64,000 nucleotides of DNA from an uncultured bacterium (GCA_965112635.1 OZ218778.1:1536001-1600000); one strand, 5' to 3'. Positions 1 to 64,000 are shown, counted from the first letter of the stretch. A program made the numbers and translations. The notes: a model not told the origin generated them from the sequence alone.

Positions 1-810
1 ATTTATGTGATTCTTATCCTTTGTTCGATCGGCCTTTTTATTCCATTTCTCTGGTTGATTTCAACGTCCCTTAAGTCACAGCAAGAGATCTTTGCCTATC
101 CTCCTGTTTGGATCCCGCAAAAACTCCAATGGAGCAATTATTACGCTGCGGTGACCATGATCCCTTTCTTTCGTTATCTGTGGAATACTATTTATTTCAC
201 TGTTTTTAGCATCTTTGGGTCAGTTTTTACCGCGGCCATTTGCGCTTATGGTTTCGCAAAGATCAAGGGGGTAGGCAGGGATTTCCTTTTTAGTTTGCTA
301 TTGTCCACCATGATGTTGCCTGGACAGGTCACCATGCTTCCTATCTTTGTGTTGTTCCAGAAGTTGGGATGGATCAATACCTACTTACCGCTTATTGTCC
401 CTGCTTATTTTGGCGGAGGCGCTTTTTCCATTTTCTTGCTGCGCCAATTTTTCAGGACCATACCCACGGATTTGGAAGAAGCAGCATCCATCGATGGGTG
501 CAGCCGAATTGGAATTTTTTTCAGGATCATCCTGCCCCTGTCCCAGCCCGCTTTGCTCACCTTGGTTATTTTTGGGTTTATGGGATGCTGGAACTCCTTT
601 ATGGGTCCTTTGATTTACCTCTCTGACATGGATAAATTCCCGCTTGCTTTGGGTCTTACCTTCTTTAGTTCCATGTATGCGACCAAGACGCCGTGGGGCC
701 CGTTAATGGCCGCCTCATTTTTGATGATCATCCCTATGTTATTATTGTTCTTTTTCTGCCAAAGATATTTCATCGAAGGAATCGTAACGACTTCAGGATT
801 AAAAAATTAG
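1..810 (+). CDS. Carbohydrate ABC transporter permease (MalG-like), probably 5'-truncated by the window edge
   Basis: Multiple TM segments; EAA loop 'DLEEAASIDGCSRIGIFFRIILPL'; frame open to position 1. Confidence 0.93.
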   Translation: MYVILILCSIGLFIPFLWLISTSLKSQQEIFAYPPVWIPQKLQWSNYYAAVTMIPFFRYLWNTIYFTVFSIFGSVFTAAICAYGFAKIKGVGRDFLFSLLLSTMMLPGQVTMLPIFVLFQKLGWINTYLPLIVPAYFGGGAFSIFLLRQFFRTIPTDLEEAASIDGCSRIGIFFRIILPLSQPALLTLVIFGFMGCWNSFMGPLIYLSDMDKFPLALGLTFFSSMYATKTPWGPLMAASFLMIIPMLLLFFFCQRYFIEGIVTTSGLKN

Positions 811-836
811 TTTCTACCCTATTTAAGGAGGTGCCG

Positions 837-1442
837 ATGTTGTTATTTGAAAGAAAGGCGGTCATAGTATTCATCACGCTATTGATTGGAGCTTCCTTTG
901 TTCTCAACTCATGCGCACCTCGCAGCCGAATCAGACATGCAAAGATTGGCGATGAGTTAGAGGATGAGACGCCTGCGGCCGAACAGCCAGTGGCGCCTCC
1001 TCCAGCTGTAGAGGTGGCTGCCGTCCCAACTATTGCTCCGACCGTTGCTGCACCTCCCGCAATCGAGGTCCAGGCTCCTCCTGAGGTGGCAGTGCCAGCC
1101 ACGGCGACCCCTGTTCCGACTTCGACGCCTGTCCCGACGGCCACAGCAGTTCCTGTCAGGGTTGTTGATTCCGCAAAATCCCGCATGATCGTCAAGGGCG
1201 ACACTCTTTGGGACATTTCGGCGGAGAAGGACGTCTATGGAAACGCCTTTTTATGGCCACTTATATTCAGGAGCAACCGCAGCAGAATCCTTGATCCCGA
1301 CCTCATTTATCCGAGGCAGGAGTTGAAGCTTGCCAAGAATTATAGCGATTCAGTCATGGCCAAGGCTATGGACAATGCCAGCAAGACACCCCCTTATAAG
1401 CCTCACCGCAAGCCAAGGAGGAAATTACCAATCTCTTACTGA
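837..1442 (+). CDS. LysM peptidoglycan-binding lipoprotein with Pro/Ala/Thr linker
   Basis: SD AAGGAGG before ATG 837 (ORF-track start 693 overlaps the permease); lipobox-like 'LNSC'; LysM 'VKGDTLWDIS...WPLIFRSNR...PDLIYP'. Confidence 0.85.
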   Translation: MLLFERKAVIVFITLLIGASFVLNSCAPRSRIRHAKIGDELEDETPAAEQPVAPPPAVEVAAVPTIAPTVAAPPAIEVQAPPEVAVPATATPVPTSTPVPTATAVPVRVVDSAKSRMIVKGDTLWDISAEKDVYGNAFLWPLIFRSNRSRILDPDLIYPRQELKLAKNYSDSVMAKAMDNASKTPPYKPHRKPRRKLPISY

Positions 1443-1485
1443 GGTTTTTGCGGACCTAATCAGTTGTGGCGTGGAGTTGCGTTAA

Positions 1486-2403
1486 ATGGGGAAAGGGGCT
1501 TTTTTTCGCATCATTGCGTTTCTATTAGTTGGCAGTTTTGTGGTCTCAGGTTGTGCTATAAGGCCATCCCAAAAGGACACCCTCTCAGCCCCACAATCTT
1601 CAGTGACTGAACTTAAAAACAGTGCGGCCTATGAAGAGCGAGCTTTAAATAGTCTCAGACAAGGCAACTACGCCTGGTCTATAGCCGATTATGAGAAAGC
1701 CATTGAGTTAGACCCTGAAAATGCACGCCTCTATGTCAACCTCGCCTCTCTTTATGAAAAAAAAGAAGATTATAAAAAGATGATCGAGGTGTGTCGTCAT
1801 GGGCTTGAACAAAAGCCAAGCGATCCATTTCTGGTTTTGCAGCTCGGAAATGCGTATAGCGGAGCGGGTTATTTACCCCAGGCCATCGATAGTTATAAAC
1901 AAGCCATCGCTCTGGATCCCCAAAATACCGATACCTATTATAATTTAGGTTTGGTTTATGATGACAGCTACAACTATACGGGTGCTATCCAAACCTATGA
2001 AAAATTACTCAAGATAAAACCCAACGAAACCGATGCTCTGTCCAATTTGGCGGCCCTTTATTTGGAAAAGGGGCAATACAGCAAAGCTGAAGAGATATCC
2101 CAAAGAAGTCTGAAGTCCGACCCCCACGACGCCGACGCTTATTTCAATCTTGGATTAACATATTTCAAAAGTTTGCACTATCCTGAAGCGATCGTCGCAT
2201 ACCAAAAAGCCCTTGAGATCAATCCCGCCATGGACCAGGCCTACTACAATTTAGCCTTGGCCCAAGAAAAACAGTCCGATTTCAAGGAGGCAGTCAAATC
2301 TTGGCAAGATTATCTCAAGATCACCGAGGATGAAGAAGGGGTTAAAGAGGCGGTTGCTCATATACTTCTTATCACCCACGAGCATCATCTTGAGGGGCAT
2401 TAA
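1486..2403 (+). CDS. TPR-repeat lipoprotein
   Basis: Lipobox 'VSGC'; tandem TPR units such as 'AYFNLGLTY...EAIVAYQKALEINP'. Confidence 0.88.
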   Translation: MGKGAFFRIIAFLLVGSFVVSGCAIRPSQKDTLSAPQSSVTELKNSAAYEERALNSLRQGNYAWSIADYEKAIELDPENARLYVNLASLYEKKEDYKKMIEVCRHGLEQKPSDPFLVLQLGNAYSGAGYLPQAIDSYKQAIALDPQNTDTYYNLGLVYDDSYNYTGAIQTYEKLLKIKPNETDALSNLAALYLEKGQYSKAEEISQRSLKSDPHDADAYFNLGLTYFKSLHYPEAIVAYQKALEINPAMDQAYYNLALAQEKQSDFKEAVKSWQDYLKITEDEEGVKEAVAHILLITHEHHLEGH

Positions 2404-2412
2404 AGGGACAGA

Positions 2413-3177
2413 ATGGGAAGAAAAGATTTTACAGGACCATGGCGGGAAGATAAAAAAAGTAATACGGTCAGGGAACTTTTCGATTCTTTGGCAGAACGCT
2501 ATGATCTATTTAATTTAGTTGCCAGTCTTTTTCAGGAGAGATATTGGCGGAAGACTTTGAACCGGTTCGTAAGACCGGATACGACAATCCTAGATCTGTG
2601 TTCCGGCACTGGCCAACAGGTTTTTTCCATGGATAGGGCAGTGGCTGGAAAGGGAACAGGGAAATGCAAGATTGTTGGCATCGATTTTTCTAGAGGTATG
2701 ATTAAAATTGCGGATCAAAGATTGCGGAAGTGTCCCCGGACCTCCAAGATAGAGTTTCGGCTTGCCAGAGCAGAGCATATCCCATTCAAGCCAAACACTT
2801 TTGATACTATAACTTCAGAATTCGCCATGAGAAGTTTATTTCCTAGCCTTAATGAGGTGCTTCAAGAGATTTACAGGGTTTTAAAGCCTGGTGGGCAGGT
2901 CCTTATCCTAGAATTGACCAGGCCACCGCATTTTATCCTGTTCGCCATTTATAGGTTGTATCTGACTCTGATTCTTCCCTTGGTTAGTTTGGCTATTTTC
3001 GGTCGCGCCAGGTCGGTCAATTTTTTACGCCAATCCATCCTGCATTTTCATTCGGCTGAGGATTTTAAGAAAAGATTACAATGGGCGGGATTGCGGAAAA
3101 TCAACGTTTTTCGCCTAAGCGGAGGAATAGCCACATTATTTATGGCGACAAAAGTGAGTTGCAGGGAAATCCGGTAA
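2413..3177 (+). CDS. ubiE: UbiE/MenG-family quinone C-methyltransferase
   Basis: 'VRELFDSLAERYDLFN', SAM motif 'ILDLCSGTG', 'EIYRVLKPGG'. Confidence 0.85.
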   Translation: MGRKDFTGPWREDKKSNTVRELFDSLAERYDLFNLVASLFQERYWRKTLNRFVRPDTTILDLCSGTGQQVFSMDRAVAGKGTGKCKIVGIDFSRGMIKIADQRLRKCPRTSKIEFRLARAEHIPFKPNTFDTITSEFAMRSLFPSLNEVLQEIYRVLKPGGQVLILELTRPPHFILFAIYRLYLTLILPLVSLAIFGRARSVNFLRQSILHFHSAEDFKKRLQWAGLRKINVFRLSGGIATLFMATKVSCREIR

Positions 3178-3331
3178 AAGCGATGAAGTAGAAAATATCC
3201 TGCTTGAACAGAATGGCTTATAATTCTTGCCTTTTATCCTCACCCCAAGTATATTTTCCCAAGAGTTTTTTTTATCAGAAAAGTTTATATTGAGCTACAA
3301 TACCCAATACTTGAAATTATGAGGTGGGCCC

Positions 3332-4150
3332 TTGGCTGCCATTAAAAAAAAATCGACATTAAAAGTTCGTTCTCTCTTATCTAAAGAAGTGTGGTTTTCT
3401 TTGATGATCATTTCTTTGATCTTGTCGGTCTTGGTCGTGCCCATGAGGCAGGCTTTGCTGGTGATAGCGTTTCTTTGTGCGGTCGGCTATCTATGGCTCG
3501 AACGAAAGGCAGCGAAGATAAGGCAGAAGATCGAGCAATTCAGCGAAGAGTTAAATATGGTGAAAAGCTTTGAGGAGGGGAGTTTTTTTGACAAAGCCAA
3601 AGAGAGATATCAGAGATTATTGGGCAAATACAGGGAAATCCCGGAATTCACCCTGCTCGTCAAGGAATGTTTGAGAAGGCTTGAAATCAGCGAACATCTC
3701 AGCATCAGAAAGCCTATTCCTCGGAGTGAATATATTCTTTACAAACAGGCCGCCGCTGAAGGGAAAATGAGGTCCGAAAGGTCCAGAAAATTGACCGAAA
3801 CCGAGGACCGGAGAGACAGGCGTATTCATTCCAGGCTGTCTGTGGATATCAGGGTCGGCTCTGTTATGAGTATGGGTGATTCTTTGACAAAACACGAGGC
3901 AACTATAAAAAATATTAGCGTGGGCGGCGCGCTTGTGGAAAGCAGGCTGCGATTTAATCTGGGTGATACCATTATGCTCTCCAGTATCCCTATTCCCGAA
4001 GGGACTACTTTGCAGGATGTCGTGGCAAGAGTCGTCCGGGTGGTGGAGGGACATATCCATCAAGCCGGGCTGGAGTTCATGTACCTGGAACCCGTGGATA
4101 TAAAGAGAATAGAAGGCTACATCCAAAAAGCAGTCGGTCAAACGGATTAA
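3332..4150 (+). CDS. Membrane-anchored PilZ-domain (c-di-GMP receptor) protein
   Basis: Two N-terminal TM helices; RxxxR 'RRIHSR' plus N/DxSxxG 'NISVGG'; C-terminal 'AGLEF'. Confidence 0.8.
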   Translation: MAAIKKKSTLKVRSLLSKEVWFSLMIISLILSVLVVPMRQALLVIAFLCAVGYLWLERKAAKIRQKIEQFSEELNMVKSFEEGSFFDKAKERYQRLLGKYREIPEFTLLVKECLRRLEISEHLSIRKPIPRSEYILYKQAAAEGKMRSERSRKLTETEDRRDRRIHSRLSVDIRVGSVMSMGDSLTKHEATIKNISVGGALVESRLRFNLGDTIMLSSIPIPEGTTLQDVVARVVRVVEGHIHQAGLEFMYLEPVDIKRIEGYIQKAVGQTD

Positions 4151-4213
4151 CCTGGATACGCGAACGGTTCAGCAAGGTTTGTCCTGCAGACAATATCATC
4201 TGATGAGTCAAGT

Positions 4214-4289
4214 GGCGGAGTAGCTCAATTGGTAGAGCAAGCGGTTCATACCCGCTATGTCGGGGGTTCGATTCCCTCCTCCGCTACCA
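4214..4289 (+). tRNA. tRNA-Met(CAT), elongator-type
   Basis: 76-nt cloverleaf: GGCGGAG/CTCCGCT acceptor stem, D-arm TAGCTCAATTGGTAGAGC, anticodon loop TTCATAC, T-loop GGTTCGATT, encoded CCA; G1 is paired, so not initiator-type. Confidence 0.92.
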
Positions 4290-4410
4290 ATTTTATTTCT
4301 GTCCCATATTTTCCCTAGATAAACTCACTCCGCGGCAGATACGGCGTGGTTTTTACTTGAGGTCATAAAAAATCCCCTTTTGTTTCTAGGGTCAGTTAGA
4401 ATAGTTGATT

Positions 4411-5817
4411 ATGTTAGAGAATAAATTTCGACAGACTATCACAAGCCAGTCTTTTTTTAAAAAAGGTGAAAAGGTCCTGGTAGGTGTTTCCGGCGGTCCG
4501 GACTCCACAGCTTTGCTTCACCTTTTGTGCGGTTTAAAAAAAACATATCAGATGGAAATTTATGCCGCCCATTTGAACCATCAACTGCGCGGAAAAGAGT
4601 CCGACCGGGATTCTGCTTGGCTCAAAAAACTAAGCAGTTCCCTCAGGGTGCCTTTCTACACTAAAAAAATTGCAGTCAAAAGCCACGCTAAAAGGATGAA
4701 GTTATCTTTGGAAGAGAGTGGCAGGCTTTTAAGGTATGAATTTTTTAGAACAATTTGCCGTTCCTTAGGATGTCGTAAGATCGTCTTGGGTCATACTGCC
4801 GATGACCAGGTTGAAACCATGCTTTTGTTCCTTATCAGAGGTGCTGGCAAAAAAGGCATGGCCGCTATGTCAGAAATAGCCCCGCTTTCCCAGGATCCTT
4901 CTATCTCAATCGTACGGCCGTTTATTCAAATCTGGAAAAAAGAGATTTTGAGATACTTAAGGGCCAACCGATATAAATTCAGGACCGATAGAACAAATTT
5001 AAGTAACTTATTTTTAAGGAACCGGGTTCGCAATCAACTTCTTCCGTTTCTGTCTAAATTCAATCCCAAGGTCAAAGAGCGGCTTTTGAGTCTTTCGGGG
5101 ATTTTTGAATCTGACGAGAAATTGCTAAGGGAATTAGCCCTGCAATTCCTCAAAAGGGAGGCAGCTTTTTCCCCAAAAGGATTCATCATGCCCGCACGAG
5201 CATACAGGGCACTGCCGCTAGCCTTGCAGGCAAGAGTATTCCAGCAGATGGTTTTGCTGTTAAAAGGAGACCTTAAAAAGATTGGTTATAACCATTTTAA
5301 AAATATCCTTAAAATTGTGGGAGTTGAGGGAAGTGATGCCGCGGTAGCACTGCCAGACGAACTTGTTTTGAAAAAGAGCGGGGGGCAGTATTATCTGTCC
5401 AAAACAGCGAGCAAGGCAAGGCAAGATTTTCACTGTTCGTTAAAAGTTCCTGGCACAACTATTTGGGAACCAACAGGCCAGCGAATTCAAGCTACCTTTC
5501 GAGGACAAAAAGGGAACGGCAATAAAAAAAAGTTTTATCTGGAAAGGTTTGATACAAAAGAAATCAAAATGCCCCTGGAATTACGGTCCTGGAAACAGGG
5601 AGATAAAATACGACCTTTTGGCTTAGAAGGCCATCAAAAGATCCAGGATCTCTTGATGGACCACAAAATTGGACGCGAGCAGCGGCGGGTTTGGCCTATT
5701 TTGGTTGATGCAAATGGGGAAATACTTTGGGTAGTAGGATTGAGGAGGTCTGAGGCGGGCAGGGTAACCCAGAAAACAATGAAAATATTGAGTTTGTCGG
5801 TCCAAGGAAAACAATGA
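4411..5817 (+). CDS. tilS: tRNA(Ile)-lysidine synthetase
   Basis: PP-loop 'VSGGPDS', 'HLNHQLRG', 'GHTADDQVET', 'RNRVR', TilS C-terminal domain; alternative TTG start at 4405. Confidence 0.95.
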   Translation: MLENKFRQTITSQSFFKKGEKVLVGVSGGPDSTALLHLLCGLKKTYQMEIYAAHLNHQLRGKESDRDSAWLKKLSSSLRVPFYTKKIAVKSHAKRMKLSLEESGRLLRYEFFRTICRSLGCRKIVLGHTADDQVETMLLFLIRGAGKKGMAAMSEIAPLSQDPSISIVRPFIQIWKKEILRYLRANRYKFRTDRTNLSNLFLRNRVRNQLLPFLSKFNPKVKERLLSLSGIFESDEKLLRELALQFLKREAAFSPKGFIMPARAYRALPLALQARVFQQMVLLLKGDLKKIGYNHFKNILKIVGVEGSDAAVALPDELVLKKSGGQYYLSKTASKARQDFHCSLKVPGTTIWEPTGQRIQATFRGQKGNGNKKKFYLERFDTKEIKMPLELRSWKQGDKIRPFGLEGHQKIQDLLMDHKIGREQRRVWPILVDANGEILWVVGLRRSEAGRVTQKTMKILSLSVQGKQ

Positions 5818-5918
5818 GTTTCCCCCAGGTGTTCTTTGTCTAGGTGAACATATCTTTTTATGATAATATCTTTTTTGTTTATTCACTCTAATTGTTTGGT
5901 GGTTCAGGAGGGAAAGCC

Positions 5919-7817
5919 GTGAAGGGCCAGTCGCGCACATTTGCCCTATGGTTGATGATCATCATTCTGGGGATTGTTCTGTATAGCCTTATTTACCCTA
6001 TAAACCAGGGGCCCAAATCCATTCTTTATAGCGAATTTATCAAGATGGCGGAGCAGGGCCAGGTGGAACACGCCACTATCATTGAGAAAAACATCGAGGT
6101 GGAATTCAAAGACCACACCAAGCCTAAAGTAAAGGTCTATGCCCCGGAAGACCCTGATCTCATCAAAATCCTCAGGCAAGCCAATGTCATGATCGAGGCC
6201 AAGGAACCCGTTCAGTCGTTCTGGCCCATGATATTGCAATTTATTATGTATGGTGTCCCCCTTTTTATAATAGTTTGGTGGTTTTTGATGATCCGACAAA
6301 TGCAAGGCGGGGGGGCCGGTGGCGCTCTATCGTTCGGCAAAAGCAAAGCCAAAATGTTCATTGGAGGGCCGTCCAAGATCACCTTTGTCGACGTGGCCGG
6401 AGTTGATGAGGCCAAGGAAGAATTAAAAGAAATCATTGATTTTTTGAAAGACCCGAAAAAATACCAGAGACTCGGCGGCAGGATCCCCAAAGGGGTCTTG
6501 CTGATCGGACCGACCGGCACCGGCAAAACTTTGCTGGCTAAAGCCGTGGCTGGAGAGGCCGGAGTCCCTTTTTTCTCGGTAAGCGGGTCGGATTTCGTGG
6601 AAATGTTCGTGGGAGTCGGCGCTTCCCGTGTCAGGGACCTTTTTGACCAGGGCAGGCGGAACGCGCCGTGCATCATTTTTGTCGATGAGATCGACGCGGT
6701 AGGAAGGCAGCGCGGGGCAGGATTGGGGGGAGGCCATGACGAGAGGGAACAGACCCTGAACCAGCTTTTGGTCGAAATAGACGGTTTTGACACCACTCCA
6801 GGGGTTATTTTGATCGCCTCCACCAACAGGCCGGATGTCTTGGACCCGGCTCTCCTGAGGCCAGGACGGTTCGACCGCCAGGTGGTCGTGGACCGACCCG
6901 ACCTTTTAGGCAGAGTGGCCATTTTAAAGGTCCATACCAGGAAGGTGATCCTGGTCCAAGAGGTTGACCTCCAGACCTTGGCCCGCAGGACGCCCGGGTT
7001 CTCAGGCGCTGACCTGGCCAACCTTGTCAATGAAGCGGCTTTGCTGGCGGCCCGGAGGGATAAAAAAGCTGTGGAGATGTCCGAGCTGGAAGAAGCCATT
7101 GACCGTGTCATGGCCGGGCCTGAGCGTAAAAGCAGGGTCATGAGCGAAAAGGAAAAAAAGACCATCGCCTTCCATGAATGCGGGCACGCCTTGGTCACCC
7201 ATTACACCGCCGGCACAAACCCAGTCCACAAGATCTCCATCATTCCCAGGGGTCATGCGGCTTTAGGGTATACCCTGCAGTTGCCCTTGGAGGACAGATT
7301 CATTGCGTTAAAATCAGAGATCCTTGGCGAGATCTGCGTTCTACTGGGCGGACGCGCAGCCGAAGAGATCGTTTTCAAGGAGATATCCACAGGCGCCCAT
7401 AACGACCTGGAAAGAGCGACCGAAACCGCGCATAAAATGGTCTGCGAGTACGGCATGAGCAAGAGGATCGGAACATTGACCTTGGGACGCAAAGAGGAGC
7501 AGGTCTTCTTGGGCCGGGACCTATTTAAGGAGAAAAACTACAGCGAAAAGACCGCGGAGAAGATAGACGAAGAGGTCAGTCTCATCATCAACCAGTGTTA
7601 CCAAAAGGCAAAAAATTTATTGAATAAGAACAAGAAAAAATTGAGCGCCTTGGCCAATGTCTTGCTGGAAAAAGAAATCCTGGACCGTACCGAGGTTGAG
7701 AAGATATTGGGGGTCAAAAAAACTGCCGATAGAAAAGAAGAGCCAGCGCGGAAAAATCCAGAACCTTTGTCCGGACCGGATCGTGGTGAGGGCAGTTCTG
7801 ACCCAAAGAAGGCCTAG
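5919..7817 (+). CDS. ftsH: ATP-dependent zinc metalloprotease FtsH
   Basis: Two TM; Walker A 'GPTGTGKT'; '[11 protein letters not shown]'; HEXGH 'HECGH'; GTG start after AGGAGG. Confidence 0.97.
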
Positions 7818-7902
7818 CTTCCCCTTGAGCACCCATGACTTCCATGCAGGGTTAACAGACCGCTAGTTTGAATCATAATGTTTTAAGGAGGCATCCGGAA
7901 CC

Positions 7903-8463
7903 ATGAATCTTAAAAAGATAGAAAAGGCTGTCAGGGAGATACTGATTGCCATTGGTGAAGACCCCAGCCGGGAAGGGTTGCGCTTCACTCCAAAAAGGGT
8001 CGCTAAAATGTACGCGGAGGTGTTCTCCGGCATTCGCAGGGACCCAAAGAAGGATATCGTCATTTTTACCTCCGAAGACCACGACGAGATCATCATCCTC
8101 AAGGATATTCCTTTTTATTCTTTCTGCGAACATCACCTGATACCCTTCAGCGGACGGGCCCATGTTGCCTATATCCCCCATAAACACAAAATATTGGGGT
8201 TGAGCAAGATAGCCAGGATCATAGACCTTTACGCCAAAAGGCCCCAGCTCCAGGAGAGATTGACCTCGCAGATCGCTGATTTTCTCATGAAACATGTGCA
8301 GGCCGAGGGCGTGCTTGTGATCATTGAAGCGGAGCACCTCTGCATGACCATGCGAGGCGTCAAAAAACCGGGTTCGCTCATGGTGACCTCGGCGGTGCGG
8401 GGGGCTTTTAGAAAAGATGCCACGAGGGCGGAAGCTTTAGCCTTGATCAAGGGAACAAGGTAA
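7903..8463 (+). CDS. folE: GTP cyclohydrolase I
   Basis: 'CEHHLIPF', 'GLSKIAR', 'QLQERLT', 'HLCMTMRG'. Confidence 0.97.
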
Positions 8464-8471
8464 TTAGGACC

Positions 8472-9701
8472 ATGGACCAGCAAAAACCACGCCTTTTAAG
8501 CTGCTACGACCAGCAGGAACTATTGGAACTGATGACCTGGATGGGCGTGGATAAACGGGGAGCGGCCCTGATGGTCCCCAAAGGCCACACCGAACTGGTC
8601 TGCTTTGACAGGGTCAAAAGCCAGACCGCCAACGTCCTCAAACAGGAAATGCTTTCTTTAGGCGGAGACGCTGCGATCCACAGGGGCGTGGTAACCTTCA
8701 AAGAACCTGAAACCGCCCTCCTCCTGATAGGCACTCCCAAACAATACCAGCGGCTTGGCCGCAAACTTCAGTACGATTATTTTAACCTGAGAAATATCGG
8801 GACCGAGCTTAAAGAACTTTTCGGACGCCTCCATAAGACACACCTGTCCCTGACCCTAAGGAAAAGAAATTACCCTCTCGGCAAGAAGACCTTAATCATG
8901 GGTATCCTGAACATCACCCAGGATTCATTTTACGACGGCGGGAGATATATAGACCTGGATAGGGCGCTGCAAAGAGCTTTGGACATGGTCAAGGAAGGCG
9001 CGGACATTATTGATGTTGGCGGTGAGTCTACCCGGCCAGGTTCCCTGCCTATAAGCGAAAAAGAAGAGTTGGCAAGGGTTTTGCCTTTCGTCAAAGCGTT
9101 GCGAAAAAAATGCCCGGTCCCCGTTTCCATTGATACGACCAAAGCCAGCGTGGCCCGGGCCTGTTTGAAAGCCGGAGCGGCTTTGATCAATGATACAAGC
9201 GCCCTTCAGGACGATTCCATGATGAAAAAGGTCGCCGCTTCCTTCAAGGTCCCGGTCGTTTTGATGCACCGGCAGGGAGTGCCGCGGACCATGCAAAAGA
9301 ACCCTGTTTATAAGTCCGTGGTAGGGGATATCATTCACTTCCTCCAGAATAGGGTCGAGGAGGCCAAGCTGGCAGGGATCCCCGAGTCTAGGATCATCGT
9401 CGACCCGGGCATCGGATTTGGTAAGACTTTTGAGCAGAACTTGATCATTCTCAAACATCTTGGCGATTTTAAGACCATGGGTCTGCCGATATTAATTGGG
9501 TCCTCCAGAAAAGCTTTTATTGGTCACACCCTGGGTTTGCCGGTGGAGGAGCGGTTGGAAGGGACAGCCGCGGCCGCGGCCGCGGCCATTTTGCAGGGGG
9601 CGCATATTCTCCGTGTCCACGACATCAAGGAGATCTCCAGGGTGGCCAGGGTCTGCGATGCTATCAAAAACGCCGGCCCCTTGGGAACCAGCGGGTTTTA
9701 A
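8472..9701 (+). CDS. folP: Dihydropteroate synthase with N-terminal extension
   Basis: 'MGILNITQDSFYDGG', 'DVGGESTRPG', 'DPGIGFGK', 'SRKAFIG', 'LRVHD'. Confidence 0.95.
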   Translation: MDQQKPRLLSCYDQQELLELMTWMGVDKRGAALMVPKGHTELVCFDRVKSQTANVLKQEMLSLGGDAAIHRGVVTFKEPETALLLIGTPKQYQRLGRKLQYDYFNLRNIGTELKELFGRLHKTHLSLTLRKRNYPLGKKTLIMGILNITQDSFYDGGRYIDLDRALQRALDMVKEGADIIDVGGESTRPGSLPISEKEELARVLPFVKALRKKCPVPVSIDTTKASVARACLKAGAALINDTSALQDDSMMKKVAASFKVPVVLMHRQGVPRTMQKNPVYKSVVGDIIHFLQNRVEEAKLAGIPESRIIVDPGIGFGKTFEQNLIILKHLGDFKTMGLPILIGSSRKAFIGHTLGLPVEERLEGTAAAAAAAILQGAHILRVHDIKEISRVARVCDAIKNAGPLGTSGF

Positions 9702-9727
9702 AAACTTTTCACTAAAGAAGGGATGCG

Positions 9728-10441
9728 ATGGCCATACTTTCCGTCAATATCGACCATGTCGCCACTTTGAGGGAAGCCAGAAGAGTGGGTGATCCCGACC
9801 TGGTGAATGCCGCCCTGGTTTGCGAGAGAGCCGGGGCCAAGGGTATAACCGTGCATCTGCGCCAGGACCAAAGACATATCAAAGAAAGGGATATCCATCA
9901 ACTGAAGCAAAGGATTAGAACAAGGCTGGACATCGAGGTGTCGTGTGCGTCCCAGATGATCGCCAAAGTCGCGGCTGTGCGGCCTGACCTGGTCACCCTG
10001 GTTCCGGAAAGAGCGGAGGAGTTGACCACTGAGGGTGGGCTGGATGTTTTGCGCCGCGGCAAAGCGGTCCAAAAGGCCCTGGGGCTATTGCGGAAAAAGA
10101 AAATCAAAACAGCATTATTTATCGATCCTGACCTGACCCAGATAAAGCTGTCCGGCAAATTAGGTGCCGGAGTGGTGGAGATCAATACGGGCAAATACGC
10201 CGAGGCAGGAACCGCCAGGAAACGACGGGCGGAACTGGCCAAAATAAGGGCGGCCATACAGTTTTGCCATGCATTTGGGCTTCAGGTCAACGCCGGCCAT
10301 GGCTTGAACTACAAAAACATACAACCTGTTGCTAAAATAGAGGGGATTAAAGAATTCAACATAGGTTTTCATATCATTGCCAGATCAGTTTTGAAAGGTT
10401 TACCCAGGGCTGTGGCAGAAATGGCCCGGTTGGTCAGATAG
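9728..10441 (+). CDS. pdxJ: Pyridoxine 5'-phosphate synthase
   Basis: 'VNIDHVATLR', 'ITVHLRQDQRHI', 'TTEGGLD', 'NAGHGLNY'. Confidence 0.96.
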   Translation: MAILSVNIDHVATLREARRVGDPDLVNAALVCERAGAKGITVHLRQDQRHIKERDIHQLKQRIRTRLDIEVSCASQMIAKVAAVRPDLVTLVPERAEELTTEGGLDVLRRGKAVQKALGLLRKKKIKTALFIDPDLTQIKLSGKLGAGVVEINTGKYAEAGTARKRRAELAKIRAAIQFCHAFGLQVNAGHGLNYKNIQPVAKIEGIKEFNIGFHIIARSVLKGLPRAVAEMARLVR

Positions 10442-10457
10442 GTGAGGAGGAGGACCC

Positions 10458-10775
10458 CTGAAAAAACTTTTTGTTTTAGCCATCATTGCGGCCGTTAGCT
10501 GGGGTCTTTATTGGTTTTATCAAAATGCCAGTAAAGCACAGGATAACCCGGTCACCCATTACACTGGCAGCCTGCAAATCGCCGAACAAAAGGCCCAAAA
10601 AGTTGAATTGCAATCCAATTTGGCTATTTTAAAGGTCGCCATCAGCCAATATCAGAGTAGTCATGGTAAATTTCCCCCTACTTTGCAGGAGCTTGTTTCA
10701 GCCGGGTTTTTGGACAGACTACCTGACGGAGACTACTCCTACGATCCTGGAAATGGTGAGGTGACAGGGAAGTGA
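10458..10775 (+). CDS. Small membrane-anchored protein with GspG/pseudopilin-like C-terminal domain; apparent CTG start; absent from the ORF track
   Basis: Manual translation, 105 aa: MKKLFVLAIIAAVSWGLYWF...LQSNLAILKVAISQYQSSHGKFPPTLQELVSAGFLDRLP...YSYDPGNGEV; SD AGGAGGAGG upstream; fills the pdxJ-acpS gap. Confidence 0.72.
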   Translation: MKKLFVLAIIAAVSWGLYWFYQNASKAQDNPVTHYTGSLQIAEQKAQKVELQSNLAILKVAISQYQSSHGKFPPTLQELVSAGFLDRLPDGDYSYDPGNGEVTGK

Positions 10776-10787
10776 GACGAGGTTAAA

Positions 10788-11159
10788 ATGGTGGATATCG
10801 GGGTAGATATAGTTGAGATCGACCGTATGAAACATGCCCATAAGCGGCAAGGCAAGAGGTTTTTAAACAGGCTGTTCACCGCAGGCGAGGTTAGTTATTG
10901 TTTTAAAAAGAAAAATGCCTACCCCCACCTGGCGGCCCGGTTCGCGGCCAAGGAGGCGGTTTTTAAGGCTTTAAATATTAAAAAGATGAGAGCCTTGCCC
11001 TGGAAAGAGATAGAAGTTGTGTCCCAAAAGACAGGCAAACCGCTCATCAAGCTTTTTGGCGCTTTGGCCAAGGAAGCCAAAGCAAAGAAATTCAATAAGA
11101 TCATGGTTTCCCTGTCCCATTCACGGCATTACGCGGTAGCGCAGATCGTGGTCGTTTAA
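10788..11159 (+). CDS. acpS: Holo-ACP synthase
   Basis: 'IGVDIVEIDR', 'LAARFAAKEAVFKAL', 'VSLSHS'. Confidence 0.96.
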   Translation: MVDIGVDIVEIDRMKHAHKRQGKRFLNRLFTAGEVSYCFKKKNAYPHLAARFAAKEAVFKALNIKKMRALPWKEIEVVSQKTGKPLIKLFGALAKEAKAKKFNKIMVSLSHSRHYAVAQIVVV

Positions 11160-11198
11160 GGCGGATTAGAAAAAATATTTACTTGAGAGAGGAAATCG

Positions 11199-12755
11199 AT
11201 GAAGGTCGTCAGTGTTCAGGAAATGAAGGATATAGACCGCAGGGCCATTGAGGAATACGGCATTCCCTCCCTGGTTTTAATGGAGAACGCCGGTCTCAAC
11301 GTGGTGATGGCCATGGAAGAGGAATTCAAGATCCTGCACGCCAGGAAGATATGGGTCTTCGCCGGCAAGGGCAAGAACGGCGGGGACGGCCTGGTGGCCG
11401 CGCGCCATTTAGCCAACATGGGCAGCCAGGTCAAGGTCTATTTGCTGGCCAAAGCCAAGGATGTGAAAGGCGACACCAAGACCCAGCTGGAAATCGTTAA
11501 AAAGATGGGGATCAAGGTCCTCGAGCTGACGACCGCTGAGGACTTTGAGGCGGAAAAGGCGGAAATAGAAACAGGGGAAATATACATTGACGCCATCCTT
11601 GGCATAGGCCAGGTAGGACCTGTGGTGGATTTTCTGGCCGGCGTCATTGTTTTCCTGAATTATTTGAACAAACCCATCGTGGCCGTGGACCTTCCTTCAG
11701 GCTTGCAGGCTGACACGGGCAGGGTGGAGGGCGCCTGCATATCAGCCATGTTGACCGTGACTTTTGCCCTTCCCAAAATAGGTCTGGTCAACTATCCCGG
11801 CGCAAATTATGTTGGAAAGCTTATAGTTGCAGACATAGGAATTCCTTGGGGATTATTGCAAAGTGTTAAAATTATGATAGAGTTAATTACCAAATATCAG
11901 ATAATTCCTTTAATTCCGTTTAGAGACAGCAGTTACCACAAGGGTGCTTTTGGAAAAGTTTTAGTTATTGCGGGTTCCATGGGAATGGGAGGAGCCGCTG
12001 AGCTTGCCAGCAAAGCGGTTTTGAGGAGCGGGGCCGGATTAGCGGTCCTGGCCTGCCCCAAAAGCCTGGTACCTTGTTTTGAATCGAAATTAACAGAAGT
12101 CATTAAAAGACCGTTAGCGGAAACAAAAGACCAGAGTTTAGACAGCAAGGCCCTCGGACAAGCTTTGAAATTGAGCGAAACCGTGGACGCGGTGGCCCTG
12201 GGGCCGGGGTTGAGCCGGCATCCCAAAACCAGTGAATTTGTGGTCAAATTCCTGGGGAGAGTAGGGAAGCCGGTTGTGATCGACGCGGACGGCCTCAACG
12301 CCCTGGAAGGCCGGCCGGAAGTAATCAGGAAAATGAGGGTGCCTGTGGTGGTGACGCCCCACCCGGGCGAGATGGCCAGGCTGAAGGGCCTGACGATCAA
12401 AGAGGTCCAGAATAACAGGATAGCTGTGGCGGGGCAGTTCAGCGCCAAGAACAAGTGCGTCGTGGTTTTAAAGGGAGCGGCCACCGTGGTGGCCCATCCA
12501 GAAGGTCCTATAGGGATCAATTCTACGGGTAATTCAGGGATGGCCACGGCAGGCAGCGGGGATGTTTTGACGGGCATGATCGCCGCTTTTTTGGCCCAGG
12601 GCTTATCGGCGTGGGACGCCAGCCGGCTGGGAGTTTATTGGCACGGGCTGGCGGGAGACCTGGCCGCCAAGGCCAAAGGCGAACCGTCCATGGTCGCTTC
12701 GGATATTTTGGAAAATCTGGCTTCATCGTTTTTATCGCTGACCCAGGGAGGGTAG
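11199..12755 (+). CDS. nnr: Bifunctional NAD(P)H-hydrate epimerase/dehydratase
   Basis: 'LMENAG', 'GKGKNGGDG', 'VAVDLPSG', 'HKGAFGKV', 'VIDADGL', 'TPHPGEM', 'MATAGSGDVLTG'. Confidence 0.95.
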   Translation: MKVVSVQEMKDIDRRAIEEYGIPSLVLMENAGLNVVMAMEEEFKILHARKIWVFAGKGKNGGDGLVAARHLANMGSQVKVYLLAKAKDVKGDTKTQLEIVKKMGIKVLELTTAEDFEAEKAEIETGEIYIDAILGIGQVGPVVDFLAGVIVFLNYLNKPIVAVDLPSGLQADTGRVEGACISAMLTVTFALPKIGLVNYPGANYVGKLIVADIGIPWGLLQSVKIMIELITKYQIIPLIPFRDSSYHKGAFGKVLVIAGSMGMGGAAELASKAVLRSGAGLAVLACPKSLVPCFESKLTEVIKRPLAETKDQSLDSKALGQALKLSETVDAVALGPGLSRHPKTSEFVVKFLGRVGKPVVIDADGLNALEGRPEVIRKMRVPVVVTPHPGEMARLKGLTIKEVQNNRIAVAGQFSAKNKCVVVLKGAATVVAHPEGPIGINSTGNSGMATAGSGDVLTGMIAAFLAQGLSAWDASRLGVYWHGLAGDLAAKAKGEPSMVASDILENLASSFLSLTQGG

Positions 12756-12761
12756 CAGGCT

Positions 12762-13496
12762 TTGATCAGTCATTATATGTTGATCGGTGTGTTCCTGGCG
12801 GTCCTGCCCATCAGTATAGGCTGGACCCTGATCAAAACATTGGAAAAGCTTTCGGAAAGAAAGCAGATCAGGAAGTGGGACAAGTTCTGGAAAAAGCGTT
12901 GGGAAGACGAGCATCAATACCCGTTTGTCTATTTCATCCGTGAAGTAAGGCTCAAACTCAAAGCCGCCACGCGGATCAGGAGATTGGTGGGTTTTTATAT
13001 CGCCATATTCTTCCTGGCAGGAGTGGCCCTGGTCGTCGACCATGTTTATTACATCCCGTTCCTTTCCAACAACCAGGTCCTGGCCATGGCCTGGCTTCTG
13101 CTCATCGTGCTGTTCGCCTATTTCATCCCGGCCTATGTTTATTACGAGATGGAAAAACACGTTTACAAAGAGATGATCTACCAGATCAACGGCATCCTGC
13201 ACAGGGAGAGGTACGAAGAGGTGGAGAGGATCAAGGCGGAATACGAGCTTAAAAAGGCCCGGGAAGCCCAGGGCTTCCTGGAACCCATGGAGCCTGAGCC
13301 TCTCGCGCCGCCCGTTCCTGCGTCTGTCCAGGCAGAGGCGCCCAAGCCGGAAGAGCCGCCCCAGATCCTTCCTCTTCTGGACGAGGAGACGCCCCCGCCG
13401 CCCAGCAACACCATCCTTGAAAAGGTCAGGGATATGGGCCCTGATGCCACGGCCCACGCCATCAAAGCCTTTCTTTCCCAGGACGCTAAAGCCTAG
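12762..13496 (+). CDS. Hypothetical membrane protein (about 3 TM, Pro-rich cytoplasmic tail)
   Basis: Fills the gap between nnr and the next gene; hydrophobic segments; TTG start. Confidence 0.65.
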   Translation: MISHYMLIGVFLAVLPISIGWTLIKTLEKLSERKQIRKWDKFWKKRWEDEHQYPFVYFIREVRLKLKAATRIRRLVGFYIAIFFLAGVALVVDHVYYIPFLSNNQVLAMAWLLLIVLFAYFIPAYVYYEMEKHVYKEMIYQINGILHRERYEEVERIKAEYELKKAREAQGFLEPMEPEPLAPPVPASVQAEAPKPEEPPQILPLLDEETPPPPSNTILEKVRDMGPDATAHAIKAFLSQDAKA

Positions 13497-13501
13497 TTTG
13501 A

Positions 13502-15655
13502 ATGCAGCCTGAGACATCGTCTTCCGGCGGTCCACCAGTCAAAGGTTCCAGCCTTGTCCACCATGTCCCTACAGGTGTTCTAATCTTGTTGCTTTTTTTA
13601 CTTCCGCTCGTTTTTTCCCTGCAGTCGCACGACCCTTTCCGGCCCCTGCAACTTTGCCTGGCTGAAACAGGCACCCTGCTGGCCATCCTGCTCTGGATGC
13701 TGCCCCTCACCACCCAGGCAATCCTTCCGCTGGTCAGGACTGGTTTGGGCTGGCCTGTGTTCATTTTTTTCCTGCTCAGTTTTCTCTCCTGCTTTGGAGC
13801 GCCGAACCAAGCCGTGGCCTGGAGGGGTTTGGGCGAGACCCTTTGCTGGATCTTGTTCTATTATATTTTCACCCAGCTTGGGCTTGGCCGCAAAACAAGG
13901 ATGACCGTGCTGGCCGCCATCCTCGCCGCGACCTGCCTCACCAGCCTGTATTCGCTGGTCCAGCTGGCCGGGCTTGACCCCGTTGCCTGGGACAACCAGT
14001 TCCAGGGACGAATGTTCGGCACTTTTGGCAACCCGGATTTTTTGGCCGGTCATTTGGTCCTGGTGGCCCCGCTCTGCCTGGCCTTGTTCCTGGCGGGGGA
14101 GGGACGGCCGGTGAAGATCATATTCGGCGGTCTTGGCCTCTTGTTCCTTGTCTGCCTGGCAGGGACCCAGACGCGGGGAGCTTGGCTGGGTTTGGGCGTG
14201 TCCGTTCTTTTTATGGCCTGCTTGGGATGGAAATATTTCCAGGGACAGTGGCTGAAGAACAAGGCGTGGTTCTTCGGATTTGGCGGGACCGTGATCGTCC
14301 TCCTGCTTTTATTCTTCAGCCTGGCCGGCACATCCAGGATCACGGCGCTTTTCAACCCATCGGCTGAAGGCAACCTCAACCAGCGTTTATTCCTGTGGAA
14401 AGGGACTTTGGGGATCATCAGGGACCATCCCTGGACAGGAGTGGGCTGCGATAATTTTAAGATCGTCTATCCCCTTTATGAGGGAAAGCTGGCCGCCAGT
14501 ATGCCCGGACGATCCGTGCCCTACCACCGCTCCGATCACAGCCATAACGACTTTTTGCAGATGGCCGCGGAGAGGGGTCTAGCCTGCCTGGGCGTTTTCC
14601 TTTGGATCATAGTGATCGTTTTCCGGCAAGGATTGGCCAATATCCGCCAATGGCAGGCCCAGACCAAAACCCCGTGGTTCAGGGAGGACGCCGTGTGCCT
14701 GGGGCTTATGGCAGGCTTGGCGGGTTTGCTGGTCCACGCCTTTTTCAACTTCCCTTTACGGGTCGTGCCCACGAGTATGACCTTCTGGTGTTTTATCGGC
14801 GTCATCATGCTGTCCAAACCAGACCTCAGTGGCCAGGTGATAGAGGTTCCGCTGGTCCCTGCGGCGGCGGATATCAAAAAACCAGGTAAATTCAAGGTTC
14901 CGTCAAGTTCAATCCCAAACCCGGCGGCCTCGGTTTTTAACCGCACAGCAGCCCAGATGGTCATCGCCGGGGTCATGGCGCTGCTGGTCTATTTTATCGT
15001 CCAGCCCTTTTTGTTCGAAAAAAGCTGGAAGGTCGGGCTGGGTGAGGAGAGCCTGGGGGATCTCAACCAAGCCGCCCAAGCCTATCAGGCCGCAGCGCAA
15101 TTTTCACCGGAGAACTGGGAAGCCCACTTCAGGCTGGCCTCGGTATGCCGCAGGCTGAACCAGGCCGGCCAGGCGTCAGGGGAATATGAGAAGGCGCTCC
15201 AGGACAGCCCCTATGAGGCCGAGGTTTGGGCTGAGGCCGGGCTTTTCTACTGCCAGCAGGGAAATTTCAAGCTGGGGCTGGCCGATACGGCCCAGGCGGT
15301 GCTTTTGGCCCCGCATTACGGCCAGGGCCGCTTTTTTGCCGGAAACGCCCATATGCTGGCCGGCCAGCTTTCCCAAGCCGAGGAACAATACAATAAGGCC
15401 ATCCAGTTAGACCCTGGTTCAGCCGAGTCGCATAACGCCCTGGCCGTGGTTTACGGCAGGCAGGGAAAATATTCCCTGGCCGTCAGCGAAGAGCAGGAAG
15501 CCGTCCGCCTAAGGCCCGGCTACGAAGAGGCCCTGACCAATCTGGGCGTGAGCTATTTCAAGACCGGCAAGGTAAGACAGGCCCGCGCCATAGCCCAACA
15601 AGTCCTGCAGATGGACCCCCGCAACCCCATTGCCCGGCAAATCCTTGCCAGGTAG
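13502..15655 (+). CDS. O-antigen ligase/O-oligosaccharyltransferase-family membrane protein with C-terminal TPRs
   Basis: About 12 TM; 'GTFGNPDFLAG', 'TQTRGAWLG', 'HPWTGVG', 'HSHNDFLQMAAERG'; TPR tail. Confidence 0.85.
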   Translation: MQPETSSSGGPPVKGSSLVHHVPTGVLILLLFLLPLVFSLQSHDPFRPLQLCLAETGTLLAILLWMLPLTTQAILPLVRTGLGWPVFIFFLLSFLSCFGAPNQAVAWRGLGETLCWILFYYIFTQLGLGRKTRMTVLAAILAATCLTSLYSLVQLAGLDPVAWDNQFQGRMFGTFGNPDFLAGHLVLVAPLCLALFLAGEGRPVKIIFGGLGLLFLVCLAGTQTRGAWLGLGVSVLFMACLGWKYFQGQWLKNKAWFFGFGGTVIVLLLLFFSLAGTSRITALFNPSAEGNLNQRLFLWKGTLGIIRDHPWTGVGCDNFKIVYPLYEGKLAASMPGRSVPYHRSDHSHNDFLQMAAERGLACLGVFLWIIVIVFRQGLANIRQWQAQTKTPWFREDAVCLGLMAGLAGLLVHAFFNFPLRVVPTSMTFWCFIGVIMLSKPDLSGQVIEVPLVPAAADIKKPGKFKVPSSSIPNPAASVFNRTAAQMVIAGVMALLVYFIVQPFLFEKSWKVGLGEESLGDLNQAAQAYQAAAQFSPENWEAHFRLASVCRRLNQAGQASGEYEKALQDSPYEAEVWAEAGLFYCQQGNFKLGLADTAQAVLLAPHYGQGRFFAGNAHMLAGQLSQAEEQYNKAIQLDPGSAESHNALAVVYGRQGKYSLAVSEEQEAVRLRPGYEEALTNLGVSYFKTGKVRQARAIAQQVLQMDPRNPIARQILAR

Positions 15656-15724
15656 CAGGACCGGTCCTCTCCCGGTGTGTTAAAATCAGTTTAACCGGTC
15701 CATATTTTGAACAAGGAGCCCTCT

Positions 15725-17917
15725 ATGACGGATAGTGCCGCGGCTGTTCCCATCGCGGAGCCTCTGGGCATCAGCGCCATCCTGGAAAAGGTCAAAGCCC
15801 ACAATTCCGGGACCAACCTGGGATTGATCAGGCGGGCCTACGATTTCGCGGTCAAAGCGCACGCTGACCAAAAAAGGATGTCCGGCGAAAGCGTGCTGGT
15901 GCATTTGCTGGCCGTGGCCGACCTTTTGGCGGACTTCCACATGGACGAGACCACCATCAGCGCCGGTCTGCTGCATGACGTGCTGGAGGACACGGCCGTC
16001 ACGGCCAAGGAGATGAGGGAGGCCTTCGGCGGGGAGATCACCGACCTGGTCGAGGGCGTGACCCACATCAGCACCCTGCGGGCCGTGTCCCGGGAAGAGC
16101 GCCAGATGGAGAACCTGCGGCGCATGTTCCTGGCCATGGCCAAGGATATCAGGGTGGTCCTGATCAAGCTTTCCGACAGGCTCCACAACATGCGCACCCT
16201 TTCCTACCTGCCCGAAGACAAGATCATGCGGATCAGCCTGGAGACCATGGATGTTTACGCGCCTTTGGCGCACCGGCTGGGGATTTACCGGGTAAAATCC
16301 GAACTGGAAGACCTGTGCCTGCGCTACCTCCACCCCGACATCTACCGGGACCTCAAGGAAAAGGTCTCCCAAAAAGCCGCGGAGCGGAACCGCAGGGTGG
16401 AAAAGGCCATCGCCCTGCTGCAGGAGCAGCTGGACCAGGCCGGGATCAAGGCCCAGGTGCAGGGAAGGCCCAAGCATTTTTACAGCATTTACCAGAAGAT
16501 GCAAAAAGGAAAGGCGTTCGAGGAGATCTTCGACCTCAACGCGGTCAGGGTCATCACCGAGGACGTCAAGGACTGCTACGCGGTTTTGGGCTGCGTGCAT
16601 AACCTGTGGAAGCCGGTGCCGGGCAGGTTCAAAGACTATATCGCCATGCCCAAGTCCAACCTCTACCAGTCCCTGCACACCACGGTGGTCAGTCCGGAGG
16701 GCGAGCCTCTAGAGATCCAGATACGGACCAAAGAGATGCACGCCACGGCCGAGTTCGGGGTGGCGGCCCATTGGAGGTACAAGGACGGCCGGGCTGGGCC
16801 CACCGATCTTGACGCCAAATTCATCTGGCTGAGGGAGCTTTTGGAGTCGCACCAGGACGCCAAACCTCCGGCCGAGCTGGTGGAGAACCTCAAAAAGGAC
16901 CTGTTCACGGACGAGGTTTTTGTTTTCACCCCCAAGGGCGAGGTCGTCCAGCTGCCCCGGGGCAGCAGTCCCATTGATTTTGCCTACGCCATCCATTCCA
17001 ACGTCGGCAACCATTGCGGGGGCGCCAGGGTCAACGGGAAAATGACCCCTTTGAAGACCGCGCTCAAGAACGGCGACATCGTGGAGATCGTCATCACCAA
17101 GACCCACGAGCCCAGCCAGCAGTGGCTCAGGTGGGTCAAAACTTCCAAGGCCAAGAACCACATCCGCAGGCTCCTCAAGCAAAAGGCCAGCCTGGAGAAC
17201 CAGGCCAAAGGCAAACGCCTGGTGGAAGAGGAGATCAGCCGCCAGCATTTGGACGCCCAGGCAGTGCTCAGGCAGGAAGAGGACTGGCTCAAAGCCGCCA
17301 GGGCCTTTAACCTGGCCGCGGTGGAGGAGCTGTGGGAGGAAATCGGTTACGGCAATTTCTCGCCCAAGATGGCCCTGGCCAAGGTCATGCCCGGGCTTTA
17401 CCAACAGCAGGAAGAAGAGGAAAAACGCGAGACGCCCAAGCCCAAAAAGTCCAAGGACGGCATCATCGTGGCCGGGCTGGGGGACGTGATGCTCAGGATC
17501 GCCAAATGCTGCAACCCGCTGCCGGGCGAAAAAATAGTCGGGTACCTCAGCCATAACCGGGGCCTGTCCATCCACCTGGTGGAATGTCCCAATATCCTGT
17601 CTCTGGACCACGAGAACGACAAACTGGTCACGGCGGAGTGGGAGAGCGACAGGGAAAGCGGCAAGGCCGGGGTCTACAGCGCGGAGATCGTGTGCAAAGC
17701 CAGGGATAGGGCCAATCTTTTAGCCGACATCCTGCAGGCCATTTCCGGGCAGGGAGTGGCCATCGAGTCGGCCAGCGCCGGGGCGACCGGCCTGGGGCTG
17801 GCCAGCGCCCGGATCACGGTGAGGGTGGAGCATATCCATGAGCTGGCTAGGGTTTTGAAGGCTGTCAGCGGGGTCAAGGATGTGCTGGAGGTCAAACGGG
17901 CCGGGCCTTTGTCCTAG
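15725..17917 (+). CDS. relA: Bifunctional (p)ppGpp synthetase/hydrolase (long RSH)
   Basis: HD 'LLHDVLED', 'DRLHNMRTL', 'RFKDYIAMPKSNLYQSLHTT', 'EIQIRT', TGS, 'CCNP' zinc finger, ACT; SD AAGGAG before ATG 15725. Confidence 0.95.
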   Translation: MTDSAAAVPIAEPLGISAILEKVKAHNSGTNLGLIRRAYDFAVKAHADQKRMSGESVLVHLLAVADLLADFHMDETTISAGLLHDVLEDTAVTAKEMREAFGGEITDLVEGVTHISTLRAVSREERQMENLRRMFLAMAKDIRVVLIKLSDRLHNMRTLSYLPEDKIMRISLETMDVYAPLAHRLGIYRVKSELEDLCLRYLHPDIYRDLKEKVSQKAAERNRRVEKAIALLQEQLDQAGIKAQVQGRPKHFYSIYQKMQKGKAFEEIFDLNAVRVITEDVKDCYAVLGCVHNLWKPVPGRFKDYIAMPKSNLYQSLHTTVVSPEGEPLEIQIRTKEMHATAEFGVAAHWRYKDGRAGPTDLDAKFIWLRELLESHQDAKPPAELVENLKKDLFTDEVFVFTPKGEVVQLPRGSSPIDFAYAIHSNVGNHCGGARVNGKMTPLKTALKNGDIVEIVITKTHEPSQQWLRWVKTSKAKNHIRRLLKQKASLENQAKGKRLVEEEISRQHLDAQAVLRQEEDWLKAARAFNLAAVEELWEEIGYGNFSPKMALAKVMPGLYQQQEEEEKRETPKPKKSKDGIIVAGLGDVMLRIAKCCNPLPGEKIVGYLSHNRGLSIHLVECPNILSLDHENDKLVTAEWESDRESGKAGVYSAEIVCKARDRANLLADILQAISGQGVAIESASAGATGLGLASARITVRVEHIHELARVLKAVSGVKDVLEVKRAGPLS

Positions 17918-17993
17918 GAAACGCATTGTGTTTGATCAATGAGCCAAATTATCTCACCGCTGGGGGCTAGGCTGGCGCCTAGTGCTAAAAACA

Positions 17994-18031
17994 AAAATCC
18001 CCTGGCCCATAGGGGCCAGGGGATTTTCTTT
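17994..18031. terminator. Bidirectional intrinsic terminator between relA and convergent genes
   Basis: AAAATCCCCTGGCCC-ATAG-GGGCCAGGGGATTTT perfect hairpin with A/T tracts on both sides. Confidence 0.85.
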
Positions 18032-18052
18032 AAGAACGTTCTTAAAACTAAA

Positions 18053-18583
18053 TTACATTCCCAGTGTCACAGCCAGTGTAGCGACTGTAGCATTGAGGTT
18101 CGGGCACGCCGTACCATTGGCGGTCATTGCACCCGTGTTGGCAAATCTGGCATCCAGGTTGAAATCCAGGGACGCGTTGACTTTCTCGCCTTTGCCGGCA
18201 AGGAGTTTGACGGTTCCACGGACATCCACCACTGGGACTACAGGTGAGGCGCTGAACACGCCGCCCGCAGTGACAGCCGCTTGACCGAGGCCGAGGCCGA
18301 CAGCAACTGAGTTGCTGAGCCATTTGTCCACAGTCACCTCAGTGATATTGATTGTACCAGGGGCCAAAAGGGCGACCTGCACCGAGTTAGCTTCTGTGCG
18401 GATTCCATAACCAAAATCGTCAGCATACCAGTTCAACTGACTGGCTGTTCCGACTGATGTTCCCAACACCGCGTTAGCGTATGTTGCATAATTTGCTCCC
18501 CAGGTGAAAGACACCGTGGAAGCTTGGGCCATTGCGCCAAAAGCGAACATGGCCACAATAGCGAGTAACAGAGCTTTCTTCAT
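18053..18583 (-). CDS. Secreted, putative small outer-membrane beta-barrel protein
   Basis: Signal peptide 'MKKALLLAIVAMFAFGAMAQA'; alternating beta-strand pattern; SD AAGGAGGG. Confidence 0.7.
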   Translation of the reverse strand: MKKALLLAIVAMFAFGAMAQASTVSFTWGANYATYANAVLGTSVGTASQLNWYADDFGYGIRTEANSVQVALLAPGTINITEVTVDKWLSNSVAVGLGLGQAAVTAGGVFSASPVVPVVDVRGTVKLLAGKGEKVNASLDFNLDARFANTGAMTANGTACPNLNATVATLAVTLGM

Positions 18584-18613
18584 TTATATCCCTCCTTGAA
18601 ATTTTATATTTTT

Positions 18614-19288
18614 TTAGAACCCGATCGTGACACCCAGCGAAACATCCACACTGTTCAAGTTATTGACAGCGCTGATGCTGCTGGCACCGCCCGCCGCGTT
18701 GGTTTCCTGATATCCCAGAACATTACAATCGGGAACAGGAATGAAACGCACTGCCGCGGCCAAATCAACTTCTGACCAGAGACCTTTGGACTTGGCGCTG
18801 AGCATGGCCCATTTACCGCGAAGGCCGATCACTGGATAACTGCCCGTTAATGAGGCAGGGGTTCCGAAATCAGTTGCAAAAGCTCCTGCTGCACCATTGC
18901 GGGTAAAGACATCTGAAGTATCCTGAGCTCTGGCCACACCCATTTCAATACCTGCTGACAGCATATCCAAGCCCGGGATCGTGGAGTTGATGTCCAGTCC
19001 GGTCATGTTGATAGTGCCGTTGTAGGTCTCTTGATAGTTGATGGTGTTGGTATATGACATTTGGGCGCGAAGACTACCAGCTTCGTTGAACACACCAATT
19101 GTCATGGTATCCCCAATCTGCCAGCCCAGGTCGAACCTGTTGCTGAATCCCTGCATTGTAAAGTTGGAAGTTAATGGGATCGTCGGGCCGACATTCCACA
19201 TGAAACCTAACCCGGCGTTATCGGCTGACACCATCTGGCTCCCAGCCAATGCAAAGATGCATACCGCTAAAACTAAAGCTTTCTTCAT
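18614..19288 (-). CDS. Secreted, putative outer-membrane beta-barrel protein (paralogue of its neighbour)
   Basis: Signal peptide 'MKKALVLAVCIFALAGSQMVSA'; C-terminal Phe beta-signal-like 'VSLGVTIGF'; SD GGAGGTG. Confidence 0.72.
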   Translation of the reverse strand: MKKALVLAVCIFALAGSQMVSADNAGLGFMWNVGPTIPLTSNFTMQGFSNRFDLGWQIGDTMTIGVFNEAGSLRAQMSYTNTINYQETYNGTINMTGLDINSTIPGLDMLSAGIEMGVARAQDTSDVFTRNGAAGAFATDFGTPASLTGSYPVIGLRGKWAMLSAKSKGLWSEVDLAAAVRFIPVPDCNVLGYQETNAAGGASSISAVNNLNSVDVSLGVTIGF

Positions 19289-19343
19289 TTTATAAATCAC
19301 CTCCTCATTATTGAGTTTAATGTACTATAACTTATTAGGCTAA

Positions 19344-19371
19344 ATCCTATAATATTATACGAATTTGTCAA
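19344..19371 (-). promoter_or_regulatory. Possible sigma70 promoter for the two barrel genes
   Basis: Minus strand TTGACA-16 nt-TAGGAT; the palindrome TATAATATTATA overlaps the spacer and the -10 box. Confidence 0.35.
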
Positions 19372-19661
19372 GGGTTAGGGCCCAAATTCCTCTATTTATT
19401 AGCATAATATTAGCGGTAAAAATACGGCTTTTTTGCTTGAGACCTCCCATTGTGGGGTTTAAGGGGGTTTTTAGGCATGGGTTAAAAACACGGGTTGGGC
19501 TGTTTTGGCGGTGTGTCGGGGAAATAACAGGTTTTTAGGGATGGGCCGCTCCACCACAGGAAGGATTGTTTTGAAATCCCAGTACTATATATAGTAAGCC
19601 CCCGTTTAAAAAAAATGAAAAGCCTTCCATAAGGTAATTTATGGGTACGATAAAAAAATTT

Positions 19662-21080
19662 TTATTTCAAATAGTCGCTGAGGAGGAAGAAGAAGCTGGG
19701 CCAGAGGCCGGTCAAAAGCACCCCCAGAGCCATGAGCAAGGCCGCGAACCGGGCGTTGTCGGAGGCGGGTGGAACCTGTCCTTTGGCTTCGCTTTCAGGC
19801 CTCATGTAGAGGTAAACAAGGATCCTGAGGTAATAGTAGGCGGAGATGGCGCTATTCAGGACAGCCAGGATGGTCAGCCAGAGGTAGCCGCCCTTGATGG
19901 CGCTGCTGAAAAGATAAAATTTGGCCATAAACCCGCCTGTAGGCGGCACGCCGGTCAGGGAGAGCATGAACACGGCCATGCAAAAGCCGGCTACCGGCTG
20001 TTTGTAGCCCAGGCCGCTGTAGGCGCTGATATCCAGGTTTTGGCCGGCTTTCCCTTCCCATCCCAGCACCAGGCTGAAGGCGCCCAGGGTCATCAGGGTA
20101 TAGACGAACAGGTAAAAAACCATGGGGAAGGAGCCCTGGCCCAGGACCAGCACGCCGATAAGGATGTATCCGGTCTGGGCGATGCTGGAATAGGCGAGCA
20201 TGCGTTTGACATTGTCCTGCCTGATGGCCAAAACATTGCCCACGGTCATGGTGGCCAGGGCCAAAACCCACCACAGCAAGTTCCAGTCCGGCATTGTTCC
20301 CAAAAATATCCCCTGGACCACCCTGATGAGCATGACAAACCCGGCTACTTTTCCGGCCGTGGCCAGGTAGGCCGTGACCGGGGTGGGCGCGCCTTCGTAA
20401 GTGTCCGGTATCCACATATGGAAAGGCACGGCGCCGACCTTAAAAGCCAGGCCGATGACAAAGAGCACGCAGGCCGCTTTGACCAGACCGGCCTGATTCC
20501 CTGACGCGGCCAGGAGTGCCGGGATGGCCGAAAGGTCCAGGGAGCCCGTGGCCCCGTAGATGAGGCTGAGGCCGTAGAGCAAAAACCCGCTGGCAAAGGC
20601 GCTCAAAAGGAAATATTTCAGGGACGCTTCCCTGGACCGGGGGTTAGCCCGGTCAAACCCGGCCAGCACATACAAGGCCAGGGAAAAGGTCTCCAGGGCC
20701 AGGAACAGGGTGACCAAATTCTGGCTGGACACCATCCAGAGCATGCCCAGGCTGGCAAAAAGGATGAGGCCGTAGTATTCAGCCTGGTTGTTCTTGTTCT
20801 CCTGCAGGTAGGGATGGGAGACCAGTAAAGTCAAAAAGGTCACGCCCAGGATGATGAGGCTGGCGACCCAGGACAGGGGATCGCTCCAAAGCATGTTATG
20901 GAACAGGCCGGCCGGCTCCAGGCTGAAATTGTCCACCTGGACGATGGCGGCTATGCCCGTGCCCAGGAGGGCCACGGCCAGGTTAAGGGTCTTGTCCGTT
21001 TCCGGGCTGATGAGGTCCAGGCTGAGAGCCACCAGGGCGGTCAAGAAGAGTATGGCCGAAGGCATCCAGAGATGGGTCAT
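19662..21080 (-). CDS. nuoN: NADH-quinone oxidoreductase subunit N
   Basis: 'EASLKYFLL', 'FKVGAVPFHMWIPDTYEGAPTP', 'KRMLAYSSIA'. Confidence 0.95.
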   Translation of the reverse strand: MTHLWMPSAILFLTALVALSLDLISPETDKTLNLAVALLGTGIAAIVQVDNFSLEPAGLFHNMLWSDPLSWVASLIILGVTFLTLLVSHPYLQENKNNQAEYYGLILFASLGMLWMVSSQNLVTLFLALETFSLALYVLAGFDRANPRSREASLKYFLLSAFASGFLLYGLSLIYGATGSLDLSAIPALLAASGNQAGLVKAACVLFVIGLAFKVGAVPFHMWIPDTYEGAPTPVTAYLATAGKVAGFVMLIRVVQGIFLGTMPDWNLLWWVLALATMTVGNVLAIRQDNVKRMLAYSSIAQTGYILIGVLVLGQGSFPMVFYLFVYTLMTLGAFSLVLGWEGKAGQNLDISAYSGLGYKQPVAGFCMAVFMLSLTGVPPTGGFMAKFYLFSSAIKGGYLWLTILAVLNSAISAYYYLRILVYLYMRPESEAKGQVPPASDNARFAALLMALGVLLTGLWPSFFFLLSDYLK

Positions 21081-22657
21081 TTTTCCTCCATGTTTTCGTC
21101 AAAAGCCTGGTCCTGCTGGACGGTCAGCAGGGAGGTTTGGATAACCTCATTGTGGGCCGCAACCAGCGGTTTAGTTTCCACGGTGTAGCGGCTGACCAGG
21201 GGCTGGACCGAAGGCTCTATTTTATCCAGCAGACAGGAGGGATACAGGCCGATGGCGAATATCAGGACCACCAAAGAGGCCAGCAAAACGAATTCCCGGC
21301 CGTCAATATCCTTGAGCCCGGCCACGACCTCGTTGGTGACCTTGCCCAGCATGACTTTTTGGTACATGGTCAGGAGGTAGACGGCGGCCAGGATGACGCC
21401 CAGGGCCGCGACAGCAGTGAAATAAGGATGAGGTTTAAAGGTTCCCAGCAGGATGAGGAATTCACCGACAAAACCGTTGGTCGAGGGCAGGGCCAAAGAA
21501 GACAAGACGACCGGCAGGAAGAACAGGGCCAGTTTGGGCATGACCTTAGAGACCCCGCCCAACTTGCTGAGTTCCCTGGTATGCGTGCGCTCGTAAAGGA
21601 TGCCCACAATCAAAAAGAGCGCGCCCGTGGACAGGCCGTGGTTGACCATCTGCAGGACGCTTCCGGTCACACCCATCAGCCCCAGGGAGTAAACGCCCAG
21701 GATGACAAAGCCCATATGGCTCACGCTGGAGTAGGCCACCAGTTTTTTCAAGTCGGTCTGGACCATGACCATCATGGCGCCGTACACGATGCTGATGACG
21801 GCCAATGTCAGGACAATGGGAGAGACCAGGACCATGGCGGCCGGGAACAGGGGCAGACAAAAACGGATGAAGCCATAACCGCCCATCTTGAGCAGGACGC
21901 CGGCCAGGATGATGCTCCCGGCGGTCGGGGCCTCCACATGGGCGTCAGGCAGCCAGGTGTGCAGGGGGAAGAGCGGCACCTTGACGGCGAAAGCGAGGAA
22001 CAGTCCCCAAAAGAGCCACAACTGGACGGACGGGTCCAGGGGGGTTTCCAGGAGGCTGGGGATGTCGAAAGTGAACACCCGCGCTTCCTGGTGGTGCAGG
22101 TAGTAGAGGCAGATGAGGGCGACCAGCATGATGACGCTGCCCGCCATGGTATAGATGAAGAATTTTATGGTGGCATACACCCGGCGGGGCCCGCCCCAGA
22201 TGCCGATGAGGAAATACATGGGAATGAGGGTCAGTTCCCAAAATACATAGAAAAGGAACAGGTCGCTGCTGATAAAAACGCCGAGCAGGGCCGTGGTCAG
22301 GAGCAGCATCAGGAAGGAGAACCCCTTCAGGTGCGCGTCAATGGCTTTCCACGCCGAGAGATAGGCCACCGGCATGAGGTAGGCGGTCAAAAGCACGAGG
22401 AACAGGGAGATGCCGTCGATGCCCAGGGAATAGCTGATGCCGAACTCGGTGATCCAGGGTATTTTTTCGGTGAACTGCATACCGGCCATGCCCGGAGTCC
22501 AGTAAATATAAAGCAGGCTGGCCAGCCCCAGCTCGATCAACAGGACCGCGGAGGTAAAGATCTTGAGCAGGCCGGCCCTTTGCTTGTTTATCCCCAGGAG
22601 CAGGACGCATCCCGCGATGGGCCACCAGAGCAAAATGGAAAGGATAGGCAGGTTCAT
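21077..22657 (-). CDS. nuoM: NADH-quinone oxidoreductase subunit M
   Basis: 'FYVFWE', 'HTWLPDAHVEAPTAGS', 'KKLVAYSSVSHMG'; ATGA overlap with the nuoL stop. Confidence 0.96.
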   Translation of the reverse strand: MNLPILSILLWWPIAGCVLLLGINKQRAGLLKIFTSAVLLIELGLASLLYIYWTPGMAGMQFTEKIPWITEFGISYSLGIDGISLFLVLLTAYLMPVAYLSAWKAIDAHLKGFSFLMLLLTTALLGVFISSDLFLFYVFWELTLIPMYFLIGIWGGPRRVYATIKFFIYTMAGSVIMLVALICLYYLHHQEARVFTFDIPSLLETPLDPSVQLWLFWGLFLAFAVKVPLFPLHTWLPDAHVEAPTAGSIILAGVLLKMGGYGFIRFCLPLFPAAMVLVSPIVLTLAVISIVYGAMMVMVQTDLKKLVAYSSVSHMGFVILGVYSLGLMGVTGSVLQMVNHGLSTGALFLIVGILYERTHTRELSKLGGVSKVMPKLALFFLPVVLSSLALPSTNGFVGEFLILLGTFKPHPYFTAVAALGVILAAVYLLTMYQKVMLGKVTNEVVAGLKDIDGREFVLLASLVVLIFAIGLYPSCLLDKIEPSVQPLVSRYTVETKPLVAAHNEVIQTSLLTVQQDQAFDENMEEK

Positions 22658-24585
22658 CGGACACCCCACTCTATATAGAGGAACAGTAAAGCCGCGCCCA
22701 CGAGAAAACTCACGAGATAAGTATGGACCTGGCCGGTCTGCCAGCGGGAAGTCAGCCTGCTCAGAGAAGAGAACAGGGAGCCTGTTCCGTTGACCGCCCC
22801 GTCTATGACCAGGTCGTCAAAGTATTTACGGAGAGCCCTGCTTAGGGCATAGAGCGGCTTGACCACCAATACCTGGTAGATTTCGTCCACATAATACTTG
22901 TGCGTCAGCAGGCTGATGGTACCGCTGAAGACCGTGGACGATTTCCACAATCCTTTCAGGTACACCAGATAGGCGATATAAAAGGCCAGCAGGCTCAAGC
23001 CGAAATAAAGGACCATCAGGCCTAGGGTCATACTGGCTGAGGCCGGGTTGGCGGCTTCTCCAGGCAAGGCCAGGACAGGGTTTAAAAATTCCGCGAAATG
23101 CTGTGTGCCGGGTATAAAAGAGGGCAGGTTGATATACCCCCCGATAAAGGCAAAGAAACCCAGCACCATCAGAGGCAGGGTCATGACCAGCGGAGATTCG
23201 TGGGCATGGTCGTATAAATGCTGGTCGCGGTTCTCGCCGAAAAAGACCAAAAAGAGCATCCTGAAAACATACAGGTTGGTGAGCAGGGCGGTCAAAGCGG
23301 CCAGGAGCCACAGCCAGAAGCAGGCATGGGGGCCGGACCAGGTTTCCAGCAGTATCTCGTCCTTGCTGAAAAATCCGGAGAAACCCGGGATGCCGGCCAG
23401 GGCCAGGGCGCCGATGCCAAAGGTGTAAAAGGTCACAGGCATTTTTTTCCGCAAGCCGCCCATCTTGGTGATGTCCAGTTCGCCGGACAGGGCGTGCATG
23501 ACGCTGCCCGCGGCGAGGAACAAGAGGGCTTTGAAAAAGGCGTGGGTGAACAGGTGGAACATGGCCGGGGCGAAGGCGTAAACGCCCAGCCCCAGGAACA
23601 TGTAGCCGAGCTGGCTGATGGTGGAGTAGGCCAGGATACGCTTGAGGTCGTTCTGGAACAGGCCGATGGAAGCGGCCATAAAGGCCGTGACACAGCCGAC
23701 CATGGCGATGATGTCCATGGTCAGGGGAGCCTGGCTGAACAGCATGTGGTTGCGGGCGACCATGTAGATGCCGGCCGTGACCATGGTGGCGGCGTGGATG
23801 AGGGCGGATACCGGCGTGGGGCCTTCCATGGCGTCAGGCAGCCAGATGTGCAGGGGCAGCTGGGCGGACTTGCCCGTGGCGCCCAGGAACAACAGCAGGG
23901 TGATGAGCATTCCCAGGCCTTCCTTGCCGGCCAGGAGGGTGGGAGCCTGCTGGTTGACCTGGTCGAAATCCAAGGTCCCGAACGTATAAAAAACAAGGAA
24001 AATACCCAGCAAAAACCCGAAATCGCCGACCCGGTTGACGATAAAGGCTTTTTTCCCGGCGTTGGCTGCCGTGTCCTTTTCGAACCAGAAACCGATAAGG
24101 AGGTAGGAGCACAGGCCCACCAGCTCCCAGCCGATGAACATCACCAGGAAATTGGCGGCCAGCACCAGGACCAGCATGGAGCCGGTGAAAAGGTTCAAAA
24201 AGGCGAAGTATTTGTTGCGGCGTTCGTCTGAGGCCATGTAGCCGACCGAGTAGAGGTGGATGAAAAATCCCACGCCGGTGATGATGCAGGCCATCAGGAT
24301 GGACAGGGGGTCCAGGACGAATGAAAATCCGGCGGACAACCCGCTGACGCTGATCCACCGGAACCAGGTCTCGTGCATGGGAGAGTTGAGGTAGCTGTAG
24401 ACCCCTAGGGCAGTCAGGGAGGAAAGGAACGACAGCCCGACGCTGACGCAACCCACGATGCCGCCCAGCCGGTCAGACCTGTCCTTAAAAGCCAGGAATC
24501 CGTTGACCAGGGCTCCGGCCAGGGGCGGCAAAATGATCCATGCCGCTAAATAACTTATGACAGCTAGAAAGTTGAAAGAACCCAC
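22654..24585 (-). CDS. nuoL: NADH-quinone oxidoreductase subunit L
   Basis: 'KSAQLPLHIWLPDAMEGPTPVSALIHAATMV', 'FTHAFFKALLF'. Confidence 0.96.
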   Translation of the reverse strand: MGSFNFLAVISYLAAWIILPPLAGALVNGFLAFKDRSDRLGGIVGCVSVGLSFLSSLTALGVYSYLNSPMHETWFRWISVSGLSAGFSFVLDPLSILMACIITGVGFFIHLYSVGYMASDERRNKYFAFLNLFTGSMLVLVLAANFLVMFIGWELVGLCSYLLIGFWFEKDTAANAGKKAFIVNRVGDFGFLLGIFLVFYTFGTLDFDQVNQQAPTLLAGKEGLGMLITLLLFLGATGKSAQLPLHIWLPDAMEGPTPVSALIHAATMVTAGIYMVARNHMLFSQAPLTMDIIAMVGCVTAFMAASIGLFQNDLKRILAYSTISQLGYMFLGLGVYAFAPAMFHLFTHAFFKALLFLAAGSVMHALSGELDITKMGGLRKKMPVTFYTFGIGALALAGIPGFSGFFSKDEILLETWSGPHACFWLWLLAALTALLTNLYVFRMLFLVFFGENRDQHLYDHAHESPLVMTLPLMVLGFFAFIGGYINLPSFIPGTQHFAEFLNPVLALPGEAANPASASMTLGLMVLYFGLSLLAFYIAYLVYLKGLWKSSTVFSGTISLLTHKYYVDEIYQVLVVKPLYALSRALRKYFDDLVIDGAVNGTGSLFSSLSRLTSRWQTGQVHTYLVSFLVGAALLFLYIEWGVR

Positions 24586-24587
24586 GC

Positions 24588-24890
24588 CTATCCTTTCATT
24601 ATCTGTATGTCGTCCAAATCCACTTTACCCTGGCGACGGAAGATGGCCATGATGATGGCCAGGCCGATAGCCACTTCGGCGGCCGCCACGGCAATGACCA
24701 AAAAGGCCGTTACCTGGCCGTCCAAAGAGAACGAAAAACAGGAAAAAGAGACCAAAGACAAATTGACCGCGTTGAACATCATTTCGATGCACATAAAAAG
24801 CACCAGGGGGTTTTTGCGGATCATCACGCCGATCACGCCGAGCGTGAACAGGATGGCGCTCAAGATCTGGCACTGGGTCAGGGTGATCAT
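24588..24890 (-). CDS. nuoK: NADH-quinone oxidoreductase subunit K
   Basis: 100 aa, 3 TM, 'IEMMFNAVNL', 'AAAEVAIGLAI'. Confidence 0.95.
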   Translation of the reverse strand: MITLTQCQILSAILFTLGVIGVMIRKNPLVLFMCIEMMFNAVNLSLVSFSCFSFSLDGQVTAFLVIAVAAAEVAIGLAIIMAIFRRQGKVDLDDIQIMKG

Positions 24891-25414
24891 CGGCTGCCTC
24901 CTTGGCCCGCGGGGTCTTCGGGTTCCCGGGAGGCCAGCACCACCACGCCGATGATGGCCACGAGCAGGAGCACGGAAATGATCTCAAAGGGGAAAAGATA
25001 GTCCACGAAAAGCAGGCGTCCGACCGCCTTGGCGTTGTCCAGCAGGGCGTGGGCCGAGATGCCCTGGGCCAGGGGGGTCTGCAGGATGATGAGGAACAGG
25101 CTGGCCAGGACAATGAGGGAGCCAAAGGCGATGACCAAAACCCTGCCGAGGGTCAGGGAGGCCAGCCAGCCTTTTTCTTTTTCCGGGTTGATGAGCATGA
25201 TGGCGAAGAGGAAAAGGACGATGATGGCTCCGGCGTAGACCAGGAGCTGGACCATGGCGATCAAAAGAGCGTGGAGCAGGGCGTAAACAACAGCCAGGCA
25301 CAGGAACTGGGCGAGAAGCGCCAAGGCGCAGTTGACCGGGTCGCGGAACATGAGGACCAGCAGGCCGGAAATCACGGCGCCAACGGCGATAAATAAGAAA
25401 AAGCCTAGTTCCAT
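24887..25414 (-). CDS. nuoJ: NADH-quinone oxidoreductase subunit J
   Basis: 'QLLVYAGAIIVLFLF', 'PFEIISVLLLVAIIG'. Confidence 0.94.
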   Translation of the reverse strand: MELGFFLFIAVGAVISGLLVLMFRDPVNCALALLAQFLCLAVVYALLHALLIAMVQLLVYAGAIIVLFLFAIMLINPEKEKGWLASLTLGRVLVIAFGSLIVLASLFLIILQTPLAQGISAHALLDNAKAVGRLLFVDYLFPFEIISVLLLVAIIGVVVLASREPEDPAGQGGSR

Positions 25415-25758
25415 TTAAACCCTCCTTTGCGCCATATATAGAGGTAGCCGAAAACCAGGACCAGGATGAAAAAGGCTATTTCCACCAGGCCCACGAACCT
25501 GAGCTCCTGGTAAAGGATGGCCCAGGGGATGAGGAAGATGGTTTCCACGTCGAAGATGATGAAAAGCATGGCGATGAGATAGAATTTCGGCGTGGTCTGG
25601 GCGGGCAGGCCCGTGAGCGGCGTGCTGCCGCTTTCATAGGGCTCGTCCTTGACCGGGTTGGGCTTCTTAGGGCCGAGTATCCAGTTGGCGATGACCATAG
25701 CGGCGAACAAACCGGCTGAGCAGAGGAGCATGAGCGTCAGGGCCAGGGTGTTGCTCAT
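25405..25758 (-). CDS. nuoA: NADH-quinone oxidoreductase subunit A
   Basis: 'PYESG', 'FYLIAMLFIIFDVETIFLIPWA', 'YIWRKGGFKW'. Confidence 0.95.
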   Translation of the reverse strand: MSNTLALTLMLLCSAGLFAAMVIANWILGPKKPNPVKDEPYESGSTPLTGLPAQTTPKFYLIAMLFIIFDVETIFLIPWAILYQELRFVGLVEIAFFILVLVFGYLYIWRKGGFKWN

Positions 25759-26282
25759 CGGACCTCCTTGTCTTTGCCGGTCACGGAAGCGGGTTCCAGG
25801 GAGGAAAGCTTGGGGATGTCATAGATGAGCTTATCGAGCGAGTAATAGCCGTCAAACTCCACGATGGCCGTGTCCATGAAAATGGCCGCCTCAGGACAGG
25901 CCTCCACGCAAAACCCGCAGAACACGCACCGGCCCTCGTCGATCTCGAACTTGACCGGGTATTTCTCGACCTTGGGGTCGGGGTATTCACCGGCCACGAT
26001 ATTGATGCAGTCCGAGGGGCAGGCCGTGGCGCACATCATGCAGGCCACGCATTTCAGGGAGCCGTCCTCGCGCTTGGCCAAACGGTGCACGGTGCGGGAG
26101 ACCGGAGGGATGCGGCGGCGCTGCTCCGGATAGGAGATGGTGACGGCCGCTTCTTTGTCCTTGGCCAGGCCGAAAAGGTGCAGGGTGTGGAGGAAAAGGT
26201 TCTTGAAAAAGTGCTTGCTCGTGATCCATAAGCCCTGGACGATTTCCCTTATATAAAAGTTCTCAATTTTAAAATCTGACAT
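25755..26282 (-). CDS. nuoI: NADH-quinone oxidoreductase subunit I
   Basis: Two 4Fe-4S motifs 'CVACMMCATACP' and 'CVFCGFCVEACP'; 'TISYPE'. Confidence 0.94.
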   Translation of the reverse strand: MSDFKIENFYIREIVQGLWITSKHFFKNLFLHTLHLFGLAKDKEAAVTISYPEQRRRIPPVSRTVHRLAKREDGSLKCVACMMCATACPSDCINIVAGEYPDPKVEKYPVKFEIDEGRCVFCGFCVEACPEAAIFMDTAIVEFDGYYSLDKLIYDIPKLSSLEPASVTGKDKEVR

Positions 26283-26314
26283 AAAATGCTCCTTAACAGG
26301 CTGCTGAAAAATTT

Positions 26315-26370
26315 TAATAACTGTCCTTAAGCAGACTGTTACATCGCAAATCCGCAGGGATTTACGATGC
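26315..26370 (-). repeat. Dispersed ~55-bp hairpin repeat, copy A (nuoH-nuoI spacer)
   Basis: Minus strand GCATCGTAAATCCCTGCGGATTTGCGATGT...AGGACAGTTATTA aligns with 40658-40712. Confidence 0.6.
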
Positions 26371-26377
26371 TTGCAAT

Positions 26378-27520
26378 TTATTGCACTACCAAGCTGATAA
26401 TGATAGCCGTAACGAACAGATTAGCCAGCGCCAGAGGCCACATGAACTGCCAGCCTAGTTTCATGACCTGATCAAAACGAAATCTCGGCAAAGTCCAGCG
26501 CACCATCAAAGAGAACCAGCAAAAGAACGCGATCTTGGCGCAAAAGGCGAGGGACTGCAGGATGAATATCCACCATTGGTTGAGTGCCAGTGATATTCCC
26601 CAAGGAAAGATAAAGCCGGTGCTAGTGAGATAGGGGATCTTCCATCCGCCGAAGAACAGGATGACGGTCAGGGTGGAGAACAAAGTGACCTCCATGTATT
26701 CGGACATATAGAAAAGCCCGAACTCCATGCCGCTGTATTCCGTAAAATAGCCCACGATCTCGGACTCGCCTTCAGGCGTATCAAAAGGGATCCTCTTGTT
26801 CTCGGCCGTGACCGCGGCGTAGAACAGCAGAAAGGCCAGAGGCTGGGTGAGGATGCCCCATTGGGGCAGCCAGCCCCAGTAAAGGCCGGACTGGTATTCG
26901 ACCATTTGCCGCAGGTCCAAAGTCTTGTAGATCATCAGCAGGCCAATGACGGTCAATCCCAGGAAAACTTCGTAGGAAATGACCTGGGCCGCGGCGCGCA
27001 TACCGCCCAGAAAGGCGTATTTGCTCTTGGAGACCCAGCCGGCAATGACCAGGGAATACACGCCGATACCCAGGACGCCGAAGATAAAGAGCAGGCTCAG
27101 GTCCATGGGCGCGATGTCCAGGTTTACCTGCTTGCCCAGGATGTTCAGGCTGTCGCCGAAGGGGATGACGCTGAAAGAGAACAGGGCCGCTATGGCAGCC
27201 AGGAGGGGCGCGAGAAAATGCAGGAATGGATTGGCTTTGGGCGGCCGGTAACTTTCCTTGGTGAACATCTTGATGCCGTCAGCCACGGGCTGGAACAACC
27301 CAATAATGGTAAAGCCTAGGATGCCGGCGCGGTTGGGGCCGATCCTGTCCTGCACCAGGGCGCTTTGTTTCCGCTCCACCCAGGTGAGCAGGGCGGTCAC
27401 GCTCATGACCAGGGCTATCATAAACCCTATCTTGACCAGGACGATGGCCAGGTCCAGGAGGAAAAAATAGACGGGGTAGTATTTGGGCTGCATGAGTTCG
27501 TTGAGCAGGCTGTTAAGCAC
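26378..27520 (-). CDS. nuoH: NADH-quinone oxidoreductase subunit H
   Basis: 'WVERK...QDRIGPNR', 'QPVADGIKMFTKE', 'RIPFDTPEGESE', 'LPRFRFDQVM'. Confidence 0.96.
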   Translation of the reverse strand: MLNSLLNELMQPKYYPVYFFLLDLAIVLVKIGFMIALVMSVTALLTWVERKQSALVQDRIGPNRAGILGFTIIGLFQPVADGIKMFTKESYRPPKANPFLHFLAPLLAAIAALFSFSVIPFGDSLNILGKQVNLDIAPMDLSLLFIFGVLGIGVYSLVIAGWVSKSKYAFLGGMRAAAQVISYEVFLGLTVIGLLMIYKTLDLRQMVEYQSGLYWGWLPQWGILTQPLAFLLFYAAVTAENKRIPFDTPEGESEIVGYFTEYSGMEFGLFYMSEYMEVTLFSTLTVILFFGGWKIPYLTSTGFIFPWGISLALNQWWIFILQSLAFCAKIAFFCWFSLMVRWTLPRFRFDQVMKLGWQFMWPLALANLFVTAIIISLVVQ

Positions 27521-29144
27521 CTTTGTGCACCACCTTGGGCGATATTTGTTTTTCTAGGGGACCGAGCTGGCTGTAGCGGACACCGCTGAACAAGGGCACG
27601 GCCTTGCCTAAAGTTTCAAAAATGTCCCGGCTGTCGGCGAAATGCCAGCCCAAACCCAGACGCTGGGCCAGGGTATCCAAAATTTCGGTCAGGGTTTTGG
27701 CTCCCTCATAAGGGGCCAGGGCCTGGTACAGCCGCTGGACCCTGTTCTCAAAGTTGGTAAAGGTCCCGTCTTTTTCAGCGTAGACCGCCAGCGGCAGGAT
27801 GAGGTCGAATATCCTGGAATAAAGTTCGTTGGTGTGGCTCATCAGGGCGACCTTTTTGGTTATCTTGGACAGGGCCGGCTTCAAAAGGTCGAGTTCAAAG
27901 TAGTTCTCCAGGTCCACATCCAGCAGGATGAGGGTGTCTATCCTGCCCTGGTTGGCCTGTTCCAGGATATAGCGCGCGCCGGTCACAGGGTCGGCGTGGG
28001 CTGACTCGGCCAGGGCAATGGCGCCGGCCAGGTTGGGGCATTTGTCCTCTTTTATCAGCAGGCTGTCGGCTTTGCCTTTTTTGGACAGGCCGGCGCCGTA
28101 GTGGATCTGGCGGATGCCCAGGTCGAGCCTGAAAAATTTGTGCGCCAGCAAAAGTTCCTCATTGGTGAGATGCGGAGAGGCAATGATGGCGCAGCGGCTG
28201 CCCGCTTCGCCGTGCTTGAGGTCTTGGAAAAGGGCGGCCAGGCGGTCCATGGCCTGGTCCCAGGCGATAGTCTGCCAGGTGCCGGGCAACCAGGGCTGGG
28301 CCACCCGGTTCTGGTCGATCATGGGGGTGCTGTAACGGCCCTCGTCGCAGATCCACCAGCCATTGACCTGTTTATTCAACCGGGGTTTGATGCGGTAAAT
28401 CCTTTCCGTACCGACCTTGTTGCCCGGATTTTCGTTGGTATGCAGGTAGATATTGCAGCCGCGGGAACAGCCCGGGCAGATGGAGGCGGTCTCCTGGAGG
28501 TACCAGACCCGGGAGCGGAACCGGAACTGCTTGTCCGTCAGGGCGCCGACCGGGCAGATGTCCACCACATTGCCGGAGTAGCCGTTATCCAGCTTTTTGC
28601 CCTCGCAAAGGGAGATCTCGGACCAGGTGCCCCGGTTAAATATCCCGAGCTCGCCGGTCTTGGTGACCTCGGAGCAAAAACGGACACAGCGGGTGCACTG
28701 GATACAGCGTTCGGCGTCCAGCATCACATGGGGGCCGATATCCTGCACTTTGGGTTTCCTGATTTTGGGCACGGTCAGGCGGCTGGGCTGGCCTGAATAA
28801 TCCATATAGTAGTCCTGCAACCGGCATTCGCCGGAACAGTCGCAGATGGGGCAGTCGATGGGGTGGTTGACCAGCAGGAACTCCATCACATTTTTTTGGG
28901 CTTCCTTGACCTTGGGGGAATCGGTGTGGACCACCAGGCCCTCCGTGGCGATGAAGGTGCAGGAGGTCTGCAGGCCGCGGGCTTTTTCGACCTCGACCAT
29001 GCAGATACGGCAGTTGCCCGCGATGGACAGGGCGTCGTGGTAGCAGTAGTGGGGCATGGCCAGGCCGTTCTTTTGCATGGCCTGGAGGACCGTCATACCC
29101 TCCTCCGCCTGTATCTGTTTGCCGTCAACCGTTAAATTGACCAA
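27513..29144 (-). CDS. nuoG: NADH-quinone oxidoreductase subunit G (short form)
   Basis: 'HYCYH...AGNCRICMVE', 'NHPIDCPICD..GECRLQD', 'CIQCTRCVRFC', 'CPGCSRGC'. Confidence 0.92.
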   Translation of the reverse strand: MVNLTVDGKQIQAEEGMTVLQAMQKNGLAMPHYCYHDALSIAGNCRICMVEVEKARGLQTSCTFIATEGLVVHTDSPKVKEAQKNVMEFLLVNHPIDCPICDCSGECRLQDYYMDYSGQPSRLTVPKIRKPKVQDIGPHVMLDAERCIQCTRCVRFCSEVTKTGELGIFNRGTWSEISLCEGKKLDNGYSGNVVDICPVGALTDKQFRFRSRVWYLQETASICPGCSRGCNIYLHTNENPGNKVGTERIYRIKPRLNKQVNGWWICDEGRYSTPMIDQNRVAQPWLPGTWQTIAWDQAMDRLAALFQDLKHGEAGSRCAIIASPHLTNEELLLAHKFFRLDLGIRQIHYGAGLSKKGKADSLLIKEDKCPNLAGAIALAESAHADPVTGARYILEQANQGRIDTLILLDVDLENYFELDLLKPALSKITKKVALMSHTNELYSRIFDLILPLAVYAEKDGTFTNFENRVQRLYQALAPYEGAKTLTEILDTLAQRLGLGWHFADSRDIFETLGKAVPLFSGVRYSQLGPLEKQISPKVVHKGA

Positions 29145-29222
29145 AAGATGCTCCCTGCATTAATTTTCCTTCCGGGGAGATTTCTATTTAGGATTTAAGG
29201 AAATCTCCCGTCATATGACCAT

Positions 29223-30491
29223 TCAGGTCATATGACCCTTACAACCGCCCTCTTTGATGCGCTGTTCGAGTTCGGGACGGAATTTCTTTATTAAACTTTG
29301 GACAGGCATGGCCACCGCGTCGGAGAACTCGCAGATGGTCTTGCCGTGCATGCCATGGCAGATGCTGTCCATCAGGTCCAGATCGGAGCTTTGGCCCTGG
29401 CCGCTCCTCAATTTATCAGTGACGCGCTCCAGCCAGCCTGTGCCTTCGCGGCAGGGGGTGCACTGGCCGCAGGACTCATGGGCGTAAAACCGGGTGATCC
29501 ATTTCAGGGCATCCAGCATGCACGCCGTCTCATCAAAGACCATGACTGCTCCCGTACCCAGCGCTGAACCGGCTTTTTCCATGGAGGCAAAATCCATGGC
29601 CACGCTGATCTCGTTGGCCGCCAGGAACGGGGTGGAAGTCCCGCCGGGCAGGACCGCTTTGAGCTGGCGTCCCTGGGGGATGCCGCCGCCCCAGGTGTAG
29701 ATGAGCTCGCGGAGAGAAGTGCCGATGGGCAATTCATAAAGTCCCGGCCTGTTGATGTGGCCGCTCAGGCAATAGAGCTTGGTGCCGCCGTCATCCGGAA
29801 GGCCCTGGGCCAGGAACCACTGGCTGCCGTTCCTCATCACCGCGGGGAGGAAACTCAAGGTCTCCACATTGTTGACAATGGTCGGGTATTTATACAGGCC
29901 CTTGGTCGCGGACCGGGGAGGCTTGATGCGGGGAAAACCTTTTTTGCCCTCCAAGGATTCCAGCAGGGCCATGGCCTCCCCGCAAATGTAGGCGCCGGCC
30001 CCGGAATAGGTCTTGACCCGGACATTGGTGAAAGAACCGAGGATGTTGAGGCCCAGGAAACCCTTTTTCTCGGCCTCGGCGATGGCTTTGTCGATGACGC
30101 GGCGCTCCTCCACGAACTCGCCCCGGAAATAGATCCAGCATTCGTAAAACTCCAGGGCGTGGCAGGCGATGGCAATACCCTCCAAAAGCTGGTGGGGGGC
30201 CTTCAAAAGCAGGGCCCGGTCCTTGAAAGTGCCCGGCTCGCCCTCGTCCGCGTTGACGCACAGGTAACGGGGCAAAGACCTGTCCTTGTTGATAAATCCC
30301 CACTTGTCGCCGGCCGGGAAACCCGCGCCGCCGCGTCCGCGGATGCGGCTGTTCTTGACCTCTTCAGTCACTTTTTCCCGCGGCATGGCCAGGGCTTTTT
30401 TAAGTCCCTCGTAACCGCCCCGGCTGATATATCCGTCGATGGAGATGGTTTCCGGTTTGTCAAAGTCCTTGGTCAGGATAAGTTCAGACAT
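29223..30491 (-). CDS. nuoF: NADH-quinone oxidoreductase subunit F
   Basis: 'GRGGAGFP', 'NADEGEPGTFKDR', 'GAGAYICGE', 'ESCGQCTPCREG'. Confidence 0.96.
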   Translation of the reverse strand: MSELILTKDFDKPETISIDGYISRGGYEGLKKALAMPREKVTEEVKNSRIRGRGGAGFPAGDKWGFINKDRSLPRYLCVNADEGEPGTFKDRALLLKAPHQLLEGIAIACHALEFYECWIYFRGEFVEERRVIDKAIAEAEKKGFLGLNILGSFTNVRVKTYSGAGAYICGEAMALLESLEGKKGFPRIKPPRSATKGLYKYPTIVNNVETLSFLPAVMRNGSQWFLAQGLPDDGGTKLYCLSGHINRPGLYELPIGTSLRELIYTWGGGIPQGRQLKAVLPGGTSTPFLAANEISVAMDFASMEKAGSALGTGAVMVFDETACMLDALKWITRFYAHESCGQCTPCREGTGWLERVTDKLRSGQGQSSDLDLMDSICHGMHGKTICEFSDAVAMPVQSLIKKFRPELEQRIKEGGCKGHMT

Positions 30492-30987
30492 TTTTTTTCA
30501 TTCCTTCCAAAAGGCCGATGAGCTTTTCCGCGGTGAGCGGGCCCACGTACTGGTCGTTGAGCCGGGCCGCCGGCGCGATATCACAGGCGGCAAGGCATTC
30601 CACCCGTTCCAGGCTGATGAGCCCGTCCGGAGTGATGCCGCCGTTATCCAGGCCGTACTTGTTTTTGAGGGCCTGGGCCAGGGCCTCGGCGTTGTTCAGG
30701 CTGCAGGAGACATTGCGGCAAAGCTGGACATGGATGCGGCCGACCGGCTGGCGGTGGAAATGCTTGTAAAAGGTCAGTATCTCCCGGACCCGGCTCAGGG
30801 AAACTCCCATGACCTCAGCGACCATGGGTTCTACTGGGGCCGGGATATAACCCAGCTTTTTTTGCACCAGGTAGAGGATGGGCAGCATGGCCGTGGAGCG
30901 CTTTTCATACTGGCCGGCCAGTTTTTCCATTTCCGGTTTCAGGTCGGCCGGGATGGCTAGGTTGTTCCGGGTGCCGGATTGCGTCAT
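30484..30987 (-). CDS. nuoE: NADH-quinone oxidoreductase subunit E
   Basis: 2Fe-2S ligands 'CRNVSC' and 'ECLAAC'. Confidence 0.93.
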   Translation of the reverse strand: MTQSGTRNNLAIPADLKPEMEKLAGQYEKRSTAMLPILYLVQKKLGYIPAPVEPMVAEVMGVSLSRVREILTFYKHFHRQPVGRIHVQLCRNVSCSLNNAEALAQALKNKYGLDNGGITPDGLISLERVECLAACDIAPAARLNDQYVGPLTAEKLIGLLEGMKKNV

Positions 30988-32174
30988 CGGTCCAATTCTC
31001 CCGCGATCATGTTGATGGAGCCAAAAGTCGAGATGATATCCGCCACGGTGTATCCGTTGATCATCAAAGGCAGGGCGGCCATGGGTGCCAGACAGGGCGG
31101 CCTGACCCTGACCCGGTAAGGAACATTCGAGCCGTCGCTGACCACATAGAACCCGAGCTCGCCGTTGCCGCCTTCCACGGCGAAATAGACCTCGCCCTGG
31201 GGAGGCCGGATGCCGTGGCCGGGCATCCAGAATTTAAAGTGGTTCATCAAAGCCTCGATGTTGGTGTAGACCGCCTCTTTGGGCGGCAGGGTCACCCGGT
31301 GGTCGGCCACATTGACGGGGCCGTCGGGCAGGTCGGCCAGGCATTGCTCGATGATGCGCAGGCTTTGCTCCATCTCGGCCATCCTGACCAGGTAGCGGCC
31401 GAACACATCACAGCCGTTGTCGGTGGGGATGTCAAATTTCAGGCGGTCATAGACCAGATAGGGCGTGTTTTTCCTGATGTCATAGGGGATGCCCGTGGCC
31501 CGGAGCAGAGGGCCGGTGATGCCGTAGCTGACGGCGTCTTTTTGGGATATTTTGCCGATGCCTTTGGTGCGGTCCACGAAGATCCGGTTTTTGGTCAGGA
31601 GGCCGTCCACTTCCTTGAGGACATCCCTGCTTTTTTTAATGGCGATGCGGGTTTTTTCCTCAAAGCCCCGGGGCAGGTCCTGGGAAAGGCCGCCTACTCT
31701 CGTATAGGTCGTGGTCACCCGCGCGCCGGTCGTGTCCTCAATGAGTTCATAAAGGTATTCCCTGGCTTTCATAAGATAAAGGAACACGGTAAAGGCGCCG
31801 AGTTCCATGGCCTGGGCGCCGATGCTGGTGAAATGGTCGGCAATACGCGATATTTCGCACATGATGACCCGGATATACTGGCAGCGGGGCGTGGTTTCTA
31901 TTCCCATGAGCTTTTCCACGGCCATGATGTAGCCCACATTATTGATGAGAGGGGACACATAGTTGAGGCGGTCCGTGTAGGGCACGACCTGGGTGTAGGT
32001 GCGGTTTTCGGCCATTTTTTCAAAGGCCCGGTGGAGATATCCTATCTCGACCTCGGAATTGACCACGGTCTCCGCGTCCAGTTCCAGGGCTATCTTGATG
32101 ACCCCGTGCGTGGAGGGATGGGACGGGCCCATGTTGAGGTACATGTGGTCGGTGCGGAGTTTAGGGGGTTCCAA
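30984..32174 (-). CDS. nuoD: NADH-quinone oxidoreductase subunit D
   Basis: 'NMGPSHPSTHGV', 'GYLHRAFEK', 'DRLNY', terminal 'GELDR'. Confidence 0.96.
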   Translation of the reverse strand: MEPPKLRTDHMYLNMGPSHPSTHGVIKIALELDAETVVNSEVEIGYLHRAFEKMAENRTYTQVVPYTDRLNYVSPLINNVGYIMAVEKLMGIETTPRCQYIRVIMCEISRIADHFTSIGAQAMELGAFTVFLYLMKAREYLYELIEDTTGARVTTTYTRVGGLSQDLPRGFEEKTRIAIKKSRDVLKEVDGLLTKNRIFVDRTKGIGKISQKDAVSYGITGPLLRATGIPYDIRKNTPYLVYDRLKFDIPTDNGCDVFGRYLVRMAEMEQSLRIIEQCLADLPDGPVNVADHRVTLPPKEAVYTNIEALMNHFKFWMPGHGIRPPQGEVYFAVEGGNGELGFYVVSDGSNVPYRVRVRPPCLAPMAALPLMINGYTVADIISTFGSINMIAGELDR

Positions 32175-32175
32175 A

Positions 32176-32670
32176 TCAATCTCTCTTTCTTAAAGGGACG
32201 ATGGGCTGCTGCTTGTTCAAAGGGTAATCCTTGCGCAAAGGATGGCCGACAAAGGATTCATACATCAGGAGCCTTTTCATGTTGGGATGGCCGTTAAATT
32301 TGACGCCGAACATGTCCCAGACCTCCCGCTCCAGCCAGTTGGCCAGGCCGTACAGGGGGGACAGGGAGTCGATGCGGGGGTCTTCCTGAGGCACGGCCGA
32401 CTTGACCCGCACCCGGGAATTGTTCTTGAAAGAATAGAAGTGGCAGACCACCTCGAAGCGGACAGGAGCTTGGGGGCCCTTGTCCACGGCGGTCAGGTCC
32501 GTGAGCATGTCATAGGAAAGCTCCGGGTCGTCCTTGAGGAAGGCGGCCAGCTCTTTGTACCGTTCCCGGGGGATGACCACCTGGTCCTGGCCCAGAGGCG
32601 AGGAGACCTGGTCGGCAGGGAGTCTGAAACGCTCCTGGACGCGGCTGAGGGTCGGGGAGAGTCCGCTCAT
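32176..32670 (-). CDS. nuoC: NADH-quinone oxidoreductase subunit C
   Basis: '[18 protein letters not shown]', 'GHPLRKDYP'; ATG 32670 overlaps the nuoB stop (ORF-track start is too long). Confidence 0.93.
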
Positions 32671-33146
32671 TCGAACAGTCCTTGTTTGGATTTTTGGATC
32701 TTTTCCTGCAGTTTGATGAGGGCGTCCAAAACCGTTTCCGGACGGGGCGGGCAGCCCGGCACAAAAACATCGACCGGGATGATGGTGTCGATGCCCGGCA
32801 CCGTGGCGTAGTTCTGGTAAAACCCGCCTGTGGAAGCGCAGGTCCCGAAGGAGATGACCCATTTGGGGTCGGCCATCTGGTCGTATATCTTCTTGAGGAC
32901 GGGCGACTGCTTGTGGTTGATGGTGCCGACCACGAACAAAACATCGGACTGGCGGGGGGAAAACCTGGGAAAACCGGCGCCAAAACGCTCGATGTCGTAG
33001 TGGGAGCAGGCCATGGACATGTATTCCATGCCGCAGCAGGCCGTCACAAAGGGGTATTGAAATAAGGAGTATTTCCTGGCCCAGCCAATGACCTGGTCCA
33101 GCTGGGTGGTGATGACTTGGGAGAGGGGCAACTTGTTTTCTTCCAT
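32667..33146 (-). CDS. nuoB: NADH-quinone oxidoreductase subunit B
   Basis: 'TACCGMEYM', 'SPRQSD', 'GTCASTGG', 'VPGCPPRPE'. Confidence 0.95.
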
Positions 33147-33395
33147 ATTATTGTTGTCCTTTAGGAATAATGTTGGAATATGAGTGGACATTATAACATT
33201 TGTGGGACGATTTTCTAGGCAAAGCAGGGTTTTTGGATGGGTGCTGGGGAATGATTTGATACAAAGGCGGGGTCTTTGCCTAACATTTTGTACCGGAAAG
33301 AATTAGGTGAATACTATAATCGTTGAAAACATCATAAAACCTAGCCTGCTCACTCTTGCAGGAGGCTCGGCCCCGCTCATTTGTTCTTTGATTAA

Positions 33396-34118
33396 TTATT
33401 CAAGCCCAGCATTTGAAAGGGTTAACCAAATCGTAAGGTTACCATTCTTATCCTTTATTGGAATCCAACCAAGAGGCACACTAGGTTTTTCATAACAATT
33501 TCCAGATATTTTAATCCAATTGCCCTTTTTTTTAACTATATTAAAATCTTCTATCGTCATATCGTGGGCAAGATTCTCACCTGGATAATTTTTATATTTT
33601 GCATTAAAGCTCGGCGTGTCATAAAATCGTCTTTTCTTCTGTCCCCCAAAAAATATGTTAACGCATGTTCCACTCTCAAATTTATCATCACTAAAACTAA
33701 AAATATCCACTCCTCCTGGTATTTCTTTTCTATTAATCCATGCTCTCTTATCATTTTCACAATCATAAACAATTTCCAGATAATTGCCTTTCTCGTTCAT
33801 AACAGGAAATTGGGAATCGGTGAATGGCATGTCAACCCCGCTGATTAATATTCGCATTATTGGGATTGTATCATCCGAATATATTTTTGAGCCAAGGACC
33901 CATGTTGCGTTATTTTTTTTAAGGTATGTCTGGATGTAATCATATTCTTTACTGCCATACTCCAAAATACCAATTGCATTTTTAAATATCACTTGAGGAA
34001 CATCTTCATAGTCTATTGGAGATTCCTCACTAGCTGTATCCCCATAGTAAATTTTAGGAGCCATAACATTTACAGATATTGCTAACAGAAAACAAAACAA
34101 TATATTAAATTTTCTCAT
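33396..34118 (-). CDS. Hypothetical secreted protein, AT-rich
   Basis: SD AGGAGGAG; signal-like N-terminus; SH3-like tail 'KKGNWIKI...LGWIP'; composition far more AT-rich than the flanks. Confidence 0.7.
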   Translation of the reverse strand: MRKFNILFCFLLAISVNVMAPKIYYGDTASEESPIDYEDVPQVIFKNAIGILEYGSKEYDYIQTYLKKNNATWVLGSKIYSDDTIPIMRILISGVDMPFTDSQFPVMNEKGNYLEIVYDCENDKRAWINRKEIPGGVDIFSFSDDKFESGTCVNIFFGGQKKRRFYDTPSFNAKYKNYPGENLAHDMTIEDFNIVKKKGNWIKISGNCYEKPSVPLGWIPIKDKNGNLTIWLTLSNAGLE

Positions 34119-34352
34119 AACATTACTCCTCCTGGTATTTACCGTGAGGTCTAGGTGTATAGTGTGTAACCAAATTCTTTCCGAAATAAAAGTGGTCTAA
34201 GACAAAGGATAGCGTGTCCCAAGGGGTTGGTCAATGACCGCCTAGGGCAGGGAAATGTCAGGGCAAGGCATTGTTATCACAAGGACAAGGATAGAGTGAG
34301 CCAGGACCAAGGGCCGCATGATCAAGGGCCAAGGGCCTGGTATTCCAAGGGC

Positions 34353-34459
34353 TTACTTCCGCTGGTATTCCGGGCACTCTGTGGCGTTGGGGCGTTCGGG
34401 GCGGCGGCAGGAGTTGGGGTGGTCGAAACTGCAGGTATCACAGAGAAATTCTGAGGCGG
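34353..34459. repeat. 107-bp direct repeat, copy 1 (duplicate of the SEC-C gene 3' end)
   Basis: Identical to 35773-35879 except for 6 substitutions clustered in the first 31 bp. Confidence 0.92.
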
Positions 34460-34483
34460 TCTGCATTATTGACAATTTGTCTA

Positions 34484-34580
34484 CCTTGAAAATCCACCAT
34501 GACACGGTGGAATTTCAAGGCAAAAGTACTTCATATGGCTACCTTGAAAACTCGGTTGACAACGCCGAGATTTCAAGGTA
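34484..34580. repeat. Two tandem imperfect palindromes CCTTGAAA...TTTCAAGG upstream of the ATPase gene
   Basis: 34484-34520 and 34540-34580: same outer arms, different inner stems and loops. Confidence 0.75.
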
Positions 34581-34591
34581 ATATCCATGCC

Positions 34592-35746
34592 ATGATAAAG
34601 AGAACAGAGCACCTCCAGAAAGCGTTAGGACTATTGAGGGCCTATCCGGCGGTCGCTATCCTGGGCCCCCGGCAGATCGGCAAGACCACTCTGGCCGGAC
34701 TAGTCGGCAGAAAATGGAAAGGCCCGGTCACGCGGTTTGACTTGGAGGACCCCACAGACCTTTACCGCCTTAATGAGCCAAAAATGGTTTTAGAGCCTCT
34801 TCGAGGGCTGGTGGTCATTGACGAGGTGCAGAAGCGTCCTGAGCTTTTTTCCTATATCAGAGTCCTGGCGGACCAACGGCAAGTCAGGCGTAGGTTTCTC
34901 ATCCTGGGGAGCGCGTCCCCATCCCTTTTAAGACAGAGTTCGGAAACCCTGGCCGGCAGGATCGCCTATCACACTCTGGGCGGGCTGGATATGTTCGAAA
35001 CCGGAGCGGCCAGTCTGGAGCCTTTGTGGCTAAGGGGAGGTTTCCCCCGGTCTTTTCTGGCGAAAAGCGAAAAGGAAAGCGTGGAGTGGCGCCGGAACTT
35101 TGTCAGGACTTTTCTGGAGCAGGATATTCCCCAGCTGGGAATATCCATTCCTGCCGGGACCATGAGGCGTTTTTGGTCCCTCTTGGCACATTACCACGGC
35201 CAGATATGGAACAGTTCCGAGCCGGCCCGGTCGTTTGGGATGGCCGATACCACCATTAAGAGATACCTAGATATTCTGACAGATACTTTTATGGTCCGGC
35301 AGCTAGCTCCTTGGCACGAAAATCTAAAAAAAAGACAGGTGAAATCTCCCAAGGTATATTTCATGGACACGGGCCTTTTGCACCTACTGATGGATGCGCC
35401 GGATAAGGCCTCGCTCCTCAGGCATCCCAAACAGGGGGCCTCTTGGGAAGGGTTCATGATGGAGATGGTGATACGCAGGACAGGGGCATGGCCAGAGGAG
35501 TGTTACTTTTGGGCGACGCATGCGGGAGCCGAGATCGACCTGCTGGTCGTCAGGGGAGGTAAGCGGTATGGTTTTGAGTTCAAGCGGACTGCGAACCCCC
35601 AGGTCACTCCCTCAATGCGGATCGGCCAGAAGGAGTTGAATCTCAAGCAGCTCTGGGTTATCCACGCCGGCAAGGAGAGCTTTGACTTACCTCAGAATAT
35701 CAGGGCTGTGGCGGCGGCAAAACTACGGGAAATCCCTCATCTTTGA
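34592..35746 (+). CDS. AAA+ ATPase of the AAA_14/DUF4143 type with a C-terminal PD-(D/E)xK-like motif
   Basis: Walker A 'GPRQIGKTT', Walker B 'VVIDEVQ', 'SETLAGR', 'GGFP', 'KSPKVYFMDTG', 'EIDLL...FEFK'. Confidence 0.88.
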   Translation: MIKRTEHLQKALGLLRAYPAVAILGPRQIGKTTLAGLVGRKWKGPVTRFDLEDPTDLYRLNEPKMVLEPLRGLVVIDEVQKRPELFSYIRVLADQRQVRRRFLILGSASPSLLRQSSETLAGRIAYHTLGGLDMFETGAASLEPLWLRGGFPRSFLAKSEKESVEWRRNFVRTFLEQDIPQLGISIPAGTMRRFWSLLAHYHGQIWNSSEPARSFGMADTTIKRYLDILTDTFMVRQLAPWHENLKKRQVKSPKVYFMDTGLLHLLMDAPDKASLLRHPKQGASWEGFMMEMVIRRTGAWPEECYFWATHAGAEIDLLVVRGGKRYGFEFKRTANPQVTPSMRIGQKELNLKQLWVIHAGKESFDLPQNIRAVAAAKLREIPHL

Positions 35747-35772
35747 GCATTGCCGGGGTAAAAAAAGTTAGG

Positions 35773-35879
35773 TTACTTCCGCTGGTACTCAGGACACGCA
35801 GTAGCGTTGGGGCGTTCGGGGCGGCGGCAGGAGTTGGGGTGGTCGAAACTGCAGGTATCACAGAGAAATTCTGAGGCGG
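35773..35879. repeat. 107-bp direct repeat, copy 2 (within the SEC-C gene)
   Basis: Matches 34353-34459. Confidence 0.92.
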
Positions 35880-35988
35880 CAATGTTATTGACCACCCGGC
35901 CGGAAAGAGCGTCTTTTTCCATACAACATTTTTTGTATTTTTTCCCGCTCCCGCAGGGGCAGGGGTCGTTGCGTCCTACCTTGGACAT
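35773..35988 (-). CDS. SEC-C motif protein with a second Cys-rich C-terminal motif
   Basis: '[20 protein letters not shown]' followed by '[27 protein letters not shown]'. Confidence 0.85.
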
Positions 35989-36186
35989 GGCCAGCCTTCT
36001 ATATATAAGATGAGTTTCAAACAGGACAATCATATCTGATTATAGCCAAACAACGAAAGGGATAAATGTGTATCCGGGCATCAACATTCCTTATATATTA
36101 TTCTTTATCCCATTCAGAACCAGGGCAATCTTGACTATATGAGGATAGGAATGTAACATCATAGAAATCTTTTTGGTCTATGACTA

Positions 36187-36334
36187 CTGCCGAGAAAACC
36201 CCGGCCTCGCCTTCAAGGTGCGTGTCCATGAGGACATTAGGCCGGGGATGAACGGCAGCCCGAGCGTAGCGAGGAGGAACAAACAAGATAACTCCTCCTT
36301 ACGAAAACCCCGCCCTTTAGGGCGGGGAAGTTTA
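36187..36334. mobile_element. Highly structured ~150-bp element resembling IS200/IS605-family ends (non-autonomous remnant), or a leader RNA
   Basis: GAAAACCCCGGCC...GGCCGGGGA and GAAAACCCCGCCCTTTAGGGCGGGGAAGTT hairpins; nested stems; no transposase. Confidence 0.5.
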
Positions 36335-36354
36335 TTTTGGACGAGGAGGGGCAG

Positions 36355-38025
36355 ATGTCTGACCTGGATATAGCTCTAAAAGCCAAGATGAAAAAAATCA
36401 CGGAGCTGGCCAAAGAAAAGCTGGGTATCCCGGCTGACGCCATGGAACCTTACGGGCATTACATTGCCAAACTTTCCATCGAATTCATGGAGTCCCTCAA
36501 GAATAAAAAAGACGGCAAGCTCATCCTGGTCACGGCCATCAGCCCCACGCCGGCCGGCGAAGGAAAAACCACCACCACCGTCGGATTGGGCGACGCCCTG
36601 AACCGTATCGGCAAAAAAGCGGTCATGTGTTTGCGGGAGCCTTCCCTGGGCCCGTGTTTCGGTGCCAAAGGCGGCGCGGCCGGAGGCGGTTTCGCCCAAG
36701 TCGTTCCCATGGAAGATATCAACCTGCATTTCACCGGTGATTTCCACGCCATCAGCCTGTGCCACAACCTGCTGGCGGCTCTGGTGGACAACCATATCCA
36801 ACAGGGCAATGAACTGGACATCGACGTGCGCCGGGTGACCTGGAACCGCGTCATCGACCTCAACGACAGGGCTTTGCGTCACATGACCATCGGCCTGGGC
36901 GGGACCGGCAACGGTTTCCCCCGTGAGGACAGTTTTGACATCGTGCCGGCTTCGGAGATCATGGCCATCCTGTGCCTGAGCACCTCCATCAAGGACCTCA
37001 AGCAGAGATTGGGCAACATAATAGTAGGCTACTCCAGACAGAACAAGCCCATCCGGGCCAAAGACCTCAAAGTGCAGGGCTCCATGGCCATCCTGCTCAA
37101 GGACGCCATCAAGCCCAATATGGTCCAGACATTAGAGAACAACATCGCTTTCGTACATGGCGGGCCTTTTGGCAACATCGCCCACGGCTGCAACACGGTG
37201 CGGGCCACGAGCGTGGCCCTGAAACTCGCTGATTACGTGGTGACCGAGGCCGGGTTCGGCGCGGACCTGGGCGCGGAAAAGTTCGTGGACATCAAATGCC
37301 GCAAGTCCGGCTTAAGGCCGTCCATGGCCGTGCTGGTGGCGACCATCCGGGCCTTGAAGTACCACGGCGGGGCCGACCTTAAAACTTTGGATAAAGAGAA
37401 CCTCCCGGCCCTGGAAAAGGGCATGGCCAACCTGGAGAGGCATATCAACAACATCCGCAACCATTTCGGGCTGCCCTGCGTGGTGGCCATCAATAAGTTC
37501 ACGGCGGACACCGAGGCGGAGATCAAGCTCCTCAAGACCAAGATCGCGCACCACGAGGTGCCGGTCGTGCTGGCCAATCACTGGGCCCAGGGCGGCAGGG
37601 GAGCCGAGGAATTGGCCCGCAAGGTCGTGCAGGTCATCGACGAAGTGCCGTCGGATTTCCATTTTGTCTATGACGACAACGACACCCTGTGGGAAAAGAT
37701 CAACAAGGTCGCCCAGAAGATCTACGGGGCTTCGGAGATCGTGGCGGACACCAAGGTGCGCGCCAAGATCAAGGCCTACCAGGAGGATTTCGGCACATAC
37801 CCGGTTTGCATCGCCAAGACCCAGTATTCATTTTCCACGGACCCGCTCCTCAAAGGGGCGCCTTCCAACCACGTGGTGCAGATCAACGACGTCAGGCTGG
37901 CCGCCGGGGCCGAATTTTTGGTGGCCATTTGCGGGGATATCATGACCATGCCCGGCCTGCCCAAAGTACCCAGGGCCGTGGCCGGGGACCTGGACGACAA
38001 CGGGAAGATAGTCGGGCTATTCTAA
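36355..38025 (+). CDS. fhs: Formate--tetrahydrofolate ligase
   Basis: '[15 protein letters not shown]', '[12 protein letters not shown]', '[11 protein letters not shown]', '[14 protein letters not shown]', 'MTMPGLP'; SD GAGGAGG. Confidence 0.97.
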
Positions 38026-38039
38026 TTTAACGAGGAAAA

Positions 38040-39629
38040 ATGGAACCTAGTAGCAATGCCATGACCTTTGAAGAAGTCGTCAAAGCCGACCGCTTTTATT
38101 ACGGGGTGGAACTGGTCACCTCGCGCGGCATGGTGGATACCGCCAACCCCAACAAGCAGCTGCAGCTGGGCGAGGCCTTTAGCGCCAACCCCAGGGTGAG
38201 CTGGATATCCATCACGGACAATCCCAGCGGCAACGCCATGCTGCCGCCGGACGCCCTGGCGCGCCTGCTGGCCAAGAAAAAAGAGGTCCTCATCCACCTG
38301 ACCTGCAAGGACATCAACCGCAATTCCCTGGAGTCCTCGGCGTGGGGCTACGCCTCGGAAGGTTTCCGCAACATCCTGGCCTTATCCGGCGACTATCCCC
38401 AGGTGGCTTTCAGGGGCACGGGCACGCCGGTCTTTGATTTCGACTCGGTCAACCTCATCTACCTCCTGCACTCCATGAACCAGGGACTGCAGGTGCCGGG
38501 CCGGAAAAAGGGCGAGACCGAGACTCTGCCGCAGACCCGCTTTTATATCGGCTGCGCGGTGTCGCCTTTTAAACGGCTGGAGTCGGAGCTGATGGGGCAG
38601 TATTTCAAGCTGGTGCGCAAGGCGGCGGCCGGGGCGCAGTTCGTGATCCCCCAGCTGGGTTATGACATGAGGAAGTTCCACGAAGTCAAACTTTTCAGGG
38701 ACCGCTTTAAACTGGGCATGAGGCTTGTCGGCAACGTCTATGTCCTGACAAAAGGCGTGGCCGAGCTTTTTCACCGCAACCTGTTCCCGGGCTGCGTGGT
38801 CACGGACGAGCTTTTGGAGCTGTGCCGCAAGTACGGGGCAGGCCCGGACAAGGGCAAGCAATTCTTCATCGAGCTGGCGGCCAAACAGCTGGCCGTGTTC
38901 AAAGGCATGGGGTTCGACGCGGGATATCTGGCCGGCCTCAACCAGCCGGAAACGTTCGACCAGATCGTCGACCTGGCCGAGAGCTACAGCCAGAACGACT
39001 GGAAAGCATTCGCCAAAGAAATTCAGTATAACCGCAAGGGCGAGTTCTACCTCTTTGAACAGGACCCGGCCACGGGGCTGGGCGACCCCAACCGGCTGAA
39101 CCGCGCTTTTGTCCGTTCCCAGCAGAAGCCCAGGCGGTACGGCAAGATCAACCTGTTCTACGCCTTTAACAGGCTGGTCCATACTATGGCGTTCAACCGG
39201 GGCAAGGGATTGTTCAATACCTGCAAATTCCTTTATTCCAAGATAGACAACCATGACAGCGCTCTTTACTGGCTGGCCCACCGGTTCGAGCTGGTGGCCA
39301 AGGCCATGTTGTTTAAATGCAGGGACTGCGGGGACTGCAGCCTGCCGGACTGCGCTTACATCTGCCCGATGGCGAGCTGTTCCAAGAACGAGCGCAACGG
39401 CCCGTGCGGCGGTTCCAATGAAGGCATCTGCGAGAACGAGGACAAGACCTGCATCTGGGTCAGGATCTATGATAGACTTAAACGCTACGGAGAGTTCGAA
39501 AAGACCGTCACCGGGCCCATGGTGACCTACGACGCGAACCTGCTGGGAACCTCCTCGTGGGCCAACACGTTCCTGGGCCGGGACCATTTTGACCCGGAGA
39601 AACAAAAAAACCTGCTGAAAAGGAGCTGA
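38040..39629 (+). CDS. Methylenetetrahydrofolate reductase (MetF-type) fused to a C-terminal MetV-like Cys-rich domain
   Basis: 'ITDNP', 'HLTCKDINR', 'LALSGDY', 'AGAQFVIPQLGYD'; C-terminal 'CRDCGDC...CP...CSKNERNGPCGG...C...CIW'. Confidence 0.85.
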   Translation: MEPSSNAMTFEEVVKADRFYYGVELVTSRGMVDTANPNKQLQLGEAFSANPRVSWISITDNPSGNAMLPPDALARLLAKKKEVLIHLTCKDINRNSLESSAWGYASEGFRNILALSGDYPQVAFRGTGTPVFDFDSVNLIYLLHSMNQGLQVPGRKKGETETLPQTRFYIGCAVSPFKRLESELMGQYFKLVRKAAAGAQFVIPQLGYDMRKFHEVKLFRDRFKLGMRLVGNVYVLTKGVAELFHRNLFPGCVVTDELLELCRKYGAGPDKGKQFFIELAAKQLAVFKGMGFDAGYLAGLNQPETFDQIVDLAESYSQNDWKAFAKEIQYNRKGEFYLFEQDPATGLGDPNRLNRAFVRSQQKPRRYGKINLFYAFNRLVHTMAFNRGKGLFNTCKFLYSKIDNHDSALYWLAHRFELVAKAMLFKCRDCGDCSLPDCAYICPMASCSKNERNGPCGGSNEGICENEDKTCIWVRIYDRLKRYGEFEKTVTGPMVTYDANLLGTSSWANTFLGRDHFDPEKQKNLLKRS

Positions 39630-39632
39630 GCC

Positions 39633-40508
39633 ATGCCATTACCAGGTCTTAAGATCATCGGAGAGTCCATCAATGATTCGGTTCCTTCGACCAAGAAGCT
39701 GTTCGAAGAGAACAATATCGCCCAGATTTTAGAGCTGGCCAAGTCCCAGGACGCCGCCGGCGCGAACTACATCGACGTCAACGTGGGCAGGCGCACTCCG
39801 GAATTCATGGCGGATATGGTCAAGAAGATACAGACCGTCACGGCCAAACCCCTGTCCATCGACACGCCGGATTTCAGCATCGCCAAAGCAGGCCTGGAGG
39901 CTTATGACCAGGCCAGGGCCGGGGGAGCCATCCCGGTCCTCAACTCCATCTCGCCTTTGCGCTACTCCATGCTGGAGCTCTACAAGACACGGCCTTTTAT
40001 GCCTCTCCTTTTGATCGCGGAGCGGATGGAGGACGGCAAATTTTTCCCCAATAAAACAGCGCAGGAGACTTACCAGACGGCCAAAGATATGATGGCCCAG
40101 GTCAGGAAAAGGGACTATCGCATCCCCAACGAGCAGTGCATCTTTGACCCGGGGATCAGCCCGGTCGGGGTGGATACCGAGGGGCATATCCTGAGGGTCG
40201 TCGAGACCTTAAAGCTCATCCATAACGATCCGGATTTCAAAGGATGCCATTGTTCCGTCGGCTTGAGTAATTTCACCCACATGCTGCCCTCCAAACGGCC
40301 GGACGGCTCGCCGGTCAAAGGGACGCTGGAAAGCGCGTTCCTGACCGTGGCCATGCCTTTGGGCCTGGACACGATCATCGGCTCCATGACCCGCAAATAC
40401 GCCATCCTGGACGACAGCCATCCGGCTATGCAATGCCTCAAGGACGTCCTCAAGATGACGGATCCCATGGACGCTATCATCAGGGTCAAGGAGTTTTATA
40501 CCAGCTAA
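39633..40508 (+). CDS. Pterin-binding methyl-THF:corrinoid methyltransferase (AcsE/MetH folate-domain-like)
   Basis: 'IIGESIN', 'GANYIDVNVG', 'PLSIDT', 'LNSIS', 'IFDP', 'VGLSNF'. Confidence 0.82.
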   Translation: MPLPGLKIIGESINDSVPSTKKLFEENNIAQILELAKSQDAAGANYIDVNVGRRTPEFMADMVKKIQTVTAKPLSIDTPDFSIAKAGLEAYDQARAGGAIPVLNSISPLRYSMLELYKTRPFMPLLLIAERMEDGKFFPNKTAQETYQTAKDMMAQVRKRDYRIPNEQCIFDPGISPVGVDTEGHILRVVETLKLIHNDPDFKGCHCSVGLSNFTHMLPSKRPDGSPVKGTLESAFLTVAMPLGLDTIIGSMTRKYAILDDSHPAMQCLKDVLKMTDPMDAIIRVKEFYTS

Positions 40509-40529
40509 GGGATACAAGAAAATATCGGT

Positions 40530-40565
40530 AAAAAAAACCCCGCAAGAGATTGTGGGTTTTTTTTT
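40530..40565 (+). terminator. Intrinsic terminator after the fhs operon
   Basis: AAAAAAAACCCCGCAA-GAGA-TTGTGGGTTTTTTTTT. Confidence 0.75.
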
Positions 40566-40657
40566 AGGGGTACACCATTAGCCCAAGGCGGTAGGGTGAA
40601 GAGATTTGTTTAAGTGAATTGAGCGGACGGTCAGATTTGTCGCAGATAGTTAAGGAA

Positions 40658-40712
40658 GCACCCTAAATCCGTAGGGATTCAGGGTGCAAAAATCTACGGA
40701 GGACAGTTATTA
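40658..40712 (+). repeat. Dispersed ~55-bp hairpin repeat, copy B (3' of metF)
   Basis: GCACCCTAAATCCGTAGGGATTCAGGGTGC...AGGACAGTTATTA aligns with the reverse complement of 26315-26370. Confidence 0.6.
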
Positions 40713-41573
40713 GATTTGGCGTAGATTTTTGAGGATGGAGTAGGTCGAATCGGTGTGGTTGACGCTGTAAAAATGCAGGCCCGCCACCCCTCTTTTCATC
40801 AATCCCCGGCATTGTTCGGTCGCGTAATCGATGCCGAATTGGTAGGCTCCCGGATTATCATGTTCAAAGGCCTGTATCTTGGCGGTCAGGGCCGCGGGGA
40901 TCCTGGAGCAGCAAAGCTTGGTAAAGCGATGCAGCTGGCTTACGGAACGGATGGGCAGGATGCCTGGTATGACCGGCACCTTGATGCCCTGCTTGCGGAC
41001 CGCGTCCCAATACCGGTAAAAATCCTCGTTGTCCAAAAAGAGCTGGGTGATGATCGCATCCGCCCCGGCATCCACTTTTTCCTTGAGATAACGCAGGTCA
41101 CTCTCGAAGCTGGGAGCTTCGGGATGCTTTTCCGGGAAACCGGCGACCGCGACCGAAAAACCCATGGCCACGGCTTCAGCCACCAGCTCGCTCGTGTGGA
41201 CGAACCGGTCCGCGGGAGGCGTCCAGTTGACCAGATCCTGGGGAAGGTCGCCCCGGACCGCCACGATGTTCTCGATGCCGCTGGACTTCAAGTCCGCGAG
41301 GATGGAGCGAAGCTGGTCCTTGGACAGGCCGATACAGGTCAGGTGGCTGACGGTCTCCATTTCCCATTCGTTCTTGAGGCGCTTGGAGATGTCAATGGAG
41401 CGGTCGCGGGAAAACCCGGCCGCGCCAAAGGTAACCGAATAAAAAGCGGTCTTCATTTCCTTGAAGGTGGGGATGCGGTTATAAAAGAACTGCTCTTGCT
41501 CGGGGGACTTGGGAGGGAACAGTTCGATGGACACAACAAGCTTGTAAGAGGCGTAGATGCTTTTGAGCTTCAT
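40710..41573 (-). CDS. metF: 5,10-methylenetetrahydrofolate reductase (E. coli MetF type)
   Basis: 'SIELFPPK', 'SVTFGA', 'SHLTC', 'VRGDLP', 'AGFPEKHPEA', 'KVDAGADAIITQLF', 'GLHFYSVN'. Confidence 0.93.
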   Translation of the reverse strand: MKLKSIYASYKLVVSIELFPPKSPEQEQFFYNRIPTFKEMKTAFYSVTFGAAGFSRDRSIDISKRLKNEWEMETVSHLTCIGLSKDQLRSILADLKSSGIENIVAVRGDLPQDLVNWTPPADRFVHTSELVAEAVAMGFSVAVAGFPEKHPEAPSFESDLRYLKEKVDAGADAIITQLFLDNEDFYRYWDAVRKQGIKVPVIPGILPIRSVSQLHRFTKLCCSRIPAALTAKIQAFEHDNPGAYQFGIDYATEQCRGLMKRGVAGLHFYSVNHTDSTYSILKNLRQI

Positions 41574-41704
41574 GGCAGGATATTTTAACACACCGCTATC
41601 CAGTTAATAAAGAAGCTTGCCGACAAAATGGTGTGCTGTTGCCGGTTGTCTTGCGGGTAAAACACGGTATAATTTTTCACGGACCAGGGAAAGGATGGCA
41701 AGGC

Positions 41705-42211
41705 ATGAAAAAAACCAGAAAAAACAAAAACCGACGGGCTCATGCTCCCGCAAAACTTCGCACAGGCCGGTTATCCTGGGAACAATATTTCATGAAGATC
41801 GCGCAGGTCGTGGCGGAGCGTTCCACCTGTCTGCGGGCCAAGGTCGGCGCCGTGGCGGTCAAGGACAAGCGCATCGTGGCCACGGGTTATAACGGCGCGC
41901 CGGCCGGCATGCCGCACTGCACCCAGAGCGGATGCCAAGTCTATACCACCTATGACCCGGACGGGGTCAAAGAAGAGAACTGCTATCGCACCATCCACGC
42001 GGAGATCAACGCCATCGCGCAGGCGGCGCGAAGCGGAGTGAGCATCGCGGGCGCGGATTTTTACATCACCCATTCTCCCTGCATCCACTGCCTCAAAGTG
42101 CTGCTCAACACGGGCGTAAAAACGATCTACTACGTGAGGCCTTACAAGCTGGAAAAGGCGGGATATTTCCTGAAATATTCCCAGGCGAAATTGAAGAAAA
42201 TCACTTTTTAG
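41705..42211 (+). CDS. dCMP deaminase (ComEB-like)
   Basis: 'WEQYFMKIA..VAERSTC', 'TGYNG', 'HAEINAI', 'SPCIHC'. Confidence 0.92.
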   Translation: MKKTRKNKNRRAHAPAKLRTGRLSWEQYFMKIAQVVAERSTCLRAKVGAVAVKDKRIVATGYNGAPAGMPHCTQSGCQVYTTYDPDGVKEENCYRTIHAEINAIAQAARSGVSIAGADFYITHSPCIHCLKVLLNTGVKTIYYVRPYKLEKAGYFLKYSQAKLKKITF

Positions 42212-42402
42212 TTCTGCCAAGACCACGAATGGGTTGAAAAGCGCTTTTTTGACAAAATGAGGCAAACGGCGAAAAGCTTTAAAAACAAAGGATATTTTTA
42301 GTGATTTTTTTTTGATATTCGGGAACTTTCTGGCATAATTGTTGTCTAACTAGGTGAGAAAAGAAAAAGGTCCGAACTAATTTAATCTGATAGGAGACTC
42401 CA

Positions 42403-44214
42403 GTGGTCATAAATAGAAAAATCTTTTTTGGTTTGGCCAGTCTAATTTTTGTGTTGTTTGCCGCCCATCAAGTGATGGCGCAGGACGACATCGCTGATTA
42501 CCAACTCGGAACCGACCCGACCAGCCCGACCTCCATGGGGACCACCGATGTCACCGGGACTACCACGACAGGGACAACCTTTGATTATTCCTACACCAAT
42601 ACCCAAGACCATACCACCGGGACAGGATACAGTATAAAGTTCGACTGGAACATGACCGCGAACGGTTATGCTTTATTCCAAAACACCACGGGCAATTTTA
42701 ACTATTGGAGCACCTACACGCAGATGTGCTTCTGGGTCAAGGGCGCTGCGGGGGGTGAAAAGTTCAAGGTCCAGATCAGGGACGGCATTTATGACCAGGC
42801 TGCTTCCACGATACAGATGGCGAGCGCTGCCTGGCGCCAGATCTGCATCCCCATCCTTGGGGGCGGTTTTACTCCCAATCCCGGTAATTCAGCACCTATG
42901 AATTACACAAATATCGTGGATATTTCATTTATCGCGGACACGGCTACTCTGGGGGCCTTTACCATTTATATCGACGATATCACTTGCAGTCCCAGCGTTC
43001 TGCCTACGGCCACTCCCACGCCAATGGCTGGAGGCTGCGATATGGTAGCCAACTTTGAGAGCTGCGCAGATCCGATCAGTGAGGGTGGAACTGCCCTTGG
43101 TAATGTATACGGCTATGATCCTGCGAGCAACCTCACAACAACAGCAACTTACGATTCTACCCAAAACCATGATGCAAACCCCTCAGGCTGTTCCATTAAA
43201 CTGAACTGGGCTACCTCGGCGACAAGCGGCAGTTCGGTTTGGTATCTCGATCTCTTAACCTTAAACAATTGGAGCACTTACACGACCGTGACTCTCTGGG
43301 TCAGGGGTATGACAGGCGGAGAGAGATTCTTTGTGCAGGTCAGGGACGGGTCGCCTAATGATGACCAATACTGGTCGACCAAATACGCGGCCGGAGGTGC
43401 TGGGGTGTGGACCCAGATCTCCCTGCCTATCCCCTCGGGTTTTAGCGCTCATGGCGCACAATCAGGGCCCTGGACGTGGGCCACTATCTCTGATATTGCT
43501 ATTGTCACGGACCCTTCCCAGAACGGCAGCTTCACGATGTGGGTTGATGACATCCAACTTTGTCCTTCGGCAGGTTTCACCCCGACGCCGACCCCATCCG
43601 GGCCGACCAACACGCCTACTCCTGTAGTCCCGACCATGACGCCTACTCCGATGGGGCCGACTTCGACACCCACTCAAACCTATACCACCGGGCCTTCGCA
43701 AACATCGTCAATGACATTTACGCCGAGCGCTACTGGTACGCAGACTTTGACCCCCAGCGTCACTTATACCCCTCTGCCGGCCACCTTTACCTTTACTTCC
43801 ACCGCCACGGTGACCTCATCGCTGACGGTCACTTCTTCTCCGACCGGCAGCCCGACCCCGAGCGGGAAGCTGAGCATCATGAAATCCATCTCCTATCCTT
43901 GCCCGGTCACAGTCGAGAACCAGGCGACGATATACGCGCAGATGGTGGATGTGCCGACTCGGCTTGACCTGAAGATATACACCGTGGCAGGCAGGTTGAT
44001 ACGCACCTTTGGCACGATCAATACCACCGATCCTGCCATCGAGGACACGGAGCCTGACAGCAACGGCATCTATAGATATGTCTACAGGATACCGTTTGAC
44101 CTGAGGGATAACAACGAGGATTACCTGGCCAACGGACTGTACTACTATGTGATCGTGGCCTATAAGAGCAACGTATCCGTCAAGACCTATGGTAAATTGG
44201 TTATCCTGAAATAA
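42403..44214 (+). CDS. Secreted protein: two CBM11/CIA30-like domains, Pro/Thr linker, C-terminal FlgD-Ig/sorting-like domain
   Basis: Signal peptide; duplicated module 'WSTYT...WV(K/R)G..GGE(K/R)F.VQ(I/V)RDG...W.QI.(I/L)PI...(Y/W)(I/V)DDI'; tail 'YPCP...KIYTVAGRLIR...LANGLYYY...GKLVILK'. Confidence 0.75.
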   Translation: MVINRKIFFGLASLIFVLFAAHQVMAQDDIADYQLGTDPTSPTSMGTTDVTGTTTTGTTFDYSYTNTQDHTTGTGYSIKFDWNMTANGYALFQNTTGNFNYWSTYTQMCFWVKGAAGGEKFKVQIRDGIYDQAASTIQMASAAWRQICIPILGGGFTPNPGNSAPMNYTNIVDISFIADTATLGAFTIYIDDITCSPSVLPTATPTPMAGGCDMVANFESCADPISEGGTALGNVYGYDPASNLTTTATYDSTQNHDANPSGCSIKLNWATSATSGSSVWYLDLLTLNNWSTYTTVTLWVRGMTGGERFFVQVRDGSPNDDQYWSTKYAAGGAGVWTQISLPIPSGFSAHGAQSGPWTWATISDIAIVTDPSQNGSFTMWVDDIQLCPSAGFTPTPTPSGPTNTPTPVVPTMTPTPMGPTSTPTQTYTTGPSQTSSMTFTPSATGTQTLTPSVTYTPLPATFTFTSTATVTSSLTVTSSPTGSPTPSGKLSIMKSISYPCPVTVENQATIYAQMVDVPTRLDLKIYTVAGRLIRTFGTINTTDPAIEDTEPDSNGIYRYVYRIPFDLRDNNEDYLANGLYYYVIVAYKSNVSVKTYGKLVILK

Positions 44215-44244
44215 CCATAGTTTGCCCAAAGATATTGGATAACA

Positions 44245-44284
44245 AAAAACCCCGTGGGGTTTTCCCGCGGGGTTTTTATTTTTT
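44245..44284 (+). terminator. Intrinsic terminator; last clear host-like feature before the island
   Basis: AAAAACCCCGTGGG-GTTTT-CCCGCGGGGTTTTT followed by a T-tract. Confidence 0.8.
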
Positions 44285-44301
44285 GGCTTAACATTCCATG
44301 C

Positions 44302-44401
44302 TGGCGTATCAAAAAGCTGTTTCGATACGCCATTTTTTGGAGTGGAACTCTTGATTAATTGTTTAGGATTTGGCGAGTCGAAAGGCTGTTTCGACACGCC
44401 A
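44302..44401. repeat. Two 31-bp palindromic repeats separated by 38 bp
   Basis: TGGCGTATCAAAAAGCTGTTTCGATACGCCA (44302-44332) and TGGCGAGTCGAAAGGCTGTTTCGACACGCCA (44371-44401), 26/31 identical. Confidence 0.85.
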
Positions 44402-44591
44402 ACTTTAGAAAGGAAACGCATTATTTAATAGAGCTAAAGTTGGCGTCCCAAGTCATAGCCAATTGGAATCAAATTACAGAATTTCTTCAGCAAATTAACT
44501 CCCTCCGAAAGGAGGGCCTCACTTTATAACCTAAATTCCCCCAAGATTTACAGCGTTATTGCTAATTCTATCCATCACGAAAGGAAAAAAT

Positions 44592-46082
44592 ATGATTTCA
44601 CAAGAACTGTTTACTCAGGTTAAAGAGGAAATTCCTAGACAGCAGGTTAATAGGATGAATTGTCACACCTTAGAGGCTGTTCCAAAAAATGTTGAAAATT
44701 CTAGTGGGAACGGGACAATTTGTCCTGAAGACCATCTCACTGCTGAATCAAAGATTGGGTGGGATGCAATTGAAAAAATATTGCAAGATCAACTTGTAGT
44801 AGAAGGATTTCCGGTAAATTCGATAAAAACATATATCAAAAATTACAAAAAACTTGTTATGTGTTTTAACTGTAAACCGACAAATGTAACTTCAGAAAAA
44901 CTCAAGAGTATTTTCGATTCAAAATTGGAAGATACTAAGCCCAAGGTTGTTTTGTCGCACTTGATGATATTGATGATTGATTTGAAATTATGGCCAAGAC
45001 ATTTTATGTTTCTTAGAAAACCAGAAAGAAAAATGGTTGTTAAATATATTGATTCTGAGTGGCAAAGATTGTTCGATAAATTTGAGGGATATTTGGATAG
45101 CGAGGATATGCATCATTCAACAAGATTTAGAACTTTAAAATGGGCTGGTCATTTTTTGTGGTGGGCAAAATTAAAATATGAAGATGTTTTTGACCCCAGT
45201 ATTTTAGTAAAAAACTGGCAAGAATTTACTAAAGAGATACATGAATACAGTAAAAAAATGGATTATCAAAATGTGTTTAAAAGATTTTGTGATTTTTTAT
45301 TAAAAACAGGTCAGTTGATAGAAGAACCAGATTTATCGCCAGGTGATGCCGTTTGGAAAAAATATATTGATACGAATGATAAAAAATACCTTCCAAATTT
45401 AAGCGAAGATTGGCCTAGAAATTGGGATGAAGTCTGGCCGGTTTTTGTGCTATTTATTACAAGGCAGCCTCTATTTCCTCACACAGCAAATTGTATTTTA
45501 AGCGGTTTTGAGTCTGTCGTTAAAAAATTACCTGTTACTCCTCGTCAGATAACCAAAGAACACATCGCTAAAGTATTGGAACTGCCGGAATACAAAAAGA
45601 AATTTAGCGGCGCCTTCAGCCATTTGTGTCTGTTATTAATTGAATTAAAGGTTTGGCCGAAGGAGTTTCTTCCAAGGAATACTGCTATAGGCAATTTACG
45701 TAAGCGTTTTAGTCCAATTTGGAAAAAGTTTTCTGACGAATTCCAAGCATATTTGATTAGGGAGGGTGTTCCAAAAGATCAATGTTATCTTTGGACTAAA
45801 TGGATAATCACTTTCATTTGGTGGAGCGATTTTACTGATAAATGGCCATTGGATTCTGAACAGATCAAAGTTCTATGGGAGCAATTTGGGCAATTTTTGA
45901 CACATTGGACAAGAGATATAGCTTCATATAGTCCTAAAACTTTCAGTCGTGCCTTCTCTCTTTTCTGGAACTTCGCCATTACACAGAAGACCATTGTGGC
46001 CGATCCAGTACCAATAGAACGTGTTGCAACTAGCTTTTGGAGTCATTTGCAAGAGCCATTACGTGTTCCATTGCACCTGTAG
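44592..46082 (+). CDS. Hypothetical all-alpha protein with an internal ~220-aa duplication, integrase core-binding/SAM-like
   Basis: SD AAGGA; paired motifs 'SHLMILMIDLKLWPRHF'/'SHLCLLLIELKVWPKEF' and 'WQRLFDKFEGYL'/'WKKFSDEFQAYL'. Confidence 0.65.
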   Translation: MISQELFTQVKEEIPRQQVNRMNCHTLEAVPKNVENSSGNGTICPEDHLTAESKIGWDAIEKILQDQLVVEGFPVNSIKTYIKNYKKLVMCFNCKPTNVTSEKLKSIFDSKLEDTKPKVVLSHLMILMIDLKLWPRHFMFLRKPERKMVVKYIDSEWQRLFDKFEGYLDSEDMHHSTRFRTLKWAGHFLWWAKLKYEDVFDPSILVKNWQEFTKEIHEYSKKMDYQNVFKRFCDFLLKTGQLIEEPDLSPGDAVWKKYIDTNDKKYLPNLSEDWPRNWDEVWPVFVLFITRQPLFPHTANCILSGFESVVKKLPVTPRQITKEHIAKVLELPEYKKKFSGAFSHLCLLLIELKVWPKEFLPRNTAIGNLRKRFSPIWKKFSDEFQAYLIREGVPKDQCYLWTKWIITFIWWSDFTDKWPLDSEQIKVLWEQFGQFLTHWTRDIASYSPKTFSRAFSLFWNFAITQKTIVADPVPIERVATSFWSHLQEPLRVPLHL

Positions 46083-46326
46083 ATATCCACTGGTTCATGG
46101 ATTACGATCCGAAGCGGACGATTGGCTTACCGTGCTCCGTTATGCATTCATTTTATTAGAGTACTCGATTAGGAGTGAATTAAAGCCTATTGATATTGAT
46201 GAGATGAAATTGAAAAGATTAGATGATCAACTTAAAGTTGAAAAAATTGAATCGAAAACCATCGAATTAGTTCTAGTGGAAATAAGAAATGCCGTGGCAG
46301 AAATAAAAAATAATAAAGGAGAATAA
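46021..46326 (+). CDS. Short ORF, possibly the frameshifted C-terminus of the upstream gene
   Basis: Overlaps the upstream ORF by 62 nt in the +1 frame; no clear SD; ends 2 nt before the recombinase start and contains its SD. Confidence 0.45.
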   Translation: MLQLAFGVICKSHYVFHCTCRYPLVHGLRSEADDWLTVLRYAFILLEYSIRSELKPIDIDEMKLKRLDDQLKVEKIESKTIELVLVEIRNAVAEIKNNKGE

Positions 46327-46328
46327 TT

Positions 46329-47807
46329 ATGAAAATAAACGCAGCCTATTTAAGAGTTAGTAGTCAGCAAGGAAGTCCGTCAAGTAAGCAGGAAGAGAGT
46401 TTGCCCCGTCAAGAGCAACTAATAACTACGTGGGTCAAATCATTGAATTTTCCAGAACCCTTTAAAATATTCAGAGATGACAAGAGTGGGTCGCTCGAAC
46501 ATAGAGATGAGTTTGATAAATTAAAGCATCTTATAGAGAAAAATGAGGTTTGCAGGGTTTTTCTTTATGATGACAGCCGCCTTGCGAGAGATCAGGAAAC
46601 GGTTCAGAAAATGGTATGGTTTTGCCTTCAGCATGGTGTCGAAATATGGGTTTATTCATTAAGGCGTCGATTAGATTTAACACAAGAATCAGACAGAATT
46701 TTATTAGGGATAAATGGTTTGATAAATGAATATTTTTTAATTAATCAAAGGCGCATGTTTAAAGATGGTGCCGACGGATTAATAGCAAAGGGCGGTTGGA
46801 TGGGTAGGCATCCGTATGGGTATACGCGAGGGGAAGACAAACATTTAAAGCCTATTCCTGAAGAGTTTCAAATTGTTCAAAGGATTTTTAGCGAGGTTAA
46901 AGAACACAGCGTTAGAGCCATTTGCCAAAAATTAGAGGCTGACAGATTAACGGGAAAGATACCGGCGTTTAGGGGGAATAAACCATGGAGTGTAGCTATG
47001 GTTTGTCAAATACTCAGGAACCCTGTTTATACCGGCTCTGTAGCTTGGAATAGAACTAAAAACCTTAAACGTGTCCCTCGTGATCAATGGCGGATTATTA
47101 AAGATGCCCATCCTGGAGTAGTTAGTTGGGAGGAGTTTGAAAAAATAGAGGACATTTTTAAACTCAGAAATAGGGGATGGGCAATTTTTAAGCCATCGTT
47201 AAAAAATCCCTATGCTGGATTGATACTTTGCGGTCATCACGAAAAAAATATGATTGGTTTAAGAAGAGGCGGGAAAGAGTATTTCCTGTTTTGCCCGGTA
47301 TATTGCTGCCCAAATAATGGTACTCCAGTATCAAAAATTGAATCGAAAATATTAGATCAATGCAGGGAATTAATTGGAAATGGTGCATCTGAGATTGAGT
47401 TGAAGAGAATAAGGGAAAAAGAAGAAGAAATATCCGATAAAAAAAATAAAATTAAACAAATCAAATCAAAATTACCGAAGTTTCAAGGGAAGCGGCAAAA
47501 ATATATTTATCAAATGTCAAAGGACGAAATAACGAAGACCGCCTTTGATCGTGAAATTAAGGCCGTAGGCGAAGAAATCAAATTGTTTTCCAAGCAGGAA
47601 TCTGACCTGAGTCTTAATCTTGACAAGATTCAAATGGAACTGGATGGAATGAAAAGGCGTATGAAGCCATTGGAGGTGTTGAACCTCCCGTTTGCAGAGA
47701 TACCCTATGAACAGAAAAGAGAGGTTTTAAGGAAATTAATTAAGTGCGTTTCTGTCTTCGAAAGAAAAAATGTGAAAATACAATATGAAACGGAGGTCGC
47801 AATATGA
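46329..47807 (+). CDS. Large serine recombinase 1
   Basis: Catalytic 'AYLRVSS', 'DDKSGS..HR', 'DSRLAR', 'PYGY', 'ILRNPVYTG', degenerate Zn ribbon, coiled coil. Confidence 0.92.
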   Translation: MKINAAYLRVSSQQGSPSSKQEESLPRQEQLITTWVKSLNFPEPFKIFRDDKSGSLEHRDEFDKLKHLIEKNEVCRVFLYDDSRLARDQETVQKMVWFCLQHGVEIWVYSLRRRLDLTQESDRILLGINGLINEYFLINQRRMFKDGADGLIAKGGWMGRHPYGYTRGEDKHLKPIPEEFQIVQRIFSEVKEHSVRAICQKLEADRLTGKIPAFRGNKPWSVAMVCQILRNPVYTGSVAWNRTKNLKRVPRDQWRIIKDAHPGVVSWEEFEKIEDIFKLRNRGWAIFKPSLKNPYAGLILCGHHEKNMIGLRRGGKEYFLFCPVYCCPNNGTPVSKIESKILDQCRELIGNGASEIELKRIREKEEEISDKKNKIKQIKSKLPKFQGKRQKYIYQMSKDEITKTAFDREIKAVGEEIKLFSKQESDLSLNLDKIQMELDGMKRRMKPLEVLNLPFAEIPYEQKREVLRKLIKCVSVFERKNVKIQYETEVAI

Positions 47808-49369
47808 TTGATGACTTCAAGGATAATGATGTCGCAGTTTTGATGCGCCAAAGCACCAATAAGAAAAGTCAAGATAATAGTATTCCGAAGCAACTGCAAC
47901 TAAATGCCGAGTTTGCAAAGGAAATCAATTGGCCGTTTCCAACAATGCCAGAGAGATTTTACTCGGCAACTGTAAGCGGCATGTCTCCAAATCGGCCCGA
48001 ATTGGACCGCTTACTCAAGGATATTAGGTCAGGTGACGTAAAGAGAGTGATGGTATATGACTGGTCGAGAGCTTCGCGCAGTATATTAGGGGCCTGTGGC
48101 CTCTGGAATACTATTAGAAAAGCTGGAGCCTTATTAGCTATACAGTCTCAAAAACGAGTCATTGATTCCAAAAAACTTAACGAAGGCGATTTTTTATTCA
48201 TAAGTGTAAATGGTGTAATTAACGAAGCGCAGTGGTTAACGCACGCCCGTCTTGTAAGGGATGGGATGAGGCGCAGAGCGGGTAATGGTAAGTGGCCCGC
48301 TCCCGTTCCGTTTGGTTTTATTCGAAATGAAGATGGTATTTTGATACCTAATCCTGATGAGATGAGGATTGTTGAGCGTCAGTTTGAAGCTGCAGCCGTA
48401 TATGGAATAAGAGAGGCGTGTAAGGTCCTCCAAGAAGAAAATATATTTGTCAGTCCCAGTACGCTTCATTATAGGCTTCATAACTCAGTCTATATTGGAA
48501 TTCTTTCTTATGGAAAGACAAAGAATGACTTTAAGTTAAATCCGAACGCAAAATGGGGAGAGATGCCTGGACGCAAAAGAATGCGTTCTGATGAATTAAT
48601 TGTTGTTGAAGATGCTTTTATATCACCAGTATCAAAAGAGGCTATAGAGAAGTTCCAAGTTAATGCCCAGAGTAGACGATGGAATAAGAGTGGTTTGGGA
48701 CAACGGAAAGGAAAAACTCCATTTTTACTTGCTGGACTGGCCTACTGTGGTTTATGTGGCAAACGTATGTCCAGAAAAGCTGTTAAGGGTGTTAGTAAGG
48801 GTGGTTTAGAGAAAGCCTATGATTATGTAGGTTGTGGAACAGAGAAATGCCCAAATAAATGTCTTAAAAAAGAAATTATTGAAGATCAGATAAGGAAATT
48901 CTCTTTGTGGGAGCACCTTCCGAAATTTGAGCTGCGAGAAGCTATTAAGACGGCGCTAGATATAAAAATACAGTTTGCATTGAAGAAACAAGCAGAATAC
49001 GAAAACGAGATCATTAAATTAACAAATGCCAAAGATAAATTTGGTTCAATGTATTCTGAGGAGATTGCGAAAGACAAAGATTACGCTCAAGCCTATCAGA
49101 AATTGTGCTTCGACTTGCATGAAACCCAAGTAAACCTTTATAGAATGGAGAGAACGGTGAATGAGATAAGCGGTGCGACTCCTAGAATCCAAGCAGATAT
49201 TTTAGGTTGGTGCATAAATTTCAGGGAACGATGGTATTCAATGATACCAAGGCAAAAAATGCTCTTTTTACGTAGAACCTTTTGTAAGGTCAGAGTTTTC
49301 GAGAATTACTTGCTAAGTTTTGAGCCTTGGTCAATGGGTCGTTTTGATTTTGAGAAATCCAATAGTTAA
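47804..49369 (+). CDS. Large serine recombinase 2
   Basis: 'VLMRQST', 'VSG...RPELDRLL', 'WSRASR', 'PFGF', 'LHNSVYIG', Zn ribbon 'CGLCG...CGTEKC'; ATGA overlap with recombinase 1. Confidence 0.9.
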   Translation: MIDDFKDNDVAVLMRQSTNKKSQDNSIPKQLQLNAEFAKEINWPFPTMPERFYSATVSGMSPNRPELDRLLKDIRSGDVKRVMVYDWSRASRSILGACGLWNTIRKAGALLAIQSQKRVIDSKKLNEGDFLFISVNGVINEAQWLTHARLVRDGMRRRAGNGKWPAPVPFGFIRNEDGILIPNPDEMRIVERQFEAAAVYGIREACKVLQEENIFVSPSTLHYRLHNSVYIGILSYGKTKNDFKLNPNAKWGEMPGRKRMRSDELIVVEDAFISPVSKEAIEKFQVNAQSRRWNKSGLGQRKGKTPFLLAGLAYCGLCGKRMSRKAVKGVSKGGLEKAYDYVGCGTEKCPNKCLKKEIIEDQIRKFSLWEHLPKFELREAIKTALDIKIQFALKKQAEYENEIIKLTNAKDKFGSMYSEEIAKDKDYAQAYQKLCFDLHETQVNLYRMERTVNEISGATPRIQADILGWCINFRERWYSMIPRQKMLFLRRTFCKVRVFENYLLSFEPWSMGRFDFEKSNS

Positions 49370-49542
49370 GTTAGTACTGCCCTAACCACCTACCAAACCC
49401 ACCTTTTTTATTCAATCTGTCCAGCCTGGATCTCCATACCGGACACTTTTACAAAAAAACAATTTACTCATTGAGAAATATAGGTTTTGGGACAACTACC
49501 TCCTATTTGGGCTCTATATATTAAATATAAGGAGGAATAAGC

Positions 49543-49791
49543 ATGAAACCAATGAGCCCCTATGGAGGATTGTCTCAATACTTTTGGGACACCTATATAG
49601 ACCTTTGTTTACAGCAATGGTTCGAGCAGAAGGGAGGGGAATATGCCCCAATCCCCTTCCCTAGTGCAAATCCAATTACCTATTCCCCTAAATCCACTTC
49701 CGCTCCAGCAAAAAAACAAAACCAGCCGGATTCCTTTGTCGATCCCCTACGCCGTCCTGAACGAGGCGGATCGTTTGATGAAGTGCTATAG
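49543..49791 (+). CDS. Small hypothetical protein (overlaps the next ORF)
   Basis: Strong SD AAGGAGG 6 nt upstream; 149-nt overlap with 49643-50368. Confidence 0.4.
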   Translation: MKPMSPYGGLSQYFWDTYIDLCLQQWFEQKGGEYAPIPFPSANPITYSPKSTSAPAKKQNQPDSFVDPLRRPERGGSFDEVL

Positions 49792-50368
49792 GCTTCGGGG
49801 AAGCGAACAGGACTTGGTGATGCTTTGGGAGGTTATGGAGCCTTCTGTAAAGATTCTAGCCTGGCAGCAGTGGGATCGTTACCAATACCGAGTAGGGACG
49901 GTCATTGAATCCGGCGATCTGGTATCGCTGGCAAAATGCGTGTTTTTCAGCCGTCTCCTCAAAGGATGGGATAGTAAAAAAGGCCACTTTCTCAGATATG
50001 CCTGTGTCACTTTCTATTTTGAGTTCAAAAAGTATCTCAGGCAATACAACAGGACGGGCTGGAATTTTGAGTCCCTGGAAAGCGCATATGAGGGCAGTAG
50101 ACCAAAAGAGCCTGTTGCCCCCACGAATCCTGATCTTTGTGACCTGCAATTAGAAATGTCCCTTCAAAATCTGGCTAAACGCCGACCCTTACTGGCAAGA
50201 GCAGCATTTTCCTACCTTAAAGGCGATAAGGGGTCATTGAGGGATGCGGTGATATCAGAACAGAAAATTAGAGGGTTTTCCAGAAGCTCACTTCACAGGG
50301 TTATTAAGGATATCCGGCAAAATCTGATTAAGGAAGAAAATGAAAAAGTGAGAGAGGAGGTGATGTAA
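49643..50368 (+). CDS. Sigma70 region 2-like / HTH DNA-binding protein
   Basis: 'GDLVSLA...LKGWDSKKGHFLRYA' resembles sigma region 2 ('FDP.KG..F.TYA'); C-terminal HTH-like 'GFSRSSLHRVIKDIR'. Confidence 0.55.
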   Translation: MPQSPSLVQIQLPIPLNPLPLQQKNKTSRIPLSIPYAVLNEADRLMKCYRLRGSEQDLVMLWEVMEPSVKILAWQQWDRYQYRVGTVIESGDLVSLAKCVFFSRLLKGWDSKKGHFLRYACVTFYFEFKKYLRQYNRTGWNFESLESAYEGSRPKEPVAPTNPDLCDLQLEMSLQNLAKRRPLLARAAFSYLKGDKGSLRDAVISEQKIRGFSRSSLHRVIKDIRQNLIKEENEKVREEVM

Positions 50369-50719
50369 ATGCAGTCTATTCGGGGACCAGTACACCAAGG
50401 GCCTTACGTGCATAAATCCATAGGGGTTTACTTGCACGCAAAAATAAAGATGATCCGGGTGCATTTCTCCTATGAAGACGTTCAGTATTTTGATCGTTTG
50501 GTGGAGATGGCGAGGGGTGAAGGGCAAAATAAAAGTAAACTTTTGAGGTCTATTTTGATGGAGGTATTAAATGTCAGTCTGGTTGAGTTGGGTGCAGCAT
50601 TAAAAGCTAAAGCAGGTCATTTTCGTTCAGTTGGTGGCTATGCGAGGAACATTCTGATTGATTATCTGGAAAAAGGTAAAGATAAGACGGATTCAGAGTC
50701 ATTAACAAAAACCAATTAA
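50369..50719 (+). CDS. Hypothetical, ribbon-helix-helix-like DNA-binding protein
   Basis: SD GGAGGTG; 'IRVHFSYEDVQYFDRLVEMA...NKSKLLRSIL'. Confidence 0.5.
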   Translation: MQSIRGPVHQGPYVHKSIGVYLHAKIKMIRVHFSYEDVQYFDRLVEMARGEGQNKSKLLRSILMEVLNVSLVELGAALKAKAGHFRSVGGYARNILIDYLEKGKDKTDSESLTKTN

Positions 50720-50732
50720 AAAGGGGGTTGTT

Positions 50733-51461
50733 ATGGGATTTAGCATAAGTAATATAATTTTAAAGTCTGGAAATAGGTTTGATGAAACGGCTTCGGCTTT
50801 GCAGAAATCAATAAGGCGGGGGAAGGAATACGAATCCATGTTTCACTTCGTGGATTTGGCGGAAAGCGGTTTTGATCTCTACGCCTGGAAGAGGCTCTGT
50901 ATCTGCGCTGCGGAAGATATAGGGCTTGCCAACCCGAATATAGTGGTTCAGGTCAACGCTCTTGCGCAGATGTGGGAGAGAATGCGGAAAAAGGAAAAAG
51001 ATGACAGTTCAGGAGAGTTAATCTTTCTCCTCCCCGAAAAAAACATCCCAGCTCTTGCAATACTTTTGATGTGTCGCTCTCCTAAGAACAGAGAAGCCGA
51101 CGATTTGGCTTCGTGTGTGGATTTGGACTGGAAGGAAGGGAAGATCATTCCAATCTCGCCGGAGGCCATTGATGGTCATACGCAAACAGGTAAGGCAAAA
51201 TTAAGACAGCAGGCCAAAGAACAGGGCCGGGAATTTATTGATTTATTTCGTCATGAATTTTTCGAGGGATCGGCACGAAATAATTTGCCGGTGGAAGTTG
51301 ATCTTGGTCCAATAGGGATAAATTGGATGAGGGAAATTACGGAATCACGGTTAGGGTGTGACTATGCTTTATATACAAAACCAATCTCATTAGAAGAAGC
51401 CAGCCCTAAGAAGAAGGGTGAAGATGGAATTAAAACTGAAATAGCTGTTGAGGAAGCTTGA
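50733..51461 (+). CDS. Stand-alone MgsA/RarA C-terminal-like protein (no ATPase domain)
   Basis: 'SALQKSIRRG', 'WKRLCICAAEDIGLANP', 'MCRSPKNR'; no Walker A. Confidence 0.7.
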   Translation: MGFSISNIILKSGNRFDETASALQKSIRRGKEYESMFHFVDLAESGFDLYAWKRLCICAAEDIGLANPNIVVQVNALAQMWERMRKKEKDDSSGELIFLLPEKNIPALAILLMCRSPKNREADDLASCVDLDWKEGKIIPISPEAIDGHTQTGKAKLRQQAKEQGREFIDLFRHEFFEGSARNNLPVEVDLGPIGINWMREITESRLGCDYALYTKPISLEEASPKKKGEDGIKTEIAVEEA

Positions 51462-51514
51462 AGCTTACCTGTCCCTGACGAAATTTGAGGGGTTACGCCT
51501 AAAGGGGGTTTTTA

Positions 51515-51805
51515 ATGAAAAAACCAGAACCAGAAAATATGAAAATGATTCAAGCGGAAACAGATAGTGGCTTCAAAGAGATAATGAATTCGTTGTCTAC
51601 GATTGTAAGCTGTATGAAAGAAATCCACGATGATGAAATCTTACGGCAGGTTGAAATTCTGGATGCGTATAAAGTTGCTTCTGATGCGATCTTGAGAGTA
51701 GAGAAAAAATTAAACGCTATGAAACTTATATTAAACAAAAAAGGGGAATTGGTACAGGCTGTTACTGCTACCGGATTGAGTAAGGTAAAAGCGAGCCTGA
51801 ACTAG
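51515..51805 (+). CDS. Hypothetical helical protein
   Basis: SD AAGGGGG; 96-aa ORF co-oriented with the island. Confidence 0.55.
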   Translation: MKKPEPENMKMIQAETDSGFKEIMNSLSTIVSCMKEIHDDEILRQVEILDAYKVASDAILRVEKKLNAMKLILNKKGELVQAVTATGLSKVKASLN

Positions 51806-51954
51806 AAAGTCAGCGCAGAAAAAGCTTTGATATCAGAACTTTGGGCATATTAAGGAATAGCTTATTGTTCCGATTCTTTTACCAGTTTTTATGATTAATT
51901 GTGTTAAAAGTTCATTAATAAAGCTAGATTTAGGCAAGAAATCAAGACGCTATC

Positions 51955-51983
51955 TTGACACACATAGTTGTTTGTGGTATAAA
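51955..51983 (+). promoter_or_regulatory. Near-consensus sigma70 promoter of the defence operon
   Basis: TTGACA-17 nt-TATAAA with extended -10 TGn; 39 nt upstream of ATG 52023 (SD AAGGGAGG). Confidence 0.75.
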
Positions 51984-52022
51984 TAACACCGATGGCAGAC
52001 ATACATATTTAAGGGAGGCACG

Positions 52023-54653
52023 ATGAGTCTTGCAGATTTCTTAACCCCGAGGAAAGAGGTTCTTCGTAAAGAAGGTATAGAAAGCGTTATTGATATTGAG
52101 AATCTGAATGATCAAAAGAAAATATCCATCGAATCCCGTCCTGAAGATTTTTTTGATTTAACCTGGCCTACCAGTGATATCAAATTAGTGATAGAACACC
52201 TGAATAATCGGTTTAATTCAAAAGAAAAGACCTCTGGTTTATTTCTTTTAGAGGGTTTTAAGGGTAGTGGTAAATCCCACATTGAATTATTGGTCTATCA
52301 TCTTTTCAAAAATAACGCTGCCTCCAGACCTTGGCTGGCAAAACATAATCTAGAGTGCAACCTACCTGCTGACGCTATAGTGAGTATTCATAAGTTCACG
52401 GATTTTCCTTTGGATTCGATCTGGTCAATTGTTTTTGAAAGTCTAGGAGCGAGTAAGCAGGTTTCTGCCTCTAAGGTTCCTAATCTTAAGGAACTGCAAG
52501 CGGCATTAAAAGGTAAAAAACTTGTCTTAATACTTGATGAGCTTGAGAGAGGTATCCTAAGTATTCCAGACGAAAACAGAAGAGAGCAAAATCTTGGATT
52601 TTTACAGATGCTCTCAGAGGAATCACTTCGCAGTCATGATGCATCAATTACCATAATTGCTTCTGTTTACGATTCAAATAAGGAACCGGGTTCCACTTTA
52701 AAGCGTATTTCCAGACTTGATGTAAAGTTCGCAGAACCAACCGATAGACAAAAGATCGTCTTCCATAGATTGTTTTCTAATTTCCAATCGCTTGAACAGA
52801 ATAAGGTGACATCAATAATTCAGAGCTATGCTAATCAGTGGAAAAAAGAGAATGTTAATGTGAATGAGAAATATTTGGATAAGTTTAGGAATGCTTTTCC
52901 CTTTACACCTGAATTATTGGATATGCTTTTAGAAAAAGTTTTAAAACAAAATTTTCAAGGTAATCGTGGGCCGTTGGGTCTACTCGGAAATATGGTTCGC
53001 AATATGTATCAAAAAGTTGATGTAATTTCTGCAGCCCATTTGGATATTGATGATAATGGTATAAGAAACAGGCTGACCGACCTTGATCCAGGTCAGGGCT
53101 TGATTCAGTGCGCTCAGAACGACCTGAAGGGTCTCAGGGAATTAAAGTATTCATCGGAGATCGTAGCTAGTGTGTTGATAGGAACGCTGGCCAGCTCTGG
53201 AAATCTTAAGGGTATTCATGGAGATGATCTGGCAAAGCAAGTGCTTAGGCCAGGTGATGATATTAATGTTTACAACGCTACTTTACAGGCATTTCAGAAG
53301 ATGGGCGCCTATTTTCAGAGCTCAGAAGGGAACTACTTCTTTGATGTCCAAGAAAAACCCAGCGCTAAGATCGAATATCATTCCCTGCGAATCGATCCCA
53401 AAGAAGCCTTGGATTTCGCTCTAGATCGATGGAAAAAGTATGTTTTTAGCGATCCCCAAGCGGTTGTATTTAGAGATGTTGCTCAGGCAAAAGCTGAACT
53501 ATCAGTCCGGGAGAAGAATGGACTTAAGTATATTTTGGCTCCAAGAAGATTAAAGCCAGAAGAAAGAACTCAGCTTTATCACGGATTGGAAAACCGTAAC
53601 CAGGTCATACTTCTCGAACCTAAATCTGATAATTTCGATGCTCTTAATAATCCCGATATTATTAAATGGTCAAAAAGGGCTAAGGCCTCTATGGAATTGC
53701 AACAATCGGCATCGGATTCTGAACGCAAGCACAAGTATGAGCAAATTGGGCAAGAAGATATTCGTTATGTTGAGGAAGCTTTTAAAAAGGCGGGCTTGTG
53801 CTATGTGTTGGTAAATCCGGGTCAGGATATAAATTCTAGTCTGGAGTTTCAACTCGAGAGAGTAGGCAATGCTACTAATAAGGAACAGGTCAGGAGGGAG
53901 CTTTCAGAAAATATATTTCCAAGACAAAGGATAGAAGACCACTTAAATGAACTATTAGACAGTGATAAGAACAGAGGACTTGTTATCGAAAGAAGTATCA
54001 GTGAGATCAGGTCAGAATATCGTAAAACTTTAGGATTTCCCGTTTTAATGACTGATATGACCATATTGATCGACGCCTTAAAGAGCCTCTCGATACAAAA
54101 GCGCATCGGTTTAAAAAACAATCGCACAAGACATTGTGGAACGACACCTCAGTTTTCCGGTGCTGAATGGGATTCTGTAGTGGTAGTTGAACCCTTTGAA
54201 GATGATAAAAAAGAAGGATTTAATTTCAACCCTCAAGTGCCGGTTAAACCTGGAGAAATAAAAGGTGGGGATGAGACTCCTCAGGCTGAACCAATATCAG
54301 CTCCAAGTTCTCAAATTGAATCCACTACGGTTTATACAACAAACCACTCTACCTTGGGCTCTTTAAGACAGGAAATCGCTGCAAAATTGGATGGGTATGA
54401 CAAGATGACAATAACTACCTGTCGATTTGTTCTATTTCTACAAAATAGCAATGCTGATTTAGGTTCATTGCCAGTCGCTCTGCGTGGGACATTAAGCGGG
54501 ATGGCTGATTTGAGCATGGAACTGGATATCGTTAAGCAAGGAGAGTTCAGCAAGGCTCAGGTAGAACAGATGGCGGAACAGCTACCCAGTTTCCAAGGGG
54601 CTGGATATAAAGCTGAATTAAAATTGATAATTAACGAAGGAAAAAATGGATAA
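52023..54653 (+). CDS. DUF499-like (BrxC-related) AAA+ ATPase
   Basis: 'TPRKEVL' start, 'PEDFFDLTWPT', Walker A 'GFKGSGKSH', Walker B 'VLILDEL', 'FPFTPEL', 'FQGNRG.LGLL'. Confidence 0.8.
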   Translation: MSLADFLTPRKEVLRKEGIESVIDIENLNDQKKISIESRPEDFFDLTWPTSDIKLVIEHLNNRFNSKEKTSGLFLLEGFKGSGKSHIELLVYHLFKNNAASRPWLAKHNLECNLPADAIVSIHKFTDFPLDSIWSIVFESLGASKQVSASKVPNLKELQAALKGKKLVLILDELERGILSIPDENRREQNLGFLQMLSEESLRSHDASITIIASVYDSNKEPGSTLKRISRLDVKFAEPTDRQKIVFHRLFSNFQSLEQNKVTSIIQSYANQWKKENVNVNEKYLDKFRNAFPFTPELLDMLLEKVLKQNFQGNRGPLGLLGNMVRNMYQKVDVISAAHLDIDDNGIRNRLTDLDPGQGLIQCAQNDLKGLRELKYSSEIVASVLIGTLASSGNLKGIHGDDLAKQVLRPGDDINVYNATLQAFQKMGAYFQSSEGNYFFDVQEKPSAKIEYHSLRIDPKEALDFALDRWKKYVFSDPQAVVFRDVAQAKAELSVREKNGLKYILAPRRLKPEERTQLYHGLENRNQVILLEPKSDNFDALNNPDIIKWSKRAKASMELQQSASDSERKHKYEQIGQEDIRYVEEAFKKAGLCYVLVNPGQDINSSLEFQLERVGNATNKEQVRRELSENIFPRQRIEDHLNELLDSDKNRGLVIERSISEIRSEYRKTLGFPVLMTDMTILIDALKSLSIQKRIGLKNNRTRHCGTTPQFSGAEWDSVVVVEPFEDDKKEGFNFNPQVPVKPGEIKGGDETPQAEPISAPSSQIESTTVYTTNHSTLGSLRQEIAAKLDGYDKMTITTCRFVLFLQNSNADLGSLPVALRGTLSGMADLSMELDIVKQGEFSKAQVEQMAEQLPSFQGAGYKAELKLIINEGKNG

Positions 54654-55629
54654 ATTTTATCAGTCTATATTTCAGCAAATTATCAGGTCTGGCGCACGGC
54701 TTTCTCATGTTGAGAAATTGCTGATGAAAGAGGTATGGTCTGATAAGAGATTCTCTGAAATGGACACTGAAAAGTATTTAGTGGAGGGAGAAAAAATGAT
54801 GAATAAAGCGGAAGAGATCATTCTTAATTCCGCTTGGAGTTTATATGATGAATTGGCAGCACAATCAGAGAACAGGGGATCGCTTTTAAACACTTTTGAA
54901 CCAGATCATCCAAAAGCTTTAGTGGTTTTGGATGGAGCTTCTATTAGAGAGCTTCCCTTGCTGAAAAGTCTTGCCCAAAAGACAGGTTTTGAGGTAGTGG
55001 ATTCTAGCTATGGTTATGCAGGACTTCCTAGTGAAACAAATGCTTTTGTTGAGCAAAGATTGGTCGGTAAACCGATCTCTCCCTCGCAGTTAGACTCACG
55101 GAAAGAATTAAAAAGTAAAAACATATCCACCTATTACTATGATACTCCGATCAGAAGTTTTGAGTTGCCTAAGGTGAGCAACTCTTTATTGCTATGGTCT
55201 GCCTTTCCAGATGGGACATATACTGATTTCGAGGCGCGGTCATCGGCGCATTTTGAGTCTTTGGTAAAACAGTTTGATGTTGTATGGAAAAATATCATCC
55301 TGGCTATCCCTTCGGGGCATGAAATTGTCATAACTAGTGATCACGGATATATTTACTTTGGCGTAGACATGGAATCTTCGAGTCGATTCGGGTCGGATGC
55401 TCTTGCTTATTTAAACCAAGACCGCTTCCGTATTTTAACTGAGGGAGAGAACCTTCCTTCTGATAATTCTGATTTGATGTGTTTAAACAATCGCAGGGCA
55501 GTGATGCTAAAAGGTAGGATCAAAAATCACCCGCAGGGTAAGTCCAGCAATAAGATATTCCGTCACGGAGGCATGTCTTTGATGGAGATGCTAACGCCGT
55601 GGCTTGTCATTAAGAAGAAAAAATCATAA
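54646..55629 (+). CDS. Stand-alone PglZ-domain (alkaline-phosphatase-fold) protein
   Basis: 'VVLDGAS', 'LPSET', 'ITSDHGY', 'HGGMSLMEMLTPW' are the PglZ metal-binding motifs; 8-nt overlap with the ATPase. Confidence 0.82.
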   Translation: MDKFYQSIFQQIIRSGARLSHVEKLLMKEVWSDKRFSEMDTEKYLVEGEKMMNKAEEIILNSAWSLYDELAAQSENRGSLLNTFEPDHPKALVVLDGASIRELPLLKSLAQKTGFEVVDSSYGYAGLPSETNAFVEQRLVGKPISPSQLDSRKELKSKNISTYYYDTPIRSFELPKVSNSLLLWSAFPDGTYTDFEARSSAHFESLVKQFDVVWKNIILAIPSGHEIVITSDHGYIYFGVDMESSSRFGSDALAYLNQDRFRILTEGENLPSDNSDLMCLNNRRAVMLKGRIKNHPQGKSSNKIFRHGGMSLMEMLTPWLVIKKKKS

Positions 55630-55641
55630 AAGGGGGTAAAT

Positions 55642-55908
55642 ATGACTAATAAGACTAAAGAGCATGTGAAGGAGAAGATCGGCACAGCACTGGACAAGGA
55701 CGTTGTTAAGATGCTCAAAGAGCGTTCTCATTCGGAGGGTCGTCCCATCAGTGACATTTTGCAGGATGCCATCTTGAGGTATAGCACGGCTGAGTCGGGT
55801 TCAGATGACCAGCGCTTGGCTGCGGTTAAACGCCTCTGCTCACGCCCTTTCAATCTTACCAGGCAGGAACTAGATGAAATAATGGAGGAGGACTACTTCG
55901 AGCAATGA
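55642..55908 (+). CDS. Ribbon-helix-helix antitoxin (VapB-like)
   Basis: 'KIGTALDKDVVKMLKERS..EGRPISDILQDAI..Y'; acidic tail; ATGA overlap with the PIN gene. Confidence 0.75.
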   Translation: MTNKTKEHVKEKIGTALDKDVVKMLKERSHSEGRPISDILQDAILRYSTAESGSDDQRLAAVKRLCSRPFNLTRQELDEIMEEDYFEQ

Positions 55909-56405
55909 ACATACTAAAGATTCCTCAAAGAGAAGCTTTTCTGTTAGATGCTAATGTGATCCTTTATGCTATTGAGCGTTCTTCCAATCAATGCGAACGT
56001 TTGATGGAGCGTTGCGCTAGAAGGGAAGTATCTGGCATTCTTTCTACGCATATTTTGGCCGAGGTTATGCATCGGCTTATGGTTGCCGAGGCCAAGGATG
56101 CAGGATGGCTAACGGGTTCTAATCCTGCTCGTCAACTTGCCTCACAGCCCAACCGTATTAAGACACTTAATAGGTATGAAGAGACGGTCCGTGACCTTTT
56201 AACTGTTGGCCTAGTATTGGAATCGCCGATCCGTGAGGATTTCATTACAGCTATGGAGTTACAGCGAAGGTTTGGCTTGATGACCAATGATGCATTATTG
56301 CTGGCATTAGGCACTCGTTTGCGGATAACTTCTATTGCTTCAGCTGACCAAATATTTAAAGAAATTCCAGGGTTTTTATACTATGCCCCGGATGACTTGG
56401 AGTAA
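55905..56405 (+). CDS. PIN-domain ribonuclease toxin (VapC-like)
   Basis: Acidic tetrad 'LLDANV', 'LAEV', 'TNDALL', 'SADQIF'. Confidence 0.85.
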   Translation: MNILKIPQREAFLLDANVILYAIERSSNQCERLMERCARREVSGILSTHILAEVMHRLMVAEAKDAGWLTGSNPARQLASQPNRIKTLNRYEETVRDLLTVGLVLESPIREDFITAMELQRRFGLMTNDALLLALGTRLRITSIASADQIFKEIPGFLYYAPDDLE

Positions 56406-56410
56406 AAGAG

Positions 56411-59400
56411 ATGCCTGTAAAAAGAGCTATCGAGGAATATTTTCCCATCGTCGAAGTGAACCGTCTGGCTGTGCCGGAGCGTAATGCATTTAAACCAATT
56501 TATACAATGCATAAATGGTTTGCCAGACGCTCATCCTCGGTATTCAGGGCGATCTTGTTAGGAGCAATGAAACCGGCTGGTACGGATATCATGAAAGAGT
56601 TTTATAGAGATCATACCGATGATCCTGATACTAAAGGGAAAACAGTTCTTGATCCTTTTATGGGTGGTGGCACGACGGTAGTAGAGGCTTTGCGTCTAGG
56701 ATGCAAAGTGACTGGGATAGATTTAAATCCAGTGGCTTGGTTTATCGTCAAGACTGAGGTAGAGCCGGTTGATTTGGATGAGCTCAAGGCAGCTTTTGAG
56801 CGGTTGGCAGAGAGAAAAGTAGGGTGGTCAGCCAAGCCTTTAAAAGAAACCTTATTGAGTTTATATAAAACAGAGTGTCCGGCGTGTGGTAATAAAGATG
56901 CGGATATCATATATACTTTTTGGGTCAAGTCCGCTCCTTGTACGACGGCTACCTGTAACCATCAGACGCCCCTTTTCTCAGATTTTGTGATTTCCCAGAA
57001 AAGCCCGTCCATCAGATATTTGCCAGACTGTGTTTGTCCCAAATGTAAAAAGAAGTTCGATTGGGAGATCGAGCCTGCGGCCATGGTTGGAGATCCGAGA
57101 CTAATGGTCAATGCCGCAAAATTTTCAGCCGGGGAGGGCAGGAGTTCTGCCCGTTGGAGCTATTCTGATGGTTCTACGGTTGCCTGCCCCTGGTGTAAAG
57201 ATAAAGTAGCCCCTCAGGTATCAAGTCCAAAAACCCAGAAAAAAAAGGTGCCACTTTCCGTTAATTATTGCCCGGCTTGCGAGGAGGTTTGGCAGTTCAG
57301 GGGTGAGCTAGAGGAAAAAATATCCTGCCCATCATGTAAAAATGAATACAATCCAAAAGAAGGCAATTTGCCTGAAAGCGGCAAGTTTATCTGCAGGGGT
57401 AATTGTAATGGTAATGTGGACGCCGTTATCAGTGCAATCCGTAAACTCCCAGAAACAGAACGACTTCCTGTTAAACCGTATGCCCTTGAAGGATATTGCA
57501 GTCATTGTGACCGGGAGGAAAAAGGCGATGATAGCCAAGCGGGTCTTTTTGACAAGAATTCTAAGGCCTCGAATAAGGGCGTAAGGAATGAGATAAGTAC
57601 AATGCTTAGAAAGAACAGCGGTAAATTTATTAAAAGAATTAGTTCTGGCGATTTTTCACTTTTTAAAAAGGCTTCAGAGATTTGGGAAAGGGAAAATGAT
57701 AAATTACTTTACCCAAAGTCAGAAATACCGGAAGGTGCTGAGACGCATAGATTATTGGAGCATCATTATTTGTATTGGCATCAAATGTTTAATAATAGGC
57801 AATTGTTGGCGCTTAGTAGTTTAATAAAGGGTATTGATAAAGAAGAGAGCCAGACAATGAAAGAAATGCTGCTCAGTGCTTTTTTTAATACCCTAAATAA
57901 CATGAGTGATTTTACTTCCTATAGGCCCACTGTTGGAGCGGCCAGACAGGTATTTGCCAGGCATGATTTTCAACCCAAAATGACACCATGTGAAGTTAAC
58001 CCATGGGGAATACATGTTGGAATGGGTTCTTTCCAATCTATGTTTGATTCTGTTTTTGAAGGTAAAAAGTTTAATAAAAATGTTTATGACAGAAAGATTG
58101 TTTTTGGGAGTAATAAAGCTGATGGCTTCGAAATTAAGAAAGTTGCCAGTGGTGAAAAAGTACTAGGTACAAAAGAGGCGGTGACACTTTACTGTAATTC
58201 TTCAACTAATCTAGGAAAATTGGCTTTATTGGATATTGTTATTAGCGACCCCCCCTATTCAGGCAATGTGAACTATTCTGAGTTAGCGGATTATTTTTAT
58301 GTTTGGTTGAGGCTGATACTAAAAAATAAATATCCACACTTTAGTGCTGAACAAACCCCAAAGGTTGAAGAAGTTGTAGAAAATAGGGCCAGGCAAAAAA
58401 CAGCTAAAGATTTTGAGGCTGGCCTAATGAAGGTTTTTGAAGAGTGTAACCGTATTTCTAAGGATGATAGCTTGTTGATCTTTACTTTTCACCACGCAGA
58501 GGGTTCGGCTTGGGAGGCATTGTTAAACGCCGTTTGCGAGGCTGGTTATTGCATTGAGGCAGTTTATCCTATACATGGTGAAGCCGAATCTTCTTTGCAT
58601 TTACAGGAGAATGAGGCTATTTCTTATGATCTGATACATGTATGCCGGAAAAGGCAGAAAAATGAAAATGCTACAAAGAAAGCATGGGCAACTATAAGGC
58701 AGGAAATTCGTAAGCGTGCTAATGATGAGGCTCGGTTAATAGAGACAGGAAGATATGGTAATGAGCCATTGAGTCCTGCGGATATAAACATTTTACTCAT
58801 CGGCAAGTGCCTAGAAATGTACAGCAAGCATTATGGCACAATCATTGATCATTTGGACCAGCCTGTACCGCTCAAACGGGCTTTAGAGGAGATTAAGCTT
58901 CTTATTGACCAGCTTGTCACCAAAGAACAACCTCTCCCATCCGAATTAGAGGATATTGATGCTCCCTCCTACATATACCTGACTACTTTATGCGATAGAA
59001 AAGAAATAACTGGTGATGAGATTAGCAAAAATACCAAAGGAATCATTGAAACATCAGACTTAAAAGATTACGGCCTCATTATCAAGGGTAGGGAAAAGCG
59101 TGGTAGGACCTTTGAGGTGAAACAGCCTATTGAAAGGCTTAACGAGCTGAAGGAAAAATTTAACAAAGTGGTTTTTGTAAGCCAGCCGACTTTGGAGGGT
59201 ATAGAGGTAGCCAAGGAGGTCAAAGAAGATTTTAGATTTGTGGATTATTTGCATTTGCTTCTAGGATTGGCAGATGCTGGGGATAATCTCTTGCCATACT
59301 TGGAGAAATTCAGAGGGCTAAGGCCACAAATCCGTGCCTCCATGGAGTACCTATCGAAAAAGAATAAAAATTTTGCTGCCCCTGCCGGTAAGGTGCTGGC

Positions 59401-59443
59401 TTTACTTGACGAGAGAACTCTTTTTACAAAAAAGGAGAAATAA
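56411..59443 (+). CDS. DUF1156-type DNA adenine methyltransferase with a multi-Zn-ribbon insert
   Basis: 'MHKWFARR', motif I 'LDPFMGGGTT', motif IV 'SDPPY..NVNYSELADYFYVW', 'FTFHH...AWEALL'; about eight Cys-pair motifs. Confidence 0.88.
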   Translation: MPVKRAIEEYFPIVEVNRLAVPERNAFKPIYTMHKWFARRSSSVFRAILLGAMKPAGTDIMKEFYRDHTDDPDTKGKTVLDPFMGGGTTVVEALRLGCKVTGIDLNPVAWFIVKTEVEPVDLDELKAAFERLAERKVGWSAKPLKETLLSLYKTECPACGNKDADIIYTFWVKSAPCTTATCNHQTPLFSDFVISQKSPSIRYLPDCVCPKCKKKFDWEIEPAAMVGDPRLMVNAAKFSAGEGRSSARWSYSDGSTVACPWCKDKVAPQVSSPKTQKKKVPLSVNYCPACEEVWQFRGELEEKISCPSCKNEYNPKEGNLPESGKFICRGNCNGNVDAVISAIRKLPETERLPVKPYALEGYCSHCDREEKGDDSQAGLFDKNSKASNKGVRNEISTMLRKNSGKFIKRISSGDFSLFKKASEIWERENDKLLYPKSEIPEGAETHRLLEHHYLYWHQMFNNRQLLALSSLIKGIDKEESQTMKEMLLSAFFNTLNNMSDFTSYRPTVGAARQVFARHDFQPKMTPCEVNPWGIHVGMGSFQSMFDSVFEGKKFNKNVYDRKIVFGSNKADGFEIKKVASGEKVLGTKEAVTLYCNSSTNLGKLALLDIVISDPPYSGNVNYSELADYFYVWLRLILKNKYPHFSAEQTPKVEEVVENRARQKTAKDFEAGLMKVFEECNRISKDDSLLIFTFHHAEGSAWEALLNAVCEAGYCIEAVYPIHGEAESSLHLQENEAISYDLIHVCRKRQKNENATKKAWATIRQEIRKRANDEARLIETGRYGNEPLSPADINILLIGKCLEMYSKHYGTIIDHLDQPVPLKRALEEIKLLIDQLVTKEQPLPSELEDIDAPSYIYLTTLCDRKEITGDEISKNTKGIIETSDLKDYGLIIKGREKRGRTFEVKQPIERLNELKEKFNKVVFVSQPTLEGIEVAKEVKEDFRFVDYLHLLLGLADAGDNLLPYLEKFRGLRPQIRASMEYLSKKNKNFAAPAGKVLALLDERTLFTKKEK

Positions 59444-59884
59444 ATGCCTGGATATTTACTATTAAATCAAAAAAGTCTAACACCGCCTTTATCTGCTGGG
59501 AGAGGTGTCCAGGCAAACACTCGTAAGATTGGCTTCCTGGATTTTATTCGTGAATTAGATGATGAAACCTTTCCTTACGATGAGAATACTAGCCTGATGG
59601 TAATGGGTCTCGAAGATGTTTTATTGGCAGCCAGGCCTGATATGGATACCGCTGCAAAGGATATCTCGAGAAAGTTGCAACATGCAGCTGGGAAGTTGAT
59701 TAGCCGGGCATGTGCAGATATACAAATTGTTTTTAGGGGAAATCTCAAGCGGGGAGAAAACCTCATTGTGGAAAATGTTACGGCAAACCTGCCCATTTAT
59801 CTCATTTTTGGCTCTCCTGCGGATATGGAAATAAACGGCCAGAAGGTATTTAAGCGGGATTTTAACCTAAGTAGTCCAACATGA
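59444..59884 (+). CDS. Hypothetical protein in the defence operon
   Basis: Start immediately follows the MTase stop (TAAATG); SD AAGGAG; alpha/beta pattern. Confidence 0.75.
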   Translation: MPGYLLLNQKSLTPPLSAGRGVQANTRKIGFLDFIRELDDETFPYDENTSLMVMGLEDVLLAARPDMDTAAKDISRKLQHAAGKLISRACADIQIVFRGNLKRGENLIVENVTANLPIYLIFGSPADMEINGQKVFKRDFNLSSPT

Positions 59885-59900
59885 TAGAGAGGATTTGATT

Positions 59901-62741
59901 ATGGAAGAAAACCTAAAAAGTGTTCCCAGAACAGGTGATTTCGTAAAGATCAAAGGAAGAGATGATCTCGGTGTTGTGGAAATATACCGGGTCAGTGATG
60001 TCTTTGGGTCATATCAGGCAGAAGTCGTCTATGAGGACACAACAGGCAGGCATTTGCAGAGCTTTCCTATTGAGAGGCTTGAGCCTGCTCCAGACCTTTG
60101 GGAAAGAATAAGGCGAAATGATATTGATGCCCCGGTAGATTTTCTTTTAAAACAACTGTCATTTCAAATCCCGCTCCAAAATACAGGAGGTCAGCTTTCT
60201 AATAGTCGTACTGATTTGCTACCGCACCAGATACTGATCACCAGGGATGTGGTGTCAGCCAAAAGGCGTAGGTTTCTGATCGCTGATGAGGTGGGCCTTG
60301 GTAAAACTATTGAAGCAGGAATGATCCTTAGAGAATTGATCAGCAGAAACGAAGCAAAAAGAATACTGGTGATAGCTCCTGCTGGGCTAATAAAAAATTG
60401 GCAGCAAGAGTTAAGGGATGCTTTTAGGCTTAATTTTGAGGTGCTGGGCGTGGACTTTGTTGATCACGGTGTTACTTCATGGGAAACGCACAATCAGGTG
60501 ATCGCTTCGGTAGATACAGTCGAAAAGACCCAGCGATTGGAGAGGTTGCTGGGTGGGCCACGCTGGGATGTCATTATCTTTGATGAGGCTCATCACTTGA
60601 GCAGATTAAAGTATGGGAAAAAAATTCAGTCAACACTGAATTACAAGTTGGCAGAGGCAATAAAAGGACATACCCGTGATCTGCTGTTCCTTTCAGCTAC
60701 CCCTCATCAGGGCAATACTTTCCAGTTCTGGTCGCTTATCCAGCTATTAGACGATTCCCTTTTTGAGGATGAAGATTCATTACGAGAGCACAAAGGATTT
60801 CTTAATCAGGTAATGATCCGAAGGACAAAACGGGAGGTTACGGATAAAAACGGCGATCCAATATTTATGCGAAGGCAAGTGCATACTCAATCCTTCCAGT
60901 TAGCCATCAGGGAGAAAAACTTCTATGAAAGCCTGACGGAGTATCTAAAAGAAGGCTATACCGCAGCGGGTTTGGGTGAGAAAAAAACAACCTCTGAGCA
61001 GAGGGCCATCGGGTTTGTTATGACGACTTTTCAAAAGATTATGTCTTCTAGTATGAGAGCTATCAGGCAGGCCCTAAGACGCCGATTGCTTGTGTTGCTT
61101 ATCCGTCAACAGATGGATTTAGAAAACCGGCGTAGACATCAAGCGAGTCACTCAAGGATTGCAGAGGAAATAATTAAAATCCAGGACGAGATGAGACAGT
61201 TGGCAACCCTACTTTCAAATATTCCCAACAGCGGGTCTCGACAAGCTGATTTGGATGCTTACATAGCCCAGATGAAGCAGAAGGTCAGCAGAAAATATAT
61301 GCAGCAAAATGACGAGGAGACTGAATGGTCCTTGGATGCTGATGAAGGCGGAGAAGAAGGAATTTATACTGATGCCAGCATCCCTGATGAGATTTCAAAG
61401 GTAAAAGAGCTATTAAGGATCGTGCCTGAGGGTGTTGATAGAAAATTTGATACTTTAACAAGGGCTGTTGATTCGATTAGGAAAGATAATCCAGGAGAAA
61501 AGTTTGTTATTTTTACGCAGTATGTTGAAACATTGCTCTTTTTACAGGAAAAGCTCGGTTCTATTTATGGCGAGGGCAAGGTCGTCGTTATAAGAGGCGG
61601 TCCTCTTGATGACAAAATCGAAGCCAAGGATAAATTTTGGGAGGAAAATGGGGCTCAGTTCCTTCTTTGCACCTCAGCAGGAGGAGAGGGGATAAATCTG
61701 CAAGTTGGTCATATTCTATTTAACTATGACCTTCCCTGGAATCCAATGGCAGTGGAGCAGAGAATAGGTCGCATTCACCGCTATGGACAGAAGGATACGG
61801 CACAGGTTTATAACCTGGTTGCTGAAGATACAGTAGAGAAAAACATTTATGACATATTGAATACAAAATTGATGGATATTGCTACGGAAATTGGAAAAGT
61901 GGACTCAGAAACACACCAGCCATTAGAGGATTTTCGTTCAGAAATACTTGGATTTCTTGGTTCATCCCCAAATTATCTTGAATTGTACAAGAGAGCCCTG
62001 GTGGATAAGGATTATTTGAGAACAGAAAAAGAAATTACTGAGGCTATGCAAAATGCTTTGCAGGCCAGTGAGGCGCTTAAAAGTCTGACGATGGATTTAA
62101 AAACTTTTAATCTTCAGGAGTATCTGGATATAGAAGGAAAGTTTTCTCTTGGAGATTTAAAGACTTTTACGCAAACAGCTATCTTGAGATTAGGTGGGTC
62201 AATCCTTCCCAAGGGTGAATTTTTGTCTATTGTCACGCCAAAACCCTTGTTGAAATACACCAATGTTTTGCCTAAGTATGAGTTGGTTTCTTTTGATAGG
62301 GAAGCTGCCATGCGTAAGAGGTCGGCAGAACTCTTCGGATTAGGGCATCCACTTATAGACGCTTTGATCGATTATATGCAGCAAATTACCACGCTAGGCG
62401 ATGTCACATCAATGAACTCAACCGATAATGCAGATACCTATGCGATCGTGAATACGTTATTAACTGTTGATTTGGAGGGCGGTAAACAGCATAGAGAATT
62501 CAAAATAATTCGTACTACATCAAGTGGTGATGCACAAGTTTTGACTGATGATTGGCTACTGAAAAGATTATCTATGGACATTACCCAAAGAAACGCCAAG
62601 GGATCAAAAATGAACTGGATTGAAATAAAGCAATCCTACGAAGGCGCCATAGGTGTCATTTTAACCCAAATCAAATCGAGTTTGGAAAGGCCCATAGGAG
62701 CCAGGGTAAGGCTTTTAGGGGTAGCAGAGGTTATTAATTAG
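59901..62741 (+). CDS. SNF2/RapA-type SF2 helicase
   Basis: 'ADEVGLGKT', 'DEAH', 'LSATPHQG', 'FTQY', 'GGEGINLQ', 'YDLPWNP..VEQRIGRIHRYGQ'. Confidence 0.93.
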   Translation: MEENLKSVPRTGDFVKIKGRDDLGVVEIYRVSDVFGSYQAEVVYEDTTGRHLQSFPIERLEPAPDLWERIRRNDIDAPVDFLLKQLSFQIPLQNTGGQLSNSRTDLLPHQILITRDVVSAKRRRFLIADEVGLGKTIEAGMILRELISRNEAKRILVIAPAGLIKNWQQELRDAFRLNFEVLGVDFVDHGVTSWETHNQVIASVDTVEKTQRLERLLGGPRWDVIIFDEAHHLSRLKYGKKIQSTLNYKLAEAIKGHTRDLLFLSATPHQGNTFQFWSLIQLLDDSLFEDEDSLREHKGFLNQVMIRRTKREVTDKNGDPIFMRRQVHTQSFQLAIREKNFYESLTEYLKEGYTAAGLGEKKTTSEQRAIGFVMTTFQKIMSSSMRAIRQALRRRLLVLLIRQQMDLENRRRHQASHSRIAEEIIKIQDEMRQLATLLSNIPNSGSRQADLDAYIAQMKQKVSRKYMQQNDEETEWSLDADEGGEEGIYTDASIPDEISKVKELLRIVPEGVDRKFDTLTRAVDSIRKDNPGEKFVIFTQYVETLLFLQEKLGSIYGEGKVVVIRGGPLDDKIEAKDKFWEENGAQFLLCTSAGGEGINLQVGHILFNYDLPWNPMAVEQRIGRIHRYGQKDTAQVYNLVAEDTVEKNIYDILNTKLMDIATEIGKVDSETHQPLEDFRSEILGFLGSSPNYLELYKRALVDKDYLRTEKEITEAMQNALQASEALKSLTMDLKTFNLQEYLDIEGKFSLGDLKTFTQTAILRLGGSILPKGEFLSIVTPKPLLKYTNVLPKYELVSFDREAAMRKRSAELFGLGHPLIDALIDYMQQITTLGDVTSMNSTDNADTYAIVNTLLTVDLEGGKQHREFKIIRTTSSGDAQVLTDDWLLKRLSMDITQRNAKGSKMNWIEIKQSYEGAIGVILTQIKSSLERPIGARVRLLGVAEVIN

Positions 62742-62764
62742 TGCAGTTCAGTAGAGGTAAATAA

Positions 62765-64000
62765 ATGAAGAATTTTGATGATCCAATAATAGTTCAATTA
62801 ATTCAAAAATTAATTGATTCGCAATACTATAAGTTGGAAGAGGAGTATTTTAAAAAATTCCAAAAGCATCAGGCCGAAATGTCGTTAAGGGGAGTACAAA
62901 GATCGGGATCTAATATTCAGGGGGTAATAAAAATAATAAAAGAGGAGCTGGATTTAAGGGCCGAATTTATATTCAATAATTTGAAGAAGATATTTAATAT
63001 TGTTCGAATTCCAGATAGAGGAAATTTATTGGTAGAAATGAAACAATATTTTATGGAAAAAATGAAGTTTGAAGAGGCCCAATTTCTTAAAAGAGTAAAA
63101 GAGGTTTCTATTAATGCTGGATTAAAACATGGTAATTCAGATATTGAGATAACGCGGCAAGTGGATATGTTAATAAACAAGTATCATGGTGAGATTGAAT
63201 TATTTTTAATCGAGTTAGCCAATAAGAATAAAAATGTAAATAATTCAGATAGTAGAAGTATTGTAGGAGATGCAACAATGGTGTTGCTTTATTTAGCCAA
63301 TTATGAAAAAGAACCCGGGGATATTCAAAAAGGGCATTATCAATTTGAAGCATCCGAGCTTGCCGAGGGGATTTCAATTGAACCTAACCGATTAAATGAT
63401 GCTGTTGATTTATTAGAAGAAAATAATTATGCAGAAGTTACAAGAACTATAGGCACAGCACCTTTTATGTTTCATTGGATAACTTTAACAACAAGAGGCA
63501 GAATTGAAGCAGAGAGATTGTCAAATATAAAGAAGACAGATATTCAGAAGCAGGATCAAAATCCACAGTTAGTGGAACCCATTATTTCCCGTTCTCCAAC
63601 ACCTGTTGGTTCTCCCTATGGTTTTACATTGCAAGATTGGGAATCAGTAAGTATTGACAGAGAAGACGCGACACGACTTATTGTTGTTTTTGGCCATCAA
63701 TGGGAATCTAAACACTTTAAATCAGAAACAATAAGAGAAAATATAAAAAATATGTTTGAAAGTTCACTGAAAGCTGTGGAAAAAAAGTTAGTGGGCGGAA
63801 CCGTAAGGCTTGATTATCGTCCTCTTCGTGGGGGATATGGTGGGCACCTTTTTAATCAAATTGCGCGCGATATTATTGGTGCAGATATAGCAGTCTTTGA
63901 AACAAGTGATCATAATCCAAATGTAATGATTGAGCTTGGTGTTGCGCTTACATGGGGAATCAGGGTTCTACCAATTAAAAATAAAAATGCTCAAACAGTG
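62765..64000 (+). CDS. 3'-truncated protein: helical N-terminus, winged-helix-like middle, nucleoside-deoxyribosyltransferase/TIR-like C-terminal domain
   Basis: Manual translation open to the window end (absent from the ORF track); SD GAGGT; 'ASELAEGISIEPNRLNDAVDLLEENNY...ITLTTRG'; 'IIGADIAVFETSDHNPNVMIELGVALTWG'. Confidence 0.75.
   Translation, partial: MKNFDDPIIVQLIQKLIDSQYYKLEEEYFKKFQKHQAEMSLRGVQRSGSNIQGVIKIIKEELDLRAEFIFNNLKKIFNIVRIPDRGNLLVEMKQYFMEKMKFEEAQFLKRVKEVSINAGLKHGNSDIEITRQVDMLINKYHGEIELFLIELANKNKNVNNSDSRSIVGDATMVLLYLANYEKEPGDIQKGHYQFEASELAEGISIEPNRLNDAVDLLEENNYAEVTRTIGTAPFMFHWITLTTRGRIEAERLSNIKKTDIQKQDQNPQLVEPIISRSPTPVGSPYGFTLQDWESVSIDREDATRLIVVFGHQWESKHFKSETIRENIKNMFESSLKAVEKKLVGGTVRLDYRPLRGGYGGHLFNQIARDIIGADIAVFETSDHNPNVMIELGVALTWGIRVLPIKNKNAQTV

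Follow-up and report, generated by a model that had tools for sequence, protein, structure and literature searches.

Genomic setting and layout of the operon

At one end of the window, i.e., the whole 64-kb stretch of DNA from an uncultured bacterium that was analysed here, we found eight open reading frames (g1 to g8), all on the plus strand between 52023 and 64000 and separated by −8, 12, −4, 5, 0, 10 and 23 nt. The first-pass annotation had described eight co-oriented, tightly spaced genes, a layout that these spacings bear out. It had also placed them behind a single near-consensus sigma-70 promoter. The sequence is certainly there on the plus strand, with TTGACA (51955-51960) and TATAAA (51978-51983) set 17 nt apart by a spacer whose last three bases are TGG, TG located two bases 5' of the −10 element and 11 of the 12 consensus positions kept; it was missing from the list of the consensus scan because the last base of the −10 element is A and not T. 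However, promoter-like sites were no commoner between 49000 and 64000 than in shuffled sequences (29 found, 32.8 ± 6.6 expected), so that the promoter can be read in the sequence but lacks statistical support. A Shine-Dalgarno-like AGGGAGG (52012..52018, plus strand) can be read 4 nt 5' of the ATG of g1.

The operon lies within a low-GC island (GC 0.402 for 44301-64000, compared to 0.536 for 1-44300), downstream of two large serine recombinases (46329-47807 and 47804-49369) identified by protein searches. The AT-rich recombinase island proposed earlier is thus confirmed (GC 0.40 vs. 0.54, two serine recombinases), and the island carrying the operon is horizontally acquired. Another ORF, at 44559-46082, was considered as a recombinase and rejected, as no search supported this identity.

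Enzymes encoded by the operon

The first gene, g1 (52023..54653, 876 aa), codes for a DUF499-type AAA+ ATPase. It scored 23.2 bits with Pfam DUF499 (cut-off 23) and also matched AAA_22 and the PADLOC model HmaC (6.1e-17), with no match to the BrxC model of PADLOC; the NCBIfam model DUF499_antiphage gave 7e-16, far under its cut-off (57 vs. 1200 bits). The Walker A (GFKGSGKS, residues 78-85) and Walker B (LVLILDE, 167-173) motifs are present, and K84, D172 and E173 were invariant among 21 relatives.

The product of g5 (56411..59443, 1010 aa) is a predicted DUF1156-type N6-adenine DNA methyltransferase, with Pfam matches to DUF1156 (30.3 bits, cut-off 24) and N6_N4_Mtase (1.4e-11), PADLOC matches to HmaB (5.3e-42), DUF1156_MTase (8.8e-31) and PglXI (3.7e-28), and an NCBIfam match to DUF1156_antiphage (1.1e-38) under the cut-off (133 vs. 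1000 bits). Motif I (DPFMGGG, 81-87) and motif IV (DPPY, 613-616) flank a Cys-rich insert with six CxxC within residues 156-366. The last of the three large proteins, g7 (59895..62741, 948 aa, TTG start), is a SNF2-family helicase or translocase in which Pfam found SNF2-rel_dom, Helicase_C and ResIII only, and no nuclease domain. Its best PADLOC models were BrxHI|BrxHII (3.8e-104) and HmaA (1.3e-103), the latter match covering residues 19-660, which correspond to positions 13-640 of a 1176-position model; NCBIfam DrmD (9.3e-101) was under its cut-off, and the NCBIfam PLD anti-phage model aligned with the helicase part only (481-669). The helicase motifs GLGKT (134-138), DEAH (230-233), SATP (267-270) and QRIGRIHRYGQ (622-632) were all identified.

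Between the ATPase and the methyltransferase, g2 (54646..55629) codes for a standalone minimal PglZ of only 327 aa with an alkaline-phosphatase fold. The gene matched PADLOC PglZ models (E down to 4.6e-8) and NCBIfam BREX_PglZ_4 (4.2e-8, under cut-off), and scored 13.5 bits with Pfam PglZ (cut-off 25). In its family of 410 matches, those listed are 268-360 aa long, mostly ca. 320-327 aa, many of them with PF08665. The metal-site residues are invariant in the relatives; invariant positions among 34 sequences include D96, S99, S129, T131, D232, H233 and H307. The AlphaFold model (pLDDT 92.5) consists of a phosphodiesterase domain and an N-terminal helical region of ca. 85 aa, without fused domains. 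Its top Foldseek matches were PorX structures (1.6e-11), among them a pGpG complex, followed by the BREX PglZ 9zn5_B (7.8e-8). The copies of g1, g5 and g2 in the window are therefore remote from the curated models DUF499_antiphage, DUF1156_antiphage and Pfam PglZ. The catalytic motifs of the system are all intact. The domain calls made before (DUF499/AAA+, PglZ, PIN, DUF1156 with N6_N4 methylase, and SNF2) agree with the Pfam, PADLOC and NCBIfam searches. The same searches gave no matches to BrxA, BrxL, type-1 PglX, DUF3780 or a PLD domain on the eight proteins, as the first reading, which had seen no brxA, brxL or canonical pglX, no obvious DUF3780 and no PLD or restriction-type nuclease motif on the helicase, had anticipated.

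Conservation of the operon and the small core protein g6

We found 153 genome loci encoding a relative of the small PglZ, 80 of which were fetched for analysis. The PglZ identity to the window copy was 35-58%, and the order g1-g2-(g3-g4)-g5-g6-g7 was kept across 18 named phyla, a recurrence that takes it far beyond chance. A g1 homologue was located directly upstream of PglZ in all 67 loci with enough flank, and where the downstream flank reached at least 9 kb (49 loci), homologues of g5 and g7 were found in 46 and 47, respectively. This is the conserved co-occurrence that had been set as a check. The distances among PglZ sequences were correlated with those of g1 (Mantel correlation 0.96), g4 (0.83), g5 (0.83), g6 (0.85) and g7 (0.68), and in each case none of 999 permutations gave a value as high. 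No other gene family recurred in more than five loci among the 526 remaining ORFs of the 80 loci. In some related loci, genes unrelated to the system are inserted in the operon or lie next to it. Five genes (g1, g2, g5, g6 and g7) are thus a co-inherited unit across many phyla and, counting g3 and g4, seven of the eight genes of the operon form a unit.

The small gene g6 (59444..59884, 146 aa, no Walker motifs), which belongs to no named family, had been labelled an “orphan.” This was not borne out, because the related loci keep it in 48 of the 49 cases that have both methyltransferase and helicase, always between the two, i.e., it is a universal core gene. Its family comprises 118 representative clusters, all of 269 aa or less. 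Neither Pfam nor PADLOC models, BrxB and BrxF included, matched it, and its model (pLDDT 92.5) had no significant PDB fold match (best E 0.26, the weak list being mostly P-loop folds). In a PDB profile search the only matches were weak ones to RecA chains present in several copies, which recurred, and the hhalign probability with the AAA+ domain of g1 was 0.7%. In the computational catalogue of BREX-related (BR) systems of Rakesh and Krishnan (NAR 2026, PMC12839542) the Type-3 BR systems have a separate inactive-STAND gene (iSTAND, BrxB-like) with eroded Walker motifs. This gene is reported in 82% of them, compared to the 48 of 49 loci found here, and g6 is probably the BrxB-like iSTAND of these systems.

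The RHH-PIN pair and the neighbour gene g8

Two further genes occupy a fixed slot between PglZ and the methyltransferase. The first, g3 (55642..55908, 88 aa), codes for an RHH (Arc/CopG-like) antitoxin-like protein with the RHH at the N-terminus and an acidic C-terminal tail. It was recognized by the PHROG Arc-like repressor (4.9e-6), Pfam RHH_1 giving just 0.053, and K10, K12, G14, T15 and A43 were kept in 43 of 43 relatives. It overlaps by 4 nt with g4 (55905..56405, 166 aa), a predicted PIN-domain nuclease (Pfam PIN 6e-11) whose match extends over 143 residues (13-155) for 117 profile positions, and whose acidic residues D15, E53, D129 and D148 were kept in 48, 46, 47 and 45 of 49 relatives. 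An RHH gene upstream of, and overlapping, a PIN gene with four conserved acids is the arrangement of the VapBC-type type II toxin-antitoxin pairs. Unlike these, g3-g4 is not scattered but passed on together with the defence operon as a single unit, and the PIN protein is 166 aa long with a Pfam match spanning 143 residues.

Both g3 and g4 were present in 42 of 68 loci, and the RHH-PIN pair held its slot in 44 of the 67 loci sampled. On the PglZ tree its distribution (44 loci with, 23 without) requires a single change, a value as low as this appearing in none of 500 shuffles. In one major branch of the family the pair is therefore a stable addition, inherited with the system. A stronger proposal would make it, instead of incidental toxin-antitoxin cargo, the integral sixth and seventh components that define a major minimal-PglZ subtype, gained or lost once, fixed in position and co-evolved with PglZ, with the PIN protein as a regulated effector beside or instead of PglZ and the slot as a docking site for second effectors; we regard this as a tentative and rather doubtful extension. 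Read as a branch in which RHH-PIN co-evolves with PglZ, it would take in Verrucomicrobiota, Ignavibacteriota, Nitrospirota, Pseudomonadota and others. The idea of a general docking site comes from Klebsiella plasmids, where a SIR2 and an ATPase occupy the slot held elsewhere by RHH-PIN.

The last gene, g8 (62765..64000), is outside of the conserved unit. Only 412 aa are encoded in the window and the last 44 aa lie beyond its end, as the full length is 456 aa (protein P0125). A unique N-terminal region of ca. 170 aa is followed by a wHTH and a C-terminal TIR-like domain. The family has 692 matches of ca. 290 aa; sub-threshold matches to CAP12-PCTIR_TIR were found in 27 of 28 members (best 0.002, all under the Pfam cut-off) and to MarR_2 in 9 of 28, while the g8 profile gave weak wHTH matches only against the PDB. 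The consistent weak matches in the C-terminal motif region resemble the TIR effector domain of CAP12/Pycsar-type systems, from which g8 differs by its wHTH and N-terminal region, and the link to the operon is seen in no other locus. Since relatives appeared in 0 of 80 related loci, g8 is a variable neighbour and not part of the unit. Thus, of the “two toxic effectors” suggested by the first-pass annotation, the RHH-PIN pair stands as co-inherited in one major branch, whereas g8, with its sub-threshold TIR call, does not.

Proposed mechanism and alternative explanations

Taken together, the region 52023-62741 is probably an intact DUF499-centred Type-3 BR defence system located on an acquired low-GC island, with g8 as a separate gene. 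It would work as in MANTIS (Type-2 BR) and type I BREX, from which we infer its mechanism by homology. Short asymmetric DNA motifs would be the sites at which the ATPase g1 loads the methyltransferase g5, whose N6-adenine methylation would mark the host DNA as self. If incoming DNA is unmodified, the same recognition complex would engage the translocase g7 together with PglZ (g2), the latter acting as a metal-dependent phosphodiesterase or nuclease, and g6 would possibly take the role of BrxB as the bridge between PglZ and the ATPase. The RHH-PIN pair may be a VapBC-like backup toxin or an addiction module. An unusually small PglZ makes this operon a simple model for how BREX-type systems stop phages.

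The main alternative keeps the family assignment but takes PglZ as something other than a DNA nuclease, i.e., a phosphodiesterase or phosphatase acting on a nucleotide or a protein, or a structural regulator. Restriction would then be non-degradative, as when the ATPase/helicase complex blocks replication, or carried out by PIN in the RHH-PIN branch. Such a role is possible because the fold is nearer to PorX, a signalling phosphodiesterase, than to the BREX PglZ (1.6e-11, pGpG complex included, against 7.8e-8). Phage DNA is also reported not to undergo wholesale degradation in BREX (PMC13326643), and 44 of the 67 loci sampled have co-inherited a PIN protein predicted to be catalytically intact. 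On the other hand, 23 of these 67 keep PglZ without PIN, and no gene of the operon that could make a signalling nucleotide was detected with Pfam, PADLOC or NCBIfam. PglZ is described as filling the role of the REase and PLD nucleases of Type-1 and Type-2 BR (PMC12839542), and work that PMC13326643 and PMC12839542 cite has reported nuclease activity for the PglZ of type I BREX. We therefore consider the non-nuclease role unlikely. PglZ as the nuclease or phosphodiesterase of the system, proposed already from the sequence, has the same inference in print on its side (PMC12839542, PMC13326643) and the PorX likeness against it.

That the operon is instead a divergent canonical BREX of type 3 seems very improbable, even if the top model of g7 is BrxHI|BrxHII (3.8e-104), PglXI matches g5 (3.7e-28) and PglZ models match g2. 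The ATPase matches DUF499/HmaC and no BrxC model, the DUF1156 N-terminus of g5 is a feature specific to BR systems (PMC12839542), there is neither a BrxA-like gene nor a further conserved family in the 80 loci, and PglZ is unfused, with 327 aa compared to 750-860 positions in the PADLOC profiles and 879 residues in 9zn5_B. Finally, defence islands accumulate unrelated systems, and other loci do carry unrelated cargo inside or beside the operon, so that chance might have brought a stray phosphatase and a toxin-antitoxin pair together with an Hma-like trio. This is hardly credible given a gene order maintained in 18 named phyla with correlated distance matrices, in loci that are not near-identical copies of one mobile element (PglZ identity 35-58%). 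A Type-3 BR system remains the preferred reading.

Comparison with known systems

BREX types 3 and 1 share with the operon a PglZ, a BrxC-like AAA+ ATPase and an adenine methyltransferase for non-palindromic sites, and type 3 also a BrxHII-like helicase. Canonical BREX systems (types 1-6) have BrxC (DUF6079), BrxA, a multi-domain PglZ of ca. 750-880 aa, and PglX or PglXI. In contrast, the window lacks BrxA and BrxL, its ATPase is DUF499 and not BrxC/DUF6079, and its PglZ is reduced. This identity was rejected on the missing BrxC, BrxA, BrxL and type-1 PglX matches and the 327-aa PglZ. A BrxB:PglZ:BrxC core complex has been described in BREX (PMC13326643).

Hma (Type-1 BR) provides the best PADLOC models for g1 (HmaC) and g5 (HmaB) and nearly so for g7 (HmaA), but is a three-gene locus without PglZ, whereas the window has extra conserved genes. 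Type-1 BR helicases end in an active C-terminal PD-(D/E)XK nuclease (PMC12839542); g7 shows no nuclease domain in Pfam and its HmaA match stops at position 640 of 1176, and this identity was rejected too. MANTIS (also Gao_RL, or Type-2 BR), the sole BR type with a worked-out mechanism, relies on ATPase-loaded hemimethylation of 6-bp asymmetric sites (bioRxiv 10.64898/2026.09.23.753747). It shares with the window a homologous DUF499 ATPase (MtsA), a DUF1156 methyltransferase (MtsC) and an SNF2-type motor. However, MANTIS has the small protein MtsB (DUF3780 in PMC12839542, DUF3870 in bioRxiv 10.64898/2026.09.23.753747) and a helicase whose N-terminus carries a PLD (HKD) nuclease, and the window has PglZ and g6 instead; with no DUF3780 or PLD match on the eight proteins, MANTIS was rejected as well.

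The first reading had left room for an earlier catalogue entry of this layout, and there is one, the “Type-3 BR system” (PMC12839542), defined by a DUF499 ATPase, a methyltransferase, a nuclease-less helicase, a standalone PglZ (569 taxa) and an iSTAND. By gene content and motifs the window layout matches it. The ATPase is of the DUF499 AAA+ type with Walker motifs intact and invariant in the relatives, and the PglZ is standalone (327 aa, with D96, T131, D232, H233 and H307 invariant in 34 sequences). The DUF1156-type methyltransferase has, besides its DUF1156 N-terminus, a CxxC-rich insert between motifs I and IV. This insert is like the Zn-finger-rich TRD that is nested within the core of the published Type-3 BR enzymes, some of which have two 4-Cys Zn fingers there (PMC12839542). 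In the BrxHII-like SNF2 helicase (948 aa) Pfam found helicase domains only, inactive REase and Tudor domains being described for Type-3 BR helicases (PMC12839542), and a small extra protein is present in both. In literature searches, no bench study of the Type-3 BR subtype came up. The hybrid methylation-based system inferred from the sequence holds in its composition, a minimal PglZ combined with a DUF499/DUF1156/SNF2 core whose helicase carries no nuclease, but is not a one-off (153 loci here; 569 taxa in PMC12839542). What was known is this layout, catalogued computationally in 2026; the anti-phage operon in question is widespread, and the window contains one intact copy. The difference concerns the nucleases: the text of PMC12839542 states that Type-3 BR neighbourhoods “lack conserved standalone nucleases,” with PIN “less commonly observed,” whereas here RHH-PIN takes the same position in 44 of the 67 loci sampled. 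The new points are thus a clade-wide RHH-PIN module and the presence of copies of the operon on Klebsiella-type plasmids.

Conservation and setting of the operon

The operon is real, intact and well conserved. Eight ORFs, all on the plus strand, fill the stretch from 52023 to 64000. We refer to them as g1 to g8 (DUF499 ATPase, PglZ, RHH protein, PIN protein, DUF1156 methyltransferase, a 146-aa protein, SNF2 helicase and a wHTH/TIR-like neighbor), and their spacings are, in this order, -8, 12, -4, 5, 0, 10 and 23 nt. An alignment of PglZ led to 153 genome loci; the ORFs of 80 of these, retrieved together with flanks of up to 10 kb each, were searched with the window proteins. Across these genomes, belonging to 18 named phyla, the gene set recurs as the first-pass annotation had proposed to check: g1 was directly upstream of PglZ in 67/67 loci with enough upstream DNA, g5 and g7 were present in 46/49 and 47/49 of the loci with at least 9 kb downstream, and g6 was found between g5 and g7 in 48 of the 49 loci holding these two genes in that order. 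Among the 526 remaining ORFs of the fetched loci no family appeared in more than 5 loci, and relatives of g8 and of the upstream ORFs of the window (five at 49643-51805 and three before) were found in 0/80. The early description of eight co-oriented, packed genes is correct for the arrangement, but g8 lies outside the conserved unit. The distance matrix of PglZ correlated with those of g1 (r 0.96), g4 (0.83), g5 (0.83), g6 (0.85) and g7 (0.68), with 0/999 permutations as high for each gene; shared ancestry is by itself enough to give correlations of this kind, and what they show is that the genes of the operon travel together.

The intergenic stretch 5' of the operon is 218 nt long. A promoter-like site can be read on the plus strand at 51955-51983 (TTGACA, 17 nt, TATAAA, and a TG located two bases 5' of the -10 element), together with a strong ribosome-binding site, AGGGAGG, 5' of g1. 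The site is missing from the list of our consensus scan because the rule used demands T at the last -10 position, and this one ends in A. Promoter-like sites were not enriched in the operon region (29 found vs. 32.8 ± 6.6 in shuffled sequence), and therefore what had been taken as one near-consensus sigma70 promoter is visible but unproven, and is best called putative. Only short inverted repeats (9-13 nt pairs) of no clear meaning were detected near it, and an Rfam search of 44000-64000 gave no match.

The operon is located in an island with a GC content of 0.402 (44301-64000) vs. 0.536 for 1-44300. Left of ca. 44.3 kb there are housekeeping genes throughout (FtsH, TilS, folate enzymes, complex I, RelA/SpoT, formate-tetrahydrofolate ligase), while the right end of the island is beyond the window. 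Two large serine recombinases (46329-47807 and 47804-49369) are found at its start, and its border carries no tRNA, the only one in the window being at 4214. The 507-aa ORF at 44559-46082 was considered as a third recombinase and ruled out by searches of that ORF, which matched no family. Island ORFs of 241, 116 and 96 aa in the stretches 44559-46326 and 49643-51805 had no match either, and the one at 50733-51461 (242 aa) had no matches other than a phage "ATPase" PHROG and the C-terminal part of AAA+ ATPases of the MgsA/RarA type. None of the ORFs in these two stretches recurs beside related operons. A second low-GC patch (0.44-0.48) at 32000-35800 separates the complex I operon from the folate genes and holds an AAA_14/DUF4143 ATPase (34499-35746) and an unassigned ORF (33396-34118).

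Core enzymes and the small PglZ

The first gene, g1 (876 aa), codes for a DUF499-type AAA+ ATPase, with a Pfam DUF499 match at the cut-off and a PADLOC HmaC match of 6.1e-17; the NCBIfam model DUF499_antiphage gave 7e-16, far below its cut-off. Walker A (GFKGSGKS) is at residues 78-85 and Walker B (LVLILDE) at 167-173. For the DUF1156 adenine methyltransferase g5 (1010 aa; Pfam, PADLOC), motif I was located at residues 81-87 and DPPY at 613-616, and an insert rich in Cys carries six CxxC within residues 156-366. In the SNF2 ATPase g7 (948 aa) GLGKT, DEAH, SATP and motif VI are all intact, and no nuclease domain was found by Pfam, PADLOC and NCBIfam searches, in agreement with the early reading that the helicase has no PLD or restriction-type nuclease. 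The longest g7 ORF starts at a TTG (59895), with an ATG at codon 3 (59901) as alternative start.

By sequence, g2 (327 aa) matched PglZ models only weakly and gave no match in a search against PDB. Its family comprises 410 detected proteins, many with PF08665, the listed members being 268-360 aa long (mostly ca. 320-327 aa), and in an alignment of 34 of the sequences D96, S99, S129, T131, D232, H233 and H307 are invariant. The AlphaFold model is confident (pLDDT 92.5), and Foldseek ranked PorX (1.6e-11) and the BREX PglZ chain in 9zn5 (7.8e-8) as its best matches in PDB, with phosphodiesterases of the NPP/autotaxin type next. No relatives were found in the phage genomes searched. The public gene call for g2 (P0005) is 277 aa long, 85% of the query. 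Because W31, G48 and E49, upstream of the public start, are invariant in the family alignment, the 327-aa start at 54646 is, judging by this conservation, the better call.

The small core protein

The 146-aa g6 had no family match in Pfam, PADLOC or NCBIfam and had been labeled an orphan, a label that its conserved place between g5 and g7 contradicts; the sole locus of the 49 where the g6 profile did not find it there, L016, is degraded. Its family is made up of 118 representative clusters, all of 269 aa or less, and longer, fused forms were looked for and not found. The model is confident (pLDDT 92.5) and shows an alpha/beta fold with no significant match in PDB (best E 0.26, Foldseek), the weak, non-significant list being mostly P-loop proteins (p97, KaiC, RadA/Rad51, CobU, adenylate kinase). 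Similarly, in PDB the g6 profile reached multi-copy RecA chains only by adding up weak matches, no single stretch of which passed, hhalign against the AAA+ domain of g1 gave a probability of 0.7%, and among 31 family members scanned with PADLOC there was one match, to HamA at 0.043. In the ESM Atlas the protein fell under recognition 1603, with scores below 0.9. The extra small gene of the DUF499-centered BREX-Related Type 3 is described as an inactive STAND/BrxB homolog in the text of Rakesh and Krishnan (PMC12839542), and our g6 data are compatible with this identity without establishing it.

At one locus from a MAG (L035, 12483-14759) the methyltransferase is truncated at ca. residue 867 and joined in frame to g6 residues 11-142, a structure that may stem from natural gene fusion, from a deletion or from an assembly artefact.

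RHH-PIN pair, cargo slots and variable neighbors

The genes g3 and g4 overlap by 4 nt and code for an 88-aa Arc/CopG-like RHH protein (PHROG 4.9e-6; Pfam only 0.053) and a 166-aa PIN domain protein (Pfam, 6e-11), whose four acidic residues are each conserved in 45-48 of the 49 relatives. The pair was found within 800 nt after PglZ in 41/68 loci and somewhere in the locus in 44. On a PglZ tree of the window and 66 loci (14 were omitted because their PglZ ORF was split or short or their flank was short) its presence (44) or absence (23) is explained by one change, as compared with a mean of 19.3 in tree shuffles, 0/500 of which were as low, although so few changes do not alone prove a functional tie. 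In three gammaproteobacterial loci a large insertion splits PglZ from RHH-PIN, and the pair still adjoins the methyltransferase. Relatives of the PIN protein were not found in the plasmids searched. The pair behaves as a subtype component, not as randomly inserted cargo.

In many loci the operon is interrupted by insertions of 0.6-5 kb, located after PglZ/PIN (before the methyltransferase) or on either side of g6, towards the methyltransferase or towards the helicase. These three slots recur inside the operon over loci L003-L077, with Abi, TA and defense cargo. A scan covering 74 of the 108 ORFs in these insertions, mostly those on the plus strand, gave, among others, AbiEii with DUF6922, HEPN, Schlafen/AlbA_2, DUF3800, Hachiman HamA plus helicase, ABC-3C, OLD-like ATPases, Fic, MazF, RelA/SpoT, ThsB-TIR, PD-(D/E)XK and a NACHT protein. 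The position 3' of the helicase is mixed too, with Hachiman, TIR_2, DUF4365, Schlafen, SIR2, DUF488 or housekeeping genes (36 of the 67 ORFs listed there were scanned), and g8 fits this pattern of variable neighbors. The clade-wide RHH-PIN pair and the recurrent slots suggest a route by which such systems recruit second-line effectors.

The full-length g8 (P0125) extends past the window and has 456 aa. Its family of wHTH plus TIR-like proteins, which carries no family name, gave 692 matches of ca. 290 aa covering the wHTH and the C-terminal domain. The ca. 170 additional N-terminal residues are found in g8 alone, an extension of any kind being present there in just 1/27 aligned relatives. CAP12/Pycsar TIR matches appeared in 27/28 relatives, all sub-threshold (best 0.002), a search against PDB gave only weak wHTH matches, and the ESM Atlas only unnamed clusters at 0.89 or below. 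For the NDT/TIR-like effector proposed in the first-pass annotation, the TIR matches stay below threshold and membership of the operon does not hold (0/80 loci).

Plasmid copies

The small PglZ has distant relatives (24-29% identity) on 43 plasmid records, 34 of them predicted conjugative. Most are from Enterobacterales (Klebsiella, Enterobacter, Citrobacter and Raoultella), whose plasmids bear the same five-gene core. In RefSeq these copies are named only as DUF499, hypothetical, DUF1156 and SNF2-related. The copy in NZ_CP114377.1 (L081, 2071-15530) has the order HTH, DUF499, 339-aa hypothetical, SIR2, ATP-binding protein, DUF1156, 166-aa hypothetical and SNF2, i.e., SIR2 and ATPase genes occupy the slot held by RHH-PIN in the window. 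It matches g1, g2, g5 and g7 by phmmer, and its 166-aa protein had no match to the g6 profile. A haloarchaeal plasmid carries DUF499, an "alkaline phosphatase," a methyltransferase and a g6-like protein (1.2e-7), with no helicase found nearby.

Proposed mechanism and comparison with known systems

The gene set, its conservation, the intact catalytic motifs and the PglZ fold are direct observations. Two better studied relatives offer analogies for function. In the Type 2 system MANTIS the DUF499 ATPase is reported to load the methyltransferase, which hemimethylates asymmetric 6-bp sites, and restriction to need both ATPases (bioRxiv 10.64898/2026.09.23.753747); in type I BREX, BrxB is described as bridging PglZ (its residues 1-98) to the AAA+ domain of BrxC (PMC13326643). 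By analogy, g1 would load g5 on a short asymmetric motif, where m6A would mark the host DNA, while unmodified DNA bound by the same complex would engage the g7 motor and PglZ, with g6 possibly coupling PglZ to g1 and RHH-PIN acting as a VapBC-like backup or addiction module. The first-pass annotation had assigned the nuclease activity to PglZ, an idea also put forward in print (PMC12839542, PMC13326643). The chief competing reading is that the nuclease is not PglZ, whose role is central to the question of how BREX-type systems stop phages. With PglZ cut to a catalytic domain of 327 aa, a partner of 146 aa and a helicase devoid of nuclease, the operon is a stripped-down and good minimal model for the study of PglZ, where its function could be told apart from those of the BrxB-like protein, the ATPase and the methyltransferase by genetics and biochemistry. 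Members of the family are found widely, with 153 genome loci and 43 plasmid records here and 569 taxa in the text of PMC12839542.

That text splits the DUF499-centered "BREX-Related" systems into three types: in Type 1 (Hma) the helicase is fused to an REase, Type 2 (Gao_RL, now MANTIS) combines DUF3780 and a PLD-helicase, and in Type 3 the helicase has no nuclease, an active PglZ is encoded as a standalone protein in each of the 569 taxa, and iSTAND is present in 82%. In our literature searches it was the sole text with the term "standalone PglZ," and experimental work on Type 3 was not found. Of five features compared with the published description of this type, four match in the window; for the fifth, iSTAND, g6 is a conserved candidate with no significant fold or profile link to AAA+ or BrxB. 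The same text states that Type 3 neighborhoods have no conserved standalone nucleases and that PIN is uncommon; compared with the text alone, our RHH-PIN result refines or contradicts it, and the pair may be recorded elsewhere in that work. The system is already catalogued computationally, as Type 3 of Rakesh and Krishnan (PMC12839542), and is not the unique hybrid that it had seemed.
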